A DNA stretch of 53,809 bases from Alphaproteobacteria bacterium. Lineage in GTDB: Bacteria; Pseudomonadota; Alphaproteobacteria; Sphingomonadales; SMXR01. The stretch is taken from positions 1 to 53,809 of the forward strand of contig DAOWAS010000002.1 in NCBI GenBank assembly GCA_030634465.1. The letters run 5' to 3'. Position 1 is the stretch's first letter, and the number at the start of each line of letters is the position of its first letter. Below the pieces are notes generated by a model, which was given only the letters and a program-made list of their open reading frames with translations, did no database searches and was not told where the DNA came from. This document shows, piece by piece, positions 1 through 53,809 of this stretch. Both the position numbers and the translations under genes were made by a program.

Positions 1-567
1 TCCTGGTCAGGGCAGTATGAATATATGGAGCGGGCGAAGGAACGCCTGTCTATACTCATACCCGTGGCAATTGCGGTTATTGTCCTGCTTTTATACATAA
101 ATTTTCGCAACATGATGTCAGTGGCAATAATTTTAGGCACATTGCCATTGTCGCTTGTGGGTGGGCTTTGGCTTCTGGACATTCTGTCGTTTAATTTTTC
201 TGTGGCGGTGGGTGTTGGTTTCATTGCACTTGCGGGCATTGCCGTGGAAATTGGCGTTATAATGATAACTTATCTGGATCAGTCGCTAAAAAAATATAAA
301 GGTGGCTTGTCTGATGGTGAGGGGGCTAGCGAAGCGGGCATTTTAGCCGCAGTTACCGACGGGGCATTGTTGCGGGTGCGCCCCGTTATGATGACCGTAA
401 GCGCCACCATTGCAGGGTTGTTGCCCATAATGTTTGGCACTGGCACAGGGTCTGAGGTTATGCAACGCATAGCCGCACCCATGGTTGGGGGCTTGGTTAG
501 CGCAACTGTGTTAACACTATTTGTTGTCCCTGCCGCTTATTTTCTGTGGAAGAGAAGGGGTGTCTAG
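1..567 (+). CDS. CusA/CzcA-family heavy-metal RND efflux pump, C-terminal fragment (gene runs off the left edge of the window)
   Basis: Frame 1 is open from nt 1 (SWSGQYEYMERAKERL...), so the ORF-track Met at 25 is internal. The hydrophobic C-terminal TM bundle (GFIALAGIAVEIGV, RVRPVMMT, GLLPIMF) is typical of CusA/CzcA. TAG stop at 565-567. Confidence 0.8.
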   Translation, partial: SWSGQYEYMERAKERLSILIPVAIAVIVLLLYINFRNMMSVAIILGTLPLSLVGGLWLLDILSFNFSVAVGVGFIALAGIAVEIGVIMITYLDQSLKKYKGGLSDGEGASEAGILAAVTDGALLRVRPVMMTVSATIAGLLPIMFGTGTGSEVMQRIAAPMVGGLVSATVLTLFVVPAAYFLWKRRGV

Positions 568-918
568 CTAAATCTTCTTAACAAACTCAGACTTTAAGCC
601 CATGGCACCAACGCCGGGGATTTTGCAATCTATGTCATGGTCGCCGTCAACTAACCTGATGTTTTTAACCTTGGTGCCGACCTTAACAACTTGGGACGAG
701 CCTTTAACTTTCAGGTCTTTTATAACCGTAACACTATCGCCATCAGCTAATGGGGTGCCGTTACTGTCGCGTGTTTGTTTTGTGGTGTCTTCTTCTGAGC
801 TATCAGCACCATCAGCACCCAACACCCACTCATAGGCACATTCAGGGCAAACCAGCATGGCGCCATCTTCGTAAGTGTAGGGGGAAGAGCATTTCGGGCA
901 GGCTGGTAGTTCACTCAT
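568..918 (-). CDS. yjdM: YjdM/PhnA zinc-ribbon protein
   Basis: N-terminal CPKC...CPEC zinc ribbon. The C-terminus ([42 protein letters not shown]...LKSEFVKK) follows E. coli YjdM closely. Start placed at MSELPACP; an alternative ATG is at 933. Confidence 0.85.
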
Positions 919-960
919 GATCTGTTCTTTCAATTGTTTTATTGGCGGTTTTTGTTTTGC

Positions 961-1485
961 TTAATGGGTGGTTAGTTCGCCGCTACGGGTGTGTTCCATG
1001 AAAGTTAGCGACTGACGAAATTCGCCAATGGTAACGGTAATGGTGTTCACCTGTTCGTCAAACGAGCCCATAAGCAAAGAGTTTTCAAACGAAAGGGTGG
1101 TTGGGGCTATTTCCATTTGAGTTTCTTCGTAAACCCACAAAACATTACCATCTAGTTCATAACCAACCCAGATACGTTCAATGTTTTGACCATTTGCTTT
1201 CACGGCAAAATGAGATGCCATGTAACTGCGTAAAACGGGTGATATGGCATCAGGCATTTCAAAGTTCAGTTCTTGCCCTGCTGTTTTGGACAAGGTTGCT
1301 TCCATGTCGTGGGCAAAAAACCTGTGAGAAAACTCTAAATTCTGTTTTGTCTGGTTGTACTGAACCCGCGTCATGGCGGCATAATATTTATGCGCATTTG
1401 CCATTTGAAAGCTTGTAGCCGCCAGCACAAGGCTGACGGCTATAATGGTAAAAAGCTTATCTAATTTGTTGGTTTTAAGCTTCAT
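961..1485 (-). CDS. Hypothetical exported protein, possibly the DUF6702-type partner of M1 peptidases
   Basis: 174 aa with an N-terminal signal/anchor (LFTIIAVSLVLAATSFQMANA). It starts 5 nt after the stop of the co-oriented M1 peptidase gene. The DUF assignment is from memory only. Confidence 0.5.
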   Translation of the reverse strand: MKLKTNKLDKLFTIIAVSLVLAATSFQMANAHKYYAAMTRVQYNQTKQNLEFSHRFFAHDMEATLSKTAGQELNFEMPDAISPVLRSYMASHFAVKANGQNIERIWVGYELDGNVLWVYEETQMEIAPTTLSFENSLLMGSFDEQVNTITVTIGEFRQSLTFMEHTRSGELTTH

Positions 1486-1490
1486 TGTTT

Positions 1491-3893
1491 TTATTCACTG
1501 GCATCTTTGTTTTCGTCTTCGTCCTCACCATCTTCCTCTTCCTCATGCTCGTGCATTTCAGGAAATTCTTCTATGTGAATTTCTTCCATAAGGTTAGGGG
1601 TTGTCTCGCGCTTAAACAGTTCCAAACGTGTTTCCACAGCGCGGCGTGGCCAGTGGTTGTTGGTTACATCTGCATCGGCTGTTTCCATTTTTGGATCAAG
1701 CGTAATTGAAGTAACCTCTTTCGGGGTTACAAATAGTTTGGTGATGCTGTTGTTGTTACGGCGCCAAACTTCAGCAGGAATACGCACATGGTCTGTGGTG
1801 CCATCAGTATATTCAACATCCAGCAATATTGGCATTACCAAACCACCAACATTTGAAAATTCAACAAAATAGAAATTGTGTCCAGCGTCTAAAAGCTCTT
1901 TTTCCCACGGCTCTAGCGCCTCTACCATGGTTTCAAACTTTGTCCGATCTTTATCCGTGGTGGTGAAGTTGTCATGTTCATTATAAAAATCGAGCATGTC
2001 CGGTGAGCGTTCCACCATGGTTTCCAAATCGGTAAAATTATGCCCCGGCCATACGCGGTCTTCTAAATCGCGCTCACGTGCAAGGGGGTTTTCAATATCA
2101 GGATTTGCCGTGTCAATGGTGGCCCATGTTACATGGTCAATTGACATATCTACATGATCGGTGGTGTAAAACCAACCACGCCAGAACCAGTCTAGGTCTA
2201 CACCTGAGGCATCTTCAAGTGATCTGAAAAAGTCAGCAGGGTATGGACGTTTAAACTTCCACCTGTTTGAATATTCTTTAAAAGCAAAGTCGAACAGCTC
2301 AGGGCCAACAACTGTTTCGCGCAGGATATTAAGCGCAACAGCAGGCTTGCCATAAGCATTGTTGCCAAACTGCAAAATGCTATCTGACTGGGTCATAATT
2401 GGCACCTGATTGGTGGACAACATATAGTCTATTAGATTTCTGGGGTCAGCACGGCGTGTTGGATAATCGTCTTCCCACTCGCGCTCGGCAATTGTTTGCA
2501 GGTATGAGTTTAACCCTTCGTCCATCCATGTCCAGTTGCGCTCGTCAGTATCAACAATCATCGGGAACCAGTTATGGCCTACTTCGTGAATGATAACTGT
2601 GATTAAGCCGTATTTTGCCCGCTTGGTGTATGTGCGGTGACCATCGCTTTCATCAATTACCGGGCGGGGGCCGTTGAAGGTGATCATAGGGTATTCCATG
2701 CCGCCAACAGGGCCGTTCACAGAAATTGAAACTGGGTATGGGTAATCAAAAGTATGTTTTGAATATACATCCAGTGTGTGGACAATAGACATGGTTGAAT
2801 ATTTATCCCAAAGCGGCATGCCTTCTTCTGGATAGTAAGACATTGCCATTACCACATCGCCATCACTTGGGCGTTCCCAGCCTTGAGCGTCCCAAACAAA
2901 TTTGCGCGATGATGCAAAAGCAAAGTCACGCACATTTTCAGCTTCGAAGTGCCATGTTTTGGTCTCGTCAGTGCCAGCTTCTTGGTTGGCAATGGCTTCT
3001 TCGGCAGTAACAATAAATACGGGCCTGTCCGATGTTTCAGCCTCTTCCAGACGTTCTTGTTGCTCATCGCTTAATACGTCATCAGGGTTTTGTAGCACAC
3101 CTGTAGAGCCAACAATATGATCCGCAGGCACGGTAATTTTCACATCATAATCGCCGAACTCTAATGTAAACTCACCACGACCCAAAAATTCTTTGGTGTT
3201 CCAGCCATCAACATCAGTATAGGCGGACAAACGTGGGTACCACTGTGCTATTTCATAAAGGTAATTGCCGTCTTCTTCGAAAAACTCGTAACCACCGCGA
3301 CCACCCATGGCATCGCTATCAATAATATGGTTGTTCCAATCGATCTTAATCTCAATGGATTTGCCAGATTTTAGTGGTCTTGGCAGGTCAATACGCATAA
3401 CCGTATCCAAAATGGTGGTTGGCAAATCGTTGCCGTCATCGTCCTTCACTGCGGTGATGTTGTAACCATGCTCAACATCTTTCCTCATTAAAATGTTGCG
3501 CAGTGAATTAAAGCTCAGGCGCTCAGTTCCGCCAGTGGTAGTGGTCAGGTCTTGGTTAGAATTATCGGCAAAGCGATTTTGATCCAGTTGCAGCCAAAGG
3601 TAGCGCAATTCATCTGGCGAGTTATTTGAATATGTAATTACTTCAGAACCAGTTATCCACTGGCGCTCATCATCCAAGGTAACCTCTATGTCATAATCGA
3701 CCTTTTGCTGCCAATATTGATGGCCTGGCGCACCAGATCCTGTGCGGTACACGTTTGGGGTTGGCAACACTTCTTCTAATTGTCTGAACTTGTCTTCAAA
3801 CTCACCCTTTGTTTGCTGCACACTGTGCGCGGCAACTGAAATTGAAATGATTGAAACTGCAAGAGCCGCCATTAAACCAATAAAACGGTACAT
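1491..3893 (-). CDS. M1-family (gluzincin) metallopeptidase, secreted
   Basis: Signal peptide MYRFIGLMAALAVSIISISVAA. HEVGH followed 19 residues later by the E of WMDEGLNSY (the HExxH-x18-E zinc site). 800 aa with an acidic tail, HEHEEEEDGEDEDENKDASE. Confidence 0.9.
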   Translation of the reverse strand: MYRFIGLMAALAVSIISISVAAHSVQQTKGEFEDKFRQLEEVLPTPNVYRTGSGAPGHQYWQQKVDYDIEVTLDDERQWITGSEVITYSNNSPDELRYLWLQLDQNRFADNSNQDLTTTTGGTERLSFNSLRNILMRKDVEHGYNITAVKDDDGNDLPTTILDTVMRIDLPRPLKSGKSIEIKIDWNNHIIDSDAMGGRGGYEFFEEDGNYLYEIAQWYPRLSAYTDVDGWNTKEFLGRGEFTLEFGDYDVKITVPADHIVGSTGVLQNPDDVLSDEQQERLEEAETSDRPVFIVTAEEAIANQEAGTDETKTWHFEAENVRDFAFASSRKFVWDAQGWERPSDGDVVMAMSYYPEEGMPLWDKYSTMSIVHTLDVYSKHTFDYPYPVSISVNGPVGGMEYPMITFNGPRPVIDESDGHRTYTKRAKYGLITVIIHEVGHNWFPMIVDTDERNWTWMDEGLNSYLQTIAEREWEDDYPTRRADPRNLIDYMLSTNQVPIMTQSDSILQFGNNAYGKPAVALNILRETVVGPELFDFAFKEYSNRWKFKRPYPADFFRSLEDASGVDLDWFWRGWFYTTDHVDMSIDHVTWATIDTANPDIENPLARERDLEDRVWPGHNFTDLETMVERSPDMLDFYNEHDNFTTTDKDRTKFETMVEALEPWEKELLDAGHNFYFVEFSNVGGLVMPILLDVEYTDGTTDHVRIPAEVWRRNNNSITKLFVTPKEVTSITLDPKMETADADVTNNHWPRRAVETRLELFKRETTPNLMEEIHIEEFPEMHEHEEEEDGEDEDENKDASE

Positions 3894-4096
3894 ATATTTT
3901 CCTATTTTTTTTTGAGGTTTTTCTGTTGCGCAATAAATAATTTTAATATTTAGTATGTGAACCTATAGGCAGTAAGCTGGCTAATCAAGTGTAAACAAAC
4001 GGGCTTCATTGCATCTCACTTACTTATATTATAATATTCTTATATTGTATGGAGTGTGTAGGAGTATTGATACATTTTTCTAATTCAGGGTGGGTG

Positions 4097-5572
4097 ATGG
4101 AGGTTTCTTTGTTAACAGGAAAAAAAATTCTTATAGTAGAAGATAGTAAGACCGTACGAAGCATTATTTCTAAGGTGTTTAGTGATGCTGGGTGCGAGGT
4201 TTCTACCGCCATTAATGGGCTGGATGCTATTGAGAAAATTTCAGACCTGCGCCCTGATTTAATAACCACAGATGTGGATATGCCGCAAATGGATGGCTAT
4301 GAGTTTTGCACCTATATCCGCTCAGGCCAAGACCCTTCTGTGCCAGATGAAATTTCACAAACACCAATTATGGTTATCACGTCCAGTGATACCTACGGGA
4401 TGCGTGAAAAATGGTTTGAGTTCGGAGCAGCTGAGTTCATTTTAAAGCCTTTTGAGAATGACGAGCTTATAGATGCGGCAAAGAGAATTCTGGTTCCCGA
4501 TATTTCCATAAAAAATCTGACCGTATTAATAGCCGAAGATAGCGCAGCTTTGCGGAACATGTTTTCGGGAATAATATCAAGCATTGGCATTAATGTGCTG
4601 ACAGCTGAAAACGGCAAGCAAGCACTCGATCTTGTTAGTGACAAGCAAAATAATATCGATTTGCTGTTTACTGATTATGAAATGCCAGAGATGGATGGCT
4701 TGGAGCTGTGTAAAGCTGCACGAGTTGCAGGCTTTCACCAACCAATTATTTTTTTGACAGCAGTTTCAGATAAAAGCAAGATCATGGATGCCTTTAATAA
4801 TGGGGCAACTGATTATCTTTTAAAGCCTTTTCTGAATGATGAGCTTTTGGCGCGTATGAAGGTTCATCTGGTGAACCAGGCCTTGAAAAAAGATCAACAG
4901 CAACGTTTGAATGTCCTTGAAAGTAAAGTTGTTTCTGGAAACAAAGAGTTGGTTGAAAATCAAATTTCTGCACTGCATATGATGGCTTCTTTAATAGAGC
5001 ATAGGGACCCTGAAACAGGCAAACACACCCAAAGAACTCAAAAATATATTGAAACAATGTTGAATGAACTGATTAAAATACCTAAATATCAGGCACAGTT
5101 TGGGCTTGAAGATGTCGCTAACATTGTTCAGTCATCACCTTTGCACGATGTCGGTAAAACGGCTGTTTCTGATGCAATACTATTGAAACCGGGCAAGCTC
5201 ACTGATGAAGAGTTTGAAATTATGAAGCATCATACCATTCATGGGGAAAATGCCTTGAGATCGGGTGAGCAAAATTCGTTTATGATCTATGCTGCAGAAA
5301 TAGCAGGAAGCCATCATGAGAAGTGGGATGGAACTGGCTACCCTCGCGGCTTGTCGGGAGAGGATATCCCAATGTCTGGCCGTTTGATGGCGCTGGCTGA
5401 TGTTTACGATGCCTTGAGGTCAGAGCGTGTTTATAAAGATGCAATGTCTCATGACAAGTCAAAGCAAATAATTCTGGAGGGCAGTGGCAAACACTTTGAC
5501 CCGCTATTGGTAGATTTATTTATAAAACTGGAAGATGAGTTTCAGCATATAGCCATAAAGTTTGCCGATTAA
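4097..5572 (+). CDS. Response regulator with two receiver domains and an HD-GYP phosphodiesterase domain (RpfG-like)
   Basis: REC1 is KKILIVEDS...TDVDMPQMDG. REC2 is LTVLIAEDS...TDYEMPEMDG. The HD-GYP domain has PLHDVGK...HHEKWDGTGYPRGL. Start placed at ATG 4097 (GGGTGG 4-9 nt upstream); the ORF-track ATG at 4049 is possible. Confidence 0.85.
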   Translation: MEVSLLTGKKILIVEDSKTVRSIISKVFSDAGCEVSTAINGLDAIEKISDLRPDLITTDVDMPQMDGYEFCTYIRSGQDPSVPDEISQTPIMVITSSDTYGMREKWFEFGAAEFILKPFENDELIDAAKRILVPDISIKNLTVLIAEDSAALRNMFSGIISSIGINVLTAENGKQALDLVSDKQNNIDLLFTDYEMPEMDGLELCKAARVAGFHQPIIFLTAVSDKSKIMDAFNNGATDYLLKPFLNDELLARMKVHLVNQALKKDQQQRLNVLESKVVSGNKELVENQISALHMMASLIEHRDPETGKHTQRTQKYIETMLNELIKIPKYQAQFGLEDVANIVQSSPLHDVGKTAVSDAILLKPGKLTDEEFEIMKHHTIHGENALRSGEQNSFMIYAAEIAGSHHEKWDGTGYPRGLSGEDIPMSGRLMALADVYDALRSERVYKDAMSHDKSKQIILEGSGKHFDPLLVDLFIKLEDEFQHIAIKFAD

Positions 5573-5706
5573 TTTCTGTTGTTATTGCTTAAAATACCGC
5601 CCCAACCTATTAGGCATATCTCGCCATGTAAAAGCGGCAGAAAAAGCCACAGTTAAATCTGTTGATTTACTTTTTAGTTAGAAACTTAATGTGTTCTGTC
5701 GCGCCC

Positions 5707-5946
5707 TTAACCAGATCGTGCAGCACCACGGCTAGAGGCTGCCAAGTTTGGAATATTCTTACCACCGCCAGCTTTACCGCCTTTGTTTAATTGCGCATCA
5801 AACTTGCCTGGATTGTTTTTTTGTTCTGCGACAGCAGCGGGAATAGGGTCTTCACCCGTCTCATGCACCACTGCAGGGGCTGATTTTGCGGCATGCGCTT
5901 GGGCTAATCTTTTTTTCTTGCGTTCACGTGCTCTGGCTTTACTCAT
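5707..5946 (-). CDS. Small basic Lys/Arg/Gly-rich protein, hypothetical
   Basis: 79 aa, starting MSKARARERKKKRLAQ, with a GAGAGGG Shine-Dalgarno about 8 nt upstream of the ATG. Low-complexity; no recognisable family. Confidence 0.45.
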   Translation of the reverse strand: MSKARARERKKKRLAQAHAAKSAPAVVHETGEDPIPAAVAEQKNNPGKFDAQLNKGGKAGGGKNIPNLAASSRGAARSG

Positions 5947-6018
5947 CGGGCTACCCTCTCTTTTCGGTTAATACATACATTAGCCTATGCTCTAAAAAAA
6001 GGGAAGAGGATGGCGTTT

Positions 6019-6360
6019 CTAACTCTCATAAAACACATCATACATGGACGTGTATTTTTCTTTTTCTAGCAAAAAATTGTTGTCTTCGGGGTAATATTTA
6101 GCAAGTTCAGGCTCGTCACCGGCAAACTTTTCAACTGAAGACAGGCAGTCCCATATGGTTACTAGAAGGAAATGTGCTTTATCGCCTTCATTTTTTCGTT
6201 GAAAATATAGCTTCAACAACCCCTCAACAGAACCATAATCTGGTGCCGCTTTTTCAATCATAAATTTTTCATACTCATCGCCATTTTCGATGGCGACTTC
6301 TCCGTGCCATAATCTCATTATTGTCATAATACAGAGTGCCCGTTTTTTGTTCGAAACCAT
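6019..6360 (-). CDS. ABM-like (dimeric alpha/beta-barrel, antibiotic-biosynthesis-monooxygenase fold) protein
   Basis: About 100-aa core: RLWHGEV...YEKFM...FLLVTIWDCLSSVEKFAGDEPE...YDVFYE. This resembles small ABM-domain proteins. The start is uncertain (6360 or the internal MTIMRLW). Confidence 0.55.
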   Translation of the reverse strand: MVSNKKRALCIMTIMRLWHGEVAIENGDEYEKFMIEKAAPDYGSVEGLLKLYFQRKNEGDKAHFLLVTIWDCLSSVEKFAGDEPELAKYYPEDNNFLLEKEKYTSMYDVFYES

Positions 6361-6443
6361 TTTATAGTAACGGTTTCATTTTGCCATTTTGTAGGTTTAG
6401 TTGTTTTGCGAAAATTTCTCAGTTCGCAACACCAAACCCAGTA

Positions 6444-7379
6444 CTAACCATCTTTATTTATAATAGTGATTAACTCGTTGACCGTATTTGGTGCATCTAA
6501 ATTAGCAACCTGACAGGTGCCCGCAGCACTATGGCCTCCGCCGCCATATTTCAAACAAAGCTCTCCCACATTGGTGGCGGAAGACCGATCTAATATTGAT
6601 TTTCCGATAGCAAGAACTGTATTTTGCTTATCTTTACCCCACATTACATGAATAGAAATATTACACTTGGGGTAAATGGCGTAAATCAAGAAACGATTGC
6701 CAGTAAAAATGGTTTCTTCTTCCCGCAAGTCCAAAATAACTAGGTTTTTATGGACGGTTGAGCAGCGCTGAACTTGTTCCTTGAACTTTTCATTTTGCTC
6801 AAAATACAGTTTAATGCGCTCCTCCACGTCGGGCATTAAAAGAATTTCATCTATGCTCATTTCGCGGCAGCAATCGATTAAATTCATCATCAATTGGTAG
6901 TTTGAAATTCTGAATTTATGAAAGCGGCCCAGTCCGGTTCGGCTGTCCATTATAAAACTCAATAATACCCAACCCTTAGGGTCAAGAATTTCGCTTTCGC
7001 TAAATTGGGCTGAATCTGCCCGATCCACAGCATCCATCATCTCTTCACTAATTTTGGGAAACTTCTCGCTTCCACCATAGTGGTTATAAGCAACCCGCGC
7101 GGCAGATGGTGCATCAGGGTCGTTTATTAAATTGCTAATTTCCCCACCGCCTAGGCGACTAGTTTCGCTGGAATGATGGTCAATACAAAGGTGGCAGCCC
7201 TCTACGTAAGGCAGGTTAGTAGTTATGTCGCGGTCAGTAATTTCAACTAGGCCGTCTTGCATATCCTTTGGGTGAACAAATTTTATTTCGTCTATAAGGC
7301 CCATTTCCTTCAATAAGGCTGCGCAAACTAAACCATCAAAATCACTTCTGGTTACTAAACGATATTTTGTATCCGACAC
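6444..7379 (-). CDS. DHH-family phosphoesterase (exopolyphosphatase-related)
   Basis: 311 aa. The N-terminus (LVTRSDFDGLVCAALLKE...FVHPKDM) and the later IDHHS and GGGGHSAAG motifs are DHH/DHHA1-like. Confidence 0.6.
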   Translation of the reverse strand: MSDTKYRLVTRSDFDGLVCAALLKEMGLIDEIKFVHPKDMQDGLVEITDRDITTNLPYVEGCHLCIDHHSSETSRLGGGEISNLINDPDAPSAARVAYNHYGGSEKFPKISEEMMDAVDRADSAQFSESEILDPKGWVLLSFIMDSRTGLGRFHKFRISNYQLMMNLIDCCREMSIDEILLMPDVEERIKLYFEQNEKFKEQVQRCSTVHKNLVILDLREEETIFTGNRFLIYAIYPKCNISIHVMWGKDKQNTVLAIGKSILDRSSATNVGELCLKYGGGGHSAAGTCQVANLDAPNTVNELITIINKDG

Positions 7380-7602
7380 AATCTATTCCCCCATTTTTTG
7401 CCCTAAGTCACTATTACAATTTACAAATTCAATGCCATGTTCCAATGATATTAGTGGAAAGTCAAGGAATTGAAAATGCTTTAGCAATGGAATGTAACTG
7501 TTGGTCAAGGGTATGGGAAAGGTTATTACTTGGTCTAAAACAAACAGTATAATTTCAGCTTTGGATCATAATCAGGCGCTATTATCGAACTAAAATAAGT
7601 GT

Positions 7603-7710
7603 TGGTGATCACGGTAAGATTTACCGGCTCAAGTGCCGTTACCTTGCCGCTATCTCGAAATGCATTGCATTTCTGCGGCATTTTTGTTTTTGCGGTCGAA
7701 CCTGTCTTAC
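7603..7710. repeat. Structured repeat, copy 1 (tRNA-3'-end look-alike plus conserved hairpin)
   Basis: TGGTGATCACGG... aligns with copies at 22134 and 22303. Hairpin GCCGC(7646-7650)/GCGGC(7675-7679) encloses the palindrome GAAATGCATTGCATTTC, followed by ATTTTTGTTTTTG and the conserved TGCGGTCGAACCTGT. Confidence 0.75.
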
Positions 7711-7791
7711 ATTGTCTCAATGTAATTAGCTAAGTCGCACATTAATTGATCTTTATTCTAAAATCCAATAAGTAGTGGGTCTGGTGAATGC

Positions 7792-10437
7792 CTATAGAAG
7801 GTTTGACTTTGTTATTCGATGAAATTCATCAAGGCTTTCTTTTAGGGTTTTCTTTCCTATTTTTATTTCAGGTAAAAGTTTGGTTATATTCATTTTCTTT
7901 TCTTTTTTGCTTAATGTTTGGCACCAGTTTGTCATTTTAATAAAGCCAATAACGCCAGAAGCTCCTGTTAAACGATGAATATACTCTTGGAATTGTTTGG
8001 CATCATTGTTTGTAATTGCCTGCTCCATTAAGCTAAGTGTATTTGTGCAATTATCCTCGTATGAGGTGAGCATTTTATTGAACTCATTTTCAGGTAACAG
8101 CTCGTTATATTCACTTAATATATCTAAATTTAGTAGCTTGGAAGTTGCTGTAGCACTGCGTGCTGGCGCTATAGTCTCGGTAATAATATGCCGATCAAAG
8201 TGATGGCTAATTAATTGGTTGAACTCTTTTTTGTCAAAGGGTTTCGGAATTGTGTCTAACATGCCGACAGAGCGGTAAACCTCTTTAGCATGGGCGGAAA
8301 GGTCTGCGGTAAAGGCAAAAATAAGCGGGATGTTTTTATTATCAGCAAAAATTTCTTTTATTCTTTTTGTGGTTTCAATGCCGTCCATTTCGGGCATGTG
8401 AATGTCCATTAAAACAATATCAAACTCATTATTAATAACTTTTGAAATTGTCTCCTCACCTGATGAAGCCGTATCAACCTCGTGATTATCTAAAGATAGA
8501 AGTTTTGCAATTGTAATGCGATTACTTTCAAAATCATCAACAAGTAAAATTTTAAGAGGCTTTATGTTTTCGCTAGGAAGGTTTGTATTTTCCATGGCCT
8601 GAGGTGAGCCTTCTTCAAGGGTTAGAATAACGGAAAAATCACTTCCCTTTCCCTTTGCGCTTTCAAGAACTATTTCCCCATCTAAGGCTTCAACCAACTG
8701 GTTGCAAATAGTAAGGCCTAGCCCGTTACCGCCATACTTGCGTGAGGTGCCGGTTTCCTCTTGTTTAAAGGCATTAAATATATTCTGCTGGTTTTCTGGC
8801 GAAATTCCAATGCCAGTATCTTTTACAGAAATGCAAAGGGGTGCTGTTTCATTATCCGCATTTTTATCAAGATAAAACGCCTCTAAGGTGACGGTGCCAG
8901 TAATGGTGAACTTTATTGCATTATCAAGCAGGTTGGTAATAATTTGCCTAATTAGAAATGGGTCGCTCATTAAAACTGGGGGCAAAGCATCAATATTTTT
9001 TACAAGTGCTATTTCTTTTTGAACCGCCTTGTCTTTCATCATATCGTAGATGTCATTCAACAGTTCAGTTGGGTCAAAGGCTGTTTTGTTTAGCTTAACT
9101 TCCTCGTTTTCATTTTTTGAAAAATCAAGAATGTCATTTAGTAGTTTTAATAGAAATTGACCTGAGCGGCTAAGGCGGTCTACTAGCTCTTTCTGAGTTT
9201 TGTTGGTTTTGGTGGCCTCTAAAAGCTGAGATGTACCTAGTATGGCAGAAAGTGGGGTTCTGATTTCGTGGCTGACCGTCGCAATGAACGCACTTTTGGC
9301 TTGGTTGGCAACTTCTGCTTCATTTAGAGCCTGACTTATGGCCTGCTCTGCTTTTCTTCTGCGTTTAATTTCTGATCTAAACCTAATAATAAAAATGGCT
9401 AATAAAATAGATGTTATGGATGCAAGAAGAGCCCCGCCCGTTAAATATTTTGTTTGTTCTTTTAGTTGTCCTAGCTCTCGCCCCAGTGGGTTTTGGTCAT
9501 AAATAAAACCACTCAAATCCATTTCTTTGGATAGTATTCCCAAACTAGCGTAGTAAGCTTGGGTTCTATCCCAGCGTTCATGACTGGTGAAGCCAATAGG
9601 GACAACCTCTGGCATAATAAGGGTTTCTGTTTCATTGGCTTCGTACAATAAGTGCTCACGAGATTTGGGCACATCATATTCCTGCAACATCAGGTCTACG
9701 GTTTCTTCTTTGTTGCTCATGGCATATTGCCAACCCTTAAGGCTTGCTTCTAAAAACGCGTTTACAAGCTCAGGGTTTTCGTCAATTTTGCTTTGTGATG
9801 TGAATAAGTTGTCGCCATAAAAATCTAGCCCACCCATAATTGGGCTGAAAACAGTGTAGGGGATATTGTCTTTTTGAAATAAATATGGTTCGTTTGTAGT
9901 GTATATGGTTATTGCTTCAATCTCACCATTTAATAGTTTTTCAGTTGAGAACTCATGCTCAATAAGATTTAGCTTACTTAGATCAACACCCTCAGCATAT
10001 AGATATGCATAAAGCTCGGTTGAGCCTTTTTCGATCATAATTTTACGAGTTGCAAGGTCGTGGATGTTTTGAACATTGCTTGACCCAAGGGACAAAAAAC
10101 CAACAGCCGAGTGTTGGAATATATTTGCCAATATAACAGGTTCGAACCCTTGTTCTTTAAGCAACAAAACATCAGAGGAACCAACGGCAAAGTCCGCATC
10201 TCCTGTCATTACGCTGGTTAGTGGGTCTATGCTTGTTCCAGCTTCTTTAATGGTAACCTTAAGCCCAGCATCACGATAATAGCCCATTTGTTGCGCAGCA
10301 TAATAGCCAGCAAATTGATATTGGTGCTTCCACTTTAATTGCAGGGTTATTTCGGCAATGTCGCCCTTAGCAAATGCTGAGCTGCAAAATAATAAACTAA
10401 CAACAATGATCAGTGATGATATTAACTTTTGGTACAT
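7792..10437 (-). CDS. Hybrid sensor histidine kinase: periplasmic NMT1/SsuA-like solute-binding domain, TM, HisKA, HATPase, REC, Hpt
   Basis: Signal peptide, then [28 protein letters not shown] (SBP-like). TM segment [21 protein letters not shown]-box [13 protein letters not shown] boxes [34 protein letters not shown]...[11 protein letters not shown]. Hpt [12 protein letters not shown]. Confidence 0.9.
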
Positions 10438-10558
10438 AAAAAAGTCATCTTTGTGTTTGTTATAACAACTCTAACTGCCTGCTTATCAAACTATAATACC
10501 ATAGCGGTCACAAGATGAAAGGCTTTCTCTAAAGTTGGGGTTTTGCCAAACATTGCAG

Positions 10559-10582
10559 TGTTAGGAAGCTGTTAGAAAATGG
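10559..10582 (+). promoter_or_regulatory. Candidate OmpR/PhoB-type operator, site 1 (TGTTAGGAAGCTGTTAGAAAATGG)
   Basis: 7-bp direct repeat (C/G)TGTTAG with a 4-bp A-rich spacer (11-bp period). It lies in the divergent kinase/regulator intergenic region, 96 nt upstream of the regulator start. A near-identical site is at 11446-11468. Confidence 0.55.
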
Positions 10583-10677
10583 TTTGAGTTTAATTTGGTG
10601 TTGCGTTTACAATTTATTTTAAATTAAGTATTTTGCATATAAACTGTGCAATTAAGCTGCAATGATAGTTATGAATA

Positions 10678-11406
10678 ATGAACAATATTGACCAAAAGAC
10701 TTTTGATGACGTTGCTGCCAAAATTTTGGTGGTTGAAGATGACCCCACAATACAATTGGCTTTGAAAAGTGTTCTAAAGACACAAAATTGCGATGTGGTT
10801 ATTTTTGATAGGGTTGACCAGGCATGGGAGTGGCTTTTACATAACACCCCAAACGTAGCTATTCTCGATATAAATTTACCGGATGACACAGGGTTTAATT
10901 TAGCCTGTAAAATTAGGAAAAGTTTTGAGTGCGGCATACTAATTTTAAGCACACGGTCTAGCACTAATGATATGCTCCATGCGCTTGAGCTTGGTGTTGA
11001 TCATTATATTACTAAGCCATTTTTGCCGCGAGAGCTTCTTCTTCGTATCAATAATTTGATTTTAAGAAACAGACAGTTGGTTTCTTTGAAATCTACTGTC
11101 ATAGACGAAGTGCAAGTTGGAAACTGGCAAGTTTCGTTTGAGAAGCAACATATAGAAAACCAAAAGGATCAGGTAAAGGGCTTAACAAAGCTAGAGGCGA
11201 ATGTTTTGTTATTGCTAACTTCATCCCCAGGCAAGCTTTTCAACAGAGAAACATTGGTTCACAAAATTCATAATGGTCAAAAAAGACCCACAAACAGAAC
11301 TGTTGATCTGTTGATTATGGGTTTACGCCGAAAGCTAGAAGAGCCAAAGGGCAACCCTAAGCATATTATTACCGTAGCTGGTGGCGGTTATTACTTTCAA
11401 GAGTAA
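10678..11406 (+). CDS. OmpR/PhoB-family response regulator (REC plus winged-helix)
   Basis: REC is KILVVEDDPTIQ...VAILDINLPDDTG. The C-terminus (LTKLEANVLLLLTSSPGKLFNRETL...RTVDLLIMGLRRKLE...GGGYYF) is a typical trans_reg_C. Confidence 0.9.
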   Translation: MNNIDQKTFDDVAAKILVVEDDPTIQLALKSVLKTQNCDVVIFDRVDQAWEWLLHNTPNVAILDINLPDDTGFNLACKIRKSFECGILILSTRSSTNDMLHALELGVDHYITKPFLPRELLLRINNLILRNRQLVSLKSTVIDEVQVGNWQVSFEKQHIENQKDQVKGLTKLEANVLLLLTSSPGKLFNRETLVHKIHNGQKRPTNRTVDLLIMGLRRKLEEPKGNPKHIITVAGGGYYFQE

Positions 11407-11445
11407 TTCTCTTACTTTTATCTCAATTTTACACCCCGCAAGGCC

Positions 11446-11468
11446 TGTTAGAAAGCTGTTAGAAATGG
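11446..11468 (+). promoter_or_regulatory. Candidate OmpR/PhoB-type operator, site 2 (TGTTAGAAAGCTGTTAGAAATGG)
   Basis: Same architecture as site 1 (22 of 23 aligned positions identical, one 1-nt indel). It lies 122 nt upstream of the tpsB TTG start. Confidence 0.55.
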
Positions 11469-11589
11469 CTCTCAGGCTGTGTTTTGTCTTGTAATGTCTA
11501 GCCCTTAGGTAGTCTCTAGCTTAGGAGTATTATAATTTTAATCAATTTGTACTGGTTTTTGGCGAATTTCTATTTTTTAGGAGAATACC

Positions 11590-13281
11590 TTGTCTGTTAA
11601 GTTCAGCATTTCTTGCTTTAGTTCGTTGGTTGCGTTCAGTGTGCTCACATCTCCTTTTGTGCATTCGCAAGAGATTCCAAATAGCCTGCAACCAGATGTT
11701 ATTGATCGTCAGTTTGACCAGCTCCCTGATGCCACATCATCAAGCGCCATTTTAATTCCAACACCAAGCGAGCAATTGCCGCCTGATGTAGCAAGTGACA
11801 CAAGTCTTTTGCTTAATAGTGTGAGCTTGGAAGGTAATAACGAGTTTTCAACCGCTGAATTATCGCAATATTACCAAAGCTATATTGGTGAAAATGTAAG
11901 CCTTGCTACTTTTTTTGCCGTGGCTAATGCCATTACAGACCATTATGCGCAAGCAGGGTTTGCTCTGTCGCTAGCTTATGTGCCAGCGCAAGAAATTGAC
12001 AATGGTCATGTTAGACTTGTTGTGGTTGAGGGTTATGTTGGCGAAATTGATTATACGGGTGATGTGGATAAGGTAACAGATCGCCTGCGAAGTGTATTAA
12101 GCCCAATATTAAACGAACGCCCCTTAACAGTTGCAACAATGGAGAGGGCACTTCTGTTGGCTTCTCGTGAAACAGGTTTTGGTGTTGCTTCGTCTGTTGA
12201 TCGCTCAAGCATTGAGGTTGGTGCCTTGCGTTTAATCGTTGATGTGGAGAATGAACTGGTCAGCGGTGCAGTTGGTATTAACAACAGAGGCTCGCGCGCG
12301 TTGGGGGCGGTATTGGCGGACGTTTCAGTTTCGTTAAATGGTGCATTTGGTGTAGGTGAGCGAATAACAACAAGTCTAAACAAGTCTGTTGCTGATGATG
12401 AATTGTCATACTTCTCACTTGAGGCGGCCTTCCCAATTGGTGTCAACGGAACAGAGCTGTCAATTGGTTATGGCAAGTCAGATGCCAAGCCAGGGTTAGA
12501 AACATTAAGACTTCTTGAGTTTAATGCTGATAGTGAGACATATTTCGTGGAGCTATATCATCCGTTCATTCTTTCTAGAGCGAGAAACCTTAATGCTTCA
12601 GTTCGTTTTGAGGCCAGAGATTCTGAAGGTGAATTGCTGGATATTGTAAATACAAATGAGAAGCTACGCTCTTTACGTATTAGCGGCAGTTACGACATGG
12701 TTGATGATGCAGGCGCGGTAACGCTTGTTAAAACAACCTTTAGTCAGGGCATAAGTGCTTTTGGGGGTTCAGCAAATGATAATGAGTTTAAGGCACGTGA
12801 TCTTGCTCGGTATGATTACAGCAAAATTGATGTCCTGTTTTTCCAACTACGCCCAATTAATGAAACCCTAAGTGTTTATCTTAGCGGTGGAGCGCAGTAC
12901 GGCTTTAACCCCTTGGTTAGTTCAGAGCAGTGTGGCTTTGGCGGCGGCAGTTTTGGTCGTGCCTTTGATAGTTTCGAAATATCAGGCGACCATTGTGTTA
13001 ATGCCAGCGTAGAGCTTAGGTCCATGTACCCCAACCCTATGAAGGGTGTCGATTATATCCAGCCTTATGGTTTTGTTGACGGTGGCAAGGTGTGGCTAAA
13101 ACAAGCTGAAGGCGTTAGTTCAATTTCTCAAACTGGTTACAGCGCGGGTGCTGGTATGCGGGCAATGTTTTTGAACAACGTTAGTGGCTATGTTGAGGTG
13201 GCACTTCCAATAAATAGAGATGTTGAGCAGGCGGGCAATAGAAAAGCTCGTGTATTCGCTGGTTTGAGAGCAATTTTTTAG
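11590..13281 (+). CDS. TpsB (ShlB/FhaC/HecB-family) outer-membrane two-partner-secretion transporter
   Basis: 563 aa. TTG start with AGGAGAA 5 nt upstream. Signal peptide, a POTRA-like N-terminal region (VSLEGNNEFSTAEL..Y...IG), and a beta-barrel ending ...RVFAGLRAIF (aromatic C-terminus). It sits directly upstream of a TPS-domain exoprotein. Confidence 0.88.
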   Translation: MSVKFSISCFSSLVAFSVLTSPFVHSQEIPNSLQPDVIDRQFDQLPDATSSSAILIPTPSEQLPPDVASDTSLLLNSVSLEGNNEFSTAELSQYYQSYIGENVSLATFFAVANAITDHYAQAGFALSLAYVPAQEIDNGHVRLVVVEGYVGEIDYTGDVDKVTDRLRSVLSPILNERPLTVATMERALLLASRETGFGVASSVDRSSIEVGALRLIVDVENELVSGAVGINNRGSRALGAVLADVSVSLNGAFGVGERITTSLNKSVADDELSYFSLEAAFPIGVNGTELSIGYGKSDAKPGLETLRLLEFNADSETYFVELYHPFILSRARNLNASVRFEARDSEGELLDIVNTNEKLRSLRISGSYDMVDDAGAVTLVKTTFSQGISAFGGSANDNEFKARDLARYDYSKIDVLFFQLRPINETLSVYLSGGAQYGFNPLVSSEQCGFGGGSFGRAFDSFEISGDHCVNASVELRSMYPNPMKGVDYIQPYGFVDGGKVWLKQAEGVSSISQTGYSAGAGMRAMFLNNVSGYVEVALPINRDVEQAGNRKARVFAGLRAIF

Positions 13282-13299
13282 GTTCGGTAAGAGGTTATT

Positions 13300-16200
13300 A
13301 TGACACTTAGTAATAAAAAATATTTGAGATTATCAACAGGTTTGGGCCTTGTGATGGCACTAGCTGTTGTTACGGCAAATTATACCCAAGCTGCTGATAC
13401 CAAGCCAGAAGATGGTGAAGTTGTTCGTGGTGAAGCCACTATCGATTATAATGGCCTTAATACCACCATTAATCAAAACAGTCTTAAAGCCATTATTAAT
13501 TGGGACAGTTTTTCTGTTGGTGAGGCAGGCAGTGTTGTCTTCAACCAAACTGGTGCTGATGCCGTAACCCTTAACCGAGTTACTGGCGATGGTGTTTCTA
13601 ATATTTTGGGTTCAATTACCGCCCCTGGTCATGTGTTTTTAATTAACCGCAACGGTATTATTTTTGGTGAAGGCTCAACTATTAACGTTGGTGGTTTGGT
13701 TGCTTCAACATTCGACATTTCTGACAATAATTTTTGGTCAGGAAATTATTTGTTTGATAAGGCTGGGGTTGCCAGTGCTTCGGTTGAAAACTTTGGTAGC
13801 ATAACCATTAAAGAAGGTGGCTTGGCCGCATTTGTGGCGCCATATGTGGCAAACTCAGGCGTTATTAATGCCCGTCTTGGCTCAGTGTCATTGGGTGCTA
13901 GCGAAACAGGCTTTGCTTTAGATTTTTACGGTGACGGCTTAATTAAATTTGTGGTTCAAGAAGAAACCCAAGCGCGTCTTGGCCTTGGCGAAGACAGCTT
14001 AGTGGGTGTTGACGTGTCAGGCAGCATTTTGGCTGATGGTGGCATAGTTGCCATTACTGCTGATGTAGCGCGTGAGGTTGTATCTGACATTTTGACCATT
14101 GGCGGCGAAATTCGCGCCAATAGCATTGAGGAACGTGAAGGTAAAATTATCTTGTCAGGCCCTGACAATGGGCGCATTCGCATGAGCGAAGATGCCACGC
14201 TTGATGCAAGCGGTACTCACGGCGGTAGCATTGAGGTTGACGGCGACGTGGTGCTATTGGATGGCGTGTTAGATGCTAGCGGCGACGCGGCTGAATATAA
14301 TGACGCGCTTTCTTATCTATACGGTATTGGTGCGCAACAATCTATTATTGATACGGTTTTAGCACGTGCCAATGGCGGTAATATTAGCGTTAACTCCAAC
14401 TGGTTCAGCCTTGGTGGCGTGCTTGATGTTAGCGGTGCCAACGGTGGTAACATTGACATTAACGTAGGTGGTTTTTCAAACACTGGCGTTAGTTTGGCAA
14501 TTGGCCAGCAAGGCGGCGGTGGTAATATTAGCTTTGATGTTGATACCACAGTATTAGAATTTAACATGGCTTACACCGATGCCTCAGGTTTGGTTGATGG
14601 TGGCTCTATCAGCATGCTTGCTGGGCATCAAATAACATCATCTGGCACATATGTGGCAGATGGCTTGTTGGGTAACGGCGGTAATATTGATGTTTCAGCC
14701 AGCGTAACCAAATCGCTATCAGCACGCTACGGTGCGCGCGGTGGTATTGACGGTGGTCGCATTCGCTTTGGTGGCGAGTTCCAAGGCGGCAAAAACTTAG
14801 CAGAAGGCACAGACGAACTAGCCAATGCTGATGTTACAATTGTCAGTTCTGGTTCGCTTTTTGATGTAACTGGTGGCGGCACTGATGGTATTGGTGGCGG
14901 TGAAGTTATTATCTGGTCGGATGACAAAACCATTTTCCAAGGCTTGATAACAGGCGATGGTGCCTTTGTTGAGGTGTCGTCAGCAGGCGATTTAGAATTT
15001 GTGGGTGATGTTGAAATTGGCGATGGTGAGCTGTTATTAGACCCTAAAAACCTTATTATAACAGAACTATTTGGCACTCCATCGCTCTCTCTTATCCTTG
15101 GTTATCAATATTCTGACGTGCAGCAAGAGGCAGGCACATGGATTGAAAGCTTTGATAATTTTGGGGTGAGGGTAGCACTTGATGGCGACCATTTAGCTGT
15201 TGGTGCCATGATGGACAAGGGGGCTGATAACGCCACATCTAGTGCCGGTGCTGTTTATTTATTCACCTTCATAGCTGGCGATATGTCACAACCTGTTTTG
15301 TCAGCCATTATTGGTGCTGATTATACTGGCGGTAATAATATTGATAATACCTCCATTGAAGCTGGGGATACCTTTGGTTACGGCCTTGCACTAGAGGGCA
15401 ATAAATTGGCTGTTGGTGCAGCCAATGACGATGGCTTTGGTAATGGCGCCATATTCTCAGGTGCTGTATATTTATACACTTTCACAGATAATTTTAATTC
15501 CATTACTGAGGTTGCTGTAATCGGATCTGGTTATACTGTAGGTGAAAATGTAGATGTTGGTCCCCTTGACCTGGGGGATGCTTTTGGTACCAACATAGGG
15601 TTAAGCGGCAACCTTTTAGCCATTGGTGCATCAGGTGATGATGGTAACGCTAATGGATTAACGGATTCAGGTGCGGTTTATCTTTTTAGTTTTACTGGTG
15701 ACTTTACCTCCATAACTCAACAAGCAATAATTGGCTCAGGTTACGCTGGAACTAATGATCTCGACCATACTGGCCTTGAGGCAAGCGACAGGTTTGGCTC
15801 AGCAGTGGCATTGGACGGCACTCTTTTGGCAGCTGGCTCACCTAGTGATGATGGTAGTGGTAATGGTGTATCTGCTGCAGGTGCGGTTTATCTTTATAGT
15901 TTCACTGGCAACTTTACCTCTATAACCCAACAAGCAATTATTGGTGCTGATTATGCAGGCACTAATGATGTTGATAATACTGCACTTGAAATAAATGATT
16001 TTTTTGGTTCATCAATTGCTCTTGACGGTACACATTTAGCAATAAGTGCCACTGGTGATGATGGTAGCGGCAATGGTGTGTCTGGTTCAGGCGCTGTATA
16101 TCTTTATAGTTTTGCTGGCGATTTTACCTCTATAACTCAACAAGCAATAATTGGTGCTGATTATACAAGTGGTAACAATGTTGATAACCATCATTTAGAT

Positions 16201-19200
16201 GGTGATGCCTTTGGCAGGTCATTAGCTTTGGATGGCGGCCGTTTGGTTGTTGGCACTTTTAGTGATGATGGTGCAGATAATTCATCAACAGATTCTGGCG
16301 CAGTTTATCTTTATAGCTACACAGGTGATTTCACCAACATCACCCATGAAGATACTATTGGTTATGGCTATGCGACAGATATTTCTTTGGATGTTGATGA
16401 TTATTTTGGCAGAAGCTTGGCTTTGAGAGGCAGCCTGTTGGCTGTGGGTGCAAGTGGTGATGATGGCATTGGAAATGCCACAACTTATGCGGGAGCGGTT
16501 TATTTATTCACTTTTATCGGCAGTGATCTTACAAACCCAATTTTGTCTGGTATTATTGGGCAAGGTTATACAGGTGGTAATAATGTGGATAACACTGCGC
16601 TTGCTAGTGGTGATGTTTTTGGTGCTGCAGTTGCACTTGATGGAAACCATTTAGCTGTTGGTGCTACTGGTGATGATGGTAGTGGCAATGGTGTGCCTAC
16701 TTCAGGTGCTGTGTATTTGTATAGCTTTACTGATAACTTTAAAGCCATAACCCTAGAGGCAATTATAGGTGCTGATTACGCTGGCACAAATGATTTAGAT
16801 AACACTTCGCTCCAGCCTAGTGACCAGTTTGGGGTATCAGTTGCACTTGATGGCACCCATTTGGCCGTTGGTGCGTTTAGTGATGATGGTAGTGCAGATG
16901 ACGTGTTGACAGGTGGCGCAGTTTATTTATATAGCTTTACAGGTGATTTTACCTCAATAACCCAACAAGCTATCATTGGTTCTGACTATTCTGGTGGCAA
17001 CAATTTTGATGTTGCATCCATTGAAAGCAGTGATTATTTTGGTTCGTCGGTGGCATTAGATGGCACACTTTTGGCCGTGGGGGCGTGGAGAGATAGCGGT
17101 ATATACTCTAGTGCTTATGGTGCGGTCTATCTATTTAGTTTTACTGGTGATTTCACGGGCATCACCCAAGAAGCCATTATAGGGCAGGGCTATTCGGGTG
17201 GTAATAACGTTAATAATAATTGGTTAGGCGATCAAGACCAGTTTGGCTATTCAGTGGCGTTAGATGGCAACCTTTTGGCCGTAGGTGCTCCTTCAGATGA
17301 TGGTTACACTGGCGGGTGGAATAATGGTAAGGTTTATTTATACAGTTTTACAGGAAACTTCACATCTATAACACTTGAATCCCACGTTGGTTGGAATTTC
17401 ACAGGTACAAATGATGTTCATAATAGTAGCCTAGAATATAGTGACAAATTTGGCAGTGCAATTGCATTAGATGGCACCAACTTAGTTATTTCTGCCAAAG
17501 ATGATGATGGTGGCGATAACAGTGTTGAAAATTCTGGCGCAGTTTATCTTTATAGTTTTACTGGTAATTTCACTGATATTACATGGCAAGAAACCCTTGG
17601 CCATGGGCAAGAGATAAACTTTGACCTTGGTGTAGGTGATAGGTTTGGCAGTTCAGTAGCCTTGGATGGTAAGCATTTGGCTGTTGGTGTGTCTAGCGAT
17701 GATGGTGTTGGTGATGGAGTGCCCTCAGTAGGTGCAGTTTATTTATACACTTTTCTGGGTGATGATTTAAAGAACCCTATATTGTCAGCCATTATTGGTG
17801 ATGGTTACAGCGGTGGTAATAATATAGACAATACGTCACTTGGGTTTGCCGATATATTTGGTGCATCAGTTGCCCTCGAGGGTGATCTTTTAGCAGTTGG
17901 TGCAGTTGGAGATGACGGTAGCGCTGATGGTGTTACTGATGCAGGTGCTGTTTATCTATATAGTTTTACAGGAGATTTTAGCTATATAACCGAGCGTGCC
18001 ATAATAGGGTCTGGATACACAAATAGTGGAGATGTGGACAACACAGCACTCGGTGCGAGTGATTATTTTGGACGCTCAGTTGCACTTGATGGCTCACTTT
18101 TAGCAGTTGGCGCTGATGGTGATGATGGCGCTGCGGATGGAGTGTCAGATGCAGGTGCTTTGTATATTTATAGCTTTAGTGGGAATTTTGCATCATTAAA
18201 CCAAGAAATGGTAATTGGCTCTGGTTATTCTGGAGCCAATGCGGTTGATAACACCTCACTTGAAGCTGGTGACCAGTTTGGTTATTCAGTGGCTCTTGAT
18301 AGCCCACTGATAGCTGTAGGGGCCATCAGCGATGATGGTAGTTTTGATGATACACCTAATGCTGGTGCAGTTTATCTTTATAGCTATATTAATGACCTAA
18401 CCACCATTACCCAACGGGCGATTATTGGGGTCGATTATTCGGGTGGTAACAATATTGATAATACAGCGATACAATCCGCGGATAGGTTTGGCTATTCGGT
18501 GGCACTAGATGGCACGCATTTGGGCGTTGGTGCACCATTAGATGATGGATTTAATAATAATGTGTCTAATTCAGGATCGGTCTATCTTTATAGTTTCGCA
18601 GGTAGTTTCAACGCACTAAGTTTAGAGGCAACCATTGGTGCTGATTATACTGGCGGTAATAATGTTGACGAGACATTTGTTGAAGCTAATGATGAGTTCG
18701 GTAGATCTATATCTTTAGACGGAAATAATTTAGCTGTTGGTGCAATGGGTGATGACGGCAGTGATAATAGTCTTTTGACTATGGGCGCTGTTTATCTTTA
18801 TGAAAATGTGTTTGCACCTGTTACGGGAGCAACTGGTTGGAACTTTGCTGACGATACTGGTGCCACAAGTATAGTTGACGTTAATCAAATAACAGATATT
18901 CTTAATGCTGGCACCAATGTTACTCTGCAAGCATCAAACGACATTACACTTAATACGGACCTGATTGTAGCTAACCTTTCTGGCTATGGAGGTACACTAA
19001 CCCTGCAATCTGGTCGCAGTATTTTAATAAATGGTAATGTCACTACTGATCATGGCAGTTTGACATTTGTGGCAAATGATATTGCGGCAAATGGTGTTGT
19101 AAATGCCGACCGCGATGCAGGTGCCGCAGCAATTACAATGGCAAGTGGAACGTCTATTGATACTGGGACTGGTGCTTTTAAAGCTACTCTCTCTACAGGG

Positions 19201-21558
19201 GCGGGTAATACCAATTTAACATCAGGCGACATCACCCTAACCGATGTAACCTCTGAAACTATACTTGTTGAAAATTTGGGGGCATCTAACGGCGATGTAA
19301 TATTAAACGGTGTGTTATATGCAACAGAAGCAGCTGGCTTTACCACCCCACTTGTTGTGGCATCACTTGGTGGTAACTTTATAAACAACGTAGGTGCTGG
19401 TGCTTTGGTTGTTGAAGACACTGGCGAAGATTACAATCGTTGGCTTGTTTACAGTCAAAACCCAACAGACAACACCAATGGTGGTTTGGATGGTATTCAG
19501 TGGTATAACACAACGTATAATAGCGCTGCGCCAACCACGATTAATGATTTCACCGATAGTAATCGCTTTGTTTATACTCAAACAGCTACATTGTTAATAA
19601 CCGCAGACGATGTGAGCCGTGATTATGGTTTGGCTAACCCCACCTTTACCACCACAATAACTGGTTTTGTAAATGGTGAAACAGATGCGATAATGTCTGG
19701 CTCAGCGGCAACACCAACCACAACAGCAACTGCCACTACTAATGTGGGTACAGCTGTTATCACACCCGGGTATGGTAGCCTTAGTGACCGTTATAATTAC
19801 CAAGCGTCGCTGGTTAATGGCACACTAACAATCGACCCTGCCACTTTAACAGTAACAGCAGATGATGCCTCTCGTACTTATGGCGAGGCTAACCCAACAT
19901 TAACCTCAAGCATAACTGGTTTTATGAATGGGGAAACATCTTCTGTATTATCAGGTGCGGCTGGAACCCCATCAACAACAGCTACAGCCACAACTAATGC
20001 AGGCACAACGGCTATAACTATTGATACAGGTACACTTTCTGCAACTAACTATGTGTTCGTTGCAGCAGATGGCACCCTTACAATAAATAAAGCCACGCTA
20101 ACTGTTACGGTTGGTGATGAAACACGAGTTTATGGCGATGCCACCGAGATTTTTAATGTGAATGTTACAGGTTTTGTTAATGGCGAAGATATATCTGTAG
20201 CTTCTAACTTAACACTTTCATCCAATGCAACAGCAACGTCAGATGTAGGCACATATGCTTTAAGTGGTTCAGATGCTACCGCCGACAATTATACATTTAC
20301 CTATGTTGATGGTGCCTTAACCATAACCAAAGCACGGTTAACAATTGTTGGTGCAGACGCGACCTCCACTTACGGAACAGTTCGCACTGATTATGATTAT
20401 AGTGTTACTGGGTTCTTAAATGGTGATGATGCTTCTGTAATAACTGGCGCGGTAATATTTGATTTAGATCCAAATTATAGCGCAACGTCGGCAGCAGGAT
20501 CACAGTTTGAAATAGATACAAATGCTTTAGGTCTAGCATCAACCAATTACACCTTCACTGGGGTTGATTTGATATTAACCGTTGAGAAAGCACCATTGAC
20601 CGTAACCTTAGGCGACGATAGTAAAACATACGATGGTTTGGCCTACAGCGGTGGTAACGGTATAACTTACACAGGCTTAGCTAATGGCGAAACCGAGGCA
20701 GTGCTTGGTGATGTGCTATCATTTGGTGGCACAGCGCAAGGTTCTGTTAATGCGGGTACATATACAATTACCCTTGAGGGCTTAACCTCAACCAACTACA
20801 CCATAACCTTTGTTGATGGTGCCTTAACCACCGACAAGGCGGCTTTAAGCGTTACAGCTAATGATGATAGCAAAATTGCTGATGGCGTTGCCTATAGCGG
20901 TGGTAACGGTGTTGTTTACGCAGGCTTTGTAAACAGCGAAACTGATACTGTATTGGGTGGAGATGTAACATATAGCGGCACCTCACAAGGTGCAGTTGAC
21001 GCAGACACATATGTAATTACACCTGAGGGTCAAACCTCTGATAATTACACCATAACCTATGTTGATGGCACCTTAACCATTGAAGCTGGTGCTGGCGGCG
21101 ATGGCGGTGACGGTGGTTCAGACGACCCTGCTGATCCTGTTAATGACCCTGTGCCACCTGCGCCTCCTGTAAGCGACCCACCTGTTGATACTTCAACAGA
21201 TAGTTTGCCAGATAACTCACCTGCACCAACAGCTCAGGTTGTTAGCTCTGGCAGTGTTTTGGTTGTGGCTAACGCTGTTACAGAAGAAATAACTATCACC
21301 TCAAATGTGATAAGTGTTGAGCTTCCAGACGGTATATTTGACCATGAGGACGACACAGCTACATATACAGTAACAGCGACATTGCCAAATGGTGAGCCGT
21401 TACCTGAATGGTTGTCATATGATGCCGAGACCAATACATTAACTGGTGTTGTTCCTGAGGGCTTCTCAGGTGAGATTGACGTATTGCTAACCGCTGAAGA
21501 TGCACAGCAAAATACAGCACAGACAGTTGTTAAAATTAATGTAACCTCAGAAGGTTGA
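13300..21558 (+). CDS. Giant TpsA exoprotein (2752 aa): TPS/haemagglutination-activity domain, beta-helix, 18 FG-GAP-type blades, beta-helix, 6 MBG-type repeats, Pro-rich linker, cadherin/Ig-like C-terminal domain
   Basis: Sec signal peptide. TPS motifs are INQNSLKAIINWDSFSVGEAGSVVFNQ...LNRVTGDGVSNILGSI...FLINRNGIIFG. The blade consensus FG.SVALDG..LAVGA..DDG.G.G....GAVYLYSF occurs 18 times. The MBG-like unit (TLTVTADDASRTYGEANP...NY.F...DGTLTI) occurs 6 times. The tail is TATLPNGEPLPEWLSYDAETNTLTGVVPEGFSGEIDV. Confidence 0.9.
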   Translation: MTLSNKKYLRLSTGLGLVMALAVVTANYTQAADTKPEDGEVVRGEATIDYNGLNTTINQNSLKAIINWDSFSVGEAGSVVFNQTGADAVTLNRVTGDGVSNILGSITAPGHVFLINRNGIIFGEGSTINVGGLVASTFDISDNNFWSGNYLFDKAGVASASVENFGSITIKEGGLAAFVAPYVANSGVINARLGSVSLGASETGFALDFYGDGLIKFVVQEETQARLGLGEDSLVGVDVSGSILADGGIVAITADVAREVVSDILTIGGEIRANSIEEREGKIILSGPDNGRIRMSEDATLDASGTHGGSIEVDGDVVLLDGVLDASGDAAEYNDALSYLYGIGAQQSIIDTVLARANGGNISVNSNWFSLGGVLDVSGANGGNIDINVGGFSNTGVSLAIGQQGGGGNISFDVDTTVLEFNMAYTDASGLVDGGSISMLAGHQITSSGTYVADGLLGNGGNIDVSASVTKSLSARYGARGGIDGGRIRFGGEFQGGKNLAEGTDELANADVTIVSSGSLFDVTGGGTDGIGGGEVIIWSDDKTIFQGLITGDGAFVEVSSAGDLEFVGDVEIGDGELLLDPKNLIITELFGTPSLSLILGYQYSDVQQEAGTWIESFDNFGVRVALDGDHLAVGAMMDKGADNATSSAGAVYLFTFIAGDMSQPVLSAIIGADYTGGNNIDNTSIEAGDTFGYGLALEGNKLAVGAANDDGFGNGAIFSGAVYLYTFTDNFNSITEVAVIGSGYTVGENVDVGPLDLGDAFGTNIGLSGNLLAIGASGDDGNANGLTDSGAVYLFSFTGDFTSITQQAIIGSGYAGTNDLDHTGLEASDRFGSAVALDGTLLAAGSPSDDGSGNGVSAAGAVYLYSFTGNFTSITQQAIIGADYAGTNDVDNTALEINDFFGSSIALDGTHLAISATGDDGSGNGVSGSGAVYLYSFAGDFTSITQQAIIGADYTSGNNVDNHHLDGDAFGRSLALDGGRLVVGTFSDDGADNSSTDSGAVYLYSYTGDFTNITHEDTIGYGYATDISLDVDDYFGRSLALRGSLLAVGASGDDGIGNATTYAGAVYLFTFIGSDLTNPILSGIIGQGYTGGNNVDNTALASGDVFGAAVALDGNHLAVGATGDDGSGNGVPTSGAVYLYSFTDNFKAITLEAIIGADYAGTNDLDNTSLQPSDQFGVSVALDGTHLAVGAFSDDGSADDVLTGGAVYLYSFTGDFTSITQQAIIGSDYSGGNNFDVASIESSDYFGSSVALDGTLLAVGAWRDSGIYSSAYGAVYLFSFTGDFTGITQEAIIGQGYSGGNNVNNNWLGDQDQFGYSVALDGNLLAVGAPSDDGYTGGWNNGKVYLYSFTGNFTSITLESHVGWNFTGTNDVHNSSLEYSDKFGSAIALDGTNLVISAKDDDGGDNSVENSGAVYLYSFTGNFTDITWQETLGHGQEINFDLGVGDRFGSSVALDGKHLAVGVSSDDGVGDGVPSVGAVYLYTFLGDDLKNPILSAIIGDGYSGGNNIDNTSLGFADIFGASVALEGDLLAVGAVGDDGSADGVTDAGAVYLYSFTGDFSYITERAIIGSGYTNSGDVDNTALGASDYFGRSVALDGSLLAVGADGDDGAADGVSDAGALYIYSFSGNFASLNQEMVIGSGYSGANAVDNTSLEAGDQFGYSVALDSPLIAVGAISDDGSFDDTPNAGAVYLYSYINDLTTITQRAIIGVDYSGGNNIDNTAIQSADRFGYSVALDGTHLGVGAPLDDGFNNNVSNSGSVYLYSFAGSFNALSLEATIGADYTGGNNVDETFVEANDEFGRSISLDGNNLAVGAMGDDGSDNSLLTMGAVYLYENVFAPVTGATGWNFADDTGATSIVDVNQITDILNAGTNVTLQASNDITLNTDLIVANLSGYGGTLTLQSGRSILINGNVTTDHGSLTFVANDIAANGVVNADRDAGAAAITMASGTSIDTGTGAFKATLSTGAGNTNLTSGDITLTDVTSETILVENLGASNGDVILNGVLYATEAAGFTTPLVVASLGGNFINNVGAGALVVEDTGEDYNRWLVYSQNPTDNTNGGLDGIQWYNTTYNSAAPTTINDFTDSNRFVYTQTATLLITADDVSRDYGLANPTFTTTITGFVNGETDAIMSGSAATPTTTATATTNVGTAVITPGYGSLSDRYNYQASLVNGTLTIDPATLTVTADDASRTYGEANPTLTSSITGFMNGETSSVLSGAAGTPSTTATATTNAGTTAITIDTGTLSATNYVFVAADGTLTINKATLTVTVGDETRVYGDATEIFNVNVTGFVNGEDISVASNLTLSSNATATSDVGTYALSGSDATADNYTFTYVDGALTITKARLTIVGADATSTYGTVRTDYDYSVTGFLNGDDASVITGAVIFDLDPNYSATSAAGSQFEIDTNALGLASTNYTFTGVDLILTVEKAPLTVTLGDDSKTYDGLAYSGGNGITYTGLANGETEAVLGDVLSFGGTAQGSVNAGTYTITLEGLTSTNYTITFVDGALTTDKAALSVTANDDSKIADGVAYSGGNGVVYAGFVNSETDTVLGGDVTYSGTSQGAVDADTYVITPEGQTSDNYTITYVDGTLTIEAGAGGDGGDGGSDDPADPVNDPVPPAPPVSDPPVDTSTDSLPDNSPAPTAQVVSSGSVLVVANAVTEEITITSNVISVELPDGIFDHEDDTATYTVTATLPNGEPLPEWLSYDAETNTLTGVVPEGFSGEIDVLLTAEDAQQNTAQTVVKINVTSEG
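15100..18804 (+). repeat. In-frame array of 18 FG-GAP-type units (~64-70 codons each) with a 6-unit higher-order period
   Basis: I counted 18 (A/K/S)(V/L)Y(L/I)(Y/F) cores. Variant short-linker blades start at nt 15100, 16360 and 17599. Neighbouring units share long near-identical DNA: 15913-15954 vs 16123-16164 is 40/42 identical. Confidence 0.85.
19585..21084 (+). repeat. Six tandem MBG-type (YG-containing) domain repeats, ~83 codons each
   Basis: Each unit opens A(T/A/P/R)L(T/S)(V/I)T..D.S(R/K).YG (YDG or ADG in the last two units) and closes NY.(F/I).(Y/F)VDG.LT(I/T). Confidence 0.7.
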
Positions 21559-21583
21559 TATAAAAAAACTAAAGGAAATAAAA

Positions 21584-22099
21584 ATGAGACATGCCGTTTT
21601 ATTGGGTCTAGCTTTGAGTTTTTACCCAACATTCAGTGCTAATGCACAAGAAAGTACAAGCTACACTTATGGTGACTGGAAAGTTACATGTGTTGAACGT
21701 GAAAATGCGTTGCCATGTGAAATGACACAAAGCTTAATCGACAGTACATCTGGTCAAACTGTAACACATTTTTCACTAGCTTATTCACCCGTTGATGAAG
21801 CTTATGCCATACAAATATCAGTACCCCTAGGCGTTAAGCTAGAGGGCGGCATGGTTATAAAAGCAGGGGAAACAGTTGTTGAGGGCATACGCTTCTCTCG
21901 TTGTTTGCCAGGCGGTTGCTTAATTGAAGCAAAACTGGAAGACCCATTGTTAGGAGCCATGTCAGCTGGTGGTGAGGCCGCAATTGCAGTGGTTGATGCA
22001 TCAGGGCAGGCAGTTTCGTTGCCATACTCACTAAACGGCTTCGCTGATGCTAAAGCACAACTGGTGAAAGAGACCACCACCCGCATGCCTCAGAACTAA
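21584..22099 (+). CDS. Invasion-associated locus B (IalB)-family periplasmic protein
   Basis: 171 aa. Signal peptide ...FSANAQE. YGDWKVTCVE...LPCEMTQSL...FSLAY...V.EGIRFSRCLPGGCLIEA is the IalB pattern. It starts 25 nt after the tpsA stop, with an AAGGAA SD. Confidence 0.75.
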   Translation: MRHAVLLGLALSFYPTFSANAQESTSYTYGDWKVTCVERENALPCEMTQSLIDSTSGQTVTHFSLAYSPVDEAYAIQISVPLGVKLEGGMVIKAGETVVEGIRFSRCLPGGCLIEAKLEDPLLGAMSAGGEAAIAVVDASGQAVSLPYSLNGFADAKAQLVKETTTRMPQN

Positions 22100-22133
22100 T
22101 CTAATTATTTAGAACAACATTCAAGAAAGAAAA

Positions 22134-22257
22134 TGGTGATCCCGAGTGGATTTACCATCGCTTTGCTCTGTTGCCTTGGTGCTGTTTCGAAATGCAATGC
22201 ATTTCTGCACCATTTTTGTTCTTGCGGTCGAACCTGTTTATTCCACAGATTCAAATC
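22134..22257. repeat. Structured repeat, copy 2
   Basis: TGGTGATCCCGAGTGGATTT matches the 3' end of the tRNA gene (plus-strand TGGTGATCCCGACAGGATTT) at 18/20 positions. Hairpin GGTGC(22178-22182)/GCACC(22207-22211) encloses GAAATGCAATGCATTTC, then ATTTTTGTT and TGCGGTCGAACCTGT. Confidence 0.8.
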
Positions 22258-22302
22258 AGCGTTCCATCCATTCACTTTATTCTCCAAAGGGAATGCAGCG
22301 AG

Positions 22303-22425
22303 TGGTGATCCCGAGTGGATTTACTGTTTCGCGCTATGCGCTCACATTACCTTGGTGCTATTTCGAAATGCTGTGCATTTCTGCACCTGCGGTCGAACTT
22401 CTTTATTCCACAGCTTCAAATTCAC
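22303..22425. repeat. Structured repeat, copy 3 (tandem to copy 2, 169 nt offset)
   Basis: Same 20-nt tRNA-end look-alike. Hairpin GGTGC(22354-22358)/GCACC(22383-22387) encloses GAAATGCTGTGCATTTC. The T-run is deleted, and TGCGGTCGAACTTCT is conserved. Confidence 0.8.
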
Positions 22426-22434
22426 TTCTGGTTA

Positions 22435-22461
22435 CCAAACAAAAACCCGCCAATGGCGGGC
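22435..22461 (-). terminator. Rho-independent terminator of tRNA-Arg
   Basis: The minus strand reads GCCCGCC-ATT-GGCGGG followed by TTTTTGTTTGG, starting 8 nt after the tRNA 3' end. Confidence 0.75.
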
Positions 22462-22468
22462 TTGTGTT

Positions 22469-22545
22469 TGGTGATCCCGACAGGATTTGAACCTGTGGCC
22501 TCAAGATTAGGAATCTTGCGCTCTATCCAACTGAGCTACGGGACC
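22469..22545 (-). tRNA. tRNA-Arg (anticodon CCT), CCA encoded
   Basis: 77 nt: GGTCCCG TA GCTC AGTTGGATA GAGC G CAAGA TTCCTAA TCTTG AGGCC ACAGG TTCAAAT CCTGT CGGGATC A CCA. All four stems pair (one G-T in the acceptor stem). The anticodon loop TT-CCT-AA gives CCT. Confidence 0.93.
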
Positions 22546-22682
22546 ATGTTGTTGTGGTTATTAACATACGAATTTACGCTTCTCAATGTTGAACTGAAAA
22601 AGGGGCTTTTCCTGTTTTTGTTGAGCTTTTGTTTAGGTTGTATATTATCTAAGGTTGTAATTAGAATTTTTTAGGGGGTGTT

Positions 22683-22955
22683 ATGAAAAGCCGAAAAGAA
22701 AAACTTGAGGGTGTTATTGCAAAGGGGAAGTGGCACTTTGTATTTTGGCGGGGTATGGTTTTTTGGGGTCTTAGCACAGCAATTTCAGTTAAAGTTGTCA
22801 TTTATTTTATAAGCGGCACCCCGTTTCTTGAAGATATATGGGTTTGGATATTCACTTTCACCCTAATGGGTGGCCCGCTTTTTGGGTTGTTTATGTGGCC
22901 AATAATCAATCGTCAGTATGAAAAGCTGAAGCACAAAGAAAATATGCCTGAGTAG
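22683..22955 (+). CDS. Small membrane protein (2 predicted TM helices), hypothetical
   Basis: 90 aa with an AGGGGG SD 5 nt upstream. Hydrophobic stretches are VFWRGMVFWGLSTAISVKVVIYFI and IWVWIFTFTLMGGPLFGLFMWPII. Confidence 0.55.
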   Translation: MKSRKEKLEGVIAKGKWHFVFWRGMVFWGLSTAISVKVVIYFISGTPFLEDIWVWIFTFTLMGGPLFGLFMWPIINRQYEKLKHKENMPE

Positions 22956-22968
22956 TTAGAAGGTCAGC

Positions 22969-23775
22969 GTGATAAGTAAGTTTTTCATTATAGTTTTGCT
23001 TTTTTGTTTGTTCTTTACGCCATTTGTTGCTGTGGCGCAGGGGCTATCAAACCAACCTGCCCACATGACAAAAACTGTTAGTGAAATTATGCCTGATGGC
23101 ACGCTGGTTTTAGAAGGCGGCAGTGAAATTATATTGTCGGGCATTCGCTGGTGGACACTCTTTGGTGGTGATGGGAACACATATGCCAGCCCAAAAGATT
23201 TGTTAGAAAAATATATCAGTGACATGCCTGTAAATATTTATCTAGAGCCAATGCCAAAAGACAGATATGGCCGTGTTTCAGCACTGGTTGTAACAAGTGA
23301 TGGCGTGTTGATACAACAAGACCTGTTGCAAACAGGTCAAGCAATGTTTTGGCCTAACAGTGCCCAAAATGAAATGCTGCGTGAAGCAGAAACCCAAGCA
23401 AGGAATGATGGTGTAGGTCGTTGGGGTTGGCCATCAGGCGTGGTTAAATGCCACAATTGGGACGGATTTTGGACTGAGGGAATGGCAATTGTTAAGGGCA
23501 GGGTGAAAGAGGTAAGGGAATTTGATAGCGTTACCTATATTAATTTTGGCGAGGTGTGGTGGCAGGACTTTACCATAAAAATAAACAATCGCTGGGCTAG
23601 AGAAAACAGTTTTGATGCGCACAGTATCGAGGGGCAAGAGGTTGAGGTGCGTGGCTGGTTGTTCTGGCAGGGTGGCCCGCAAATATTGTTGGAGCATAAG
23701 GCACAAATAACCCCCCAAAGTGAGGGGGGTCAAAGTGATTGGGCTGCATGTCCATCCTTAGTGGAGGCTTCTTAA
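22969..23775 (+). CDS. Secreted thermonuclease (SNase)-like protein with extra C-terminal domain
   Basis: GTG start and a signal peptide ...FVAVAQG. RYGRVSALVVTSDGVLIQQDLLQTGQAMFWP...EAETQARNDGVGRW resembles the staphylococcal-nuclease fold. Confidence 0.65.
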   Translation: MISKFFIIVLLFCLFFTPFVAVAQGLSNQPAHMTKTVSEIMPDGTLVLEGGSEIILSGIRWWTLFGGDGNTYASPKDLLEKYISDMPVNIYLEPMPKDRYGRVSALVVTSDGVLIQQDLLQTGQAMFWPNSAQNEMLREAETQARNDGVGRWGWPSGVVKCHNWDGFWTEGMAIVKGRVKEVREFDSVTYINFGEVWWQDFTIKINNRWARENSFDAHSIEGQEVEVRGWLFWQGGPQILLEHKAQITPQSEGGQSDWAACPSLVEAS

Positions 23776-23793
23776 GCGAAGTGTGCCTGATTG

Positions 23794-24681
23794 TTAAATT
23801 AGCATGGTATAATCTGCTAAATTGTCAGTGCCCAATTGATTTATAATTGCTTTTTTAAGCTTTGCCATGGCTTGAGCTTCTAATTGGCGTACGCGTTCTT
23901 TGCTTACGCCAAGTTTTTCGCCAATTGCGGCCAAAGTTTCGCTACTTTCTGCAAGACGGCGTTCCTGAATAATTTTTAATTCACGTTCATCTAGACAAGT
24001 AAGTGCCTGTGCTATTAATTGTGAGCGCACGTTGCTGTCGTGGTTTTTTTGTACGTGTGCCTCAGGGGTTGGGTCGTTATCCACAAGGTTATCTTGCCAT
24101 TCAGTACCAGCCTCATCGGTAACCGATACGTTTAAAGAGTAGTCACCTGTGAACATGCGGCTTTCCATAGTAGCAACGTCTTTTTCTCTAACGCCCAGTT
24201 CTTTGGCAATAATTTTAATGCTTTCAGGCTTTAAAGTTTCGTCACTTACAGAAACCAGTTTTGCTCTGGTGCGGCGCAAACTAAAAAACAGCTTTTTATG
24301 GGCGGCAGTTGTGCCAGTGCGAACAATGGACCAATTGCGTAAAACATAATCCTGAATTGTGGCGCGTACCCACCAGTTGGCATAAGTTGAAAAGCGCAAG
24401 TTTCTTGCAGGTTCAAACTTTTCTGCGGCTATTAACAGGCCCACAGTTCCTTCCTGAATAAGGTCGGTGCGTGGCAAGCCATAGTTTTTAAACTTGTTTG
24501 CAATGGATATTGCTAATCTCATGTATGAGCTTGTTAATTCAGCCAAGGCGGCTTCATCTTTATTTTTCTGCCAGCGAATTGCGAGATCTAGCTCATGCTC
24601 TTTTTCCAGCATTGGGGCTTTAATTGCTTTATCAAAAATTTGACGACTTGTTTCTGTCAATTGTTCTTGTGCTGATCTCAT
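23794..24681 (-). CDS. rpoH: RNA polymerase sigma-32 heat-shock factor
   Basis: Regions 2-4 are present: LIQEGTVGLLIAAEKFEP, FSTYANWWVRATIQDYVL. The RpoH box is RTGTTAAHKKLFFSLRR. 295 aa. Confidence 0.9.
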   Translation of the reverse strand: MRSAQEQLTETSRQIFDKAIKAPMLEKEHELDLAIRWQKNKDEAALAELTSSYMRLAISIANKFKNYGLPRTDLIQEGTVGLLIAAEKFEPARNLRFSTYANWWVRATIQDYVLRNWSIVRTGTTAAHKKLFFSLRRTRAKLVSVSDETLKPESIKIIAKELGVREKDVATMESRMFTGDYSLNVSVTDEAGTEWQDNLVDNDPTPEAHVQKNHDSNVRSQLIAQALTCLDERELKIIQERRLAESSETLAAIGEKLGVSKERVRQLEAQAMAKLKKAIINQLGTDNLADYTMLI

Positions 24682-24813
24682 TTTGAAATTCCCTACAAAT
24701 GTTAGGCAAAATAATTTTTGCTCAACTTGTAGGGGTAGTGTTGAATTTCAATGTTAAACTTTTGTGACACTTTTATGTTTGTTTTCGTAAGATTGCATTT
24801 GCATGTTTGTGCC

Positions 24814-24843
24814 ATAAAAAAAGCCCGACGGTTAAGTCGGGCT
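24814..24843 (-). terminator. Rho-independent terminator downstream of carD
   Basis: 8-bp stem AGCCCGAC(24822-24829)/GTCGGGCT(24836-24843) with a 6-nt loop. On the minus strand it is followed by TTTTTTTA. Confidence 0.8.
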
Positions 24844-24868
24844 TTCTATAAAACTTATTTGTATCTGC

Positions 24869-25372
24869 TTATGCGGCGTATAGAACTTTTTCCAAACGCT
24901 CTATAGCTTCGTTTTCCTCAATGTCTTCAACGGCGGCAAGCTCACGAGCCAAACGACCAATTGCAGATTCGTATATCTGTCTTTCGGAATAAGATTGTTC
25001 TGGCTGATCACCCTTTCTATGCAGGTCACGAACAACTTCTGCGATAGATATCAGATCACCTGAATTTATTTTTGCTTCATATTCCTGAGCGCGTCTGCTC
25101 CACATTGTTCTTTTAATACGCGCTTTGCCCTTTAGAGTTGTAAAGGCATTTTCCACTGTGTCTGGGTTTGCCAGTTTTCTCATGCCTGTAATTTCGGCTT
25201 TGTTAATGGGAACGCGCAGGGTCATTTTCTCTTTTTCAAACTTTATCACATATAGTTCCAGTGAAATGCCTGAGAAGATTTGGGTTTCAATGGCGACAAC
25301 ACGCCCAACACCATGTTTTGGATAAACAACATGAGTGCCAATTTTAAACTGTTTTTTTGTGCTTTTTGTCAT
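24869..25372 (-). CDS. carD: CarD/CdnL-family RNA-polymerase-binding transcription factor
   Basis: FKIGTHVVYPKHGVGRVVAIE...LELYVIKFEKEKMTLRVPINKA...GMRKL, plus the C-terminal ...YESAIGRLARELA. 167 aa. Confidence 0.88.
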   Translation of the reverse strand: MTKSTKKQFKIGTHVVYPKHGVGRVVAIETQIFSGISLELYVIKFEKEKMTLRVPINKAEITGMRKLANPDTVENAFTTLKGKARIKRTMWSRRAQEYEAKINSGDLISIAEVVRDLHRKGDQPEQSYSERQIYESAIGRLARELAAVEDIEENEAIERLEKVLYAA

Positions 25373-25816
25373 TGTTCTGAAATTTCCTTCATTGATGTTT
25401 TGCTTGTATATTTTATTTTTTAAATACTAAACAGCGGATAGGGTTACCTACGCCACGCAATAATTTTTCAGCAGGCACTATTTTTATACTATGGAAGTGA
25501 TAGCGCCTTGTCTTACTCGATTTTTGTTGGAATACATAGGCAGGCTTGTTGTAATTACTGTAATTACGCCAGATCATTATACCAGTCGCTTGTCAATATT
25601 AAGCGCACTTGGCTGTCTGTTGGCCTGCTCACCCGTTTCTAGTTTTTTGCCCTTAAATCTTAAATGTAACTCAACTTGCCCCAACGGAAACGACCCAAAA
25701 GAGTACAGTTCCATCGATAATATGAAGGTAATATAGCACAAAAAAGACTAAAAAGGTAGCCCTTGCGGCATTTTATGTATTTTTTCTAAATAATAAGATG
25801 CAGAACAGTTTTAAGG

Positions 25817-26155
25817 CTAGTCGCCTTTTCCTGGTGCTTCAGAGAAAAATTTGGCAAATTTTCCTTCAACATCTTTAAATTCGTCCGCATCAGCAGGGCT
25901 TTCGCCTTTGGCTGTAATGTTGGGCCATTTTTCTGAATAGTCGGCGTTTAGCTCAACCCATTTTTCCAAATTGCTTTCAGTGTCAGGCAAAATAGCTTCC
26001 GCAGGGCACTCAGGCTCACACACACCACAATCAATACATTCATTGGGGTTTATAACTAACATATTTTCGCCTTCGTAGAAGCAATCTACAGGGCAAACCT
26101 CAATACAATCCATATATTTGCACTTAATGCACGCGTCTATTACTACGTAAGTCAA
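25817..26155 (-). CDS. fdxA: 7Fe ferredoxin (3Fe-4S plus 4Fe-4S)
   Basis: [51 protein letters not shown] is the FdxA cysteine pattern. Confidence 0.92.
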
Positions 26156-26256
26156 GCTGGCCTCCTTTATCTGCCGTCTAGGGTATATGCGTTACCTTCT
26201 AGCTATAACCACCTTAAAGCACATAAGCTTAATTGGTTTCAAGTCCAATAGTGATT

Positions 26257-26715
26257 TTATTCTTCAATACCTAGCTTGGCAAGCACCCGCTTTCTGGCAT
26301 CGCCCCGATCTCGGTCAGACACATAGATAAGCCCGGCAATGCGGCGCAATAAATTTGTTTCATAATCGTGGGCTATACCATCGGTATAAACAACCTCCCA
26401 CAACATTTCTATTAGCTCAACTCGCTCATCTTCTGAGTAGTTATCTTTAATGGCACGGGTGAAGCGCAGCAGATGGTTGCTTTCATCTTGGTGTTTAGCC
26501 GCTTCAATTATCAGGTCATTGGCTTCATCTTTTTCCAAGCCAAAGTTATTTATAATAATATCTCTAATGGTTGCAACTTCGGCGGCATCAACATTGCCAT
26601 CCATAGCTGCGGCCTCAACCATAAGCACTGCGGCTGCCATGTTTTTGTCTAAAGGTGTTTTGTTTTTTACATTTTCAACATCGTTAAAAAAGTTCTTTAT
26701 TTTTTTTAGCATCAA
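26257..26715 (-). CDS. TerB-family (tellurite-resistance-like) protein
   Basis: 152 aa. AAAVLMVEAAAMDGNVDAAEVATIRDII...FGL...EA..LI..A and ...ERVELIEMLWEVVYTDGIAHDYETNLLRRIAGLI follow the TerB two-repeat pattern. Confidence 0.6.
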   Translation of the reverse strand: MMLKKIKNFFNDVENVKNKTPLDKNMAAAVLMVEAAAMDGNVDAAEVATIRDIIINNFGLEKDEANDLIIEAAKHQDESNHLLRFTRAIKDNYSEDERVELIEMLWEVVYTDGIAHDYETNLLRRIAGLIYVSDRDRGDARKRVLAKLGIEE

Positions 26716-26730
26716 ACTTTGTCTTTCTTG

Positions 26731-26793
26731 CCCATGCGGGCGCTTGGCTTACCCATGCGGGTGCTTGGCGCACCCATACGGGTGCTTGGGTTA
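26731..26793. repeat. 3 x 21-bp tandem repeat; each unit can form a short hairpin
   Basis: The units are CCCATGCGGGCGCTTGGCTTA / CCCATGCGGGTGCTTGGCGCA / CCCATACGGGTGCTTGGGTTA. The stems are GCCC/GGGC, ACCC/GGGT and GCACCC/GGGTGC. The last unit contains the DUF3501 stop codon. Confidence 0.85.
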
Positions 26794-27399
26794 TGTTTCT
26801 TTAAAATCTTGCCCAAGTGCATTTTTTGTATCAATTGGCATTATAGCCATATGACCATAATTGGGATGATTTATGGCAACTACAATACTTGCGTCACTAT
26901 TTTTATATTTTTTAATTTGTTCGTTAGTAAATGGAAAGTGTAAAAAATGTATGGATGATGTTTTGCCATCAGGGGCGGTGCGTTCAACATCGACCTCCCA
27001 AGTGGCTTGAATTTTCTCAATTCCATCACTGTTTTCAATAGAAATGCTTACGTATTCTTCAATACGCCCTAGTTTAGCCAGCTCTCTGGCGCGCACATCT
27101 GGGTCGGTATATTCCAACATCATGGTGGCGGTTAGCTCATTACCGTTTGGCACTAACGGCGCATATGCTGTTAGTTCATCATTAAGCTGTTCTTCGCCAC
27201 CTTTTTCAGACAGCACCATTTCCTGAACCTGATATTGCATAGTTTCAAAGTTTTCAAAATACAGCATTACCGCAGGGCCAATCGCTTGGCGTCTGTTTTT
27301 CTTCATGGCGATCATTTTTTGGCGAATGTCTTTACGCTTTGCCGCATATTCATCCATGTCCATAATATCAGCCGCTGTCAGTTGCGTTTTATTACTCAT
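26791..27399 (-). CDS. DUF3501-family protein
   Basis: 202 aa. LTAADIMDMDEYAAKRKDIRQKMIAMKKNRR...GP...YFENFETMQYQVQEM...ELTAYAPLVPNG.ELTATMM matches my recollection of DUF3501, and it sits in that family's usual rubrerythrin/Fe-S context. Confidence 0.6.
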   Translation of the reverse strand: MSNKTQLTAADIMDMDEYAAKRKDIRQKMIAMKKNRRQAIGPAVMLYFENFETMQYQVQEMVLSEKGGEEQLNDELTAYAPLVPNGNELTATMMLEYTDPDVRARELAKLGRIEEYVSISIENSDGIEKIQATWEVDVERTAPDGKTSSIHFLHFPFTNEQIKKYKNSDASIVVAINHPNYGHMAIMPIDTKNALGQDFKET

Positions 27400-27426
27400 T
27401 TTTATTCCTTATTATTTTTATTTTAT

Positions 27427-28764
27427 CTACAGGCCGTAAGATATTGCCAGCAGTTCAATAGGGTGTTGGGCATCTTTGGTTTGGCTGGTATCTGTGTCCA
27501 GTTTCTCCACCCCTTGTAAAATATGCTCTCTGGCTAACGGACATTCAGATACAATATATGGCGTCATGTCTTTTGCCATTTTGCGTGCCACAGGCTTGCC
27601 CACTTTAATGGCGGTTTCGAAATTATCTTTCATCACCCCCCACGAGCCACCATGACCAGAGCAACGCTCTATTACAGCCACCTCGGTTTCGGGAATAAGC
27701 TTGAGCATTTCAGCACCCTTTTGCCCCATGTTCTGGGCGCGGGCGTGGCATGACATGTGTATGGTCACACCGCCATCAAGCGGGCTTAGGCCATCAGCAA
27801 TGCCATCTTTCAGCGCTATGTCCATGACATATTCGTCAATATCAAATGTGGCTTTTGACAGGGTAATAACATCTTCGTTTTCAGGCACAATAAGCGGCCA
27901 TTCAAACTTCAGCATCAGGCTGCATGACGAGACTAGTGAAATCACATCATAACCTTTTTCAATCCACGGCTTTAGCTCAGCCGCTACTTTTTCAGCATTT
28001 TCTGCCACACGGGCTAAGTCGCCGTGTTCCATTTGCGGCATGCCGCAACATGCGGGGTAAACTATTTCGGTTTCAACACCGTTTTGTGCCAGCACCGCGC
28101 GCGATGCCACACCAATGTCAGCATTGTTAAATTCTGAAAAACAAGTGGCGTAAATAACAGCCTTGCGACCATATGCAGGGGCGTTTTTGTTAACTTCTAT
28201 TTTTGTTGCCGCCAGTTGTTCGCGCAGGGTTTTCTTTTCAAATTTTGGCAAATAAGCATCTTTATGAATGCCAAGTGTTTTTTCCATTATGGGGCGGGTC
28301 AGTTTATTATCTGTTTTACTAGCCCAGTTTGTTACACCTGAAAATCCACAACCAATTTTACCATTTCTGTCGGTTTCGGTTAGCTGTTTTTCAACAAATT
28401 TTGTTTTGCCTTCGGCGTTTTGCACTGCTCTTGCCCGCAGCATTAAATGTGGAAAGTCTAAATCAAATTCATGGGGTGGCACATATGGGCATTTAACCAT
28501 AAAGCACATGTCGCAAAGGGTGCAGTCATCAATAACAGGTTTAAAATCTTTGCTGTCTACGCTGTCTAGCTCCATGGTTTCGCTATCGTCAATAAGGTCA
28601 AACAGCTTGGGAAAGCTATCGCACAGGTTAAAGCAACGTCTGCAACCATGACAAATATCAAACACGCGTCTAAGTTCAGCATCCAACAGTTCTGGATTTA
28701 AAAAGTCAGCATCCCGCCAAGGGATATTGTGACGTATTGGAGCACCTAAACCACCTTCACTCAT
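27427..28764 (-). CDS. Heterodisulfide-reductase-related (HdrD/GlpC-like) Fe-S protein with CCG domains
   Basis: Ferredoxin-type clusters CHGCRRCFNLC and CTLCDMCFMVKCP. Two Cys-rich CCG-like regions (ATCF...PACCGMP and SCHARAQ...ERCSGHGG...ECPLA). Start placed at ATG 28764 (AAGGAA 7 nt upstream). The longer ORF from 28821 would run through a 10-bp hairpin. Confidence 0.75.
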   Translation of the reverse strand: MSEGGLGAPIRHNIPWRDADFLNPELLDAELRRVFDICHGCRRCFNLCDSFPKLFDLIDDSETMELDSVDSKDFKPVIDDCTLCDMCFMVKCPYVPPHEFDLDFPHLMLRARAVQNAEGKTKFVEKQLTETDRNGKIGCGFSGVTNWASKTDNKLTRPIMEKTLGIHKDAYLPKFEKKTLREQLAATKIEVNKNAPAYGRKAVIYATCFSEFNNADIGVASRAVLAQNGVETEIVYPACCGMPQMEHGDLARVAENAEKVAAELKPWIEKGYDVISLVSSCSLMLKFEWPLIVPENEDVITLSKATFDIDEYVMDIALKDGIADGLSPLDGGVTIHMSCHARAQNMGQKGAEMLKLIPETEVAVIERCSGHGGSWGVMKDNFETAIKVGKPVARKMAKDMTPYIVSECPLAREHILQGVEKLDTDTSQTKDAQHPIELLAISYGL

Positions 28765-28791
28765 GACTGTTTCCTTTTTAAGTTTCAGTAA

Positions 28792-28814
28792 GAGGGGAGG
28801 ATAATCCTCCCCTC
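28792..28814 (-). other. Intercistronic perfect hairpin between rubrerythrin and the Fe-S gene
   Basis: GAGGGGAGGA-TAA-TCCTCCCCTC is a 10-bp perfect inverted repeat. It begins 17 nt after the rubrerythrin stop, and no long U-tract follows. Confidence 0.7.
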
Positions 28815-28830
28815 GCACCATTTAAGTTTA

Positions 28831-29253
28831 TTATCCGTCTAGGTTGTCTAAAGCTTTTTGGAAACGACCAGCGTGTGAACGCTCGGCTTTACCTAAAGTT
28901 TCAAACCAATCGGCAATTTCGTCAAAACCCTCTTCACGAGCAGTTTTAGCCATGCCTGGATACATGTCGGTATATTCGTGTGTTTCGCCTTCAATTGAAG
29001 CTTTAAGGTTAGCTTCTGTGCCGCCAATAGGCAGGCCAGTTGCAGGGTCGCCAGTTTCTTCTAGATATTCTAGATGGCCGTGGGCATGACCTGTTTCGCC
29101 TTCTGCAGTTGAACGGAAAACAGTTGCTACATCGTTGTAACCTTCAATGTCTGCTTTTTGGGCAAAATAAAGATAACGACGGTTAGCTTGTGATTCGCCA
29201 GCAAAAGCGGCTTTTAAGTTTTCTTCAGTTTGTGAACCTTTTAGATCGCTCAT
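28831..29253 (-). CDS. Rubrerythrin-family diiron protein
   Basis: [26 protein letters not shown]...[12 protein letters not shown]...[12 protein letters not shown]...ERSHAGRF gives the ExxH diiron ligands. Start placed at ATG 29253 (AAGGAG 10 nt upstream); an alternative is 29262. Confidence 0.85.
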
Positions 29254-29322
29254 AGTATGCATACTCCTTGTTTGCTTGTTAGATTCGGTATTGAAAATAT
29301 TCCCTTTGCATATATTTGTCCA

Positions 29323-29359
29323 ATAGGTTAATTATTTAAAATAAATAGATTGGCTCTAT
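29323..29359. promoter_or_regulatory. Candidate OxyR operator
   Basis: ATAG-N7-ATTT-N7-ATAG-N7-CTAT compared with the OxyR tetranucleotide pattern ATAG-N7-CTAT-N7-ATAG-N7-CTAT. It ends 1 nt before the oxyR ATG, in the rbr/oxyR divergent region. Confidence 0.55.
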
Positions 29360-29360
29360 T

Positions 29361-30260
29361 ATGCATTTACCAACCCTAAGGCAATTACGCTACCTTGTTA
29401 CCCTTACCGAAACCCGCCATTTTGGTCATGCGGCCAAGCTGTGTTTGGTTACGCAGCCCACCCTTAGTTCTGGCATTCAAGAGCTAGAAGCGCTGTTGGG
29501 GGTAAAACTGTTTGAACGTAACAAACGCACGGTTATTCCCACCGTTATTGGCTTGGAAATGACTGAGCGGGCGCAAATAGTATTGCAACAGGTGGAAGAC
29601 ATTGTTGATCTTAGCCACAAGGGAAGCGAGCCATTGTCGGGATCATTACGTTTAGGTGCCATTCCCACCATTGGCCCGTTTTTGTTGCCTAGGGTGTTGC
29701 CGCAACTGCGGGAAAAATATCCAAATTTGAAATTATATTTGCGTGAAGACCAGACCGATAGGTTGTTAGAGCAGTTGTCAGCAGGCACGTTGGATGTGCT
29801 TATTCTTGCCCTGCCATATGAACTAGATGGGGCAAGATCAATTATTGTGGGTGACGACCCATTTTATGTGGCTTTGCCCAAAGGTCATGCTCTTGCTAAT
29901 CGCAAGGTGTTGCGCCATGAGGACATTCCTGAAAAAGAAATATTATTGTTAGAAGAGGGGCATTGCCTGCGTGAACATGCCTTAGCCGCTTGCGCGTTGC
30001 AGGATAGGAAGGGGCAGGACGATGTAAAAGGCACCAGCCTTTATACATTGGTGCAAATGGTTGCCAGTGGCCTTGGCATTACCTTTGTTCCTGAAATGGC
30101 AATACATTCTGATATTTTAAAATCAGCAGACGTGGTAACAGTGCCGCTTGAGGCAAATGCCGTTCCCCGCCAAATTGGGCTTGTGTGGCGACGTACCTCA
30201 GCCAGAGATAGCGAGTTCCGCTTATTGGCGGATCTTGTGAAATCAATTTGGCAGAAATAA
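29361..30260 (+). CDS. oxyR: LysR-family peroxide sensor OxyR
   Basis: The HTH region is LRQLRYLVTLTETRHFGHAAKLCLVTQPTLSSGIQELE. The redox Cys pair is in LLLEEGHCLREHALAACAL. It is divergent from rubrerythrin. Confidence 0.85.
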   Translation: MHLPTLRQLRYLVTLTETRHFGHAAKLCLVTQPTLSSGIQELEALLGVKLFERNKRTVIPTVIGLEMTERAQIVLQQVEDIVDLSHKGSEPLSGSLRLGAIPTIGPFLLPRVLPQLREKYPNLKLYLREDQTDRLLEQLSAGTLDVLILALPYELDGARSIIVGDDPFYVALPKGHALANRKVLRHEDIPEKEILLLEEGHCLREHALAACALQDRKGQDDVKGTSLYTLVQMVASGLGITFVPEMAIHSDILKSADVVTVPLEANAVPRQIGLVWRRTSARDSEFRLLADLVKSIWQK

Positions 30261-30276
30261 GCGGCGATACTTAGCT

Positions 30277-30666
30277 TCATTTAAGCCCATGACGTAGTTT
30301 TTCCCATGCGCGGCGTTCAGCCTTTGTGGGGCGACCCGTGCCTTTTTCTCGCAACATGGGTGAGTTGTGTAACCTCTCTTCTTTTGTCGGTGGCGGCGGG
30401 CTTTGGTCTTCATACAGGCTTTGTGCCTCAACCGCTGGGCCGCGCCTGATGCCCAAGGCTTCAATTTTTATAATTTTTTCTAATTTTTCTTTGCTGAATG
30501 TCAGCACCATGCCCTTTGAAACTGGGGTTTTGGCCTTGCTCACAACCTCGCCATCAATACGTATTTTCTTTGCTTGGCAAAACTTGCTGGCGGCACCGCG
30601 GGTTTTAAAAATGCGGGCATACCACAGCCACTGGTCAAGGCGGCGGCTGTTTTGTTCCTCCGCCAT
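30277..30666 (-). CDS. hslR: S4-domain RNA-binding protein, Hsp15-like
   Basis: RLDQWLWYARIFKTRGAASKFCQAKKIRIDGEVV plus a basic C-terminal tail, as in E. coli HslR. Confidence 0.7.
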   Translation of the reverse strand: MAEEQNSRRLDQWLWYARIFKTRGAASKFCQAKKIRIDGEVVSKAKTPVSKGMVLTFSKEKLEKIIKIEALGIRRGPAVEAQSLYEDQSPPPPTKEERLHNSPMLREKGTGRPTKAERRAWEKLRHGLK

Positions 30667-30674
30667 CAGGGTGG

Positions 30675-31781
30675 TTAACCTTTTTTGCTTTTCTTCATGC
30701 TGTTTTTAAGCACAGTAAGTGCGGCAAATGGCGAGTTTGGATCCATGACAAACTCTTTTTTAGGTGCCAGTTTTTTACCGTGTGGTTTTTTGTTTTGCGG
30801 TTTGGCTTTTTTGACTTGTGGTTTAGGTGTGGCTGGTTTTTTTGCACCCTGCCAAGCAAAGGTGTAAAATTCAGCTTCCTCTTTGCCCTCTTCTTGTTTT
30901 TTGTGCTTGCGGCTTTGGTATCCAATGGCGTTCATTACCTTGGCAAAGTCATCACCTGACAGGCCAACTAAGCCCATGGTTTCTGGCGACACTTCAAAGC
31001 TAGCCCCTTTAAGACCAAGCGGGCGCACCGCATCAGCCAAACGCTCAACCATATCAACCCGCACTGCTTTGTTGCCCGCAGGGCTATAGCCTGACAGACG
31101 GTAAAACTCAGGCAAGGTGCCTTTTTCCATATCAACCCACACCATGCCCGGTGTTGGTGGTGTTGGCAGGGTTTTAATTTTTTTGTTCAGCGCCCAAAGC
31201 ATAAGCCGCAACTGGGTGGGGGCAGGCTTTAAAATATATGGGATGAAAATGCTTGATGCGCCAATTTTAATTTTAAAGCGCCACAAACCTTTCCTGTCTT
31301 CGGTACTTACAGCTTTAAGTTTATCTTCCACCAAGGCGCGGTCCATAATGCCAAGGTTGTCTAACAAGCTAGATGCAATGTCCTTGATAGCACCAGTTAG
31401 TGGGGCGGCATCATTTTCAGGCGCGGCGCTGTTGTTTATTTCGCCATCCATAAGAACAAGTGATTTGAGGTTGCCCGCAATATAATCATCCAGCCATTTT
31501 TGCGCATGTACTATGGCGTTTGTGGCATCGTCACCTGTTAGCTTGCTTGTCTTTGCTAGGCTGGCTTTTGGGCTTAGTGCGGTGTTGCCACGCTCAATAG
31601 TTGCAAGGTCTTCGCCCTTCCACTGCAAGTTTGCACCGCTAAGGTCATCGTTAAACTTTAAGGTAATATCGGCTGATGTACCCTTGTCGCCCGCAATTTC
31701 AAAAGTTACCACTTCTTCTGTTACTTTTTTTTGCACTTCTGCTGTGGTTTCTGTAGCGGGCTGTTCTTCTTTACTAGTCAC
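30675..31781 (-). CDS. Hypothetical protein with Lys-rich C-terminal tail; no enzymatic motif recognised
   Basis: 368 aa with an 8-nt gap to hslR. The tail is KKPATPKPQVKKAKPQNKKPHGKKLAPKK...DPNSPFAALTVLK. It resembles, from memory, the C-terminal region of alphaproteobacterial SUV3-like helicases, but it has no Walker motifs. Confidence 0.6.
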   Translation of the reverse strand: MTSKEEQPATETTAEVQKKVTEEVVTFEIAGDKGTSADITLKFNDDLSGANLQWKGEDLATIERGNTALSPKASLAKTSKLTGDDATNAIVHAQKWLDDYIAGNLKSLVLMDGEINNSAAPENDAAPLTGAIKDIASSLLDNLGIMDRALVEDKLKAVSTEDRKGLWRFKIKIGASSIFIPYILKPAPTQLRLMLWALNKKIKTLPTPPTPGMVWVDMEKGTLPEFYRLSGYSPAGNKAVRVDMVERLADAVRPLGLKGASFEVSPETMGLVGLSGDDFAKVMNAIGYQSRKHKKQEEGKEEAEFYTFAWQGAKKPATPKPQVKKAKPQNKKPHGKKLAPKKEFVMDPNSPFAALTVLKNSMKKSKKG

Positions 31782-32036
31782 GTATAAATCACCTTGTTGT
31801 TTATCAAACGCATTAGAGACAGTGTTTTCCTTCTCTATAAGCGCTGTGTCAAGCTTTGCTGTATGTTATTGGTGTTTTTTTATATGAAAATAATATGCTT
31901 AGTTGCTTAAAAACATGTGGTTGTTTTGTGAAAAAATATTAAAAGAGATAAGAATTGAATCAATCACTTGACGAGGTTCGTTCACTAACGTATATCCTCG
32001 CGCTGAATAAGACTTAAGAAATATAAGGAATAGATC

Positions 32037-32324
32037 ATGTCACGCGTGTGCGAATTAACAGGTAAATCGGTAATGACTGGCAACAACGTTAGCCATGCTA
32101 ACAACAGAACTAGACGCCGCTTTTTGCCAAATTTGACCAAAGCAACTTTGATGAGTGAAATTCTTGGCCGTTCAGAGAAGTTTCGCCTTTCAACCAGTGC
32201 ATTGCGCTCTGTTGAACATAATGGCGGTTTGGACAATTTCCTAATCAAGTCAAAAGACGATGCGTTATCTGGCAAAGCTGCTAAGATTAAACGTGAAATT
32301 TTAAAGAAAAAAGAAGCTGCTTAA
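32037..32324 (+). CDS. rpmB: 50S ribosomal protein L28
   Basis: [33 protein letters not shown]. Confidence 0.93.
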
Positions 32325-32351
32325 TAGCTCTGGTTTCTGAAGACATTAAAT

Positions 32352-32382
32352 CGCTGCTCATAATTTGGGCGGCGTTTTTTTT
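32352..32382 (+). terminator. Putative rho-independent terminator of rpmB
   Basis: CGCTGC ... GCGGCG stem (one G-T pair, 11-nt loop) followed by TTTTTTTT. The T-run overlaps the convergent cobT stop. Confidence 0.5.
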
Positions 32383-34246
32383 ATGCGGTTTTCTTAAAGT
32401 TTGCCTTGCGGGTAACAAGGGCGTGTTCTTTTTCATCAAACAGGCCAGCCAACTGGTCAACCATGGCACCACCTAGCTCTTCAGCGTCCACTATGGTTAC
32501 AGCGCGGCTGTAATAGCGGGTAACATCATGCCCAATGCCAATGGCAATAAGCTGTACTGGTGAGCGTGTCTCTATCCAGTTAATAACTTGGCGCAGGTGT
32601 TGTTCCAAATAGTTGCTGTTATTAACCGACAAGGTGCTGTCGTCCACAGGTGCGCCATCAGATATTACCATTAAAATACGGCGTTCTTCGTGGCGGGCAA
32701 GCAACCTGTCGTGCGCCCATATTAGCGATTCGCCATCAACATTTTCTTTCAACAAACCTTCACGCATCATCAAGCCAAGGTTTTTTCTAGCACGGCGCCA
32801 CGGCTCGTCAGCAGTTTTGTAAATAATGTGTCTAAGGTCGTTTAAACGCCCCGGCATTTTTGGCTTGCCTGCGGAAAGCCACTTCTCTCTGGACGAGCCA
32901 CCCTTCCACGCTTTGGTGGTGAAGCCTAATATCTCAACCTTAACCCCGCAACGCTCCAATGTCCGTGCTAAAACATCGGCAGAAATAGCGGCAATTGAAA
33001 TTGGTCGCCCTCGCATTGAGCCTGAATTGTCGATTAAAAGTGTTACCACCGTATCGCGGAACTCAATGTCATGCTCCATTTTAAACGATAATGGTTGCGA
33101 TGGGTTGGTAACAACACGGGTTAGCTTTGCTTGGTCTAAAAGCCCTTCTTCCAGATCAAATTCCCAAGAGCGGTTTTGCTGTGCCATTAACTTGCGTTGT
33201 AATCGATTAGCCAGTTTGGTAACCGTTGATTGCAGGTGAACAAGCTGTTGGTCCAGCTGTTGGCGAAGTCTTGTTAACTCGGCCTCGTCACAAAGAATTT
33301 CCGCACTAACAACCTCATCAAATTCCTGAGTAAAAATTTTGTAAAAAGCGGTGTTGTTATATTCTGATAGCGGGTGGTTTGGTCGCCACGGCACGGCATT
33401 TTCTTGCGGGGCTTCGTTAACAGGCAGGTCGTCAGCATCGGCTAGGTCAACATCAACCGATTGCTCACCCTCTAAAAACTGTTGGTTTTCACCATCTTCA
33501 TCTTCTTCTTGGGTTTCCCCATCTTGGTCACTTTCGCTACCACCTTCGCCTTCACTATCTTCTTCGTCTGCGTCTTCACCCGCGTTGTCGTCATTGCTTT
33601 TCTGGTCTTCCATCTCAGACAGGTTTTGAATTATGTCCAAATCCAGTAAAATTTCCTGAGTAATTTTCTGGTAAGCGGCTTGGTCTTCAATGCTATTTGC
33701 TAGGCGGTCTAAGTTTGCCCCAGCCATTTGCTCAATGCCCGCTTTCAGCAAACCAACTGCGGTCATGGCATCAGCAGGCGGGGTTTCGCCCGTTAGGCGT
33801 TCCCGCACAATTAGCGATAAAACCGAGGCAAACGATACGTCCTCGGTTGTGGTTTGCCCAAACAAGCCTGCATCCTGACAACGTTGCTTGACCACGTCTT
33901 TCAAGTTTTTAGCCACGCCGGGCATTTGCTTGGTACCTAGCCCTTCACAGCGAACTTGCTCTAAATGGTCAAAAATTTCACTAGCATTTTTACCTTTGGG
34001 CGAGCCCGCAATGTGGGTGTCTTGGTTGTGAAAGCGAATTTTAAGTGCCTCGGCATCAGCCAACCCACGTAACTTATTTATTTCTCTGGTTGAAATCTCT
34101 GCTGATGGCTCAGGCAAGCGAAAGTCAGACGAGGGTTCGTTGGCGGTGGTCATGCCAAAGCCCACTTCCATCTCACGATCCTCAGCAATGGCACGAGTGG
34201 TTGCCACCAAGGCGCGTTTAAAAATTTCTGTACGTTCGCTACTCAC
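32381..34246 (-). CDS. cobT: CobT-like vWA-domain protein (cobaltochelatase subunit CobT homologue)
   Basis: 621 aa. There is a central acidic tract ([35 protein letters not shown]). The C-terminal vWA has [14 protein letters not shown] (MIDAS DxSxS). Confidence 0.8.
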
Positions 34247-34274
34247 AGCGTTTTCGCCTTTTTTGCTGTTGTTA

Positions 34275-35261
34275 TTAGCTGTTTATAATTGATTCGGGTA
34301 ATTCCTCAGCGAAACAGCGTTGGTAATATTCCGCAACTATTGGCCGCTCGGCCTCATCACACTTGTTTAGAAAGGTCATGCGGAAGGACAAGGCAACATT
34401 GTTGAAAATTTTATGGTTTTGCGCCCATGTAATTACTGTGCGCGGCGACATAACTGTGGAAATTTCACCACCCATAAAACCCTCGCGGGTCAGGTCAGCA
34501 ACCCGAACCATGTTGGATAGCAGTTCACGCCCTGCTTTGTTGTCCAGCTCTGGCGCTTTAGACAGGGCAATGGCAACCTCGGTATCGTGGGGCAGATAGT
34601 TTAGCGTGGTAACAATATTCCACCTGTCCATTTGACCTTGGTTTATTTGCTGGGTGCCGTGGTAAAGACCCGTGGTGTCACCCAAGCCAATGGTGTTGGA
34701 TGTGGCAAACAAGCGAAATGCTGGGTGGGGTTTGATAACGCGGTTCTGGTCTAGCAAGGTCAAGCGACCTTCGGCCTCCAAAATACGTTGAATAACAAAC
34801 ATAACGTCAGGGCGACCTGCGTCATATTCATCAAAAACCAGTGCAGTTGGGTGTTGTAACGCCCACGGCAGGATACCCTCACGAAACTCGGTAATTTGCT
34901 TGCCGTCTTTTAATACAATGGCATCTTTACCAATAAGGTCAATACGGCTGATATGGCTATCAAGGTTGATACGGACACAAGGCCAGTTCAGCCGTGCCGC
35001 AACCTGTTCGATGTGGGTAGACTTGCCCGTACCGTGGTAACCTTGGATCATAACCCGTCTGTTGTGGGTAAAACCCGCAATGATTGCCAAGGTGGTTTCT
35101 GGGTCAAAAACATAAGACGGGTCAATGTCAGGAACATATTCATTGCCCTTGCTATACGCTGGTACGTCCATGTCTACATCTAGGCCAAACACCTTTTTGG
35201 CGCTTACAGTTGTATCTGGCAGATTAATTGTGTTTTCAGTGTCTGCAATTGTTAGTGACAT
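34275..35261 (-). CDS. cobS: CobS-like AAA+ (MoxR-type) ATPase
   Basis: Walker A is [15 protein letters not shown]; Walker B is [14 protein letters not shown]. 328 aa, immediately upstream of cobT. Confidence 0.85.
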
Positions 35262-35449
35262 TATAGGTCCTTTTCAGCCTCTTGATATTTATGGCGCATT
35301 ATTTAAATGCCATATTCACATAGATAAATATATTGTTCAGCTTAACCCTGCAATATCTGCAATAAAATAAAATTTTTATGTTTTATGGCTTATTTGTAAA
35401 ATGCTAGAAGACTAAGACAATGTTAAGGCATAAATATTTGGAGCTAAAC

Positions 35450-35713
35450 GTGAGTGTAAAGCAAACAATAGAAGAAAAACTAACCGCAAAATTTTCACCT
35501 ACAATGCTTGAGGTTATTGACCAGTCGCACAAGCACAGGGGGCATGTGGGCTCAAAGCCTGAGGGTGAAACCCACTTTCACGTTAATATGAACGCACAAG
35601 CGTTTGAGGGTGAAAGCCGCGTTGCCCGCCAACGCTTGGTTTATGATTGCCTGAAAGAAGATTTAGAAGGGCCAGTTCACGCCTTGTCGTTGAAGTTAGG
35701 TACAGAAGAATAG
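35450..35713 (+). CDS. BolA-family protein
   Basis: IEEKL...F.P..LEVIDQSHKHRGH...ETHFHVNMNAQAFEG.SRVARQRLVYDCL...VHALSLK. GTG 35450 has TGGAG 6 nt upstream; the ORF-track ATG at 35420 is the alternative. Confidence 0.8.
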   Translation: MSVKQTIEEKLTAKFSPTMLEVIDQSHKHRGHVGSKPEGETHFHVNMNAQAFEGESRVARQRLVYDCLKEDLEGPVHALSLKLGTEE

Positions 35714-35750
35714 CGGGGAAGTTAGGTACATAAAAATAACAGTCAGATAT

Positions 35751-37037
35751 CTAGCTATGATGTTTTTTAATTTTTTGTGCTGGAATAATGCTGATCTTGG
35801 TAATTTGGTTTTTTACCCTGCTGACAATTTGAAATTCCATATTAAAAAAGTTGAAATGGTCGCCAACAATGGGGATCATTTCAGCCTCGTTTAAAATAAG
35901 TCCTGCTAATGTTGTGGCGTTCTCGTCTGGCAAGTTCCAGTCTAGCTGACGGTTCAGGTCACGAATACTTACGGTGCCATCAACCAAAACTGATCCATTT
36001 TCCATCACTTTAACGCCCTCTGTTTCAAAGTCATATTCATCAGAAATTTCACCAACAATTTCCTCTAAAATATCCTCTAACGTAACCATGCCCATTAGCG
36101 AGCCATACTCATCAACCACCATAGCCATATGGTCACGGCGTTCTAAAAAAGCATTAAGCTGTTCTCGTAGGGTGGTTGTTTCCGGCACAAACCACGGCTT
36201 GTTCATAATGCGGTCAATACGAAGCTTTGAAAGGTCCAAGCCCCGCCTGCGCACAGCACGCAAAATGTCTTTGGCATGAACAATGCCGACAATATTTTCT
36301 TTATTGTCGCGCCACAAGGGAATGCGGCTAAATGGGCTGGCAACAACAAAGCTGATAATTTCTTCTGGGGGCAGGGCAATGTCGGCTATTAACATGTTTT
36401 TGCGGTGCACCATTATGTCTTCTAAAGTCACCTCGTTAAGGTCTAATATACTGCCTAGCATGTCGCGGTCAGCTTTTACTATGCCGCCTTCGCTTTCATG
36501 CAGTTCTATGGTGTGGCGAATTTCTTCATGGGCGGACAATGCGTGGTCAGCCATTGATGTATCAACACCGAACAACTTTAAGGTAAAGCGCACAATTTTT
36601 TGTATTGTGGTTACAATTGGGCTGAACAATTTAACAAAAAGGGCAATGGCAGGGCCAACAGCTAAGGCCATGCGGTCTGGCTTTGAAATGGCATAGGTTT
36701 TAGGCAACACCTCGGCAAAGACAAGCACAAGCGCTGTCATAATAAGGGTGGCCCAAACAACACCCTGTTCCTTAAAGAAGTGAATCATAACACTGGTGGC
36801 AAGCGCAGATGCCAATATGTTTACCAGATTGTTGCCTAGTAAAATTCCGCCAAGAAGCCGTTCTCTGTCTTCAATAAGTTTGGCTACAGATTGTGCTCTT
36901 TTTTTGCCATCACGAGCTAGCTTTTGTATGCGTGCCTTTGAGGCAACCGTCAGGGCTGTTTCAGACCCTGAAAAAAATGCAGATACAACTAGCAGGGCAA
37001 AAATAGCCACGATTGAGATAATAATATATGTGTCCAT
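35751..37037 (-). CDS. CNNM/TlyC-family membrane protein (DUF21, CBS pair, CorC_HlyC)
   Basis: The N-terminal TM region has SGSETAL. It is followed by a CBS pair and a C-terminal ...GDHFNFFNMEFQIVSRVKNQITKISI. 428 aa. Confidence 0.85.
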   Translation of the reverse strand: MDTYIIISIVAIFALLVVSAFFSGSETALTVASKARIQKLARDGKKRAQSVAKLIEDRERLLGGILLGNNLVNILASALATSVMIHFFKEQGVVWATLIMTALVLVFAEVLPKTYAISKPDRMALAVGPAIALFVKLFSPIVTTIQKIVRFTLKLFGVDTSMADHALSAHEEIRHTIELHESEGGIVKADRDMLGSILDLNEVTLEDIMVHRKNMLIADIALPPEEIISFVVASPFSRIPLWRDNKENIVGIVHAKDILRAVRRRGLDLSKLRIDRIMNKPWFVPETTTLREQLNAFLERRDHMAMVVDEYGSLMGMVTLEDILEEIVGEISDEYDFETEGVKVMENGSVLVDGTVSIRDLNRQLDWNLPDENATTLAGLILNEAEMIPIVGDHFNFFNMEFQIVSRVKNQITKISIIPAQKIKKHHS

Positions 37038-37316
37038 AGTGGCTTATCATACCTTAAGCGGGGTTCTAGGGCTATAAAATACAGCACTTTCATAGCATAT
37101 ATATAGTATCTTGATTTAATTTCAAAACCTTAGCTGGATAATTTTACATAATTCAGCCATAATTATTGACAATTATATGACCGTGTAGTTGGGGGTATTG
37201 ATGTGGGTTTGGGCTTATTTTTCCCTAGCCAATCGGCTTAACTCTGATTAGTCTGCCAATCAGAAAATTTGGCATATTTGGCAAAAAGCGAACTTTTATG
37301 AATAAGGCGAACTTTT

Positions 37317-37457
37317 ATGAATAAAGTAATTATGGTTGTTCTGATAGCTGGCGTTGTAAGCGTGCTAGCGGGATTTGTTTTTCTTCTTACATGGGACATT
37401 CCAGCCCCTTCTGAACAAGTGGAGCGTGTGTTGCCAGATGATGAACTTCCAAAGTAA
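37317..37457 (+). CDS. Unlisted 46-codon single-TM membrane ORF
   Basis: MNKVIMVVLIAGVVSVLAGFVFLLTWDIPAPSEQVERVLPDDELPK. AAGG lies 9 nt upstream. The 3' end overlaps the ATGATG start of the next gene by 20 nt in another frame. It is below the ORF-track length cut-off. Confidence 0.45.
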   Translation: MNKVIMVVLIAGVVSVLAGFVFLLTWDIPAPSEQVERVLPDDELPK

Positions 37458-39657
37458 ATATTTTTCCATTGGAGTTTTGGGTGTGTTTGGACTTTTTTTA
37501 AGTTCTGCACCCCTCGCACTTGCCCAATCAGGCCTTGAGGTTCTACCAGAACTTGGAGTTCAAGAGCTTGATTTGAATAATCAAGCTTCTGATGTGCCTG
37601 ATGCTTCAGGTGAGTTCAGGCTTCCCATTGCCCAAGAAGACCCAAGGTTTGCCCCATTTTTTGGCGTGCCTGATGTGCCAAGCATTGACCGCGACCAAGC
37701 TACGGGAAATCCGCTTATAATTACACCTGGGCCGTACCTAACCCCTGGCACTGTTGAGGGTGACCCATTTCGTGAAGAGCAGTTGGAAGTTCCTGTGGGA
37801 ATTCCAGTGCAAACTTTCTATGAAGATGGAAATGTGTTCGCAACCGAGGAAGTGTCCGACCAAGATGTGCTTGATGTTGAGGGTGGTGCTTCATTTGAGC
37901 TAGGTATTGCCATGGGGCAGTTGGCTGAAATAGACCCTGCCACATTAGGCCTGTTTGAAGAGCGCACTGGCGGTTTGCCATACAATATGTGGCATGGCTC
38001 AACCTACGACAGGGTGGTGGATATTATTTCTAACCTGCCCGTTGCCACCCCTTCACCAACCATAAATAAATTGTCCGAACTGATTTTGCTTTCAGCCGCG
38101 GCGGTGCCAGCACGCCAAAGTGAAGCATTGTCAACTGCGGAAGCGGGACCAACTGTGGATGCGGGCAAAAAAGCGGTTAATGGTTTGCCTGAGCAGTCTG
38201 AACAGATTGAACAGGGTGAGCAAACAGAGATTGATGCTAGCGAAAGTGAAGTTTTCAACAATGACGCGTTGCTTTTAGCGCGGTTGATGCGCCTTTCTGA
38301 GACAGGCAAAATGTCGGTTCTTATGAATTTTATGAACGCCTTGCCGCAAAATATTTCCATTGCTGAATTGTACGAGTTACGGGTTAACACCGCCTTGTTA
38401 GAGGGTGATATATTATCAGCATGCAACATGGCGCAAGATGCCAGAGCAGAGGAAGGTGCCACATATTGGCTTAAAATACTGACATATTGCCGCGCTGTTG
38501 ATGGCGATAGGGCGGGTGTTGGTTTTAACATTTCATTATTGCAAGAAACAAACGAAGCGCCATTATTTTTCACATCGTTAATTGAAGATATTTTACGTCT
38601 TGCCGAGGGGCGCGCTAGCGGTGGCTCTGGTGTGCATTCGCTAAGCCCAAGTGATGTAAATGCCTTAAGTATTGCTATGGTCAACACCGCTAAAGGCGAG
38701 TTGCCGTTATATTTATTAGAAGATATGCCACGGTTGTATTTAGGTTCAATGACCAGACGTGCCGACCTTTCCATAGATTTCAGGGCAGAGGTAAGCGAGC
38801 TTGCCGCTCTTTATGGGGTGATGGAGGGGCGGGTGTTCTCAGAAGTGTTAGAGGCTATGGACTTTACCGACGGCGAGCGTGACAGTATTTTTCTATTGGC
38901 AAACACTGACCTTGGTGCGCGGGTTGATGGCTTGTTAATTAATAGCGCCATGTTTGAAGGCGACAGGTTGCGCAAGGCCGAGTTAATATCAACAGCGTTT
39001 GAGCGCGGCCTTCGTGAAAAGCTGTACCCTGCGCTGTCATACCCATTGTTGGATGTGGTTAAAACCATGACCCCCACACCAGATCTGGCGTTTTTCGCCC
39101 ATGATGCGGGGCGAATTGCGCTTTATTCGGGTGACGGTGTAACCGCAAAAAAATGGTATGACTTGGTGCTTGGCATGGCCTCTGCTGAAAATTTTGAAGC
39201 TAGCAGGTCGTTGGTTTCATTGTGGCCTTTAATGTTGATGCACGACCAAGCGGGGGCAATTCCGGCCAATGAACAAATTATAACTTTGTGGCGGCAAAGC
39301 TTAAACCAGTTGCCAGCAGGCGAACAACAACAACGCACAGAACTGCTGTATGCTCTGCTAGGTGTGTTCCAATATGACGTTCCAGACCTGATGCTTGGTG
39401 GCTCATTTGCAAGTGCGCCTGAGGTGAGTTCAAGCAAAATGCCACCTCACGGAGTGTGGCGCGCATTTCTACATTCAGCTCGTGATGGCCGTGTTGGTGA
39501 AACCCTTGCCCTTGGGCTTTTGGTTTTGGGCGATGGCTGGGTTGATGAGGTTAATATATCTGTCTTAACCAGTGTGTTGTCTGTTCTAAACGCTATGGGT
39601 ATGGAAACTGAGGCTCGGGCAATTGCCATTGAAGCAATGGTTGGAAGTGGTTTTTAA
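37438..39657 (+). CDS. Secreted hypothetical protein (~739 aa)
   Basis: The signal peptide MMNFQSKYFSIGVLGVFGLFLSSAPLALAQ begins at ATG 37438. The upstream part of the ORF-track call (from 37375) has no signal-peptide logic. No recognisable catalytic motif. Confidence 0.7.
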   Translation: MMNFQSKYFSIGVLGVFGLFLSSAPLALAQSGLEVLPELGVQELDLNNQASDVPDASGEFRLPIAQEDPRFAPFFGVPDVPSIDRDQATGNPLIITPGPYLTPGTVEGDPFREEQLEVPVGIPVQTFYEDGNVFATEEVSDQDVLDVEGGASFELGIAMGQLAEIDPATLGLFEERTGGLPYNMWHGSTYDRVVDIISNLPVATPSPTINKLSELILLSAAAVPARQSEALSTAEAGPTVDAGKKAVNGLPEQSEQIEQGEQTEIDASESEVFNNDALLLARLMRLSETGKMSVLMNFMNALPQNISIAELYELRVNTALLEGDILSACNMAQDARAEEGATYWLKILTYCRAVDGDRAGVGFNISLLQETNEAPLFFTSLIEDILRLAEGRASGGSGVHSLSPSDVNALSIAMVNTAKGELPLYLLEDMPRLYLGSMTRRADLSIDFRAEVSELAALYGVMEGRVFSEVLEAMDFTDGERDSIFLLANTDLGARVDGLLINSAMFEGDRLRKAELISTAFERGLREKLYPALSYPLLDVVKTMTPTPDLAFFAHDAGRIALYSGDGVTAKKWYDLVLGMASAENFEASRSLVSLWPLMLMHDQAGAIPANEQIITLWRQSLNQLPAGEQQQRTELLYALLGVFQYDVPDLMLGGSFASAPEVSSSKMPPHGVWRAFLHSARDGRVGETLALGLLVLGDGWVDEVNISVLTSVLSVLNAMGMETEARAIAIEAMVGSGF

Positions 39658-39683
39658 TAAATCTGTTTTCGAGGAGAGGGACA

Positions 39684-40601
39684 ACGTCCACACAATCCTT
39701 AGATTTAATTACGCATTTTCTAGAGGTTTTAGCGGCTGAGCGTGGGGCGGCAAAAAACACCCTGCTTTCATACGAAAGAGATCTGCGCCTGTTTCAAGAG
39801 GTTTTAAACAAGCCATTGTTAGAGGTGAATATAGATGAGGTGCGAGATTATTTGGCGCACTTGGAGGCACAAGGCTTGTCGCGGGCAACACAGGCGCGCC
39901 GTCTTTCAACCCTTCGTCAGTTTTTCAAATTTCTTTGTGCTGAGGGAATGCGGGTTGATAACCCTGTGGCTAATTTGGACAGCCCGCAAAAGCACAGATC
40001 ATTACCAAAAATTTTAAGCCAAGACGATGTAAACTGTTTGTTGCAAACCGCAAGGGACAGTTATGACAGGAAGAAAAATCTTTCATCCATAAGGCTGTTG
40101 GCATTGTTAGAGATGTTATATGCCACAGGCTTAAGAACTCGCGAGTTGATAGACCTAGCAAAAAGTGCGGGGGCAAGCAGTTGGCAATGCAGCGTTGTTA
40201 AGCGAAAGGGTGGACGGGAACGCATTGTCCCCCTCAGCCAGCAGGCAAAAGACACGGTTTGTGAATATGTATTGGTATTAAACCAAAACCCAAAATTTAG
40301 TGAAAGTCGTTGGTTGTTCCCCTCACGTGGGGCATCGGGCAAGCTTTCACGAGTGCGGTTGTTCCAACAGCTAAAAACACTAGCAATTGAGGCGGGCATT
40401 AACCCAAAAAACATATCAGCCCATGTGTTACGCCATGCATTTGCCACACATTTGTTGGCTAATGGTGCTGATCTGAGGTCAGTGCAAAAGATGTTAGGCC
40501 ACGCGGATATTTCAACAACACAAATCTATACCCATGTTTTAGATGAGCGGTTGAAAGCACTGGTGGTAGAGAAGCACCCTCTAAGTGATGGTAATGGTTA
40601 A
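39684..40601 (+). CDS. xerD: Site-specific tyrosine recombinase XerD (start codon unresolved)
   Basis: N-terminal SAM-like domain: LITHFLEVLAAERGAAKNTLLSYERDLRLF, ARRLSTLRQFFKFL. Catalytic C-terminus: HVLRHAFATHLLANGADLRSVQKMLGHADISTTQIYTHV. See the finding about the start. Confidence 0.85.
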   Translation, partial: TSTQSLDLITHFLEVLAAERGAAKNTLLSYERDLRLFQEVLNKPLLEVNIDEVRDYLAHLEAQGLSRATQARRLSTLRQFFKFLCAEGMRVDNPVANLDSPQKHRSLPKILSQDDVNCLLQTARDSYDRKKNLSSIRLLALLEMLYATGLRTRELIDLAKSAGASSWQCSVVKRKGGRERIVPLSQQAKDTVCEYVLVLNQNPKFSESRWLFPSRGASGKLSRVRLFQQLKTLAIEAGINPKNISAHVLRHAFATHLLANGADLRSVQKMLGHADISTTQIYTHVLDERLKALVVEKHPLSDGNG

Positions 40602-40711
40602 GTAATTTCGTGTATTTTTAGTCTATCTATACTTGACTTTTTTTGTTATTTACACGACCTTGAAGGTTACCGAAGAGCATGATTACCTAGCGTTCTGGAG
40701 AATAAAAATAA

Positions 40712-41668
40712 ATGATTACCTTTCTAGATTTTGAAAAGCCAATGGCTGAGTTAGAAGCCAAAATTCGTGACTTGAGACAGCTTTCTCTTGGCGAAGATCC
40801 TGTGAACGTTACAGATGAGGTCGGTCAGCTAGAAGGTAAGCTCGATAAAATGCTGCGGGAAACGTACAAAAAATTGTCGCCTTGGCAAAAAACCCAAGTG
40901 GCACGCCACCCAGAACGTCCGCATTTTCACGATTATATCGAAACCATGATTGATGATTTTACCCCGTTGGCAGGGGATAGAAATTTTGGCGAAGACGAAG
41001 CACTTATTGGTGGTTTGGGTCGTTTTAAGGGTCAGCCAGTTATGGTTATGGGCCATGAAAAAGGGTTCGATACCGAAAGCCGTTTGAAGCATAATTTTGG
41101 CATGGCACGCCCAGAAGGTTATAGAAAAGCTATTCGCCTTATGAAAATGGCAGATCAGTTTTCGCTACCAGTAATTAGTCTGGTGGACACTTCGGGTGCG
41201 TATCCTGGTGTTGGTGCTGAGGAGCGCGGACAGTCTGAGGCTATTGCCCGTAGCACTGAAGCGTGTCTGGCAGTTGAGGTTCCATATGTTAGCTGTATTG
41301 TGGGCGAGGGTGGTTCAGGTGGTGCCGTGGCACTGGCTGTTGGTAATAAAGTTTTGATGATGGAACATGCCATTTACTCGGTAATTTCACCAGAAGGTTG
41401 CGCCTCTATTTTGTGGCGTTCAAGGGACAAAGCCAAAGAGGCATCGTTTGCCCTTAAAATTACATCAGATGATTTGCTTAAACTTGGCGTTATTGATGAA
41501 ATAGTGCCAGAGCCAGTTGGTGGTGCCCACCGTGACCCCGCCCAAGCAATGCAAAATTTAGCAACAGCTATCGATCAAAGTTTGGAAGAGTTAAATGCAA
41601 TTCCGGCAAAAAGATTGAAAGAATTAAGGCGCGAAAAGTTCCTTGCTATGGGTGATGCCACCCTTTAA
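40712..41668 (+). CDS. accA: Acetyl-CoA carboxylase carboxyltransferase alpha subunit
   Basis: LDFEKPMAELEAKI...ARHPERPH...DTSGAYPGVGAEERGQSEAIA...VGEGGSGGALA. Confidence 0.93.
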   Translation: MITFLDFEKPMAELEAKIRDLRQLSLGEDPVNVTDEVGQLEGKLDKMLRETYKKLSPWQKTQVARHPERPHFHDYIETMIDDFTPLAGDRNFGEDEALIGGLGRFKGQPVMVMGHEKGFDTESRLKHNFGMARPEGYRKAIRLMKMADQFSLPVISLVDTSGAYPGVGAEERGQSEAIARSTEACLAVEVPYVSCIVGEGGSGGAVALAVGNKVLMMEHAIYSVISPEGCASILWRSRDKAKEASFALKITSDDLLKLGVIDEIVPEPVGGAHRDPAQAMQNLATAIDQSLEELNAIPAKRLKELRREKFLAMGDATL

Positions 41669-41733
41669 CACTGGGCATGACGTTAAGCTGAATTATTAAA
41701 ATTTCCTGCTATTTTATGTAGAAAAAGTGTGTT

Positions 41734-41808
41734 TTATCCACAGGCTAAGCCACTTCTGTCCACAGGGTTTTTTATGGTTTTCCACAGGATAAACAGTTTT
41801 TGTCCACA
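41734..41808 (+). promoter_or_regulatory. Array of four co-oriented DnaA boxes at exact 22-bp spacing
   Basis: TTATCCACA (41734), CTGTCCACA (41756), TTTTCCACA (41778) and TTGTCCACA (41800), compared with the consensus TTATCCACA. Confidence 0.7.
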
Positions 41809-41850
41809 ACATGTAGCGTATTTAAATTTTTTCCATACTTTATATTGACG
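41804..41850 (+). promoter_or_regulatory. Two candidate NrdR boxes, 31 bp apart
   Basis: CCACAACATGTAGCGT (12/16 to acaCwAtATaTwGtgt) and ATACTTTATATTGACG (10/16, core 9/10). Box 2 overlaps a possible -35 TTGACG (41845-41850), with CATACT 18 nt downstream. Confidence 0.4.
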
Positions 41851-42116
41851 ATGCACCCCAAATAACGGCATACTCTTTTTTGTGCTTAGGGGGTCTATTT
41901 TCGGCATTTGGGCATTTTACATACAAATCAAAGGGTTAGCTTATCGAGCTTCTAAAATATGAAAATTTGTTAAGTTTTAGTTTTAGAGTGTGTCGTTAAG
42001 AGTTGGATGAAATGCCCCCATTGATTGCAAGCGTAGTTGGCAAGTGTGGTTGTCAAATATGGTTGGCAAAGTGCGCTATTGTTTTGGAATAAATACGAGA
42101 AGAAGGGAGCGATCAG

Positions 42117-43955
42117 TTGTTTGAAGTTACGCAATTTGAACAGGGTGCAGCGGTAAAGATTGATCGTGAAAGGGATAGCCTTCTCACTGATTTTGGTAAA
42201 GAAACGCTCACAGACCGTTATCTGATGCCAGGCGAAAGCTTTCAAGACCTGTTTGCGCGTGTTGCCAGTTATTATGGTGACGATGCTGACCATGCCCAAA
42301 GATTGTATGATTATATTTCAAAGCTTTGGTTTATGCCTGCAACACCGATTTTATCAAACGGTGGCACCAAGCGAGGCTTGCCAATTTCGTGTTTTTTAAA
42401 CGAAGCCAACGACAGTTTGGGCAGTATTGTTGACCTGTGGACAGAAAATGTTTGGTTGGCATCCAAGGGTGGCGGCATTGGCAGTTACTGGGGTAACCTG
42501 CGCTCTATCGGCGAAAAGGTTGGCTCCAACGGCAAAACCTCAGGCATTATTCCTTTCATTCGGGTTATGGACAGCTTAACACTGGCAATTAGCCAAGGCT
42601 CGCTTCGTCGTGGTTCAGCCGCAGTTTATTTGCCAGTTTGGCACCCTGAAATTGAAGAATTTACCGAACTGCGTCGCCCCACAGGTGGGGATCCAAATCG
42701 CAAAACACCAAACTTGCATCATGGGGTTTTAATTACCGATGCATTTATGCGTGCGGTGGAAAATGACGAAGAATGGGCGCTTTTAAGCCCTAAGGATAAG
42801 TCACCAGTTAGAACTATTTCAGCCCGTGGCTTGTGGATCAGGTTGCTGACATCACGGGTGGAAACTGGTGAGCCATATATGGTTTTCTCCGACACCGTAA
42901 ACAGGCAGTTGCCAGAGCATCACAAGCTTGCAGGCCTAACCGTGAAAACATCAAACCTTTGTGCTGAAATTACCTTGCCAACAGGCACTGACCATTTGGG
43001 TAACGAGCGCACCGCAGTTTGCTGCCTGTCTTCGCTAAATCTTGACCATTATATGAGCTGGAAAGAAAACAAGCAGTTCATTCCTGACATTATGCGTTTT
43101 CTTGATAATGTTTTGCAGGACTTTATCGACCGTGCGCCCGACAAAATGCACAAAGCCCGCTATGCCGCCATGCGTGAACGCAGTGTTGGCCTTGGCGTGA
43201 TGGGTTTTCATTCATTTTTGCAAGCCAATAATGTGCCATTTGAAAGTGTTATGGCTAAGGTGTGGAATAAAAATATTTTTGGTCACATTCAAAAAGAAGC
43301 CGACCGTGCTTCGTTTGAATTGGCAGAAGAAAGAGGGCCATGCCCTGATGCCGCCGACTATGGCATGATGGAGCGTTTTTCAAACAAAACGGCCATTGCT
43401 CCCACGGCATCTATTTCAACAATTTGTGGTGGTGCCAGTCCTGGGGTTGAGCCTGTGGCGGCTAACTCATATGTGCAAAAAACATTGTCAGGATCGTTTA
43501 ATGTTCGCAGTCGCTCGTTAGAAAAACTGTTGGATGAAAAGGGTCACAACACTGAAGATGTTTGGAGCTCAATAACCGTAAATGAAGGCTCTATTCAGCA
43601 TTTGGATTTCTTTGACGAGCATGAAAAAGAGGTTTTCAAAACAGCGTTTGAACTAGACCAACGCTGGATTATTGAACTAGGTGCCGACCGCGCACCTATG
43701 GTGTCGCAAGCGCAGTCTATTAACGTGTTTATACCGGCTGATATTCACAAAAAAGACTTGCATCAAATTCATTACCAAGCGTGGAAACAGGGCTTGAAAA
43801 GCTTGTATTATTGCCGTTCAAAATCTATACAACGGGCTGAGGTTGTTAGCCATGCTGAAGGGCCAAGTGCTTCAGCTGCGGCTAATGCTGAACTGCCATT
43901 GGCGGCGCGCCAGCAGGAAGAGGTGGACTATGACGAGTGCCTCTCTTGTCAATAA
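42117..43955 (+). CDS. nrdA: Class I ribonucleotide reductase alpha subunit (short form, no obvious N-terminal ATP-cone)
   Basis: TTG start with AAGGGAG 7 nt upstream. Motifs: FMPATPILSNGG, SCFL, NLCAEI, APTASIS, and a C-terminal redox pair CLSCQ. Confidence 0.92.
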   Translation: MFEVTQFEQGAAVKIDRERDSLLTDFGKETLTDRYLMPGESFQDLFARVASYYGDDADHAQRLYDYISKLWFMPATPILSNGGTKRGLPISCFLNEANDSLGSIVDLWTENVWLASKGGGIGSYWGNLRSIGEKVGSNGKTSGIIPFIRVMDSLTLAISQGSLRRGSAAVYLPVWHPEIEEFTELRRPTGGDPNRKTPNLHHGVLITDAFMRAVENDEEWALLSPKDKSPVRTISARGLWIRLLTSRVETGEPYMVFSDTVNRQLPEHHKLAGLTVKTSNLCAEITLPTGTDHLGNERTAVCCLSSLNLDHYMSWKENKQFIPDIMRFLDNVLQDFIDRAPDKMHKARYAAMRERSVGLGVMGFHSFLQANNVPFESVMAKVWNKNIFGHIQKEADRASFELAEERGPCPDAADYGMMERFSNKTAIAPTASISTICGGASPGVEPVAANSYVQKTLSGSFNVRSRSLEKLLDEKGHNTEDVWSSITVNEGSIQHLDFFDEHEKEVFKTAFELDQRWIIELGADRAPMVSQAQSINVFIPADIHKKDLHQIHYQAWKQGLKSLYYCRSKSIQRAEVVSHAEGPSASAAANAELPLAARQQEEVDYDECLSCQ

Positions 43956-44035
43956 GCGTATAGGCCAATAAGCACATAGGCTAATAAGCGCATAACAGCA
44001 TGCAAATATTTCTAATTACGAATTAAGGTTACCCA

Positions 44036-45019
44036 ATGAGCGAACAAGAACAAAAACAAAAAACGCTATTAGACGAAAACCCAGTTTACAAACCGTTTCG
44101 CTACCCTTGGGCATATGAAGCATGGTTAACCCAACAGCGCATTCACTGGTTGCCAGAAGAAGTGCCATTGGCAGAAGATGTAAAAGACTGGCGTAACAGC
44201 CTAAGCAAGTCAGAACGTAACCTGCTTACACAAATTTTCCGCTTTTTCACCCAGTCTGATATTGAGGTAAACAACTGCTATATGAAGCATTACACGCAGG
44301 TGTTTAAGCCCATCGAAGTGCAAATGATGCTTGCGGCATTTTCTAATATTGAGACCGTGCATATATCGGCTTATTCCCATTTGCTTGATACCTTGGGCAT
44401 GCCAGAAGAAGAATATTCAGCATTTTTCAAATATAAGGAAATGAAGGATAAATACGACTATATGCAACAGTTTGGTGTCAGCACCAAGTTTGACATTGCC
44501 ATGACATTAGCCGTGTTTGGTGCCTTTACCGAAGGTCTGCAACTGTTTGCCAGTTTTGCCATGTTGTTAAACTTTCCGCGCTTTAACAAAATGAAGGGCA
44601 TGGGGCAAATTATCTCATGGTCGGTTCGTGACGAAAGCCTGCACTGCGATAGTATTATCAAGCTGTTTCATACTTTCATTTCAGAAAACCCTGAGGTGTG
44701 GAGTGATGAATTGCAAAGAGAGCTGTATAAAGCGTGCGAAACCATTGTTTTGCACGAAGACAGCTTTATCGACTTGGCATTTGAACTGGGCCCTGTGCAG
44801 GGCTTAGAGGCATCAGAGGTGAAGCAATATATTCGCTACATCGCTGACAGGCGTTTGCAACAACTAGGCCTGAAAGCAATTTATAATGTTAAAGAAAACC
44901 CGCTATCATGGTTGGATACTATGCTTAATGCGGTGGAGCATACAAATTTCTTTGAAAACAGGTCTACAGAATATTCCAAAGCCGCAACCCAAGGCACTTG
45001 GGACGACGTTTTTGACTAG
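44036..45019 (+). CDS. nrdB: Ribonucleotide reductase beta subunit
   Basis: Diiron/radical-site pattern: IEVNNCY...NIETVHISAYSHLL...AFTEGLQLFASF...VRDESLHCD. C-terminal ...TWDDVFD. Confidence 0.92.
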   Translation: MSEQEQKQKTLLDENPVYKPFRYPWAYEAWLTQQRIHWLPEEVPLAEDVKDWRNSLSKSERNLLTQIFRFFTQSDIEVNNCYMKHYTQVFKPIEVQMMLAAFSNIETVHISAYSHLLDTLGMPEEEYSAFFKYKEMKDKYDYMQQFGVSTKFDIAMTLAVFGAFTEGLQLFASFAMLLNFPRFNKMKGMGQIISWSVRDESLHCDSIIKLFHTFISENPEVWSDELQRELYKACETIVLHEDSFIDLAFELGPVQGLEASEVKQYIRYIADRRLQQLGLKAIYNVKENPLSWLDTMLNAVEHTNFFENRSTEYSKAATQGTWDDVFD

Positions 45020-45030
45020 GAGATTGGCTA

Positions 45031-45486
45031 ATGTCTTATTTGCTAAAAACTATTGTTTTGTTATTTTTGTTGGTAACCCCTGCAAAGGCTGATGAAAGTT
45101 TTACCCAGATAAGCAGCCCTTATTCTGTATCTGAAACCATGCAACGGCTGATAACCGTGGTTGAGGCACGGGGAATTAAAGCTTTTCTTCATATGGATCA
45201 CGGCCTTAATGCCCAAAACATTGGGCAAAGCTTGCGCCCAACCGAAGTGCTGATGTTTGGCTCGCCAGTTATTGGCGCACCGTTAATGCGGGAAAATCAG
45301 CAAATTGCCATTGATCTGCCCATGAAGGTTTTGGTCTATGAAAATGATCAGGGGCAGGTAGTTCTTTATTATACCAACCCTGCCATGTTGGCACAAAAAT
45401 GGGGTATAGCCGCTGACCACCCGTCAATTCAGAAGATGACAAGGGGCTTAGCTGGTATGACAAGGCAGGCAGTAGCAACAGAATAA
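45031..45486 (+). CDS. DUF302-domain protein with signal peptide
   Basis: 151 aa. ...MDHGLNAQNIGQSLRPTEVLMFGSPVIGAPLM...IAIDLPMKVLVYENDQGQVVLYYTNP. Confidence 0.65.
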   Translation: MSYLLKTIVLLFLLVTPAKADESFTQISSPYSVSETMQRLITVVEARGIKAFLHMDHGLNAQNIGQSLRPTEVLMFGSPVIGAPLMRENQQIAIDLPMKVLVYENDQGQVVLYYTNPAMLAQKWGIAADHPSIQKMTRGLAGMTRQAVATE

Positions 45487-45502
45487 CAGAATAGTTGAGT
45501 TG

Positions 45503-46108
45503 TTATTCTTTTATAATGCCAAGGCTAATGCCATATTTTTCATAATGTTTGTTGCCGATGTGCTTTTCATTAAGGGCGGCGCGTTTTTCTAGCGGGCGCT
45601 TGCGCACGGAAGCCAGTTTTGCCGCATATTCTTCATGAAAAGGGTCAATTCCCGAACCCATAATAATACGGTTCATAAAGTTAAAAATTGCGGTTACGGC
45701 AACAATGTCATGCAGGGCTTCTTCATTCCACCCAGCATTAAAAATGGCATCAGCGTCATCCTGTGTCAGGCTCTTTGGCTCTAAGGTTAGCTTTTTCACA
45801 TAGCTTAAAACAGGCTTCATATTATCAGGAATGTTTGCTGAATTTACATCATCCAACAAGCCGTCAAAGGCGCTTTGGTCAATGCCATATGTTTCAGCAT
45901 AAAGGGTGTGGGCATTGTAACAAAATTCGCATTTGTTCAAGCCTGAAACAAAAGCAGATATTAGCTCACGCTCAGCAATGCTAAGGGGCGAGGGGTCGCG
46001 CAAAATAGCATCGTGATATTTAAGTAATTCCTCAACGCCCTTTTCAGGCCACGCTTTCAAAACATCAGATAAATTTGTTTTATCAGGTAAGCTTGGAAAA
46101 AAACCCAC
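45503..46108 (-). CDS. Carboxymuconolactone-decarboxylase/AhpD-like peroxidase-related protein
   Basis: 201 aa. CEFCYNAH (CxxC-H) sits in an all-helical context: ERELISAFVSGLNKCEFCYNAHT. Confidence 0.65.
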   Translation of the reverse strand: MGFFPSLPDKTNLSDVLKAWPEKGVEELLKYHDAILRDPSPLSIAERELISAFVSGLNKCEFCYNAHTLYAETYGIDQSAFDGLLDDVNSANIPDNMKPVLSYVKKLTLEPKSLTQDDADAIFNAGWNEEALHDIVAVTAIFNFMNRIIMGSGIDPFHEEYAAKLASVRKRPLEKRAALNEKHIGNKHYEKYGISLGIIKE

Positions 46109-46164
46109 TTTTATCTCCCCACTAAATGTTAAAAAATTACTGGCTGTGTTTAACTTTTATGCAG

Positions 46165-48858
46165 TTACAGGCGGCCATGACAATGTTTGAACTTTTTACC
46201 AGAACCACAAAGACAAATGCTGTTTCTTGGTACTTTGCCCCAAGTGTTCGGATCTTCAGGGTTTATACCGCCCATAGCAGCAGGAGAGCCTGCAACAGGT
46301 GCCATTTCGTTCTCGCCTGTAATTGGGTCAAGGTGCTTTGCAACCATTTCTGGTGCCTCAGGTGTTAAATTTTGCGGTGGTTGTTCAACGCTAATTTCAA
46401 TGTGGCTTAACAGTTGAGAAACATTTTCACGTGCCTTAACCAACAGATTTTCAAACATTGAAAAGGCTTCTGTTTTATATTCGTTAAGGGGGTCACGCTG
46501 ACCGTAAGCACGTAATGTTATCACTGCTCTTAAATGTTCCAGCGAAGAAAGGTGCTCTTTCCAGTCTTGGTCAACTGTTTGTAATAGAAGGCTTTTTTCA
46601 ACCCTTTGCCACAGTTCAATGCCGTAAGTTTCTGTCTTTTTAGCCGTGTATTCATCAACCAGATCGATAATACGGTCGGTAATAATACTTTCTTCAACGC
46701 CCTCTTCTTTGGCCCATTCCTCTAACGGTGGTGAAATGTTAAATAGTTTTTTCACCTCAACACTCAGGCCACTAATATCCCACTGGTCGGGGAAAGTTTT
46801 AGGCGGAACGTGTGCCATAACAACATCTTCAACAGTTTGGTGGCGCATGTCTGTAACTGTTTCTGTCACTTCATCCGCAACCATAATTTCACGACGCTGG
46901 TCATAAATAGCACGGCGTTGGTTGTTCATTACATCGTCATATTTCAGCAAGTTTTTGCGAATGTCATAGTTGCGCGCTTCAACTTTTTGCTGAGCTTTTT
47001 CAATGGCTTTATTTATCCACGGGTGGATAATCGCTTCGCCTTCTTCCAAGCCCATTTTCACTAGCATGCCGTCCATACGCTCAGGCCCGAAAATACGCAT
47101 CAGGTCATCTTGAAGCGAAAGGTAAAACTTAGAACGCCCGGGGTCGCCTTGGCGACCAGAACGTCCACGCAACTGGTTATCAATACGGCGGCTTTCATGA
47201 CGCTCGGTACCAATTACATAAAGCCCGCCTGCGTCTAGAACTTTTGCTTTGTTTTCATCAATTTCTTTTTCAATTTTTGCAATTGCTTTGTCACGCTTGT
47301 CGCCTTCTTCCATGTCGCCCAGTTCTTCGGAAATTCGCATATCCAAATTGCCGCCAAGCTGAATGTCAGTTCCGCGACCAGCCATGTTGGTGGCAATAGT
47401 AATGGCACCCGGGATGCCTGCTTGGGAAATTATGCTGGCTTCTTGTTCATGGTAGCGGGCGTTCAAAACCTTGTGCTTAATTTTTGCTTTTTTCAGGGCA
47501 TCGGACAGCTCTTCAGATTTTTCAATGGAAACTGTGCCCACTAATACTGGTTGTCCAAGCTCTTTACTGACCTTTAATTCTTCAATAATGGCGTTATGTT
47601 TTTCTGCGGCGGTGCGGTAAAATTCGTCATGATCATCCAAGCGGTTAACATCAACATTGGTTGGAATTTCAATAACGTCCAGACCATAAATTTCAGCAAA
47701 CTCTTGTGCTTCTGTCAGCGCAGTACCAGTCATGCCAGAAAGTTTTGGATACATGCGGAAATAGTTTTGAAATGTAATGGATGCCAAGGTTTGATTTTCA
47801 GGCTGGATATCAGCATTTTCTTTGGCTTCAATACTTTGGTGCAAGCCATCAGAGTAACGACGACCTTCCATCATGCGGCCAGTAAACTCGTCAATAATAA
47901 CAACCTTGTTGTCTTTAACGATATAATCTTTATCACGCTCAAAAACAAAACAAGCCTTCATGGCTTGGTTAATGTGGTGAACAATGGTGGTGTTCTCAAA
48001 ATCGTAAAGGCTCTCACCTTCCATCAATTGCGCTGTGGTAAGCAGGTCTTCCACATGCTCAATGCCGTCTTCGGTTAAGGTTACCGCACGAGATTTTTCG
48101 TCCTTTTCATAATGGTCTTCGCTTAGTTGGCGTACTATGCGGTTTATGGTCACATAAAGGTCGGTTTTATCTTCGGTAGGGCCTGAGATAATTAGCGGTG
48201 TGCGCGCTTCATCAATAAGAATACTGTCAACCTCATCGACAATGGCAAAGTTAAATGGGCGTTGCACCATTTCTTCTAAGGCAAATTTCATATTATCGCG
48301 CAAATAGTCAAAGCCAAACTCGTTGTTTGTACCATATGTAATGTCGGCTTTGTAGGCGGCGTGGCGCTCAGCATCGCTAAGACCGTGGCAAACAGTGCCA
48401 ACCTCTAGCCCTAAAAAGTTATAAACCTGGCTCATCCATTGGGCATCGCGGGTGGCTAGATAATCGTTTACGGTTACCACATGCACACCTTCACCAGATA
48501 TTGCATTGGTATAGGCCGCTAGCGTGGCAACCAAGGTTTTACCCTCACCAGTTTTCATTTCAGCAATGTCGCCATTGTGCAAAACAATACCGCCAATAAG
48601 CTGCACATCGAAATGACGTTGACCTAACGTGCGTTTGGCGGCTTCACGAACGGCAGCAAACGTTTCAGGCAACATGTCGTCTAGTTTTTCACCGTTTGAC
48701 AGGCGCTCTTTAAACTCTTTGGTTTTTTCTTTAAGCGCGGCATCGTCCAACGCTTCGAACTGTGGTTCAAGCTGGTTAATAGTATCCACAGTTTTTTGGT
48801 AGCGTTTAATCAAACGATCATTAGCTGTGCCAAACAGTTTTTTTGCCAAACCTAGCAT
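46165..48858 (-). CDS. secA: Preprotein translocase ATPase SecA
   Basis: [42 protein letters not shown], and the C-terminal zinc site [14 protein letters not shown]. 897 aa. Confidence 0.95.
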
Positions 48859-49226
48859 CTTGTATCCTTAAGCCATTGCCGCTTTTGCAGCTTTGAAAAT
48901 TATTACATTTATAGTTTTGGGCTTACCCCTTGAGGGAGAGATAAGCGCACTAAGCCCTACTGTCAACTAGGCTCACACCATTGTGTGGCTGTTTTTTTAA
49001 TTACCCCGCCTATTCCTTCGCGGCAAAAAGCGTAACTTGCGGCTTTTATGGGCAGGAAAAAACTACCATGCGGCATATTTTTCATTCTGTAAATACTCAC
49101 GGCGCTTCATTTTTATTATTAAAAAACAATGACTTATGGATTTTTATTCGTTGGCACGAAAATTGTATGTCTAGGGCTGAGGATAAAAATAGAAACCCGC
49201 AAGTATAAATATAGAAAGGGTACGTT

Positions 49227-49514
49227 ATGCCATTAGAAAATATCAGCAAACATCTGTCATTTATGAGAGATCTGGATTATGCCTTGGATGAGGCATTGAC
49301 CGAATATAAAGATGGCTCAGAAGAAGAGTTAAACGAGCTACGTCATATGAAACGTGAGGTTCTTCAAGCTCGCCGTTCTATGTTTATTTTTATTGAAAAA
49401 CGTCGTTTGGCTCAGCTTAAAGAAACAAAGCGTTTAGATAAAATTTTCCAAGACGGTTTGGGTAACGGATTAGACAGCTCTCTTTTAAAACCAGAAAGCG
49501 CACTGTCTGCATAA
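49227..49514 (+). CDS. Hypothetical small helical protein
   Basis: 95 aa with AAAGGG 6 nt upstream. Charged and helical in composition; no family recognised. Confidence 0.45.
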   Translation: MPLENISKHLSFMRDLDYALDEALTEYKDGSEEELNELRHMKREVLQARRSMFIFIEKRRLAQLKETKRLDKIFQDGLGNGLDSSLLKPESALSA

Positions 49515-49579
49515 TCCTTGGCTGCATAATTTTAGCGAGAATGTTTGATTGCAACTATCTGGTATGTTAGTGCAATTAA

Positions 49580-50020
49580 ATGGAAAACTGTCCAAATAGC
49601 GTAGTTGATTTAGAGCGTAACCTGCCCACTTTGTTAGTGGCGGCGGTTGCGCTTGTTGATCTTGATAACAACGTGCTTTTAACCCAGCGTCCAAAAGGCA
49701 AAAGCATGGCTGGCCTGTGGGAGTTTCCCGGTGGCAAGGTCGAGGATGGCGAAATGGTTGAGGCCGCGCTTATCCGTGAAATTAAAGAAGAGCTGGATAT
49801 TGATGTCGGCGTTGGTTGTTTGCAGCCATTTTCTTTTGCCTCACATTCCTACGATGACTTTCATTTGTTTATGCCGCTTTATTTATGCCGAAAATGGAAC
49901 GGGCAGATAAAACCAATGGAGGGGCAACAGACAGCTTGGGTCAAACCCAACAGGTTGCGCACATATGAAATGCCCCCTGCTGATGTTGGCATTGCCAGTA
50001 TGTTGCGCGATTTTTTATAA
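49580..50020 (+). CDS. mutT: NUDIX hydrolase, MutT-like 8-oxo-dGTP diphosphatase
   Basis: The Nudix box is GLWEFPGGKVEDGEMVEAALIREIKEELDI. It is adjacent to secA, as in many proteobacteria. Confidence 0.8.
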   Translation: MENCPNSVVDLERNLPTLLVAAVALVDLDNNVLLTQRPKGKSMAGLWEFPGGKVEDGEMVEAALIREIKEELDIDVGVGCLQPFSFASHSYDDFHLFMPLYLCRKWNGQIKPMEGQQTAWVKPNRLRTYEMPPADVGIASMLRDFL

Positions 50021-50021
50021 A

Positions 50022-50870
50022 TTATTCAGGTTTTTTAAGAACATCACCCAAGTTTACTTTGGCCGCACCGGGTTTTAGTGGTTGAGGTTGGCTTTCGTGT
50101 GGTGACCACCCTGTTAGAAACACCACATCAAAGGTGGCGCAAATTCCCATACCATCATCATGGGGGAATTTTTTTTCATAAATTTCTTGGGTTTTAGCCA
50201 TCACATCACGGCGAAGGGTGCTTGGTCTTTGCAGCAGGGCGTTACCTTCACCCATATATCTAAGGTCGTGCATCAGGCTAGTTACGTTTTTATAGCGCAC
50301 TGTTATTCTATCAACATCAACAAGCGGCAGGGCAAAGCCAGAGCGCATCATCAAACCACCAATATCGCGCACATCTGCCATGGGCGAGGTGCGCATCATG
50401 GCTTTATCGGTTAGCTCAACCTCAGCCTCCATAAGGGAGGATTTAAGTTCAAAAAGGGTGTCGCCACCAAACATGCTAGCAACAAACAAACCGTCGGGTC
50501 TTAATGCCCGCTTTATTTGAATAAGCACCCCTGCAAGGTCATTTGCCCAATGTAGCTGAAGGTTGCTGGTTATAAGGTCAAGCTGATTTGGCTTTAGCAA
50601 CAGGTTTTCATTCTCAGCCTGCGGGTGGTGTTTTGCTACGTTGTGGGGAAAGCCCATGTGTAGGGGCGAGTTAAACTTTTTAGTAATTTCCTCAAGCCGT
50701 TCTTCCAGACGCGACTGAACCTCAGCAAATAAAAAATCATGGCTGGCAAGCTTTGCCTGCGCACGCCTTCTGTTGGCCGCTAGTGCCGTGTGGCTAAACA
50801 CAACAGGTGCTTGATTGTTATTTTGTCTTTCCATCAGGTTTCTATGACATTTTTTAAGGGCAGAGGCCAT
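50022..50870 (-). CDS. Class I methyltransferase-fold protein (NDUFAF5-like family of alphaproteobacteria), motif I not recognisable
   Basis: LDLITSNLQLHWANDLAGVLIQIKRALRPDGLFVASMFGGDTLFEL is the post-I/II/III region of this family. No GxGxG-type SAM loop is visible upstream of it. Confidence 0.6.
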   Translation of the reverse strand: MASALKKCHRNLMERQNNNQAPVVFSHTALAANRRRAQAKLASHDFLFAEVQSRLEERLEEITKKFNSPLHMGFPHNVAKHHPQAENENLLLKPNQLDLITSNLQLHWANDLAGVLIQIKRALRPDGLFVASMFGGDTLFELKSSLMEAEVELTDKAMMRTSPMADVRDIGGLMMRSGFALPLVDVDRITVRYKNVTSLMHDLRYMGEGNALLQRPSTLRRDVMAKTQEIYEKKFPHDDGMGICATFDVVFLTGWSPHESQPQPLKPGAAKVNLGDVLKKPE

Positions 50871-50972
50871 TCTTTAAATACATATAAAAGCCATTGTCCT
50901 TGGTTGTTGGTTTTTTTTACCTTACTCTGGTTATGAGTATTTGTGGGGTGTGCCATGCTTTGTGGGGTGTAA

Positions 50973-51728
50973 GTGAATAGTTTGGTTAAAAGTGTAGCGT
51001 TGCTTGGTCGAGGGGTGGTTGATAGTGTTTTGCCACCACGCTGTTTTTCGTGCGGGGTTTTGGTTGCCTCCCACGGTGACATGTGCCCCAAGTGCTGGAC
51101 AGGGTTAAGCTTTATTTCAAAACCCCAGTGCGAGTGCTGTGGTTTTCCTTTTGAGTTTTCATCACAAGAAGAGGGCGAGGCGGGTCAACTGTGCGGTGCT
51201 TGTATGGAAACCACACCGCCATTTATTAATGCAAGATCAGTTTTCAGGTATGATGATGCCTCAAAACGCTTGATATTGGCTCTTAAATATTTTGACAAAT
51301 TAGAGGGGGTGGAACCTTTTGCCAAGCTTATGTGGCGCACTATTAAACCATTTGCGGCCGAGGATGCAATTATAGTCCCTGTGCCATTGCACCGACGACG
51401 GCTTTTTCAACGGCGATTTAACCAAAGCGCCTTGCTAACCAAAGCCATGAGCAAATATTCAGGCTTAGACATGGATATGCTTAGTTTGCTAAGGATAAAA
51501 CCCACTGCCAGCCAAGGTGGGCTAAGCCGTAAATTGCGTGCTGAAAACGTGCGCAGTGCATTTGCAATTGCTGAAACTGGTAAAAATAAGCTAAAAGGCA
51601 GGTCTGTTGTTTTGGTGGACGATGTTCACACCACTGGGGCAACTGTTAACGAGTGTGTGCGTATTTTACTAAAGGGCGGTGTAACCTCGGTTGCAGTTAT
51701 TAGTCTGGCAAGGGTTGTCAGCAGGTAA
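50973..51728 (+). CDS. comF: ComF-family protein (PRTase fold)
   Basis: GTG start. The N-terminal Cys pairs are CFSCG...CPKCW and CECCG...CGAC. The C-terminal PRPP motif is VVLVDDVHTTGATVNEC. Confidence 0.8.
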   Translation: MNSLVKSVALLGRGVVDSVLPPRCFSCGVLVASHGDMCPKCWTGLSFISKPQCECCGFPFEFSSQEEGEAGQLCGACMETTPPFINARSVFRYDDASKRLILALKYFDKLEGVEPFAKLMWRTIKPFAAEDAIIVPVPLHRRRLFQRRFNQSALLTKAMSKYSGLDMDMLSLLRIKPTASQGGLSRKLRAENVRSAFAIAETGKNKLKGRSVVLVDDVHTTGATVNECVRILLKGGVTSVAVISLARVVSR

Positions 51729-51775
51729 TAAGTATATATATAGCTGATATGAAGATTTAAAATTGAGAAAACTAA

Positions 51776-52036
51776 ATGCCTAAAGTAGAAATTTATACTG
51801 GTATGATGTGTGGCTTTTGCCACCGCGCCAAAGAACTGCTGAAGAAAAAAAATGTTTCCTTCAAGGAAATAAATATTAGCATGAGCGGGAAACTTCGTCA
51901 GGAGATGATGTCACGCAGTGGTGGTGGTTACACCGTGCCGCAAATATTTATTGACGACATGCATGTTGGTGGTTGTGATGAGCTTTATGCTATGGACAGG
52001 CAGGGTAAGCTAGACCAACTGTTAAATATAGAGTAA
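51776..52036 (+). CDS. grxC: Glutaredoxin 3
   Basis: VEIYTGMMCGFCHRAKELL...TVPQIFIDDMHVGGCDEL. Confidence 0.9.
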   Translation: MPKVEIYTGMMCGFCHRAKELLKKKNVSFKEINISMSGKLRQEMMSRSGGGYTVPQIFIDDMHVGGCDELYAMDRQGKLDQLLNIE

Positions 52037-52120
52037 CAAGCATTGCTTGAAGGTGTTTAAAAACAGCCTACATGCTAATATATAATAAAAAGACCAATAT
52101 AGAAAAATAAGAAAAACACT

Positions 52121-52669
52121 ATGATTGTATTCGATTTAAATTGCCCCGGTGGGCACCAGTTCGAGGTTTGGTTCAGATCCAGCAAGGATTTTGAAGACCA
52201 AACTGCTCGTCATGAGGTGTTCTGCCCCATTTGCGGTGATAGCAATGTGAAAAAAGCAATAATGGCACCTAATGTTGGGGTTAAGGCAAATCAAAAAACC
52301 AACAAGCCAACAGGCAAGTCTTCACACAATATAGATCAAGATATTGATGAGATTCTGGACGAACTTAACGACAGCGATATCGTTGGAGAGTTTGTCGACC
52401 AATATAGCGTTGGGCTTTCTTCATTGCCAAAAGAACTGCAGGACGAGCTGGAAACGGTTTTGGTAAAAGTGCAGAAGCATGTGGAAAAAAACAGTGAATA
52501 TGTTGGTGACGACTTTGCCGAGGAAGCACGGCGTATTCATTATGGTGAAAGCGAAGGCCGCAGTATTTATGGTGAGGCCACTGAGGCAGAATCAGAAGAG
52601 CTGTTGGATGAGGGCATTGACCTTGTTCCCCTGCCATTAGTTCGCAAGCCCGGCCCCACTGACGCTTAG
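52121..52669 (+). CDS. DUF1178-family zinc-ribbon protein
   Basis: MIVFDLNCPGGHQFEVWFRSS.DFE.Q......FCPICGDSNVKKAIMAP is the characteristic N-terminus. Confidence 0.7.
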   Translation: MIVFDLNCPGGHQFEVWFRSSKDFEDQTARHEVFCPICGDSNVKKAIMAPNVGVKANQKTNKPTGKSSHNIDQDIDEILDELNDSDIVGEFVDQYSVGLSSLPKELQDELETVLVKVQKHVEKNSEYVGDDFAEEARRIHYGESEGRSIYGEATEAESEELLDEGIDLVPLPLVRKPGPTDA

Positions 52670-52688
52670 CACCCTAACTTGCGGTGGC

Positions 52689-53453
52689 TTACTTAACAGG
52701 TGTGGCATAGCCCATATAATTCACAGACAAATCGTCGCTAGCCTTCCACGTATCGTTTAGGGCTTGGTAGCTCATACCTGTCAGATTTTGCATGGCAAAG
52801 CCGCCGTGTGCCAAGTGTTTAGTTAACTCAGATGGTTTGAAAAACTTGTCCCAAGTGTGTGTACCCTTGGGCAACCAGCCCAAAATATATTCCGCCCCAA
52901 CAATGGCAAAAAGAAATGACTTTGGGGTGCGGTTTAGGGTGGATATCAGCATGATACCATTGTCTTTCAATAGGGCGCGGCACGCTGTTAAAAAGCTATC
53001 AACATCGCTTACATGCTCTATCACTTCCATGTTTATTATAATATCAAACTTCTCATTAGCCTCAGCCAACTGTTCCGCAGTTGTGTGTCTATAATCGATA
53101 TCCAAACCGCTTTTTTCGGCATGGGCACTTGCTACATGAATGTTCTTTTCTGTGGCGTCAGCACCTATCACATCAGCACCAAAATTTGCCATTGGCTCGC
53201 ACAGCAAACCACCACCACAACCAATGTCTAAAACCCGCAGGCCTTTAAATGGTTTGTCTGTATCGGGCTTAATATCAAAATGGTTGCAAATGGTGTTTTT
53301 AATATAATTTATTCGAACGGGGCCTAGTGAGTGCAGTGGCTTAAACTGACCATTTGGATCCCACCAACTTTCGGCAATGGCAGCAAAGCGTTCAATTTCA
53401 GCGGCATCTACTGATGCCGAGGTGTCAGGCTTGGCTGCTGGTTGTTTGTTCAT
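52689..53453 (-). CDS. ubiG: Ubiquinone biosynthesis O-methyltransferase UbiG
   Basis: FAAIAESWWDPNGQFKPLH..NPVR, SAM motif VLDIGCGGGLL, and EVIEHV. 254 aa. Confidence 0.9.
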   Translation of the reverse strand: MNKQPAAKPDTSASVDAAEIERFAAIAESWWDPNGQFKPLHSLGPVRINYIKNTICNHFDIKPDTDKPFKGLRVLDIGCGGGLLCEPMANFGADVIGADATEKNIHVASAHAEKSGLDIDYRHTTAEQLAEANEKFDIIINMEVIEHVSDVDSFLTACRALLKDNGIMLISTLNRTPKSFLFAIVGAEYILGWLPKGTHTWDKFFKPSELTKHLAHGGFAMQNLTGMSYQALNDTWKASDDLSVNYMGYATPVK

Positions 53454-53578
53454 GGTTTTATTTCTGCCTAAATTGTCATATAAATTCAGTTGTTATTTAC
53501 CTTCTAGTGCTTATTTATAAGCCTGATGGTTAAGAGTGCAACTTAAGAATAATAAAACCACAAAGGTCTGTGTGCTAC

Positions 53579-53809
53579 ATGGGGATAATTGTAAAAAAGT
53601 TTGGCGGCACTTCATTGGGCGATGTTTCACGCCTGAAAAGTGTGGCTGGGCGAATTCAGGATCACCATAAAAAAGGCCACTCTATGGTTATTGTAGTTTC
53701 AGCCATGGGCAGTCTTACAGACACGCTGGTGGCTGAATACCAAAAAATTTCGCTTCATTCAGGAGCCGAGTTCGATGCCGTGGCATCGGCGGGTGAGCAA
53801 ATATCAGCA
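53579..53809 (+). CDS. lysC: Aspartate kinase, N-terminal fragment (runs off the right edge; absent from the ORF track)
   Basis: ATG 53579 opens MGIIVKKFGGTSLGDVSRLKSVAGRI....GHSMVIVVSAMGSLTDTLV. The frame stays open to the last base of the window. Confidence 0.85.
   Translation, partial: MGIIVKKFGGTSLGDVSRLKSVAGRIQDHHKKGHSMVIVVSAMGSLTDTLVAEYQKISLHSGAEFDAVASAGEQISA

Follow-up and report, generated by a model that had tools for sequence, protein, structure and literature searches.

The region 3′ of the tRNA-Arg(CCT) gene in this alphaproteobacterial DNA serves, as we hold with moderate confidence, as a hot spot of site-specific recombination. The repeats found in the analysed stretch (53,809 nucleotides, called the window) would be its att-type junction modules. 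We observed directly that these modules have a common anatomy, that module tips match tRNA alleles exactly, that related strains break off at the tRNA end and that the module is confined to this locus. We infer a recombinase, the type to which it belongs, the sequence of events and the movement of the enclosed gene block as one unit. As it stands, the finding illustrates the well-known principle of a tRNA gene acting as hot spot for gene swapping. The interval between tRNA-Arg(CCT) and yjdM varies between strains of this marine alphaproteobacterial lineage, which is related to Kordiimonadales and has been poorly sampled, and it shows the setting of an adhesin block of the two-partner-secretion type that has two-component regulators of its own. 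The junction module of ~130 nt provides a probe for the missing recombinase and for other cargo in the same metagenomes.

Table 1. Features at the tRNA-Arg(CCT) locus (window positions)
Feature	Position	Strand	Evidence and remarks
PggH-like DHH/DHHA1 phosphodiesterase	6444–7379	-	PDB 7D62 PggH, E 5e-136; first gene past module C
Module C	7603–7775	-	core 7603–7729, tip 7603–7622; nhmmer E 2e-36; covariance model 132.5 bits
Hybrid histidine kinase	7792–10437	-	Pfam: NMT1-like sensor, HisKA, HATPase, REC, Hpt
OmpR-type response regulator	10678–11406	+	Pfam
TpsB (ShlB/FhaC-type) transporter	11590–13281	+	Pfam
TpsA exoprotein, 2752 aa	13300–21558	+	Pfam: TPS domain, 18 FG-GAP stretches, 6 MBG stretches, He_PIG
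IalB-family protein	21584–22099	+	Pfam
Module B	22134–22302	-	core 22134–22262, tip 22134–22153; nhmmer E 3e-41; covariance model 141.4 bits
Module A	22303–22440	-	core 22303–22427, tip 22303–22322; nhmmer E 2e-32; covariance model 113.9 bits
25-nt stretch, 5′ edge of module A	22416–22440		23/25 identical to 7336–7360
Intrinsic terminator, 5′ part of module A	22443–22463	-	terminator scan; directly 3′ of tRNA
tRNA-Arg(CCT) gene	22469–22545	-	ARAGORN; Rfam tRNA 72.8 bits

Structure and distribution of the repeat modules

A first-pass annotation had placed the tRNA gene where ARAGORN and the Rfam tRNA model also find it and had described 20-nt look-alikes of its 3′ end. Here, we found that TGGTGATCCCGACAGGATTT indeed recurs at 22303 and 22134 with two mismatches each (chance expectation 0), and 166 and 169 nt had been correctly given as offsets for the tandem copies. 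The diverged copy at 7603 matches at 16 of 20 positions, which is weak when considered alone, but it belongs to a 127-nt copy of the repeat, of which it forms the end. The look-alikes are real, but nhmmer indicated that the repeat is far longer than had been assumed. It forms a module of 125–130 nt, which is present in three copies (E-values of 1e-32 to 1e-41), all in the orientation of the tRNA, and if a weaker extension on the 5′ side is included, each copy measures ~165 nt.

Read in the direction of the tRNA, the modules consist of a variable 5′ part, a conserved arm of ~100 nt with three hairpins and the last 20 nt of tRNA-Arg(CCT). The tRNA resemblance is confined to these last 20 nt, which extend from halfway through the T-loop to CCA, and the tip forms an imperfect inverted repeat (GGTAAATCC-ACTCG-GGATCACC). 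Core sites of tyrosine recombinases are inverted repeats of this imperfect kind. In the tRNA-adjacent copy the variable 5′ part is a terminator, and module A together with this terminator begins at the base after the tRNA. Module B lies 34 nt past the IalB stop codon. At the far border, the tRNA 3′ end recurs as a direct repeat inside module C, just past the kinase stop codon, for which position 7792 had been correctly assigned. In the alignment, B and C have the 5′ extension and an 11-nt insertion in common. A fourth copy was detected in the sister contig L043, where it is also located 3′ of the tRNA in the same orientation. The first-pass annotation had interpreted the two units next to the tRNA as ~170-bp remnants, but instead of decayed copies of each other we found modules that share only 71–86% pairwise identity and fall into two subtypes. 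The tRNA-adjacent copy varies between strains (79% identity between A and the L043 copy) and these data suggest that the module units turn over.

The tips of A and B are 18/20 identical to the tRNA of the window. However, their sequence (AAATCCACTCGGGATCACCA) is the exact 3′ end (20/20, allele CCACT) of tRNA-Arg(CCT) in two related Kordiimonadaceae MAGs (L004, L007). At the sequence level, the apparent mismatches to the window tRNA are thus another allele and not decay, and because of the exact match the tips are true tRNA ends rather than chance matches. The L043 module, in turn, carries the allele of the window tRNA (CCTGT) at its tip, and the own tRNA of L043 reads AGAGG/CCTCT. No further tRNA-3′-like sites were present in the window.

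It might be argued that the modules arose by tandem duplication of the tRNA gene with its spacer and have since decayed to a pseudo-tRNA array, and that the gene block arrived by an unrelated route. The period of 166–169 nt is one that tandem tRNA arrays typically show, and the interiors of C and of the L043 copy align in register with the D-loop–anticodon arm (GCAAG...CTTGAG). However, the similarity between module interiors and tRNA body was not significant (p 0.06–0.7) and neither ARAGORN nor the Rfam tRNA model recognised a tRNA in the modules. Moreover, the tips correspond to different intact alleles and not to a decayed resident one, and copy C sits immediately at the opposite end of the block, at a distance of 14.5 kb. 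We consider this origin quite improbable. A permuted tmRNA was rejected since ARAGORN finds none.

Additional module copies were detected neither in the remaining ~46 kb of the window nor in 10 kb of extra flank, and the covariance model retrieved none from 390 kb of related loci. Outside this lineage, database searches with the core hairpin pattern (GTDB representatives, JGI metagenomes, IMG/VR), with the tip pattern (GTDB representatives, IMG/VR) and by BLAST with the module (phages, plasmids) yielded chance matches or nothing. According to a possibility named beforehand, a generic REP- or MITE-like element of the dispersed type would have come to lie next to the tRNA by coincidence, and in its favour the repeat is short, hairpin-rich, intergenic and multi-copy. 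In contrast, this distribution, in which every copy lies 3′ of tRNA-Arg(CCT), and the absence of terminal inverted repeats and of a target-site duplication make it extremely improbable.

More weight, although still in the range of the unlikely, should be given to the idea that the module functions as a structured RNA or as a folded-DNA or regulatory element, which has an incidental tRNA-like tip, was duplicated locally and brackets the block by accident. In helix 2, two base pairs are changed on both sides (GGTGC/GCACC vs. GCCGC/GCGGC), and these changes surround an invariant 7-bp inner hairpin. The folding z-scores are lower for the minus strand (-2.8 to -3.1) than for the plus strand (-0.95 to -2.6), and the hairpin of B and C is followed by a plus-strand T-tract, which from its sequence could terminate tpsA-ialB transcription. 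The arm covariation and the minus-strand folding could point to an RNA or folded-DNA role and in this respect speak against the hot-spot reading. However, the covariation is weak, as 15 of 500 shuffles reach the same level, and the sequences available number only four. When Rfam 15 was searched at permissive thresholds, the only matches overlapping the modules were at chance level (E at least 0.7). A conserved promoter is absent, copy A begins right after a strong terminator, and the idea explains neither the allele-exact tips nor why strains break off at the tRNA end. Reading the module as a guide RNA, in which a scaffold is followed by a 3′ guide matching the tRNA as in transposon homing, was set aside because a nuclease or transposase gene is absent nearby.

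Strain variation at the tRNA end

The strain comparison relies throughout on short metagenomic contigs, in which the tRNA may be present in a second, identical copy or joins may be chimeric. In the sister-strain contigs the right flank is conserved at 92–99.9% identity, but it is combined with three different left flanks, and these begin exactly at the last base of the tRNA (L030, L043, L044). The left flank of the window type also occurs in L042, L046 and scaffold_342. In L030, the right flank of which is 99.87% identical, a Sel1-like ORF abuts the tRNA, there is no terminator after the tRNA, and the Sel1-like fragment had no match in the databases. In L043 (97% identity in the right flank, ~75% left of the tRNA), the tRNA is followed by a homologous terminator with compensating changes, and one module and then another gene were found. 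The sister contigs have their break either within the tRNA, 54 nt in, or precisely where it ends, and exact-protein look-ups of the strain variants mostly retrieved contigs that end at or before the tRNA.

Similar observations were made for more distant genomes. In L004 and L007, the homology (83% identity) extends up to the last base of the tRNA and resumes at yjdM, and the interval in between (1.0 kb in L007, 5.2 kb in L004) consists of unrelated DNA. In L004, a scar matching the tRNA end at 17 of 20 positions is located 430 nt downstream. Five distant relatives retain the order Fdx-CarD-RpoH-SNase-tRNA, but the genes after the tRNA differ. Since the sister flanks and the distant relatives break exactly at the tRNA end, these data suggest that the 3′ end of the tRNA is a recombination hot spot. 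More precisely, the divergence of L030 and L043 from base 22469 and the start of L044 at this position support the last base of the tRNA as the recombination boundary.

According to the first-pass annotation, nucleotides 7603–22468 may form a genomic island, and the DHH gene might directly follow the tRNA in some strains. However, an empty site, in which the PggH/DHH flank is joined to the tRNA, was present in no strain contig examined, and the DNA past the outermost repeat was different in every variant. These two observations mean that a simple insertion is not demonstrated. In 80 genomes, the PggH/DHH homologues were unlinked to tRNA-Arg, to the module and to the other genes of the window, and thus the idea that this gene was the ancestral neighbour of the tRNA gained no support. 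What can be retained of the island reading are the tRNA ends, which are real and reside on a junction module, and the recombination boundary at the last tRNA base, and one discrete island would go beyond these data.

Possible mechanism and comparison with known systems

In the hot-spot reading, the modules have the layout expected of attR/attP, in which an arm of the element is followed by an element-carried copy of the tRNA end, and this copy would rebuild the gene on integration. The site would have received and exchanged stacked segments through the action of a recombinase, the gene of which lies elsewhere or was lost. The block would now be an integrase-less segment, which may be cis-mobilizable (CIME-like) or fixed, and modules A and B, with 166 and 169 nt, would be units without cargo. 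If it is true that such units move on their own, no smaller integrative unit would so far have been described. On the other hand, three independent reductions to arms-only units of ~166 nt are hard to explain by decay, and this argues against the hot-spot reading. Alternatively, the modules might be working units of a cassette-type system, which is anchored on tRNA-Arg(CCT) and uses a recombinase encoded elsewhere. Each cassette, with or without genes, would then end in the ~100-nt structured element and the 20-nt mimic of the tRNA end. The recombinase would recognise the element in its folded form, as IntI does with attC, or via base pairing, and the 166–169-nt units would be complete cargo-less cassettes or miniature att-only integrative elements. 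We regard this scenario as very unlikely. The resemblance to integron attC arrays includes an ordered array with one anchor, ORF-less units and a ~100-nt structured element at the unit end, the structure of which is kept better than its sequence. However, an IntI gene, attI and R″/R′ core motifs are lacking at this locus and the anchor is a tRNA end. We consider it a resemblance only.

For tyrosine integrase sites in tRNA genes a sublocation scheme was reportedly worked out by Williams in 2002, a work cited in PMC3146451. As in such classical sites, the repeat of this locus spans T-loop through CCA, and in the core region an imperfect inverted repeat flanks a short spacer, but here there is neither an integrase beside the tRNA nor a matching attP-bearing element. 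The ssrA islands of Dehalococcoides occur in tandem, and their 20-bp repeat starts in the T-loop and is preceded by an extra conserved motif (McMurdie et al., 2011, PMC3146451). Many of them lack integration genes, and islands without an integration module were proposed to be cis-mobilizable or fixed (PMC3146451). Common to both systems are the tandem array downstream of a tRNA-like gene, the high strain variability and a conserved sequence just upstream of the repeat, which does not align with the gene (PMC3146451). In contrast to these islands, the target is tRNA-Arg(CCT) instead of ssrA, the conserved arm comprises ~100 nt with hairpins instead of 15 nt, two units are cargo-less, and neither a serine integrase (DsiB) module nor another recombinase was seen. 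CIMEs and the site-specific accretion model were described for the ICESt1/ICESt3 family of Streptococcus thermophilus (PMC5704250). The locus resembles CIMEs in its att-like repeats at both ends, the absence of integration and transfer genes and the tandem arrangement at the 3′ end of the target gene (PMC5704250), and modules B and C, the putative att sites, enclose the block. The 166–169-nt units are far smaller than the CIMEs described.

The gene block and its flanks

We propose that the kinase, response regulator, TpsB, TpsA and IalB genes represent cargo between modules B and C. The first-pass annotation had noted that the region of 7.6–22.5 kb lacks an integrase, and Pfam bears this out. 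The five genes belong to other families, recombinase or transfer genes were not detected in the block, and neither an integrase nor an excisionase gene is located in or beside it. The sole integrase-family gene of the window is XerD-like (39816–40601); as island integrase it was rejected since it lies 17 kb off and adjoins accA.

Composition was compared between block and flanks, as had been suggested earlier. GC3 amounts to 0.31–0.37 in the block and mostly to 0.39–0.50 in the flanks, and the tetranucleotide correlation is 0.60–0.88 in the block, 0.86–0.90 in the left flank and 0.92–0.95 in the right flank, with the TpsA repeats as confounding factor. However, the signal is mild and originates largely from the repeat-rich TpsA, and the sequence left of module C (1–7.6 kb) is atypical too. 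The nearest TpsB homologues share 63%, 44% and 41% identity, and GTDB representatives contain no close relative. The 41% homologue, which is the nearest named one, comes from Emcibacter sp., another marine alphaproteobacterial genus presumably related to this lineage, so that a foreign origin of the block is not evident.

To the right of the tRNA, an orphan gene without homologues is located at 22683–22955. On the left side, the PggH-like protein shares 65–71% identity with homologues across many phyla. Codons 7–15 of its gene (7336–7360) constitute the partner of the 25-nt stretch at the 5′ edge of module A, a match obtained by local BLAST with an E-value of 5e-5 in a search space limited to the junctions.

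Repeat modules ending in tRNA-Arg(CCT)-like tips

The first-pass annotation had noted 20-nt look-alikes of the 3' end of tRNA-Arg(CCT), the sole tRNA gene of the window. We found 18/20 matches to the first 20 plus-strand bases of this gene at both 22303 and 22134, where no recurrence is expected by chance, and the offsets of 166 and 169 nt as well as the kinase stop at 7792 had been placed correctly. A third look-alike at 7603 is also present, but by itself it matches the tRNA end at only 16/20 positions and owes its standing to a repeat copy that includes it. The look-alikes are real, but the 20 nt are mere tips of a far longer repeat (nhmmer E 1e-32 to 1e-41), and a weaker 5' extension brings each copy (modules A, B and C) to ~165 nt. 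Within the window, neither an additional repeat copy nor another site resembling the tRNA end was detected.

Features of the window around tRNA-Arg(CCT)
Feature	Position	Strand	Remark
yjdM	568-918	as in relatives	21.5 kb from tRNA
Response regulator gene	4049-5572	+	near PggH gene
PggH ("DHH") gene	6444-7379	-	first gene beyond module C
Module C	7603-7729		nhmmer
TpsA gene	13300-21558	+	2752 aa
Module B	22134-22262		nhmmer
Module A	22303-22427		nhmmer
tRNA-Arg(CCT)	22469-22545	-	sole tRNA gene
90-aa ORF	22683-22955	+	between tRNA and SNase-like gene
XerD-like gene	39816-40601	+	adjoins accA

Read in tRNA direction, each module starts with a variable part, which carries a strong terminator in the tRNA-adjacent copy, followed by a hairpin closed by UUGAA/UUCGA and the invariant GGTTCGACCGCA. 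After this element, B and C carry an optional A-rich insertion of 11 nt. The interior consists of a 5-bp stem around an invariant 7-bp hairpin (GAAATGC-NNN-GCATTTC), and AAGGTAA and a hairpin of copy-variable sequence lie upstream of the tip, GGTAAATCC-NNNCG-GGATCACCA. The tip forms an imperfect inverted repeat with a 5-nt spacer, which in our reading may resemble core sites of tyrosine recombinases. Structural evidence for the module is modest: two pairs of the 5-bp stem are altered on both sides, which is weak evidence with four sequences, and the minus-strand module is more stably folded than its shuffled counterparts (z about -3). The modules did not match any Rfam family, and the similarity of their interior to the tRNA body was not significant (p 0.06-0.7).

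The tip shared by A and B (AAATCCACTCGGGATCACCA) is the exact tRNA-Arg(CCT) 3' end of two Kordiimonadaceae MAGs (L004, L007), the T stem of which reads AGTGG/CCACT, whereas that of the window's own tRNA is ACAGG/CCTGT. Similarly, a fourth module copy in the sister-strain contig L043 ends in the allele of the window's tRNA, and the T stem of L043's own tRNA is AGAGG/CCTCT. Since decay of a resident sequence is unlikely to reach another functional allele by chance, the tips are real tRNA ends. Pairwise identity among the module copies is 71-86% and the tRNA-adjacent module differs between two strains (A vs. the L043 copy 79%; the L043 copy vs. C 86%). B and C have the 5' extension and the 11-nt insertion in common.

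The 5' edge of module A (22416-22440) is identical at 23 of 25 positions (E 5e-5 in a junction-limited comparison) to codons 7-15 of the PggH gene (7336-7360), and this match may be captured flank DNA or chance. The PggH gene is present in the 93-95% strain and encodes a protein closely homologous to PggH, a pGpG phosphodiesterase (PDB 7D62, E 5e-136), with 65-71% identity across very different phyla, compared with 56% for RpoH to its nearest relatives. The neighboring response regulator has two receiver domains and an HD-GYP-type HD domain, and the two proteins look like a c-di-GMP breakdown pair.

Strain breakpoints at the tRNA and the interval to yjdM

The contig originates from marine metagenome samples labelled ZHAN22-2. 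Its nearest representative genomes are Kordiimonadales MAGs with an RpoH identity of only 56%, and thus related contigs were found via exact-protein look-ups. On the right side of the tRNA (SNase-like gene, rpoH, carD), sister strains share 92-99.9% identity, and their left flanks diverge from the base after CCA onward. The window-type left flank (terminator, A, B, IalB) was also observed in L042, L046 and scaffold_342. In L030, the right flank of which is 99.87% identical to the window, a Sel1-like ORF ends 45 nt from the tRNA and neither terminator nor module is present. L043 carries the terminator, one module and then the end of an unrelated gene; its identity with the window is 97% right of the tRNA and about 75% left of it. 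L044 (97% strain) begins exactly at the tRNA's last base, and two window-type contigs from different samples both break off 54 nt into the tRNA, as an assembly fork would produce. L042 differs from the window at none of 1179 nt left of 22727 and at 14 of 736 nt to the right, which is consistent either with a left segment swapped among diverged strains or with a MAG consensus of chimeric origin. All strain comparisons rest on short metagenomic contigs, and the strain junctions could conceivably stem from chimeric contigs or from a second tRNA locus of identical sequence.

Gene calling splits the SNase-like gene of MAG contig L042 into two ORFs (1422-1916), and a run of six bases deviates from the window (23431-23436), which may reflect a small rearrangement or an assembly error. 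The 90-aa ORF has no homologue among 5.8 billion clusters. In the 97% strain (L044 97-256) about 160 nt of other sequence take its place, so that the 5' side of the tRNA is also slightly variable.

The order Fdx-CarD-RpoH-SNase-tRNA-Arg(CCT) is kept in five distant relatives, but the genes after the tRNA are unrelated and include TonB receptor/FecR, a methylase with NurA and HerA, CAAX protease/TPR, unknown ORFs and a Sel1 gene. L007 and L004 share 83% identity up to and including the final tRNA base and once more from yjdM onward, and the interval between measures 1.0 kb with a convergent Sel1 gene in L007, an arrangement resembled by L030, and 5.2 kb with unknown ORFs in L004. Since homology stops at the tRNA end and resumes at yjdM, which lies on the matching strand in the window, the tRNA-to-yjdM interval is an old variable locus. 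About 430 nt downstream of its tRNA, L004 (a Kordiimonadales MAG) carries two degenerate, mutually overlapping versions of the tRNA-Arg(CCT) 3' end (15425-15472; the better one 17/20). They amount to a short unit with little cargo, comparable to those of the window, but show no similarity to the window's module.

In the distant relative L005, tRNA-Arg(CCT) is directly followed by genes for a DNA methylase, NurA and a HerA-like helicase (6339-11476), which resemble a defence-type island located at this tRNA as well. A second strain-variable point lies at the opposite end of the interval, where yjdM and the AcrB gene of L045 (97% strain) are separated by an additional DUF6119 gene (1934-3583, 549 aa) missing from the window.

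The gene block between modules B and C

The block encodes a hybrid histidine kinase, an OmpR-type regulator, TpsB, TpsA and IalB. Modules B and C follow the stop codons of IalB and the kinase at 34 nt and about 60 nt, respectively. GC3 is lower in the block (0.31-0.37) than in its flanks (mostly 0.39-0.50). Tetranucleotide correlation, computed against the right flank, was 0.92-0.95 for right-flank segments, 0.86-0.90 for 1-15 kb and 0.60-0.75 for TpsA, the repeats of which bias this measure. The closest TpsB homologues share 63% (Logan contig), 44% and 41% (Emcibacter sp.) identity. Variants of YjdM, a 113-aa protein, SNase and RpoH from 93-97% strains are on record but none of the block's proteins, which hints at absence of the block from these strains.

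The best reading of the locus is a recombination hot spot at the tRNA, in which the modules would serve as att-type junctions; features of this kind are already known. The TPS block would be cargo between two such modules and, as the first-pass annotation had stated, 7.6-22.5 kb is free of integrase genes. The island proposed there is supported in part: support is good for the hot spot and for the island's boundary at the tRNA, whereas we infer both its far end at 7603 and that the block is mobile as one unit. Among the strains compared there was no precise empty site for the block, and no recombinase was found for the modules. In Dehalococcoides, ssrA islands are tandem, their 20-bp repeat starts in the T-loop with an extra conserved motif upstream, and many are without an integration module (PMC3146451). 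The module geometry of the window agrees with these islands and also with the CIME and accretion model (PMC5704250). The 166-169-nt units carry no genes.

TpsA comprises 18 FG-GAP stretches, 6 MBG stretches and a C-terminal He_PIG domain, and its gene contains an internal near-identical 35-nt repeat (15310-15344 and 18634-18668). The only integrase-family gene in the window encodes the XerD-like tyrosine recombinase, which is probably a housekeeping chromosome-dimer resolvase.

Follow-up and report, generated by a model that had tools for sequence, protein, structure and literature searches.

Tandem TGTTAG repeats on both sides of a response-regulator gene as predicted operators for autoregulation and control of a two-partner secretion operon

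Two direct-repeat elements, here called box 1 and box 2, flank the gene of an OmpR/PhoB-family response regulator in an uncultured alphaproteobacterium. The boxes are probably operators of the regulator encoded between them, which is predicted to act through them on its own gene and on the neighboring tpsB-tpsA-ialB operon. Proteins of the OmpR/PhoB family are phosphorylated on a receiver Asp and form dimers, and the winged helices of the dimer bind direct repeats head-to-tail, one turn of the helix apart. This arrangement with an 11-bp period is known from PhoB-, KdpE-, and PmrA-DNA complexes. The boxes are assigned to the local regulator because its family binds such repeats and because it carries the full set of receiver residues. 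They also have the features expected of an OmpR/PhoB-family operator: tandem half-sites about one turn apart, an intergenic position, and retention in one orthologous locus.

Sequence and Position of the Two Boxes

Box 1 (positions 10559-10582, plus strand) reads TGTTAGGAAGCTGTTAGAAAATGG, laid out as TGTTAGgaagcTGTTAGaaaaTGG, and lies in the 240-bp intergenic region between the divergent kinase and regulator genes, 96 nt before the regulator ATG. Box 2 (11446-11468, plus strand) reads TGTTAGAAAGCTGTTAGAAATGG, laid out as TGTTAGaaagcTGTTAGaaaTGG, and lies in the intergenic region between the regulator gene and tpsB, 40 nt past the regulator stop codon and 122 nt ahead of the tpsB TTG start. Each box consists of two TGTTAG(A/G)A half-sites in tandem. 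These begin at 10559 and 10570 in box 1 and at 11446 and 11457 in box 2, which gives a period of 11 bp in both. The first-pass annotation of this DNA had described two near-identical elements of 23-24 nt with an 11-bp period, the second of them 122 nt upstream of tpsB. The sequence reads as described, the half-site starts bear out the period, and the distance is correct for a TTG start at 11590.

The similarity between the two boxes stops at 20-23 nt, and their flanks are unrelated. Relative to each other, the boxes are direct repeats 887 bp apart, one on either side of the regulator gene. The two copies are nearly identical even in the spacer and the 3′ flank, which exceeds what half-site recognition needs; a recent operator duplication might account for this near identity. 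Another four assemblies represent this organism and, at 99.9% identity, carry no information on variation within the boxes.

Rarity of the Tandem Motif

The window, the whole 53.8-kb stretch of DNA analyzed here, contains two matches to the 20-nt core TGTTAGNAAGCTGTTAGAAA at three or fewer mismatches, where 0.01 are expected; none of 100 shuffled sequences reached two. The pattern TGTTAGNNNNNTGTTAGAA, in which the spacer is unconstrained, likewise finds only boxes 1 and 2 when both strands of the window are searched with two or fewer mismatches allowed. Across unrelated bacterial loci totaling 2.12 Mb, it has a single match at one or fewer mismatches and 21 matches at two or fewer. As a matter of background frequency, the tandem motif is therefore rare: the window has two copies, and other DNA has roughly one match with a single mismatch per 2 Mb. 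The strict 20-nt pattern has nine scattered single matches among species-representative genomes other than the source genome; these fall in unrelated phyla and are consistent with chance.

The lone heptamer CTGTTAG occurs eight times in the window against 5.8 expected. Because the single heptamer is not enriched, it is the tandem arrangement that carries the signal. Weaker additional sites in the window, with three mismatches, are mostly intragenic and occur at about the chance rate, and none of them was accepted.

The Regulator and Its Partner Kinase

The regulator (10678-11406, plus strand) is a 242-aa protein composed of a Response_reg receiver domain (PF00072) and a Trans_reg_C domain (PF00486). 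Its receiver residues D21, D22, D64, S91, and K113 are identical in the window protein and its orthologue in a second organism, described below. An OmpR/PhoB-type regulator between the two sites, as proposed in the first-pass annotation, is thus upheld by both domain content and key residues. The best NCBIfam match of the regulator is TorR, at 142.4 bits and under the cutoff of 275, while the PhoB model TIGR02154 gives 122.8 bits with a cutoff of 296.2. Its best match among solved structures is BaeR. Prediction of DNA-binding specificity from solved DNA-binding domains was dropped, since the best of these matches the regulator's own domain with an E-value of only 1e-8 and is too distant.

The divergently encoded protein (7792-10437, minus strand) is a hybrid sensor histidine kinase with the Pfam architecture NMT1-HisKA-HATPase_c-REC-Hpt. 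It begins with a signal peptide and a periplasmic NMT1/THI5-like binding-protein domain, followed by one transmembrane segment and then the phosphorelay domains. Its best NCBIfam match is TorS, at 393.3 bits and under the cutoff of 676.5, and it scores 133 bits against the phoR_proteo model, for which the cutoff is 334.

The Two-Partner Secretion Operon

TpsB is an Omp85-type transporter (gene at 11590-13281, plus strand) with a signal peptide and the Pfam domains POTRA_2 (PF08479) and ShlB (PF03865). Its TTG start at 11590, as read from the sequence, comes after an AGGAGA ribosome-binding site. TpsA (13300-21558, plus strand) is a 2752-aa secreted protein with the Pfam domains TPS, FG-GAP_2, MBG_2, and He_PIG. 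Specifically, an N-terminal TPS domain (PF05860, residues 35-294) is accompanied by 18 FG-GAP_2 stretches and 6 MBG_2 stretches, and the C-terminus is a He_PIG Ig-like domain. A POTRA_2/ShlB-type TpsB adjoining a TpsA with an N-terminal TPS domain is the composition of a two-partner secretion (type Vb) system. The ialB-family gene (21584-22099, plus strand; Pfam IalB) is presumed to be the last gene of the operon, based on its 25-nt gap after tpsA and its position on the same strand.

Conservation in an Orthologous Locus

A search of 5.8 billion proteins returned one close relative of the regulator, P0002, with 62% identity; all others have 39% or less. P0002 is encoded on L090, a 5-kb contig that comes from the same metagenome and belongs to a different organism (G+C 51.5% versus 43.6%). 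The divergent neighbor of the L090 regulator gene is the orthologous kinase gene; its product has the same NMT1 domain and is 69% identical in the sensor half. Footprinting covers this one orthologous locus.

L090 has a counterpart of each box, and both are on the regulator's strand. The counterpart of box 1 (1304-1322 of L090) reads TGTTAGatttgTATTAGAA and lies 139 nt before the regulator start. The counterpart of box 2 (2209-2227) reads TGTTAGaattcCGTTAGAA and lies 53 nt past the stop codon, with 156 nt separating it from the following gene. Each has a single mismatch to the window pattern over 14 specified positions, and together they occupy both of the intergenic regions that match those of the window, in the same orientation. 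In first-order Markov simulations of the L090 regions, a match with two or fewer mismatches arises in 0.3% of trials per region, and matches in both regions arise in 0 of 5000.

The spacers are unrelated between the two organisms (GAAGC and AAAGC in the window versus ATTTG and AATTC in L090), whereas the hexamers, the AA that follows them, and the 11-bp register persist. Such a pattern argues for a protein-binding repeat rather than a neutral duplication. Within L090, too, the spacer varies between the two boxes, and the half-sites are retained. Footprinting thus supports the annotated element: the repeat persists in both intergenic regions flanking the regulator gene, its half-sites kept and its spacers diverged. 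Alignment of the regulator-to-cargo intergenic regions of the window and L090 shows no conserved block longer than the box; between the kinase and regulator genes, automatic alignment shifts the boxes by one half-site.

More distant relatives have other surroundings. The next-best regulator relatives, P0003-P0005 (37-39% identity), are found in unrelated contexts with other kinases. Among genome contigs, a single-sequence scan and an alignment-based scan with unspecific peptide patterns gave no regulator orthologue above 37% identity. The degenerate recognition-helix pattern DLLIMxLRRKL matched only non-regulator DNA in the genome and metagenome collections.

The Motif Accompanies the Regulator, Not the Cargo

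The gene after the second box in L090 is not tpsB and instead encodes a large cadherin/Big_9/He_PIG protein. The closest tpsB orthologue, P0244 (63% identity), is located on another contig, L184, where it follows a YcaO gene and one unknown gene, with no two-component system nearby. The TGTTAG repeat is absent from the 300 nt upstream of the L184 tpsB. The sole match on L184 has three mismatches, lies at the tpsB/tpsA junction, and occurs at the chance rate. A second tpsB orthologue (44% identity), on L185, has neither an adjacent two-component system nor the repeat. The motif therefore goes with the regulator: it is present in L090 next to a different cargo, yet missing from tpsB orthologues that have no two-component system.

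Across these loci, the conserved unit is therefore the kinase, the regulator, and the two boxes, placed ahead of different giant surface-protein genes. The first-pass annotation had treated positions 7792-22099 as one sensory-effector module. That description applies at most to the present locus; beyond it, the unit kept is the kinase, the regulator, and the two boxes, and the downstream gene differs between species. This suggests that the regulatory unit rather than its cargo is conserved and that the adhesin appears to have been exchanged. A bolder reading, offered tentatively, is that the kinase, the regulator, and the two TGTTAGAA-repeat operators form a portable cassette that has moved in front of unrelated giant surface-protein genes and would couple adhesion to a small molecule through the NMT1/THI5-like domain. 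Within this uncultured lineage of Alphaproteobacteria, such a cassette might constitute a distinct TorSR-like subfamily, not described before, whose operator is defined.

Candidate Promoters

A candidate sigma-70-type promoter of the regulator gene (10584-10613, plus strand) begins 8 nt past the second half-site of box 1 and reads TTGAGT-18 nt-TACAAT, with 9 of 12 consensus matches. For tpsB, a candidate -10 element, TGTAAT (11490-11495, plus strand), comes 27 nt after box 2 and has no recognizable -35 element, and a perfect TATAAT (11531-11536, plus strand) can also be read from the sequence. An automatic promoter scan detected no complete plus-strand promoter between the regulator gene and tpsB. 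Mapping of promoters by consensus was rejected: promoter-like matches in the region are no more common than in shuffled sequence (5 found versus 3.9 expected), and the spacing from box to promoter element differs both between the two species and between the two sites. Because the promoter matches are weak and the spacings are not conserved, we infer the sign of regulation and the promoter architecture only provisionally.

The sole terminator-like site found falls within the 3′ end of the regulator coding sequence, with none between that gene and tpsB. In the absence of a terminator after it, transcription of the regulator gene could read through and so couple autoregulation to the tps operon.

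Proposed Mechanism

In the proposed scheme, the NMT1/THI5-like binding-protein domain of the hybrid kinase would detect a small ligand in the periplasm. Phosphate would then be relayed from His to Asp to His on the Hpt domain and finally to the regulator, at Asp64. Once phosphorylated, the regulator would dimerize, and its two winged-helix domains would grip the tandem TGTTAG(A/G)A half-sites head-to-tail. Through box 1, the regulator would control its own gene and possibly also the divergent kinase gene; autoregulation of two-component operons is common among OmpR-family systems. Through box 2, it would drive tpsB-tpsA-ialB and hence secretion of the giant FG-GAP/MBG surface protein.

Activation and Repression

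Activation is the more likely sign of regulation. The four boxes, two in each species, share the orientation of the genes downstream of them and precede candidate -10 elements, which on the tpsB side have no recognizable -35. Alternatively, the same regulator could occupy the same sites as a repressor or roadblock, for example in negative autoregulation like that of TorR at torR, which is exerted through tor boxes 1 and 2. A minus-strand promoter-like match, TTTATA-16 nt-TAAAAT at 10643-10616, is compatible with this mode of action, as it would put box 1 downstream of a start directed toward the kinase gene. However, the shared orientation of the four boxes with the regulator and cargo genes speaks against repression, as does the position of box 2 ahead of -10 candidates that have no -35, the usual arrangement of an activator-dependent promoter. 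Neither point is decisive, and repression is considered unlikely, with more in its favor than a marginal chance.

Control by PhoB or Another Regulator

The Pho box has the sequence CTGTCAT-N4-CTGTCAT. The boxes described here have the same 7+4 direct repeat, 11-bp period, and TGT core, and PhoB and the local regulator belong to the same winged-helix superfamily. The boxes could therefore be OmpR/PhoB-family operators that are bound by another regulator, such as the housekeeping PhoB, and that place the locus under phosphate or other global control. Besides this geometry, TGTTAG agrees with the Pho box CTGTCAT at four of six positions, the DNA-binding domain of the local regulator is too divergent from solved ones for its specificity to be predicted, and a phosphate-controlled, PhoBR-dependent two-partner secretion system, PdtAB, exists (PMC5422565). 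However, the half-site departs from TGTCAT at the other two of the six positions, and the window contains no pst or pho genes. Moreover, in two species the motif lies on both sides of this one regulator gene, independent of the cargo, and it is absent before a tpsB orthologue that lacks the regulator. Control by a different family member thus has roughly one chance in ten by our estimate and is rather improbable.

The two proteins of the locus also differ from the PhoBR pair. The regulator is not a PhoB equivalog, and the kinase is a hybrid phosphorelay protein rather than PhoR. The half-site is (C/G)TGTTAG rather than CTGTCAT, and the boxes lie approximately 27-32 nt before candidate -10 elements instead of 10 nt. 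The label Pho-box-like, which the first-pass annotation gave to the repeats, therefore holds for their geometry (7+4, 11-bp period, TGT core) and fails for their sequence, and the kinase and regulator are nearest to TorS and TorR.

Neutral Repeats and RNA Elements

The copies could instead be a non-functional relic, either a coincidental repeat or the scar of a duplication or recombination around the regulator gene. A scar of this kind would fit two direct repeats that lie 887 bp apart and are near-identical even in spacer and 3′ flank. However, chance is excluded by the two matches found against 0.01 expected, and no mobile-element genes were found adjoining the regulator locus. The L090 copies differ in the spacer and keep the half-sites and the 11-bp register, which selection predicts and a neutral scar does not. 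A relic origin is accordingly very improbable.

An element acting in RNA, as a leader, small RNA, or attenuator, is hardly credible: read-through from the regulator gene could transcribe box 2, with no terminator between, but the element has no Rfam match, the regulator/tpsB intergenic region has no stable fold and does not outperform shuffled versions of itself (z +0.36), the copies of a direct repeat do not base-pair, and box 1 is in a divergent promoter region.

Comparison with Known Two-Component Systems

In the TorS/TorR system of Escherichia coli and Salmonella, the regulator gene adjoins its target operon, and the boxes are in the shared regulatory region. TorS is likewise a hybrid kinase, carries a receiver and an Hpt domain, and feeds an OmpR-family regulator, and TorS and TorR are the top named NCBIfam models for the two proteins described here. 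TorR binds direct repeats of the decamer CTGTTCATAT, known as the tor box (PMC9239176). Both this decamer and the present half-site, CTGTTAGAAA, form direct repeats of approximately 10 nt, although CTGTTCATAT and CTGTTAGAAA have only CTGTT in common. In contrast to TorS/TorR, both proteins fail the equivalog cutoffs, torCAD and torT are missing, and the sensor is a fused NMT1/THI5-like domain. Each site here has two half-sites as opposed to four boxes in the tor system, and the predicted target is an adhesin secretion operon rather than a respiratory one. More broadly, no tor, pst, pho, or phn genes, including torCAD and torT, are present in the 53.8-kb window. As judged from the failed equivalog cutoffs, the absence of tor and pho genes, and the different sensor, the system belongs to neither the TorSR nor the PhoBR family.

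Other OmpR-family regulators recognize comparable sites. The PhoP operator is TGTTTA-N5-TGTTTA, and PmrA and KdpE likewise bind hexamer-N5 direct repeats one turn apart. The PhoP half-site TGTTTA resembles TGTTAG; however, PhoP, PmrA, and KdpE are not orthologues of this regulator, and its predicted half-site is distinct.

The Bordetella regulator BvgA has a helix-turn-helix of the NarL/FixJ type and recognizes inverted heptads. Unlike BvgA, the regulator described here has a Trans_reg_C rather than a GerE/LuxR domain, and its repeats are direct rather than inverted. In other respects, BvgAS and its fhaB/fhaC target in Bordetella are similar, combining a hybrid phosphorelay kinase, a sensor of the periplasmic binding-protein type, and an adjoining two-partner secretion adhesin as the target. 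The two-component systems that control two-partner secretion operons include BvgAS, CpxRA, PhoBR, EsrAB, and RssAB (PMC5422565). If the predicted control of tpsB-tpsA-ialB is correct, one more two-component system would join this short list.

Significance and Genomic Setting

The predicted circuit, if true, would be a testable one for an uncultured alphaproteobacterium, running from a binding-protein-domain sensor through a phosphorelay and an operator to a giant secreted adhesin. It would also supply a defined DNA motif with which to find the rest of the regulon. The understanding of how response regulators act is unchanged by it, as this would be an ordinary kind of bacterial gene control in a poorly sampled lineage.

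The remainder of the window is ordinary chromosomal DNA and encodes SecA, NrdAB, AccA, CobST, CarD, a sigma factor, and a XerC/D-like recombinase. The best named relatives of its SecA, from Sphingomonadales MAGs and Kordiimonas, are 65-70% identical, and this protein assigns the organism to the uncultured Alphaproteobacteria.

Cargo genes with and without the two-component system

L090, a 5-kb contig from another organism in the same metagenome, carries an orthologous hybrid kinase and OmpR/PhoB-family regulator with both predicted TGTTAG-repeat operators (box 1 and box 2). Behind this two-component system and its boxes, a gene for a large cadherin/Big_9/He_PIG repeat protein (2365-4965, + strand, incomplete since the contig stops within it) takes the place of the TPS operon. 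Two comparison loci, L184 (positions 4045-10050) and L185 (positions 8001-14875), contain tpsB orthologues (63% and 44%, respectively), each followed by a giant gene. Neither tpsB locus has an adjoining two-component system or a TGTTAG repeat, and the genes neighboring tpsB in L184 encode a protein with a YcaO domain and an uncharacterized one of 368 aa.

In the window, the TpsA passenger (13300-21558) has an unusual make-up by Pfam: FG-GAP_2 accounts for 18 stretches and MBG_2 for 6, and the protein ends in a He_PIG Ig-like domain. The IalB-family gene (21584-22099) starts 25 nt after tpsA, and a tRNA-Arg(CCT) gene lies approximately 370 nt past ialB on the - strand (22469-22545). The two-component-system region (6-12 kb) has a G+C content of 39%, versus 43.6% for the whole window. 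Together, the tRNA-Arg(CCT) site and the low G+C may mark the edge of an acquired island containing the module.

Sequence elements near the boxes

An AATTTTAYAC block is found at 11425-11434 in the window and at 2188-2197 in L090, and alignment places it exactly 11 nt 5′ of box 2 (window 11446-11468) in both species. It might be an additional half-site, a UP-like element, or a chance match. Possible weak third half-sites in the 11-bp register are GGTTTG, past box 1 in the window (10570-10588), and GATTTG, ahead of box 2 in L090 (2198-2216). L090 also contains a single TGTTAGAA at 1381-1388, located 60 nt upstream of the regulator start.

The kinase and other window genes

The hybrid kinase (7792-10437, - strand) is composed of a periplasmic NMT1/THI5-like sensor, a binding-protein domain of the SsuA/ThiY type (residues 40-245, Pfam), fused to a TorS-like phosphorelay core. 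This sensor is 69% conserved in the L090 relative.

Three small genes of unknown function separate the end of the kinase gene from a gene approximately 2 kb away (4049-5572, + strand), whose 507-aa product carries two receiver domains. The top NCBIfam match of this product, scoring 209 bits versus a cutoff of 400, is the NosR-family response-regulator c-di-GMP phosphodiesterase. Elsewhere in the window, ORFs of 368 aa (30675-31781, - strand) and 760 aa (37375-39657, + strand) have no Pfam match, and the latter also has no NCBIfam match. A 311-aa ORF (6444-7379, - strand), likewise unmatched in Pfam and NCBIfam, shares the strand of the kinase gene and follows it directly; gene callers also predict this ORF in other assemblies.

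Follow-up and report, generated by a model that had tools for sequence, protein, structure and literature searches.

A two-partner secretion passenger with eighteen FG-GAP_2 units, predicted to form six-bladed propeller modules, in an alphaproteobacterium

The 53,809-nt stretch of DNA analysed here (the window) carries the gene pair of a type Vb (two-partner) secretion system, and we estimate a probability of about 0.7 that it serves to export a giant surface protein of modular build, probably an adhesin. The body of the passenger is built from 18 FG-GAP-type blades that fall into three groups of six, and in its relatives the number of such units, which ranges from 6 to 78, is with few exceptions divisible by six. 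We regard the locus as a real and widespread, though uncharacterised, variant of a known secretion system. The host is alphaproteobacterial, as the first-pass annotation of this DNA had suggested; indeed, the best identity found for SecA (65%) is to alphaproteobacterial genomes.

The gene pair and the two ends of the passenger

According to the ORF list of the window, the two genes lie on the + strand and are separated by 18 nt. The first, tpsB (11590..13281, +), starts with a TTG codon, with AGGAG 7 nt ahead, and encodes an Omp85-family outer-membrane transporter of 563 aa with a signal peptide, POTRA domains and a ShlB/FhaC-type barrel. Pfam places POTRA_2 at aa 75-148 (67 bits), a separate match for one POTRA domain where two are expected, and ShlB at aa 218-521 (73 bits), and the protein aligns with CdiB (6wim) across aa 36-541 (E 1.8e-18). 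The second, tpsA (13300..21558, +), identified by its ORF, its translation and its Pfam matches, encodes a secreted passenger of 2752 aa; the ORF is intact and has a good ribosome-binding site, AAGAGG, before its start. The pair, its 18-nt spacing and the passenger length were exactly as first annotated, and the POTRA_2, ShlB and TPS matches agree with that assignment. TpsA contains no cysteine among its 2752 residues and is very acidic, the repeat region having a net charge of -139.

The translation reveals a Sec signal peptide (aa 1-31; 13300..13392, +) with a predicted cleavage at TQA/AD. It is followed by a TPS secretion domain of the EtpA/HMW1/HxuA type (aa 35-294; 13402..14181, +), which is recognised by Pfam TPS (103 bits for a cut-off of 33.5) and by TIGR01901 of NCBIfam (75.9 bits for a cut-off of 29.1), and which matches the PDB sequences of EtpA (8cpk, E 3.6e-42), HMW1 (2odl, 1.7e-27) and HxuA (4i84, 3e-21). 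A Gly-rich beta-helix extension comes next (aa 295-587; 14182..15060, +). Its last part, aa 470-587, is covered by AF2 model 1 (described below) and consists mainly of short beta-strands, with block pLDDT values mostly of 76-89 and a fall to 52-58 at aa 490-509; the 'LLLDPKN' landmark at aa 579, conserved in the homologues, closes the extension. The region ahead of the repeats measures 587 aa and not the ~560 first given.

On the other side of the repeats lies a second spacer (aa 1835-2097; 18802..19590, +), a block conserved in the homologues and bearing the landmarks 'LQAxNDIT' (aa 1874) and 'RWLVYS' (aa 2047). It matches neither Pfam nor PDB sequences, and its fold is probably beta-helix-like. 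Six MBG_2 (YGX-type) domains follow (aa 2098-2596; 19591..21087, +), found by Pfam as 6 stretches (252 bits) and delimited by locating the repeat starts, then an acidic, Pro-rich linker read from the translation (aa 2597-2667; 21088..21300, +), and finally a C-terminal He_PIG (putative Ig-like) domain (aa 2668-2749; 21301..21546, +; Pfam 36 bits, cut-off 24). When the C-terminal 918 aa were compared with PDB sequences, they returned just a chance-level PDZ match. The MBG repeats had been noticed before, but their array is now placed to start at aa 2098, and what had been called a cadherin/Ig-like tail is, by Pfam, the He_PIG domain.

Only 26 nt 3' of tpsA starts an ialB-family gene (21584..22099, +; Pfam IalB E 9e-26), with a signal peptide judged by inspection of its sequence. 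Of 80 related loci, 10 have an IalB homologue adjoining tpsA or tpsB, and in Sphingosinicella ialB is placed between the two genes. The ialB-family gene of the window is possibly an accessory of the pair, its membership being uncertain. A promoter/terminator scan gave no usable signal within the operon, its sole feature being a hairpin at 22443-22463, and no glycosyltransferase genes flank the pair in the window. The upstream two-component genes are not kept beside the related loci (RR 0/80, HK 5 weak matches), so that no regulatory link between them and the pair can be claimed.

CdiB is the best solved relative of TpsB, and CdiA is, according to a review, also a very large TpsA with a central receptor-binding region. 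The pair could thus be seen as serving contact-dependent inhibition or another form of toxin delivery, in which the propellers would bind the receptor and the C-terminus would be the toxin. This we consider very improbable. Neither VENN, ELYN, QLYN nor a related pre-toxin motif was found in TpsA, the C-terminus is the He_PIG Ig-like domain, and the downstream gene encodes a secreted IalB-family protein instead of a small cytoplasmic immunity protein; these three points largely refute a CdiA reading. Moreover, the TPS domain groups with those of the adhesin-type EtpA, HMW1 and HxuA.

Eighteen FG-GAP_2 units and the predicted propeller modules

Pfam detects FG-GAP_2 on TpsA in 18 stretches (426 bits, E 1e-130), and the anchor G[AKS][VL]Y[LI][YF] resolves 18 units with periods of 65-71 aa over aa 588-1834, so that 1247 residues of TpsA are FG-GAP_2 blades. 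The haemagglutinin-repeat (Fil_haemagg) families of Pfam are absent from the whole of TpsA at E <= 0.01. The first-pass annotation had claimed a core of FG-GAP-type blades instead of FHA repeats: the HMM check of aa 600-1840 indeed returned FG-GAP_2 and not FHA/haemagglutinin beta-helix repeats, and the AF2 models and Foldseek point the same way. Its counts are likewise borne out by Pfam, with 18 FG-GAP_2 and six MBG_2 matches. The organisation into six-blade modules, three of them here, had been overlooked.

Module 1 comprises units 1-6 (aa 588-1005; 15061..16314, +), as defined by Pfam, the unit anchors and AF2 model 1; module 2 comprises units 7-12 (aa 1006-1418; 16315..17553, +), on the basis of AF2 model 2 and Foldseek; and module 3 comprises units 13-18 (aa 1419-1834; 17554..18801, +), on the basis of Pfam and the unit anchors. 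The three share a six-unit signature in which the first unit is short and the second long: units 7 and 13 have 65 aa, and units 2, 8 and 14 have 71 aa. Within TpsA, units six positions apart are 55% identical, compared with 51% for other pairs (P 0.012). From this common signature, module 3 is predicted to be a six-blade propeller like modules 1 and 2. Tandem Repeats Finder detected one array only at the DNA level, and the units are therefore old and diverged. Searched against PDB sequences, the FG-GAP region gave zero matches.

AF2 model 1 (aa 470-1425) has a pLDDT of 87.2, four strands per unit and a pTM of 0.56, a value that would fit separate domains with a loosely defined mutual orientation. 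Confidence is lower at the junction of units 6 and 7 and in the N-terminal lead-in, aa 589-613 being of low confidence. Integrin propellers are its best Foldseek match; the low TM (0.2/0.42) reflects the presence in one model of several domains whose mutual orientation is loosely defined. This two-module model was accordingly dropped as evidence of ring closure, and single-module modelling was used instead. AF2 model 2 (aa 1003-1440, units 7-12) is one compact domain of 6 x 4 strands, with a pLDDT of 91.6 and a pTM of 0.93. Its top PDB matches in Foldseek are integrin alpha propellers (E 3e-16, probability 1.00), with a TMq of 0.57-0.61, an rmsd of 5-6 A and an identity of 16-19%. From the pTM, the strand count and the TM of ~0.6 to seven-bladed propellers, we infer that the ring is closed, and by what mode.

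The Ca2+ sites of integrin blades are located between strands 1 and 2. In the TpsA units the strand 1-2 turn is a short 'ALDG..L', and the 'DDG.G.G' loops sit between strands 2 and 3. Furthermore, the D.D.DG motif does not occur in the 2752 aa of TpsA, where a single loose match was seen (aa 781). An integrin-type Ca2+ site was rejected on these grounds, and the Ca2+ dependence first attributed to the DDG.G.G loops is speculation.

Relatives and the six-fold rule

Relatives of TpsA are encoded at a minimum of 526 loci in species-representative genomes of Alpha-, Beta- and Gammaproteobacteria and of Nitrospinaceae; in the collections searched, none is more than 54% identical to it. The alphaproteobacterial entries (Blastomonas, Sphingosinicella, Sinorhizobium medicae and an Emcibacteraceae MAG) have the same succession of a TPS domain, FG-GAP_2 units in multiples of six and MBG_2/YDG domains, at 40-52% identity, and differ in their module number and C-terminal domains. 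Blastomonas natatoria DSM 3183, Sphingosinicella microcystinivorans DSM 19791 and Sinorhizobium medicae are cultivable carriers. The entries are uncharacterised and bear generic names ('filamentous hemagglutinin family', 'MBG domain-containing', 'YDG domain-containing'). The combination of TPS and FG-GAP is thus not rare. It had been taken for an architecture foreign to characterised TpsA proteins, a claim that would fall were such proteins common and already characterised: common they are in the sequence databases, but not characterised, and the literature searched on two-partner secretion never links FG-GAP to this pathway.

Among the best 80 related loci, 55 have an adjoining TpsB gene (46/80 when counted by tblastn), with just one of these on the opposite strand, and TpsB alone is a widely conserved neighbour. 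Export of these passengers would accordingly pass through their TpsB partners. A few related FG-GAP_2 arrays have no TPS domain, and the module is therefore not tied to the two-partner pathway.

The six-fold rule was checked in three overlapping samples. It holds for 32 of 34 complete regular ORFs in the genome loci and for 65 of 69 TPS-bearing representatives, with counts from 6 to 78, and it was also found in the 120 best homologues. Since nearly all counts are multiples of six, the building block is the six-blade module, present three times in the window TpsA. The spacing between landmarks grows in steps of ~430-450 aa across homologues, and the array, judged from these sequences, appears as a cassette set between 'LLDPKN' and 'LQAxNDIT' throughout the family. 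We propose that this cassette grows or shrinks by whole modules, the range being 1 to 13 propellers, and that each module of ~415 residues folds autonomously. An alignment of homologues that extended into unit 13 placed this unit wrongly, against the helix that follows the repeats in homologues with 12 units, and was replaced by another (A2).

Do the units form closed rings in the native protein? They could instead build an open super-helical array or close with another number of blades: the TM to real propellers is just ~0.6, AF2 can force propeller closure onto repeat proteins, and the pLDDT drops noted above affect precisely the unit-6/unit-7 junction and the lead-in. On the other hand, the pTM of 0.93 was obtained for exactly six units, and a near-universal multiple-of-six rule across hundreds of proteins is difficult to account for unless structural closure takes six units. 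The gene might also not be expressed, or its product not exported by the adjoining TpsB, against which stand the intact ORF, the good ribosome-binding site and the conserved tpsB linkage. Taken together, we hold these possibilities to be quite unlikely, and retain closed six-bladed propellers exported by TpsB as the preferred reading.

The function could differ from adhesion, in that a secreted or surface-held protein might use its propellers to bind or cleave a soluble polysaccharide or protein. HxuA, a TpsA, serves as a ligand-capture device for haemopexin, and polysaccharide lyases and fungal lectins make use of FG-GAP-like propellers; the extremely acidic propeller region could suit cation-mediated glycan binding. 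However, no match to a catalytic family was found in Pfam or NCBIfam, no uptake receptor gene is conserved beside the best 80 related loci, and a variable number (1-13) of modules of the same type, together with stalk-like MBG/Ig domains, is typical of adhesins. A capture protein or enzyme seems unlikely to us, and an adhesive, lectin-like binding of ligands is the role that we favour.

Proposed export pathway and comparison with known systems

In the mechanism that we propose, TpsA would pass the inner membrane through Sec and be kept unfolded in the periplasm, a state with which its lack of cysteine is compatible. The POTRA domains of TpsB would recognise the N-terminal TPS domain, and the passenger would be threaded via the TpsB barrel and fold outside the cell. 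A globular conformation is reportedly incompatible with FhaC-mediated secretion, going by the title of Guedin et al. 1998 in the references of a 2017 review; on this account we assume that the propellers must remain unfolded until exported. The mature protein would then display a TPS-nucleated beta-helix (aa 35-587), three six-bladed FG-GAP_2 beta-propellers in tandem (aa 588-1834), the second beta-helical spacer, six MBG_2 domains, the acidic linker and an Ig-like He_PIG tip.

A broader proposal, which we advance tentatively and at less than even odds, is that such propeller-bearing TpsA proteins constitute a distinct and widespread passenger class, 'propeller TpsA', in which TpsB exports between 1 and 13 autonomous six-bladed propellers of the integrin-like kind, strung one after another. 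The successive closure of rings outside the cell, and not beta-helix stacking, would be the folding ratchet of secretion, and by gaining or losing whole modules environmental bacteria would adjust both the reach and the valency of a lectin-like adhesin. If a broad set of TpsA proteins does consist mostly of globular six-blade propellers, the TpsB pathway meets a quite different folding problem, for a ring could close only once ~415 residues have emerged. Such proteins would be a naturally occurring means to study the driving force of energy-independent secretion. They also suggest that an integrin-like recognition module is in common use at the surface of marine, soil and groundwater bacteria, where it might serve attachment, aggregation or glycan binding. 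The multiple-of-six rule, for its part, is a simple prediction for structure and evolution.

According to reviews, TpsA passengers are fibrous beta-helices whose folding proceeds step by step at the cell surface while they are being secreted. The window TpsA has in common with those of the EtpA/HMW1/HxuA type a signal peptide, a TPS domain, an adjoining Omp85-family TpsB with POTRA domains and a very large size. In contrast, its body is not a continuous beta-helix but a series of FG-GAP_2 blades, after which come the MBG_2 and He_PIG domains. Unlike in the EtpA and HMW1 systems, an HMW1C/EtpC-like glycosyltransferase gene is not conserved at the related loci (best 80).

A bacterial integrin-like propeller of six blades occurs in Tc-toxin TcB / SpvB-type proteins. 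These proteins differ from TpsA by their export pathway and by having a single propeller, and none appears among the top 50 Foldseek matches of model 2. In a 2012 survey of polymorphic toxins, integrin-like propellers are a marker of the TcdB/TcaC pathway.

Finally, the window TpsA and the integrin alpha propeller have four-stranded FG-GAP blades in common. Seven blades close one ring in integrin alpha, whereas the module described here has six blades in units of 70 aa, with a closure predicted from the models. The DxDxDGxxD Ca2+ loop of integrins is replaced by a short 'LDG' turn between strands 1 and 2, and the window protein is bacterial, predicted to be secreted, and carries three modules in tandem.

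The gene pair and the layout of its passenger

The tpsB and tpsA genes lie exactly where the first-pass annotation had placed them. The former (11590..13281, 563 aa) starts at a TTG with AGGAG 7 nt upstream and encodes POTRA_2 and ShlB domains (Pfam); the latter (13300..21558, 2752 aa) begins 18 nt downstream of it at an ATG preceded by AAGAGG, and both ribosome-binding sites are good. In TpsA, the Pfam search recognised the TPS domain at aa 35-294 (103 bits for a cut-off of 33.5, with TIGR01901 concurring), 18 FG-GAP_2 stretches (426 bits, E 1e-130), six MBG_2 stretches and a He_PIG Ig-like tip at aa 2668-2749, and gave no match to any haemagglutinin-repeat family. Anchored on their 'GAVYLY' strand, the 18 units occupy aa 588-1834 with periods of 65-71 aa and the consensus sFtgdFt.it..aiIG.gY.ggnnvdnt.l...D.FG.svALDG..LAVGA..DDG..ngv...GAVYLY. 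The Pfam domains and the unit anchoring bear out the earlier proposal of a two-partner secretion pair with an FG-GAP passenger. The layout proposed then also stands, with shifted boundaries: the region before the repeats measures 587 aa and the MBG array begins at aa 2098.

TpsA has no cysteine among its 2752 residues, as would be expected of a protein that crosses the periplasm unfolded. A CdiA-like toxin is an unlikely reading of such a passenger, as TpsA carries no pre-toxin motif, its tail is an Ig-like domain and the gene downstream encodes a secreted IalB-family protein.

The tpsA span also holds, on its minus strand, 47 sigma-70-like promoter matches against 27.9 +/- 5.2 in shuffled sequences. 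Many recur at roughly unit spacing across the repeats; they probably reflect the codon pattern that recurs from unit to unit and are not true promoters.

Six blades as the probable unit of structure and of evolution

An AlphaFold2 model of aa 470-1425, built with 30 homologues supplied, has a mean pLDDT of 87.2 and four beta-strands in each unit. Its pTM of 0.56 fits well-defined domains whose mutual orientation is loosely defined; confidence dips over aa 589-613, the lead-in, and again where unit 6 meets unit 7. With this model Foldseek retrieved integrin alpha propellers (E about 1e-16), with poor TM scores because the model spans several domains. A second model, of exactly one six-unit block (aa 1003-1440), reached a pLDDT of 91.6 and a pTM of 0.93 and shows the strands in six groups of four. 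In the PDB it most closely matches the propellers of integrins alpha5, alpha4, alphaV and alphaIIb (E 3e-16, probability 1.00, TMq 0.57-0.61, rmsd 5-6 A, 16-19% identity). On these models the TpsA repeats are FG-GAP blades, six of which are predicted to form one compact domain; we infer the closure of the ring and its strand topology from the same predictions.

The same number recurs in the relatives, whose units we counted in three overlapping samples with an HMM built from the 18 units of the window. The 120 best database homologues have 6, 12, 18, 24, 30, 36 or 42 units, the exceptions being truncated or divergent proteins. Complete, regularly spaced ORFs from genome loci have 6 (3 ORFs), 12 (19), 18 (8), 24 (1) or 42 (1), with two exceptions. 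Finally, when one module was compared exhaustively with 1.84 billion representatives by phmmer, 20,003 matches passed E <= 1e-3, of which 429 also passed E <= 1e-30; the best 150 include 69 complete, TPS-bearing proteins with regular arrays, and in 65 of these the count is a multiple of six: 6 (15), 12 (28), 18 (10), 24 (5), 30 (1), 36 (2), 42 (2), 48 (1) or 78 (1). The biggest relative found, P0121 (6723 aa), has a TPS domain followed by 78 FG-GAP_2 units, that is, 13 six-blade modules.

Two conserved landmarks, 'LLDPKN' (aa 579 in the window TpsA) and 'LQAxNDIT' (aa 1874), always flank the array, and the distance between them climbs by steps of about 430-450 aa. Several seeming exceptions with 14-17 units have the landmark spacing of 18 units, and in one relative devoid of FG-GAP units the landmarks are 47 aa apart. 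A non-ring arrangement of the units is possible in principle; however, both the pTM of 0.93 for six units and the six-fold rule are hard to square with it.

The period is also visible within the window TpsA, where units 7 and 13 are short, the long units 2, 8 and 14 have a signature in common, and units six apart are slightly more identical (55% vs 51%, P 0.012). In the DNA itself a tandem repeat is now discernible only across units 4-6, a sign that the array is old. This sole remaining repeat of the region, at 15634-16164, has a period of 210, 2.5 copies and 77% matches. Together with the 73% protein identity of units 4 and 5, it hints that module 1 underwent a duplication or gene conversion at a later date. 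The simplest reading is that the six-blade propeller is the structural and evolutionary unit, present three times in the window TpsA and one to thirteen times in the family.

Distribution and genomic neighbours

A scan of one genome per GTDB species, with a query alignment of the N-terminal helix end and units 1-12, found relatives encoded in at least 526 stretches. When all adjoining ORFs were clustered in the best 80 of these loci, TpsB was the only widely conserved neighbour (55/80, on the same strand except in one case; 46/80 by plain tblastn), and many loci without it end at contig edges. The architecture is common in sequence databases, occurring in Sphingomonadales, Rhizobiaceae, Parvularculaceae, Puniceispirillaceae and marine single-cell genomes, and also in Nitrosomonadales, Rhodocyclales, Comamonadaceae, Woeseiaceae, Cellvibrionaceae, Legionellales and Nitrospinaceae, but only under generic names (for example 'filamentous hemagglutinin family protein' and 'MBG domain-containing protein'). 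The closest TpsA among GTDB representatives, at 52%, is from an Emcibacteraceae MAG. The alphaproteobacterial host assigned earlier is supported by SecA, whose best matches (at most 65% identity) are an alphaproteobacterial MAG, Roseibium and Sneathiella; judged by sequence identity, the host has no close relative among these representatives.

A TPS domain is missing from a minority of the closely related FG-GAP_2 arrays, which have Calx-beta, Big_9/cadherin or DUF5649 tails instead. The module is thus also used outside the TPS pathway and is not exclusive to it, and some of these arrays may be wrongly started gene calls. Four such relatives (P0144, P0150, P0217, P0225) have 12, 18 or 21 units and no recognisable TPS domain.

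A gene of the ialB family (PF06776), whose product has a signal peptide, lies at 21584-22099 (+), 26 nt downstream of tpsA. IalB homologues adjoin FG-GAP tpsA genes in 10 of the 80 related loci, downstream of tpsA in L005, L006, L008, L029 and L067 and between tpsB and tpsA in L020, L040, L041, L045 and L053. The protein may be an accessory factor; no paper in the full-text literature searched joins 'IalB' and 'two-partner secretion'. A G+C-rich hairpin at 22443-22463 has a terminator score on both strands and is the probable end point of the tpsBA-ialB transcript as well as of a minus-strand tRNA-Arg (CCT) gene at 22469-22545.

Directly upstream of tpsB lie an OmpR-type response regulator (10678-11406, +) and a hybrid histidine kinase (7792-10437, -) whose periplasmic domain is NMT1/THI5-like. 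Neither is conserved beside related tpsA loci, and a regulatory link to tpsBA is therefore hypothetical. Farther away, amid the housekeeping genes CobT, NrdA and SecA, a 760-aa ORF with a TTG start (37375-39657, +) matches no NCBIfam model at E <= 1e-5 and is overlapped on the opposite strand by a 256-aa ORF.

Proposed export and comparison with known systems

We propose that TpsA would be exported via Sec, its TPS domain recognised by the POTRA domains of TpsB and its unfolded chain threaded through the TpsB barrel. The short N-terminal beta-helix would nucleate; the propellers would have to stay unfolded until outside the cell, each folding after its ~415 residues emerge. The propellers would be adhesive or lectin-like, in a passenger that also has an MBG_2 stalk and an Ig-like tip. 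We give this overall picture, a TpsB-exported, adhesive or lectin-like passenger of three six-blade modules with stalk and tip, a probability of about 0.7, and any particular ligand much less. A capture or enzymatic role is conceivable, although TpsA matches no catalytic family and the variable number of modules is adhesin-like.

Integrin Ca2+ sites are DxDxDGxxD loops at strands 1-2, where TpsA has instead a short 'LDG' turn. The first-pass annotation had thought Ca2+ dependence of the 'DDG.G.G' loops probable; these loops sit between strands 2 and 3, and TpsA contains no D.D.DG motif, so that integrin-type motifs lend that idea no support. The strong negative charge of the repeat region (net -139) in this very acidic passenger makes cation binding there conceivable, though nothing points to it specifically.

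In full-text searches, FG-GAP with two-partner secretion returned one irrelevant review only (subscription journals being thinly covered), FG-GAP with filamentous hemagglutinin returned nothing, and no description of a TpsA with a propeller or an AlphaFold model was found. A 2019 review of passengers is silent on propellers. Provisionally, then, propeller-passenger TpsA proteins are not described in the literature. For specialists of secretion and adhesins the interest lies mainly in how such a passenger folds and in its regular six-fold modular design; it is tempered by the presence of the architecture in databases already and by the fact that the principle of secretion is a known one.

The 2017 TPS review states that fibrous beta-helix folds are predicted for all TpsA proteins. 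In the 2012 polymorphic-toxin survey, integrin-like propellers belong to the TcdB/TcaC pathway, and FilH repeats are the only ones listed for T5SS. TpsA proteins with a predicted string of six-bladed FG-GAP propellers are a widespread, uncharacterised class of putative two-partner-secreted proteins. In the window, the TPS domain is alike in sequence to those of the adhesin type, the nearest solved N-terminal fragments being EtpA (E 3.6e-42), HMW1 (1.7e-27) and HxuA (3e-21), and TpsB can be aligned with CdiB (6wim) across almost its entire length (E 1.8e-18).

Follow-up and report, generated by a model that had tools for sequence, protein, structure and literature searches.

Repeats lying distal to the E. 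coli tRNA genes tyrT and tyrV (rtT RNA / rttR, tpr) were reportedly described by Egan and Landy in 1978, by Rossi in 1981, and by Bosl and Kersten in 1991. In a direct check of E. coli K-12 tyrV, the units are spaced 178 and 178 bp apart and are 95% identical, the last of them overlapping the 3' end of tyrV. The rttR context of these repeats is given in bioRxiv 10.1101/2024.07.17.603846. [quoted passage not shown] They show 20-bp repeats taken from the 3' end of ssrA, conserved sequence flanking those repeats, and tandem arrays; 15 of these islands without integration genes were interpreted as CIMEs (PMC3146451). The concept of CIMEs and of site-specific accretion is reviewed in PMC5704250 (citing Pavlovic 2004 and Bellanger 2011). 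The Islander database (PMC4383910) states for island ends the rule of 'regenerated target and displaced fragment'.

The window, by which we mean the whole 53.8-kb stretch of DNA analysed here, is a metagenome scaffold of an uncultured alphaproteobacterium. Its sigma-32 is 54-58% identical to that of the best named relatives (Henriciella, Ponticaulis and Hyphomonas), and its M1 peptidase is 61-63% identical to that of Rhodothalassium. A Bartonella origin, which the name of the ialB gene suggests, is rejected because sigma-32 and the M1 peptidase are nearest to other alphaproteobacteria. The window contains an intact tRNA-Arg(CCT) gene and three copies of a repeat unit of about 120 nt (c1, c2 and c3; Table 1); a fourth copy, c4, comes from a sister strain, L061. 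With moderate confidence, we read the units as attR-type island borders at a tRNA-Arg integration hotspot, the shared ~100 nt being the island-side arm. Island borders at a tRNA hotspot are already known, and what is new here is most likely a lineage-restricted example of them.

Table 1. Coordinates of the features at the tRNA-Arg(CCT) locus, in nucleotides of the window, from the tRNA gene outwards and then across the bracketed block.
Feature	Position	Strand	Remark
tRNA-Arg(CCT) gene, intact	22469-22545	-	ARAGORN; Rfam tRNA 72.8 bits; identical gene in relative L017
Intrinsic terminator of the tRNA, AAGCCCGCCATTGGCGGGTTT + TTGTTTGG	22443-22463	-	terminator scan; between tRNA and c3
Unit c3	22303-22423	-	copy nearest to the tRNA; without T-tract
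c3, T-arm-like segment CCACAGCTTCAAAT	22408-22421
c3, TGCGGTCGAAC	22388-22398		invariant in all copies
c3, central hairpin	22354-22387	+	GGTGC-TATTTC-GAAATGC-TGT-GCATTTC-T-GCACC
c3, pseudo-3' end	22303-22322		18/20 vs tRNA
Unit c2	22134-22258	-
c2, T-arm-like segment CCACAGATTCAAAT	22243-22256
c2, TGCGGTCGAAC	22223-22233		invariant in all copies
c2, T-tract ATTTTTGTT(T/C)T	22212-22222	+	11 nt, directly after the helix
c2, central hairpin	22178-22211	+	GGTGC-TGTTTC-GAAATGC-AAT-GCATTTC-T-GCACC
c2, candidate factor-independent terminator of the ialB/two-partner-secretion operon	22178-22222	+	GGTGC...GCACC then ATTTTTGTTCT; fold -12.9 kcal/mol
c2, pseudo-3' end	22134-22153		18/20 vs tRNA
Unit c1	7603-7725	-	distal copy; identical in four samples, surroundings too
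c1, own palindrome TTACATTGTCTCAATGTAA	7707-7725		last ~20 nt of c1
c1, TGCGGTCGAAC	7691-7701		invariant in all copies
c1, T-tract ATTTTTGTT(T/C)T	7680-7690	+	11 nt, directly after the helix
c1, central hairpin	7646-7679	+	GCCGC-TATCTC-GAAATGC-ATT-GCATTTC-T-GCGGC
c1, pseudo-3' end	7603-7622		16/20 vs tRNA
14.5-kb block bracketed by c1 and c2	7792-22099		Pfam + NCBIfam
Hybrid histidine kinase	7792-10437	-
OmpR-type regulator	10678-11406	+
FhaC/ShlB transporter	11590-13281	+
TpsA exoprotein	13300-21558	+	2752 aa
IalB	21584-22099	+	Pfam PF06776, E=9e-26

A profile of the units run against the 53.8-kb window with nhmmer finds exactly three places (E=1e-31 to 1e-40), so the copies are far beyond chance. 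An earlier inspection of the DNA, here called the sequence-only reading, had described a repeat family with a nested hairpin, compensatory double changes, a variable 3-nt loop, a conserved segment after the helix and, in copies 1 and 2, a further 5'-proximal hairpin. All of these are present, and TGCGGTCGAAC is invariant. Its three copies also stand, with units slightly longer than it had given: the likeness of c2 and c3 reaches 22258 and 22423, and the end of c1 at 7725 is set by profile and model matches. The boundaries of the units are sharp, with unrelated flanks in four contexts. The spacer at 22259-22302 shows no homology to 22424-22468 (p=0.44), and a whole-period tandem duplication of c2 and c3 is rejected because the spacers between units are not homologous.

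The central hairpin is an interrupted stem of 12-13 bp. Its inner helix has 7 bp and is separated by a 6x1 internal loop from the outer helix, which has 5 bp, or 6 in c1 and c2, and reads GCCGC/GCGGC in c1 but GGTGC/GCACC in the other two window copies. The 3 nt of the loop are different each time (ATT, AAT and TGT in c1, c2 and c3). The 11-nt T-tract of c1 and c2 is precisely what c3 is without. Blocks of the GTTCGACCGCA type show no variation across all four copies, and conservation spans ~45 nt on either side of the hairpin, the exact tRNA 3' end included. The plus-strand open reading frame at 22133-22474 is rejected as coding, since the copies lie in different frames, c1 contains stops and the indel lengths do not divide by three. 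A six-frame concatenated translation of the unit, searched against the protein database for spurious ORF calls over copies, gave nothing.

[quoted passage not shown] The 20-nt copies share the orientation of the tRNA and are spaced 169 and 166 bp apart in the row toward it, the gene being 166 nt from c3. The tRNA gene is absent from the coordinates of the sequence-only reading, and no link to this adjacent gene or to island integration was made there. It had noted tRNA-like ends on the minus strand; these exist, as copies of the tRNA-Arg 3' end, and by inspection they have no acceptor-type 5' partner for ...GATCACCA. A two-piece tmRNA or a tRNA pseudogene within the units is rejected, as ARAGORN and Rfam find nothing there. 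Possible decayed scars of the tRNA end at 3.9 kb, 5.9 kb and 7.78 kb have p=0.015-0.055 before multiple-test correction and are not counted.

In c2, c3 and c4, the edge facing the tRNA has a T-arm-like segment of 14-17 nt, an inverted match to the tRNA T-arm (p~0.001 each). In strain L061 the segment carries that strain's own tRNA allele, which has a ~1-in-42 chance given one substitution in 14 nt. A 'split T-arm' drawn from sense-strand similarity alone (ACAGGTTC) is rejected as not significant (p~0.15); the similarity is significant only antisense. Between the tRNA and c3 lies the intrinsic terminator of the tRNA, which scores as terminator-like on the plus strand too and is ~45 nt beyond the tRNA-proximal unit. 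In Rfam it has only weak matches, of leader or terminator type. L061 has an orthologous terminator hairpin of different sequence in the same place.

The fourth copy is instructive. Its terminal 20-mer is 20/20 identical to the tRNA of the window and of the relative L017, whereas the tRNA of L061 itself has a compensated T-stem allele, AGAGG/CCTCT versus ACAGG/CCTGT. The pair fits a displaced ancestral 3' end together with a new one supplied by the element. The 20-mer and the 8 nt beyond a ~70-nt core (TGGTGATCCCGACAGGATTT and GAACCTAT) jointly match the contiguous tRNA gene at 27/28, so that the junction falls between T-loop positions 56 and 57. The body of c4 is like c1 (GCCGC/GCGGC helix, same loop, 85% identity), while its tail is of the c2/c3 type, and it is without the same 11-nt T-tract as c3. 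It is a mosaic of a c1-type body and a c3-type tail. Each helix haplotype occurs both with and without the T-tract, so all four possible combinations are seen, which points to recombination among the copies.

The loci of relatives and sister strains were gathered via neighbouring proteins, those of sister strains via an identical 90-aa neighbour of the tRNA. The RpoH (sigma-32) of L017 is 81% identical, and 12 kb of its locus is collinear with window positions 22468-34601. By tblastx, this collinearity stops exactly at the tRNA 3' end (window 22468 = L017 14013). On the far side of the tRNA, the L017 locus carries an S8 peptidase, an AAA/nSTAND ATPase and small ORFs, and it contains no unit. 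Three independent metagenome contigs break inside or at tRNA-Arg(CCT). An NCBI MAG (L060) equals the window; L061, from another sample, has the single unit c4 next to an unrelated gene; and L059, from the window's own sample, has no unit and no terminator, with yet another gene abutting the tRNA. There are therefore four different 3' flanks of the tRNA, in the window, L061, L059 and L017. These differing flanks, with 0, 1 or 2 copies in sister-strain contigs, put the units in strain-level hypervariable DNA 3' of the tRNA. Among the contigs compared there was neither an empty site nor an excised circle, which counts against the island-border reading, on which the elements would be mobile. In an empty-site check via M1 peptidase orthologues, the M1 peptidase loci of the relatives are not connected to the tRNA.

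The block between c1 and c2 carries a two-component regulatory pair, a two-partner-secretion system and IalB (Table 1), and it has no counterpart in the relatives L017 or L053. We found no integrase or recombinase by Pfam and NCBIfam among the ORFs of >=80 aa between 3.9 kb and the tRNA (3.9-22.5 kb). This counts against the island-border reading, and because of it we limit the island claim to decayed, integrase-less islands. The 311-aa ORF beside c1 sits where an integrase would be expected. It was considered as a hidden integrase and rejected, being a homologue of PggH-type pGpG phosphodiesterases (E=5e-136 to PDB 7d62). Every contig with pggH also has c1 and the kinase, and none joins the pggH flank to the tRNA.

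The architecture of an island site is supported by the intact tRNA, the 20-nt copies in the same orientation, the conserved sequence adjoining them, the tandem copies in variable DNA and the integrase-less cargo. The 20-mers would be 'displaced fragments' (attR-type direct repeats) left by site-specific integration into the tRNA T-loop, with the 3' end of the tRNA regenerated each time, and the ~100 nt beside each 20-mer would be an island-side arm that related elements have conserved. Repeated integration with subsequent decay could then have built the tandem array: the tRNA, a mini-unit of ~166 bp (c3), another of ~169 bp (c2), and a 14.5-kb island closed by c1. The members of the array would be decayed, CIME-like elements, and recombination among the copies may have given the mosaic copy and the copy numbers of 0, 1 or 2 between strains. 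Two further observations count against the island-border reading: the 20-mers of c1, c2 and c3 are imperfect (16-18/20), and the island-side arm is strikingly well kept for decayed scars.

The units possibly act on transcription as well. The hairpins of c1 and c2 have a GC-rich base and a folding energy of -13 to -14 kcal/mol, with the T-tract directly after them on the plus strand. The sequence-only reading had likened both to intrinsic terminators, and these properties agree with that, although a simple terminator scan does not call them. The scan misses them because the stem is interrupted by the 6x1 internal loop. It had also placed copy 2 shortly past ialB, correctly: c2 starts 34 nt past the ialB stop, and its hairpin and T-tract lie 79-123 nt past it on the plus strand. 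The hairpin and T-tract of c1 and c2 most likely halt plus-strand transcription out of the island, which would spare the tRNA antisense reading from the ialB operon. The tRNA-proximal c3 and c4 would have lost the T-tract where the tRNA's own bidirectional terminator stands ~45 nt further on. For c1, there is no obvious upstream plus-strand gene, and this counts against a terminator role there. Terminator function, like the steps that lead from the architecture to integration, decay and accretion, is what we infer from the DNA sequence.

The covariation of the hairpin deserves caution. All 13 of its 13 pairs are 100% paired in the four distinct copies, one of which is from a sister strain. Two pairs are changed on both sides (CG to GC or the reverse, and CG to UA or the reverse), solely as two haplotypes of 2 versus 2 sequences, and the observed covariation score is reached in 15 of 500 column shuffles of the four copies. 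With no more than two helix haplotypes, the covariation counts for little as evidence. Within haplotypes, the stems are identical (0/24 differences), against 17% and 24% divergence in the remainder of the unit (P=0.011 and 0.0016), which argues that the palindrome is maintained, presumably under selection as part of the arm. The stems are equally conserved (0/24) in the two copies without T-tract, c3 and c4, so termination is not the whole reason for their conservation. Plus and minus strand give the hairpins equal energies (-12.5 to -14.4 kcal/mol). The sequence-only reading had taken the covariation as an argument for nucleic-acid structure over a protein site. With two haplotypes this does not hold, since a symmetric protein site, or template-switching correction of the palindrome, would also give mirrored changes.

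The units appear confined to this one place. Over 257 kb of lineage loci, searches with nhmmer and a covariance model added only the strain copies, with none outside the tRNA flank. An exact-pattern scan of species-representative genomes gave 13 matches, hairpin only and all in unrelated taxa. In JGI metagenomes there were 8 matches, of which the best two (L049 and L050) are a poly-A stretch plus hairpin and not the unit. Two patterns run on IMG/VR gave 0 and 25 chance matches, and blastn with the unit against plasmids and phages gave nothing. This confinement to the tRNA flank in 257 kb, and the absence of the unit from the public scans, support the island-border reading. Among known RNAs, Rfam 15 at the gathering threshold returns the real tRNA only, and in E-value mode the best match has E=1.2, with tRNA-like, tmRNA and alphaproteobacterial sRNA models included; the RtT model (RF00391) has no match to the units at E<=10. 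The Brt sRNA of Bartonella has a conserved core and lies 10-18 nt upstream of an XRE-type gene (PMC5387305). As a candidate it is rejected, the Brt probe sequence from that paper being absent at up to 3 mismatches. A K-turn, an integron attC site and IS200/IS605-type ends are rejected by inspection only, as their motifs do not fit.

Several other readings were weighed against island borders. Two of them concern the hairpin alone. The units might be a plus-strand intrinsic terminator cassette and nothing else, locally duplicated with the tRNA-like end as a passenger, and this would suit c1 and c2, where a GC-based hairpin is directly followed by ATTTTTGTT and where c2 sits just past the ialB stop. 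We hold it to be very unlikely, given that c3 and c4 keep the hairpin intact without the T-tract, that c1 is without an upstream plus-strand gene, that the simple scan does not call the hairpins, and that conservation extends ~45 nt up- and downstream of the hairpin to the exact tRNA 3' end. The palindrome could instead be a DNA site for a dimeric protein (an integrase arm site, or a site for an excisionase or repressor), with the mirrored changes tracking a shift in specificity. The perfect inner repeat GAAATGC-N3-GCATTTC with its free 3-nt spacer is what one would expect of such a site, as are the mirrored changes of the outer arms, a position ~45 nt from the putative crossover site and retention regardless of the T-tract. 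A symmetric operator would not typically have the asymmetric 6x1 interruption that separates the inner from the outer repeats, however, and no candidate protein is encoded nearby; we give a protein site very little credence. A small non-autonomous mobile element, MITE-like or of a hairpin ssDNA type, that targets a tRNA-Arg-like T-loop and is mobilised in trans is just as doubtful in our judgement. The ~70-nt core of c4 lies precisely between two T-loop halves that jointly match the tRNA at 27/28, the unit boundaries are sharp with unrelated flanks in four contexts, the spacers around c2 and c3 are not homologous, and the copy number varies between strains while the subterminal hairpins are conserved. 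All of that would follow from an element of this kind. Against it, inspection of the unit ends reveals no terminal inverted repeats or target-site duplications, there is no transposase or recombinase nearby, and the unit is present at one locus only, with none elsewhere in the lineage loci (257 kb) and none from the public scans. The sequence-only reading had named a known REP or MITE family as the finding that would speak against its own proposal, and the ends and the lack of dispersed copies show no sign of one.

Of its candidates, the structured RNA has gained no independent support. The gene would be on the minus strand, in the sense of the tRNA, and encode either an rtT-like tRNA-linked RNA or a tRNA-like RNA ending in CCA; its 5' segment, complementary to the tRNA-Arg T-arm, might pair with the tRNA or its precursor. 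We consider such a gene unlikely, though a number of details suit it. The unit terminates exactly at ...ACCA, conservation is blockwise with variable linkers, and hairpins can form at up to four positions, some differing in sequence between copies. In the 5' helix UUGAA/UUCGA, every one of the four copies retains a U-G pair, which on the plus strand would be a mismatch, and c1 has an A-U to G-U change; such pairs work only on the minus strand. The stems are conserved even without the T-tract, and the antisense match of 14-17 nt to the T-arm (p~0.001 per copy) follows the allele of L061. Nevertheless, no Rfam model matches, RtT and tRNA-like models included, and the minus strand near the units yielded no promoter-like site; of the units, c3 and c4 lie directly behind the strong tRNA terminator. 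The CGGGATC strand has, by inspection, no acceptor-like partner, and the sole predicted helix closing 5' to 3' end, in c3, consists largely of G-U pairs. The folding z-scores are modest (-2.3 to -3.1), and there are four copies only, with two helix haplotypes and all at one island hotspot. The evidence for a novel structured RNA is weak. We keep a minus-strand RNA and a trans-mobilised element as minority readings on account of the T-tract-independent hairpin, the GTTCGACCGCA blocks, the T-arm segment and the U-G pair. Two of the details are of note: the conservation of the hairpin without the T-tract, and the T-arm-like segment that tracks the allele. Conceivably the unit is functional and no scar, either as a miniature element consisting of att sequence only and mobilised in trans into the tRNA-Arg T-loop, or as a T-arm-antisense RNA that co-varies with the tRNA allele of the strain and modulates the maturation or availability of the rare-codon tRNA-Arg(CCU); we regard this as quite unlikely.

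If the island-border reading is right, tRNA-Arg(CCT) is an integration hotspot in an uncultured alphaproteobacterial lineage, and the use of that knowledge is mainly in annotation. It would delimit a 14.5-kb integrase-less island with a two-partner-secretion adhesin/toxin system, a two-component regulator and IalB, and it would mean that short att-linked modules can accumulate and recombine. The locus also carries a caution, that a structured RNA should not be deduced just from compensatory changes of a palindrome across a small number of related copies.

Among the known systems, the Dehalococcoides ssrA islands seem the closest precedent, almost point for point. Both have an intact target gene, conserved sequence adjoining the repeats, tandem repeats in a strain-variable region and islands without integrase. 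The present locus differs in that no integrase-bearing member was seen, two of the 'islands' are only ~166-169 bp long, a hairpin that appears to be selected lies within the conserved arm of ~100 nt, and only strain L061 has a perfect repeat, the others matching at 16-18/20. As in CIMEs, attL/attR-type sites would be kept, with the integration and transfer genes lost and the elements stacked in tandem at a tRNA 3' end; known CIMEs, unlike these units, are kilobases long and come from Firmicutes and Dehalococcoides. What c1 and c2 share with rho-independent terminators is a hairpin whose base is GC-rich, at -13 to -14 kcal/mol, followed on the plus strand by ATTTTTGTT, whereas here the 6x1 loop interrupts the stem and 2 of the 4 copies keep the hairpin without the T-tract. 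The E. coli tyrT/tyrV repeats likewise have units of ~170 bp after a tRNA, each closing with the last ~19-20 nt of that tRNA. There the whole period is repeated at 95%, while here ~120 nt are common and the spacers are unrelated; the units here have no sequence or Rfam similarity to RtT, a strong terminator stands between the tRNA and the first unit, and one further copy lies 14.5 kb off. The E. coli tyrT repeats are an analogue of these units and not the same family.

The tRNA-Arg(CCT) gene beside the repeat units occurs in the population as two alleles, one in the window (22469-22545) and one on L061, the sister-strain contig with a single unit (534-610). They differ by a compensated pair in the T-stem, ACAGG/CCTGT in the window versus AGAGG/CCTCT in L061. 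In both strains, the T-arm-like segment of the adjoining repeat unit carries the base that agrees with the strain's own tRNA-Arg allele. The terminator of the window tRNA (22443-22463) was found to be bidirectional in the terminator scan. In the sister strain, its place is taken by a hairpin of other sequence (~505-527) at an equal distance from the tRNA, with GCCCC-ATTTA-GGGGC in L061 versus CCCGCC-AAT-GGCGGG in the window.

Unit c2 takes part in a 17-nt inverted repeat with 88% complementarity, CAAGAAAGAAAATGGTG (22122-22138) and CACCATTTTTGTTCTTG (22208-22224). It pairs the A-rich stretch right before c2 with the T-tract 3' of the c2 hairpin, and is specific to this unit. Two weak tRNA-end-like or T-arm-like matches lie farther left: AGTATGTGAACCTATAGGC at 3951-3970, near the left synteny boundary (p=0.015, uncorrected), and TGGTGAATGCCTATAGAAGGTTTGA at 7782-7807, just inward of c1 (p=0.055, uncorrected). 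They could be scars of older date that have since decayed, or could have arisen by chance.

In the related-lineage locus L017, the 3' flank of tRNA-Arg (14130-17607) holds an S8 subtilase adjoining an AAA/nSTAND3 ATPase, together with small ORFs. The two look like a defence-type gene pair in a hotspot shared with the window. The 5' side of the tRNA is variable too, since in the 99%-identical strain contig L019 the SNase-like gene and the tRNA are no more than 94 nt apart. A 90-aa ORF in that interval of the window (22683-22955) is apparently absent from L019 (4161-5140 compared with window 22545-22969).

The cargo of the island and the pair of c-di-GMP turnover genes directly outside unit c1 (4049-7379) are tabulated below. 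GC content is reduced, to 0.39, over the 6-12 kb part of the window.

Island cargo and c-di-GMP turnover genes in the window
Feature	Position	Strand	Remark
Response regulator, HD-GYP-type HD domain	4049-5572	+	
PggH-like protein, 311 aa	6444-7379	-	E=5e-136 to PDB 7d62
Hybrid histidine kinase, NMT1/THI5-like periplasmic domain	within 7792-22099		
OmpR-type regulator	within 7792-22099		
FhaC/ShlB transporter	within 7792-22099		
TpsA, 2752 aa	within 7792-22099		18 FG-GAP and 6 MBG repeats
IalB	within 7792-22099		immediately downstream of TpsA

The stretch containing the c-di-GMP pair (3912-7600) has no counterpart in the fetched loci of relatives, and may be one more acquired segment. The protein that the 311-aa product matches, PggH of Vibrio cholerae, is a pGpG phosphodiesterase.
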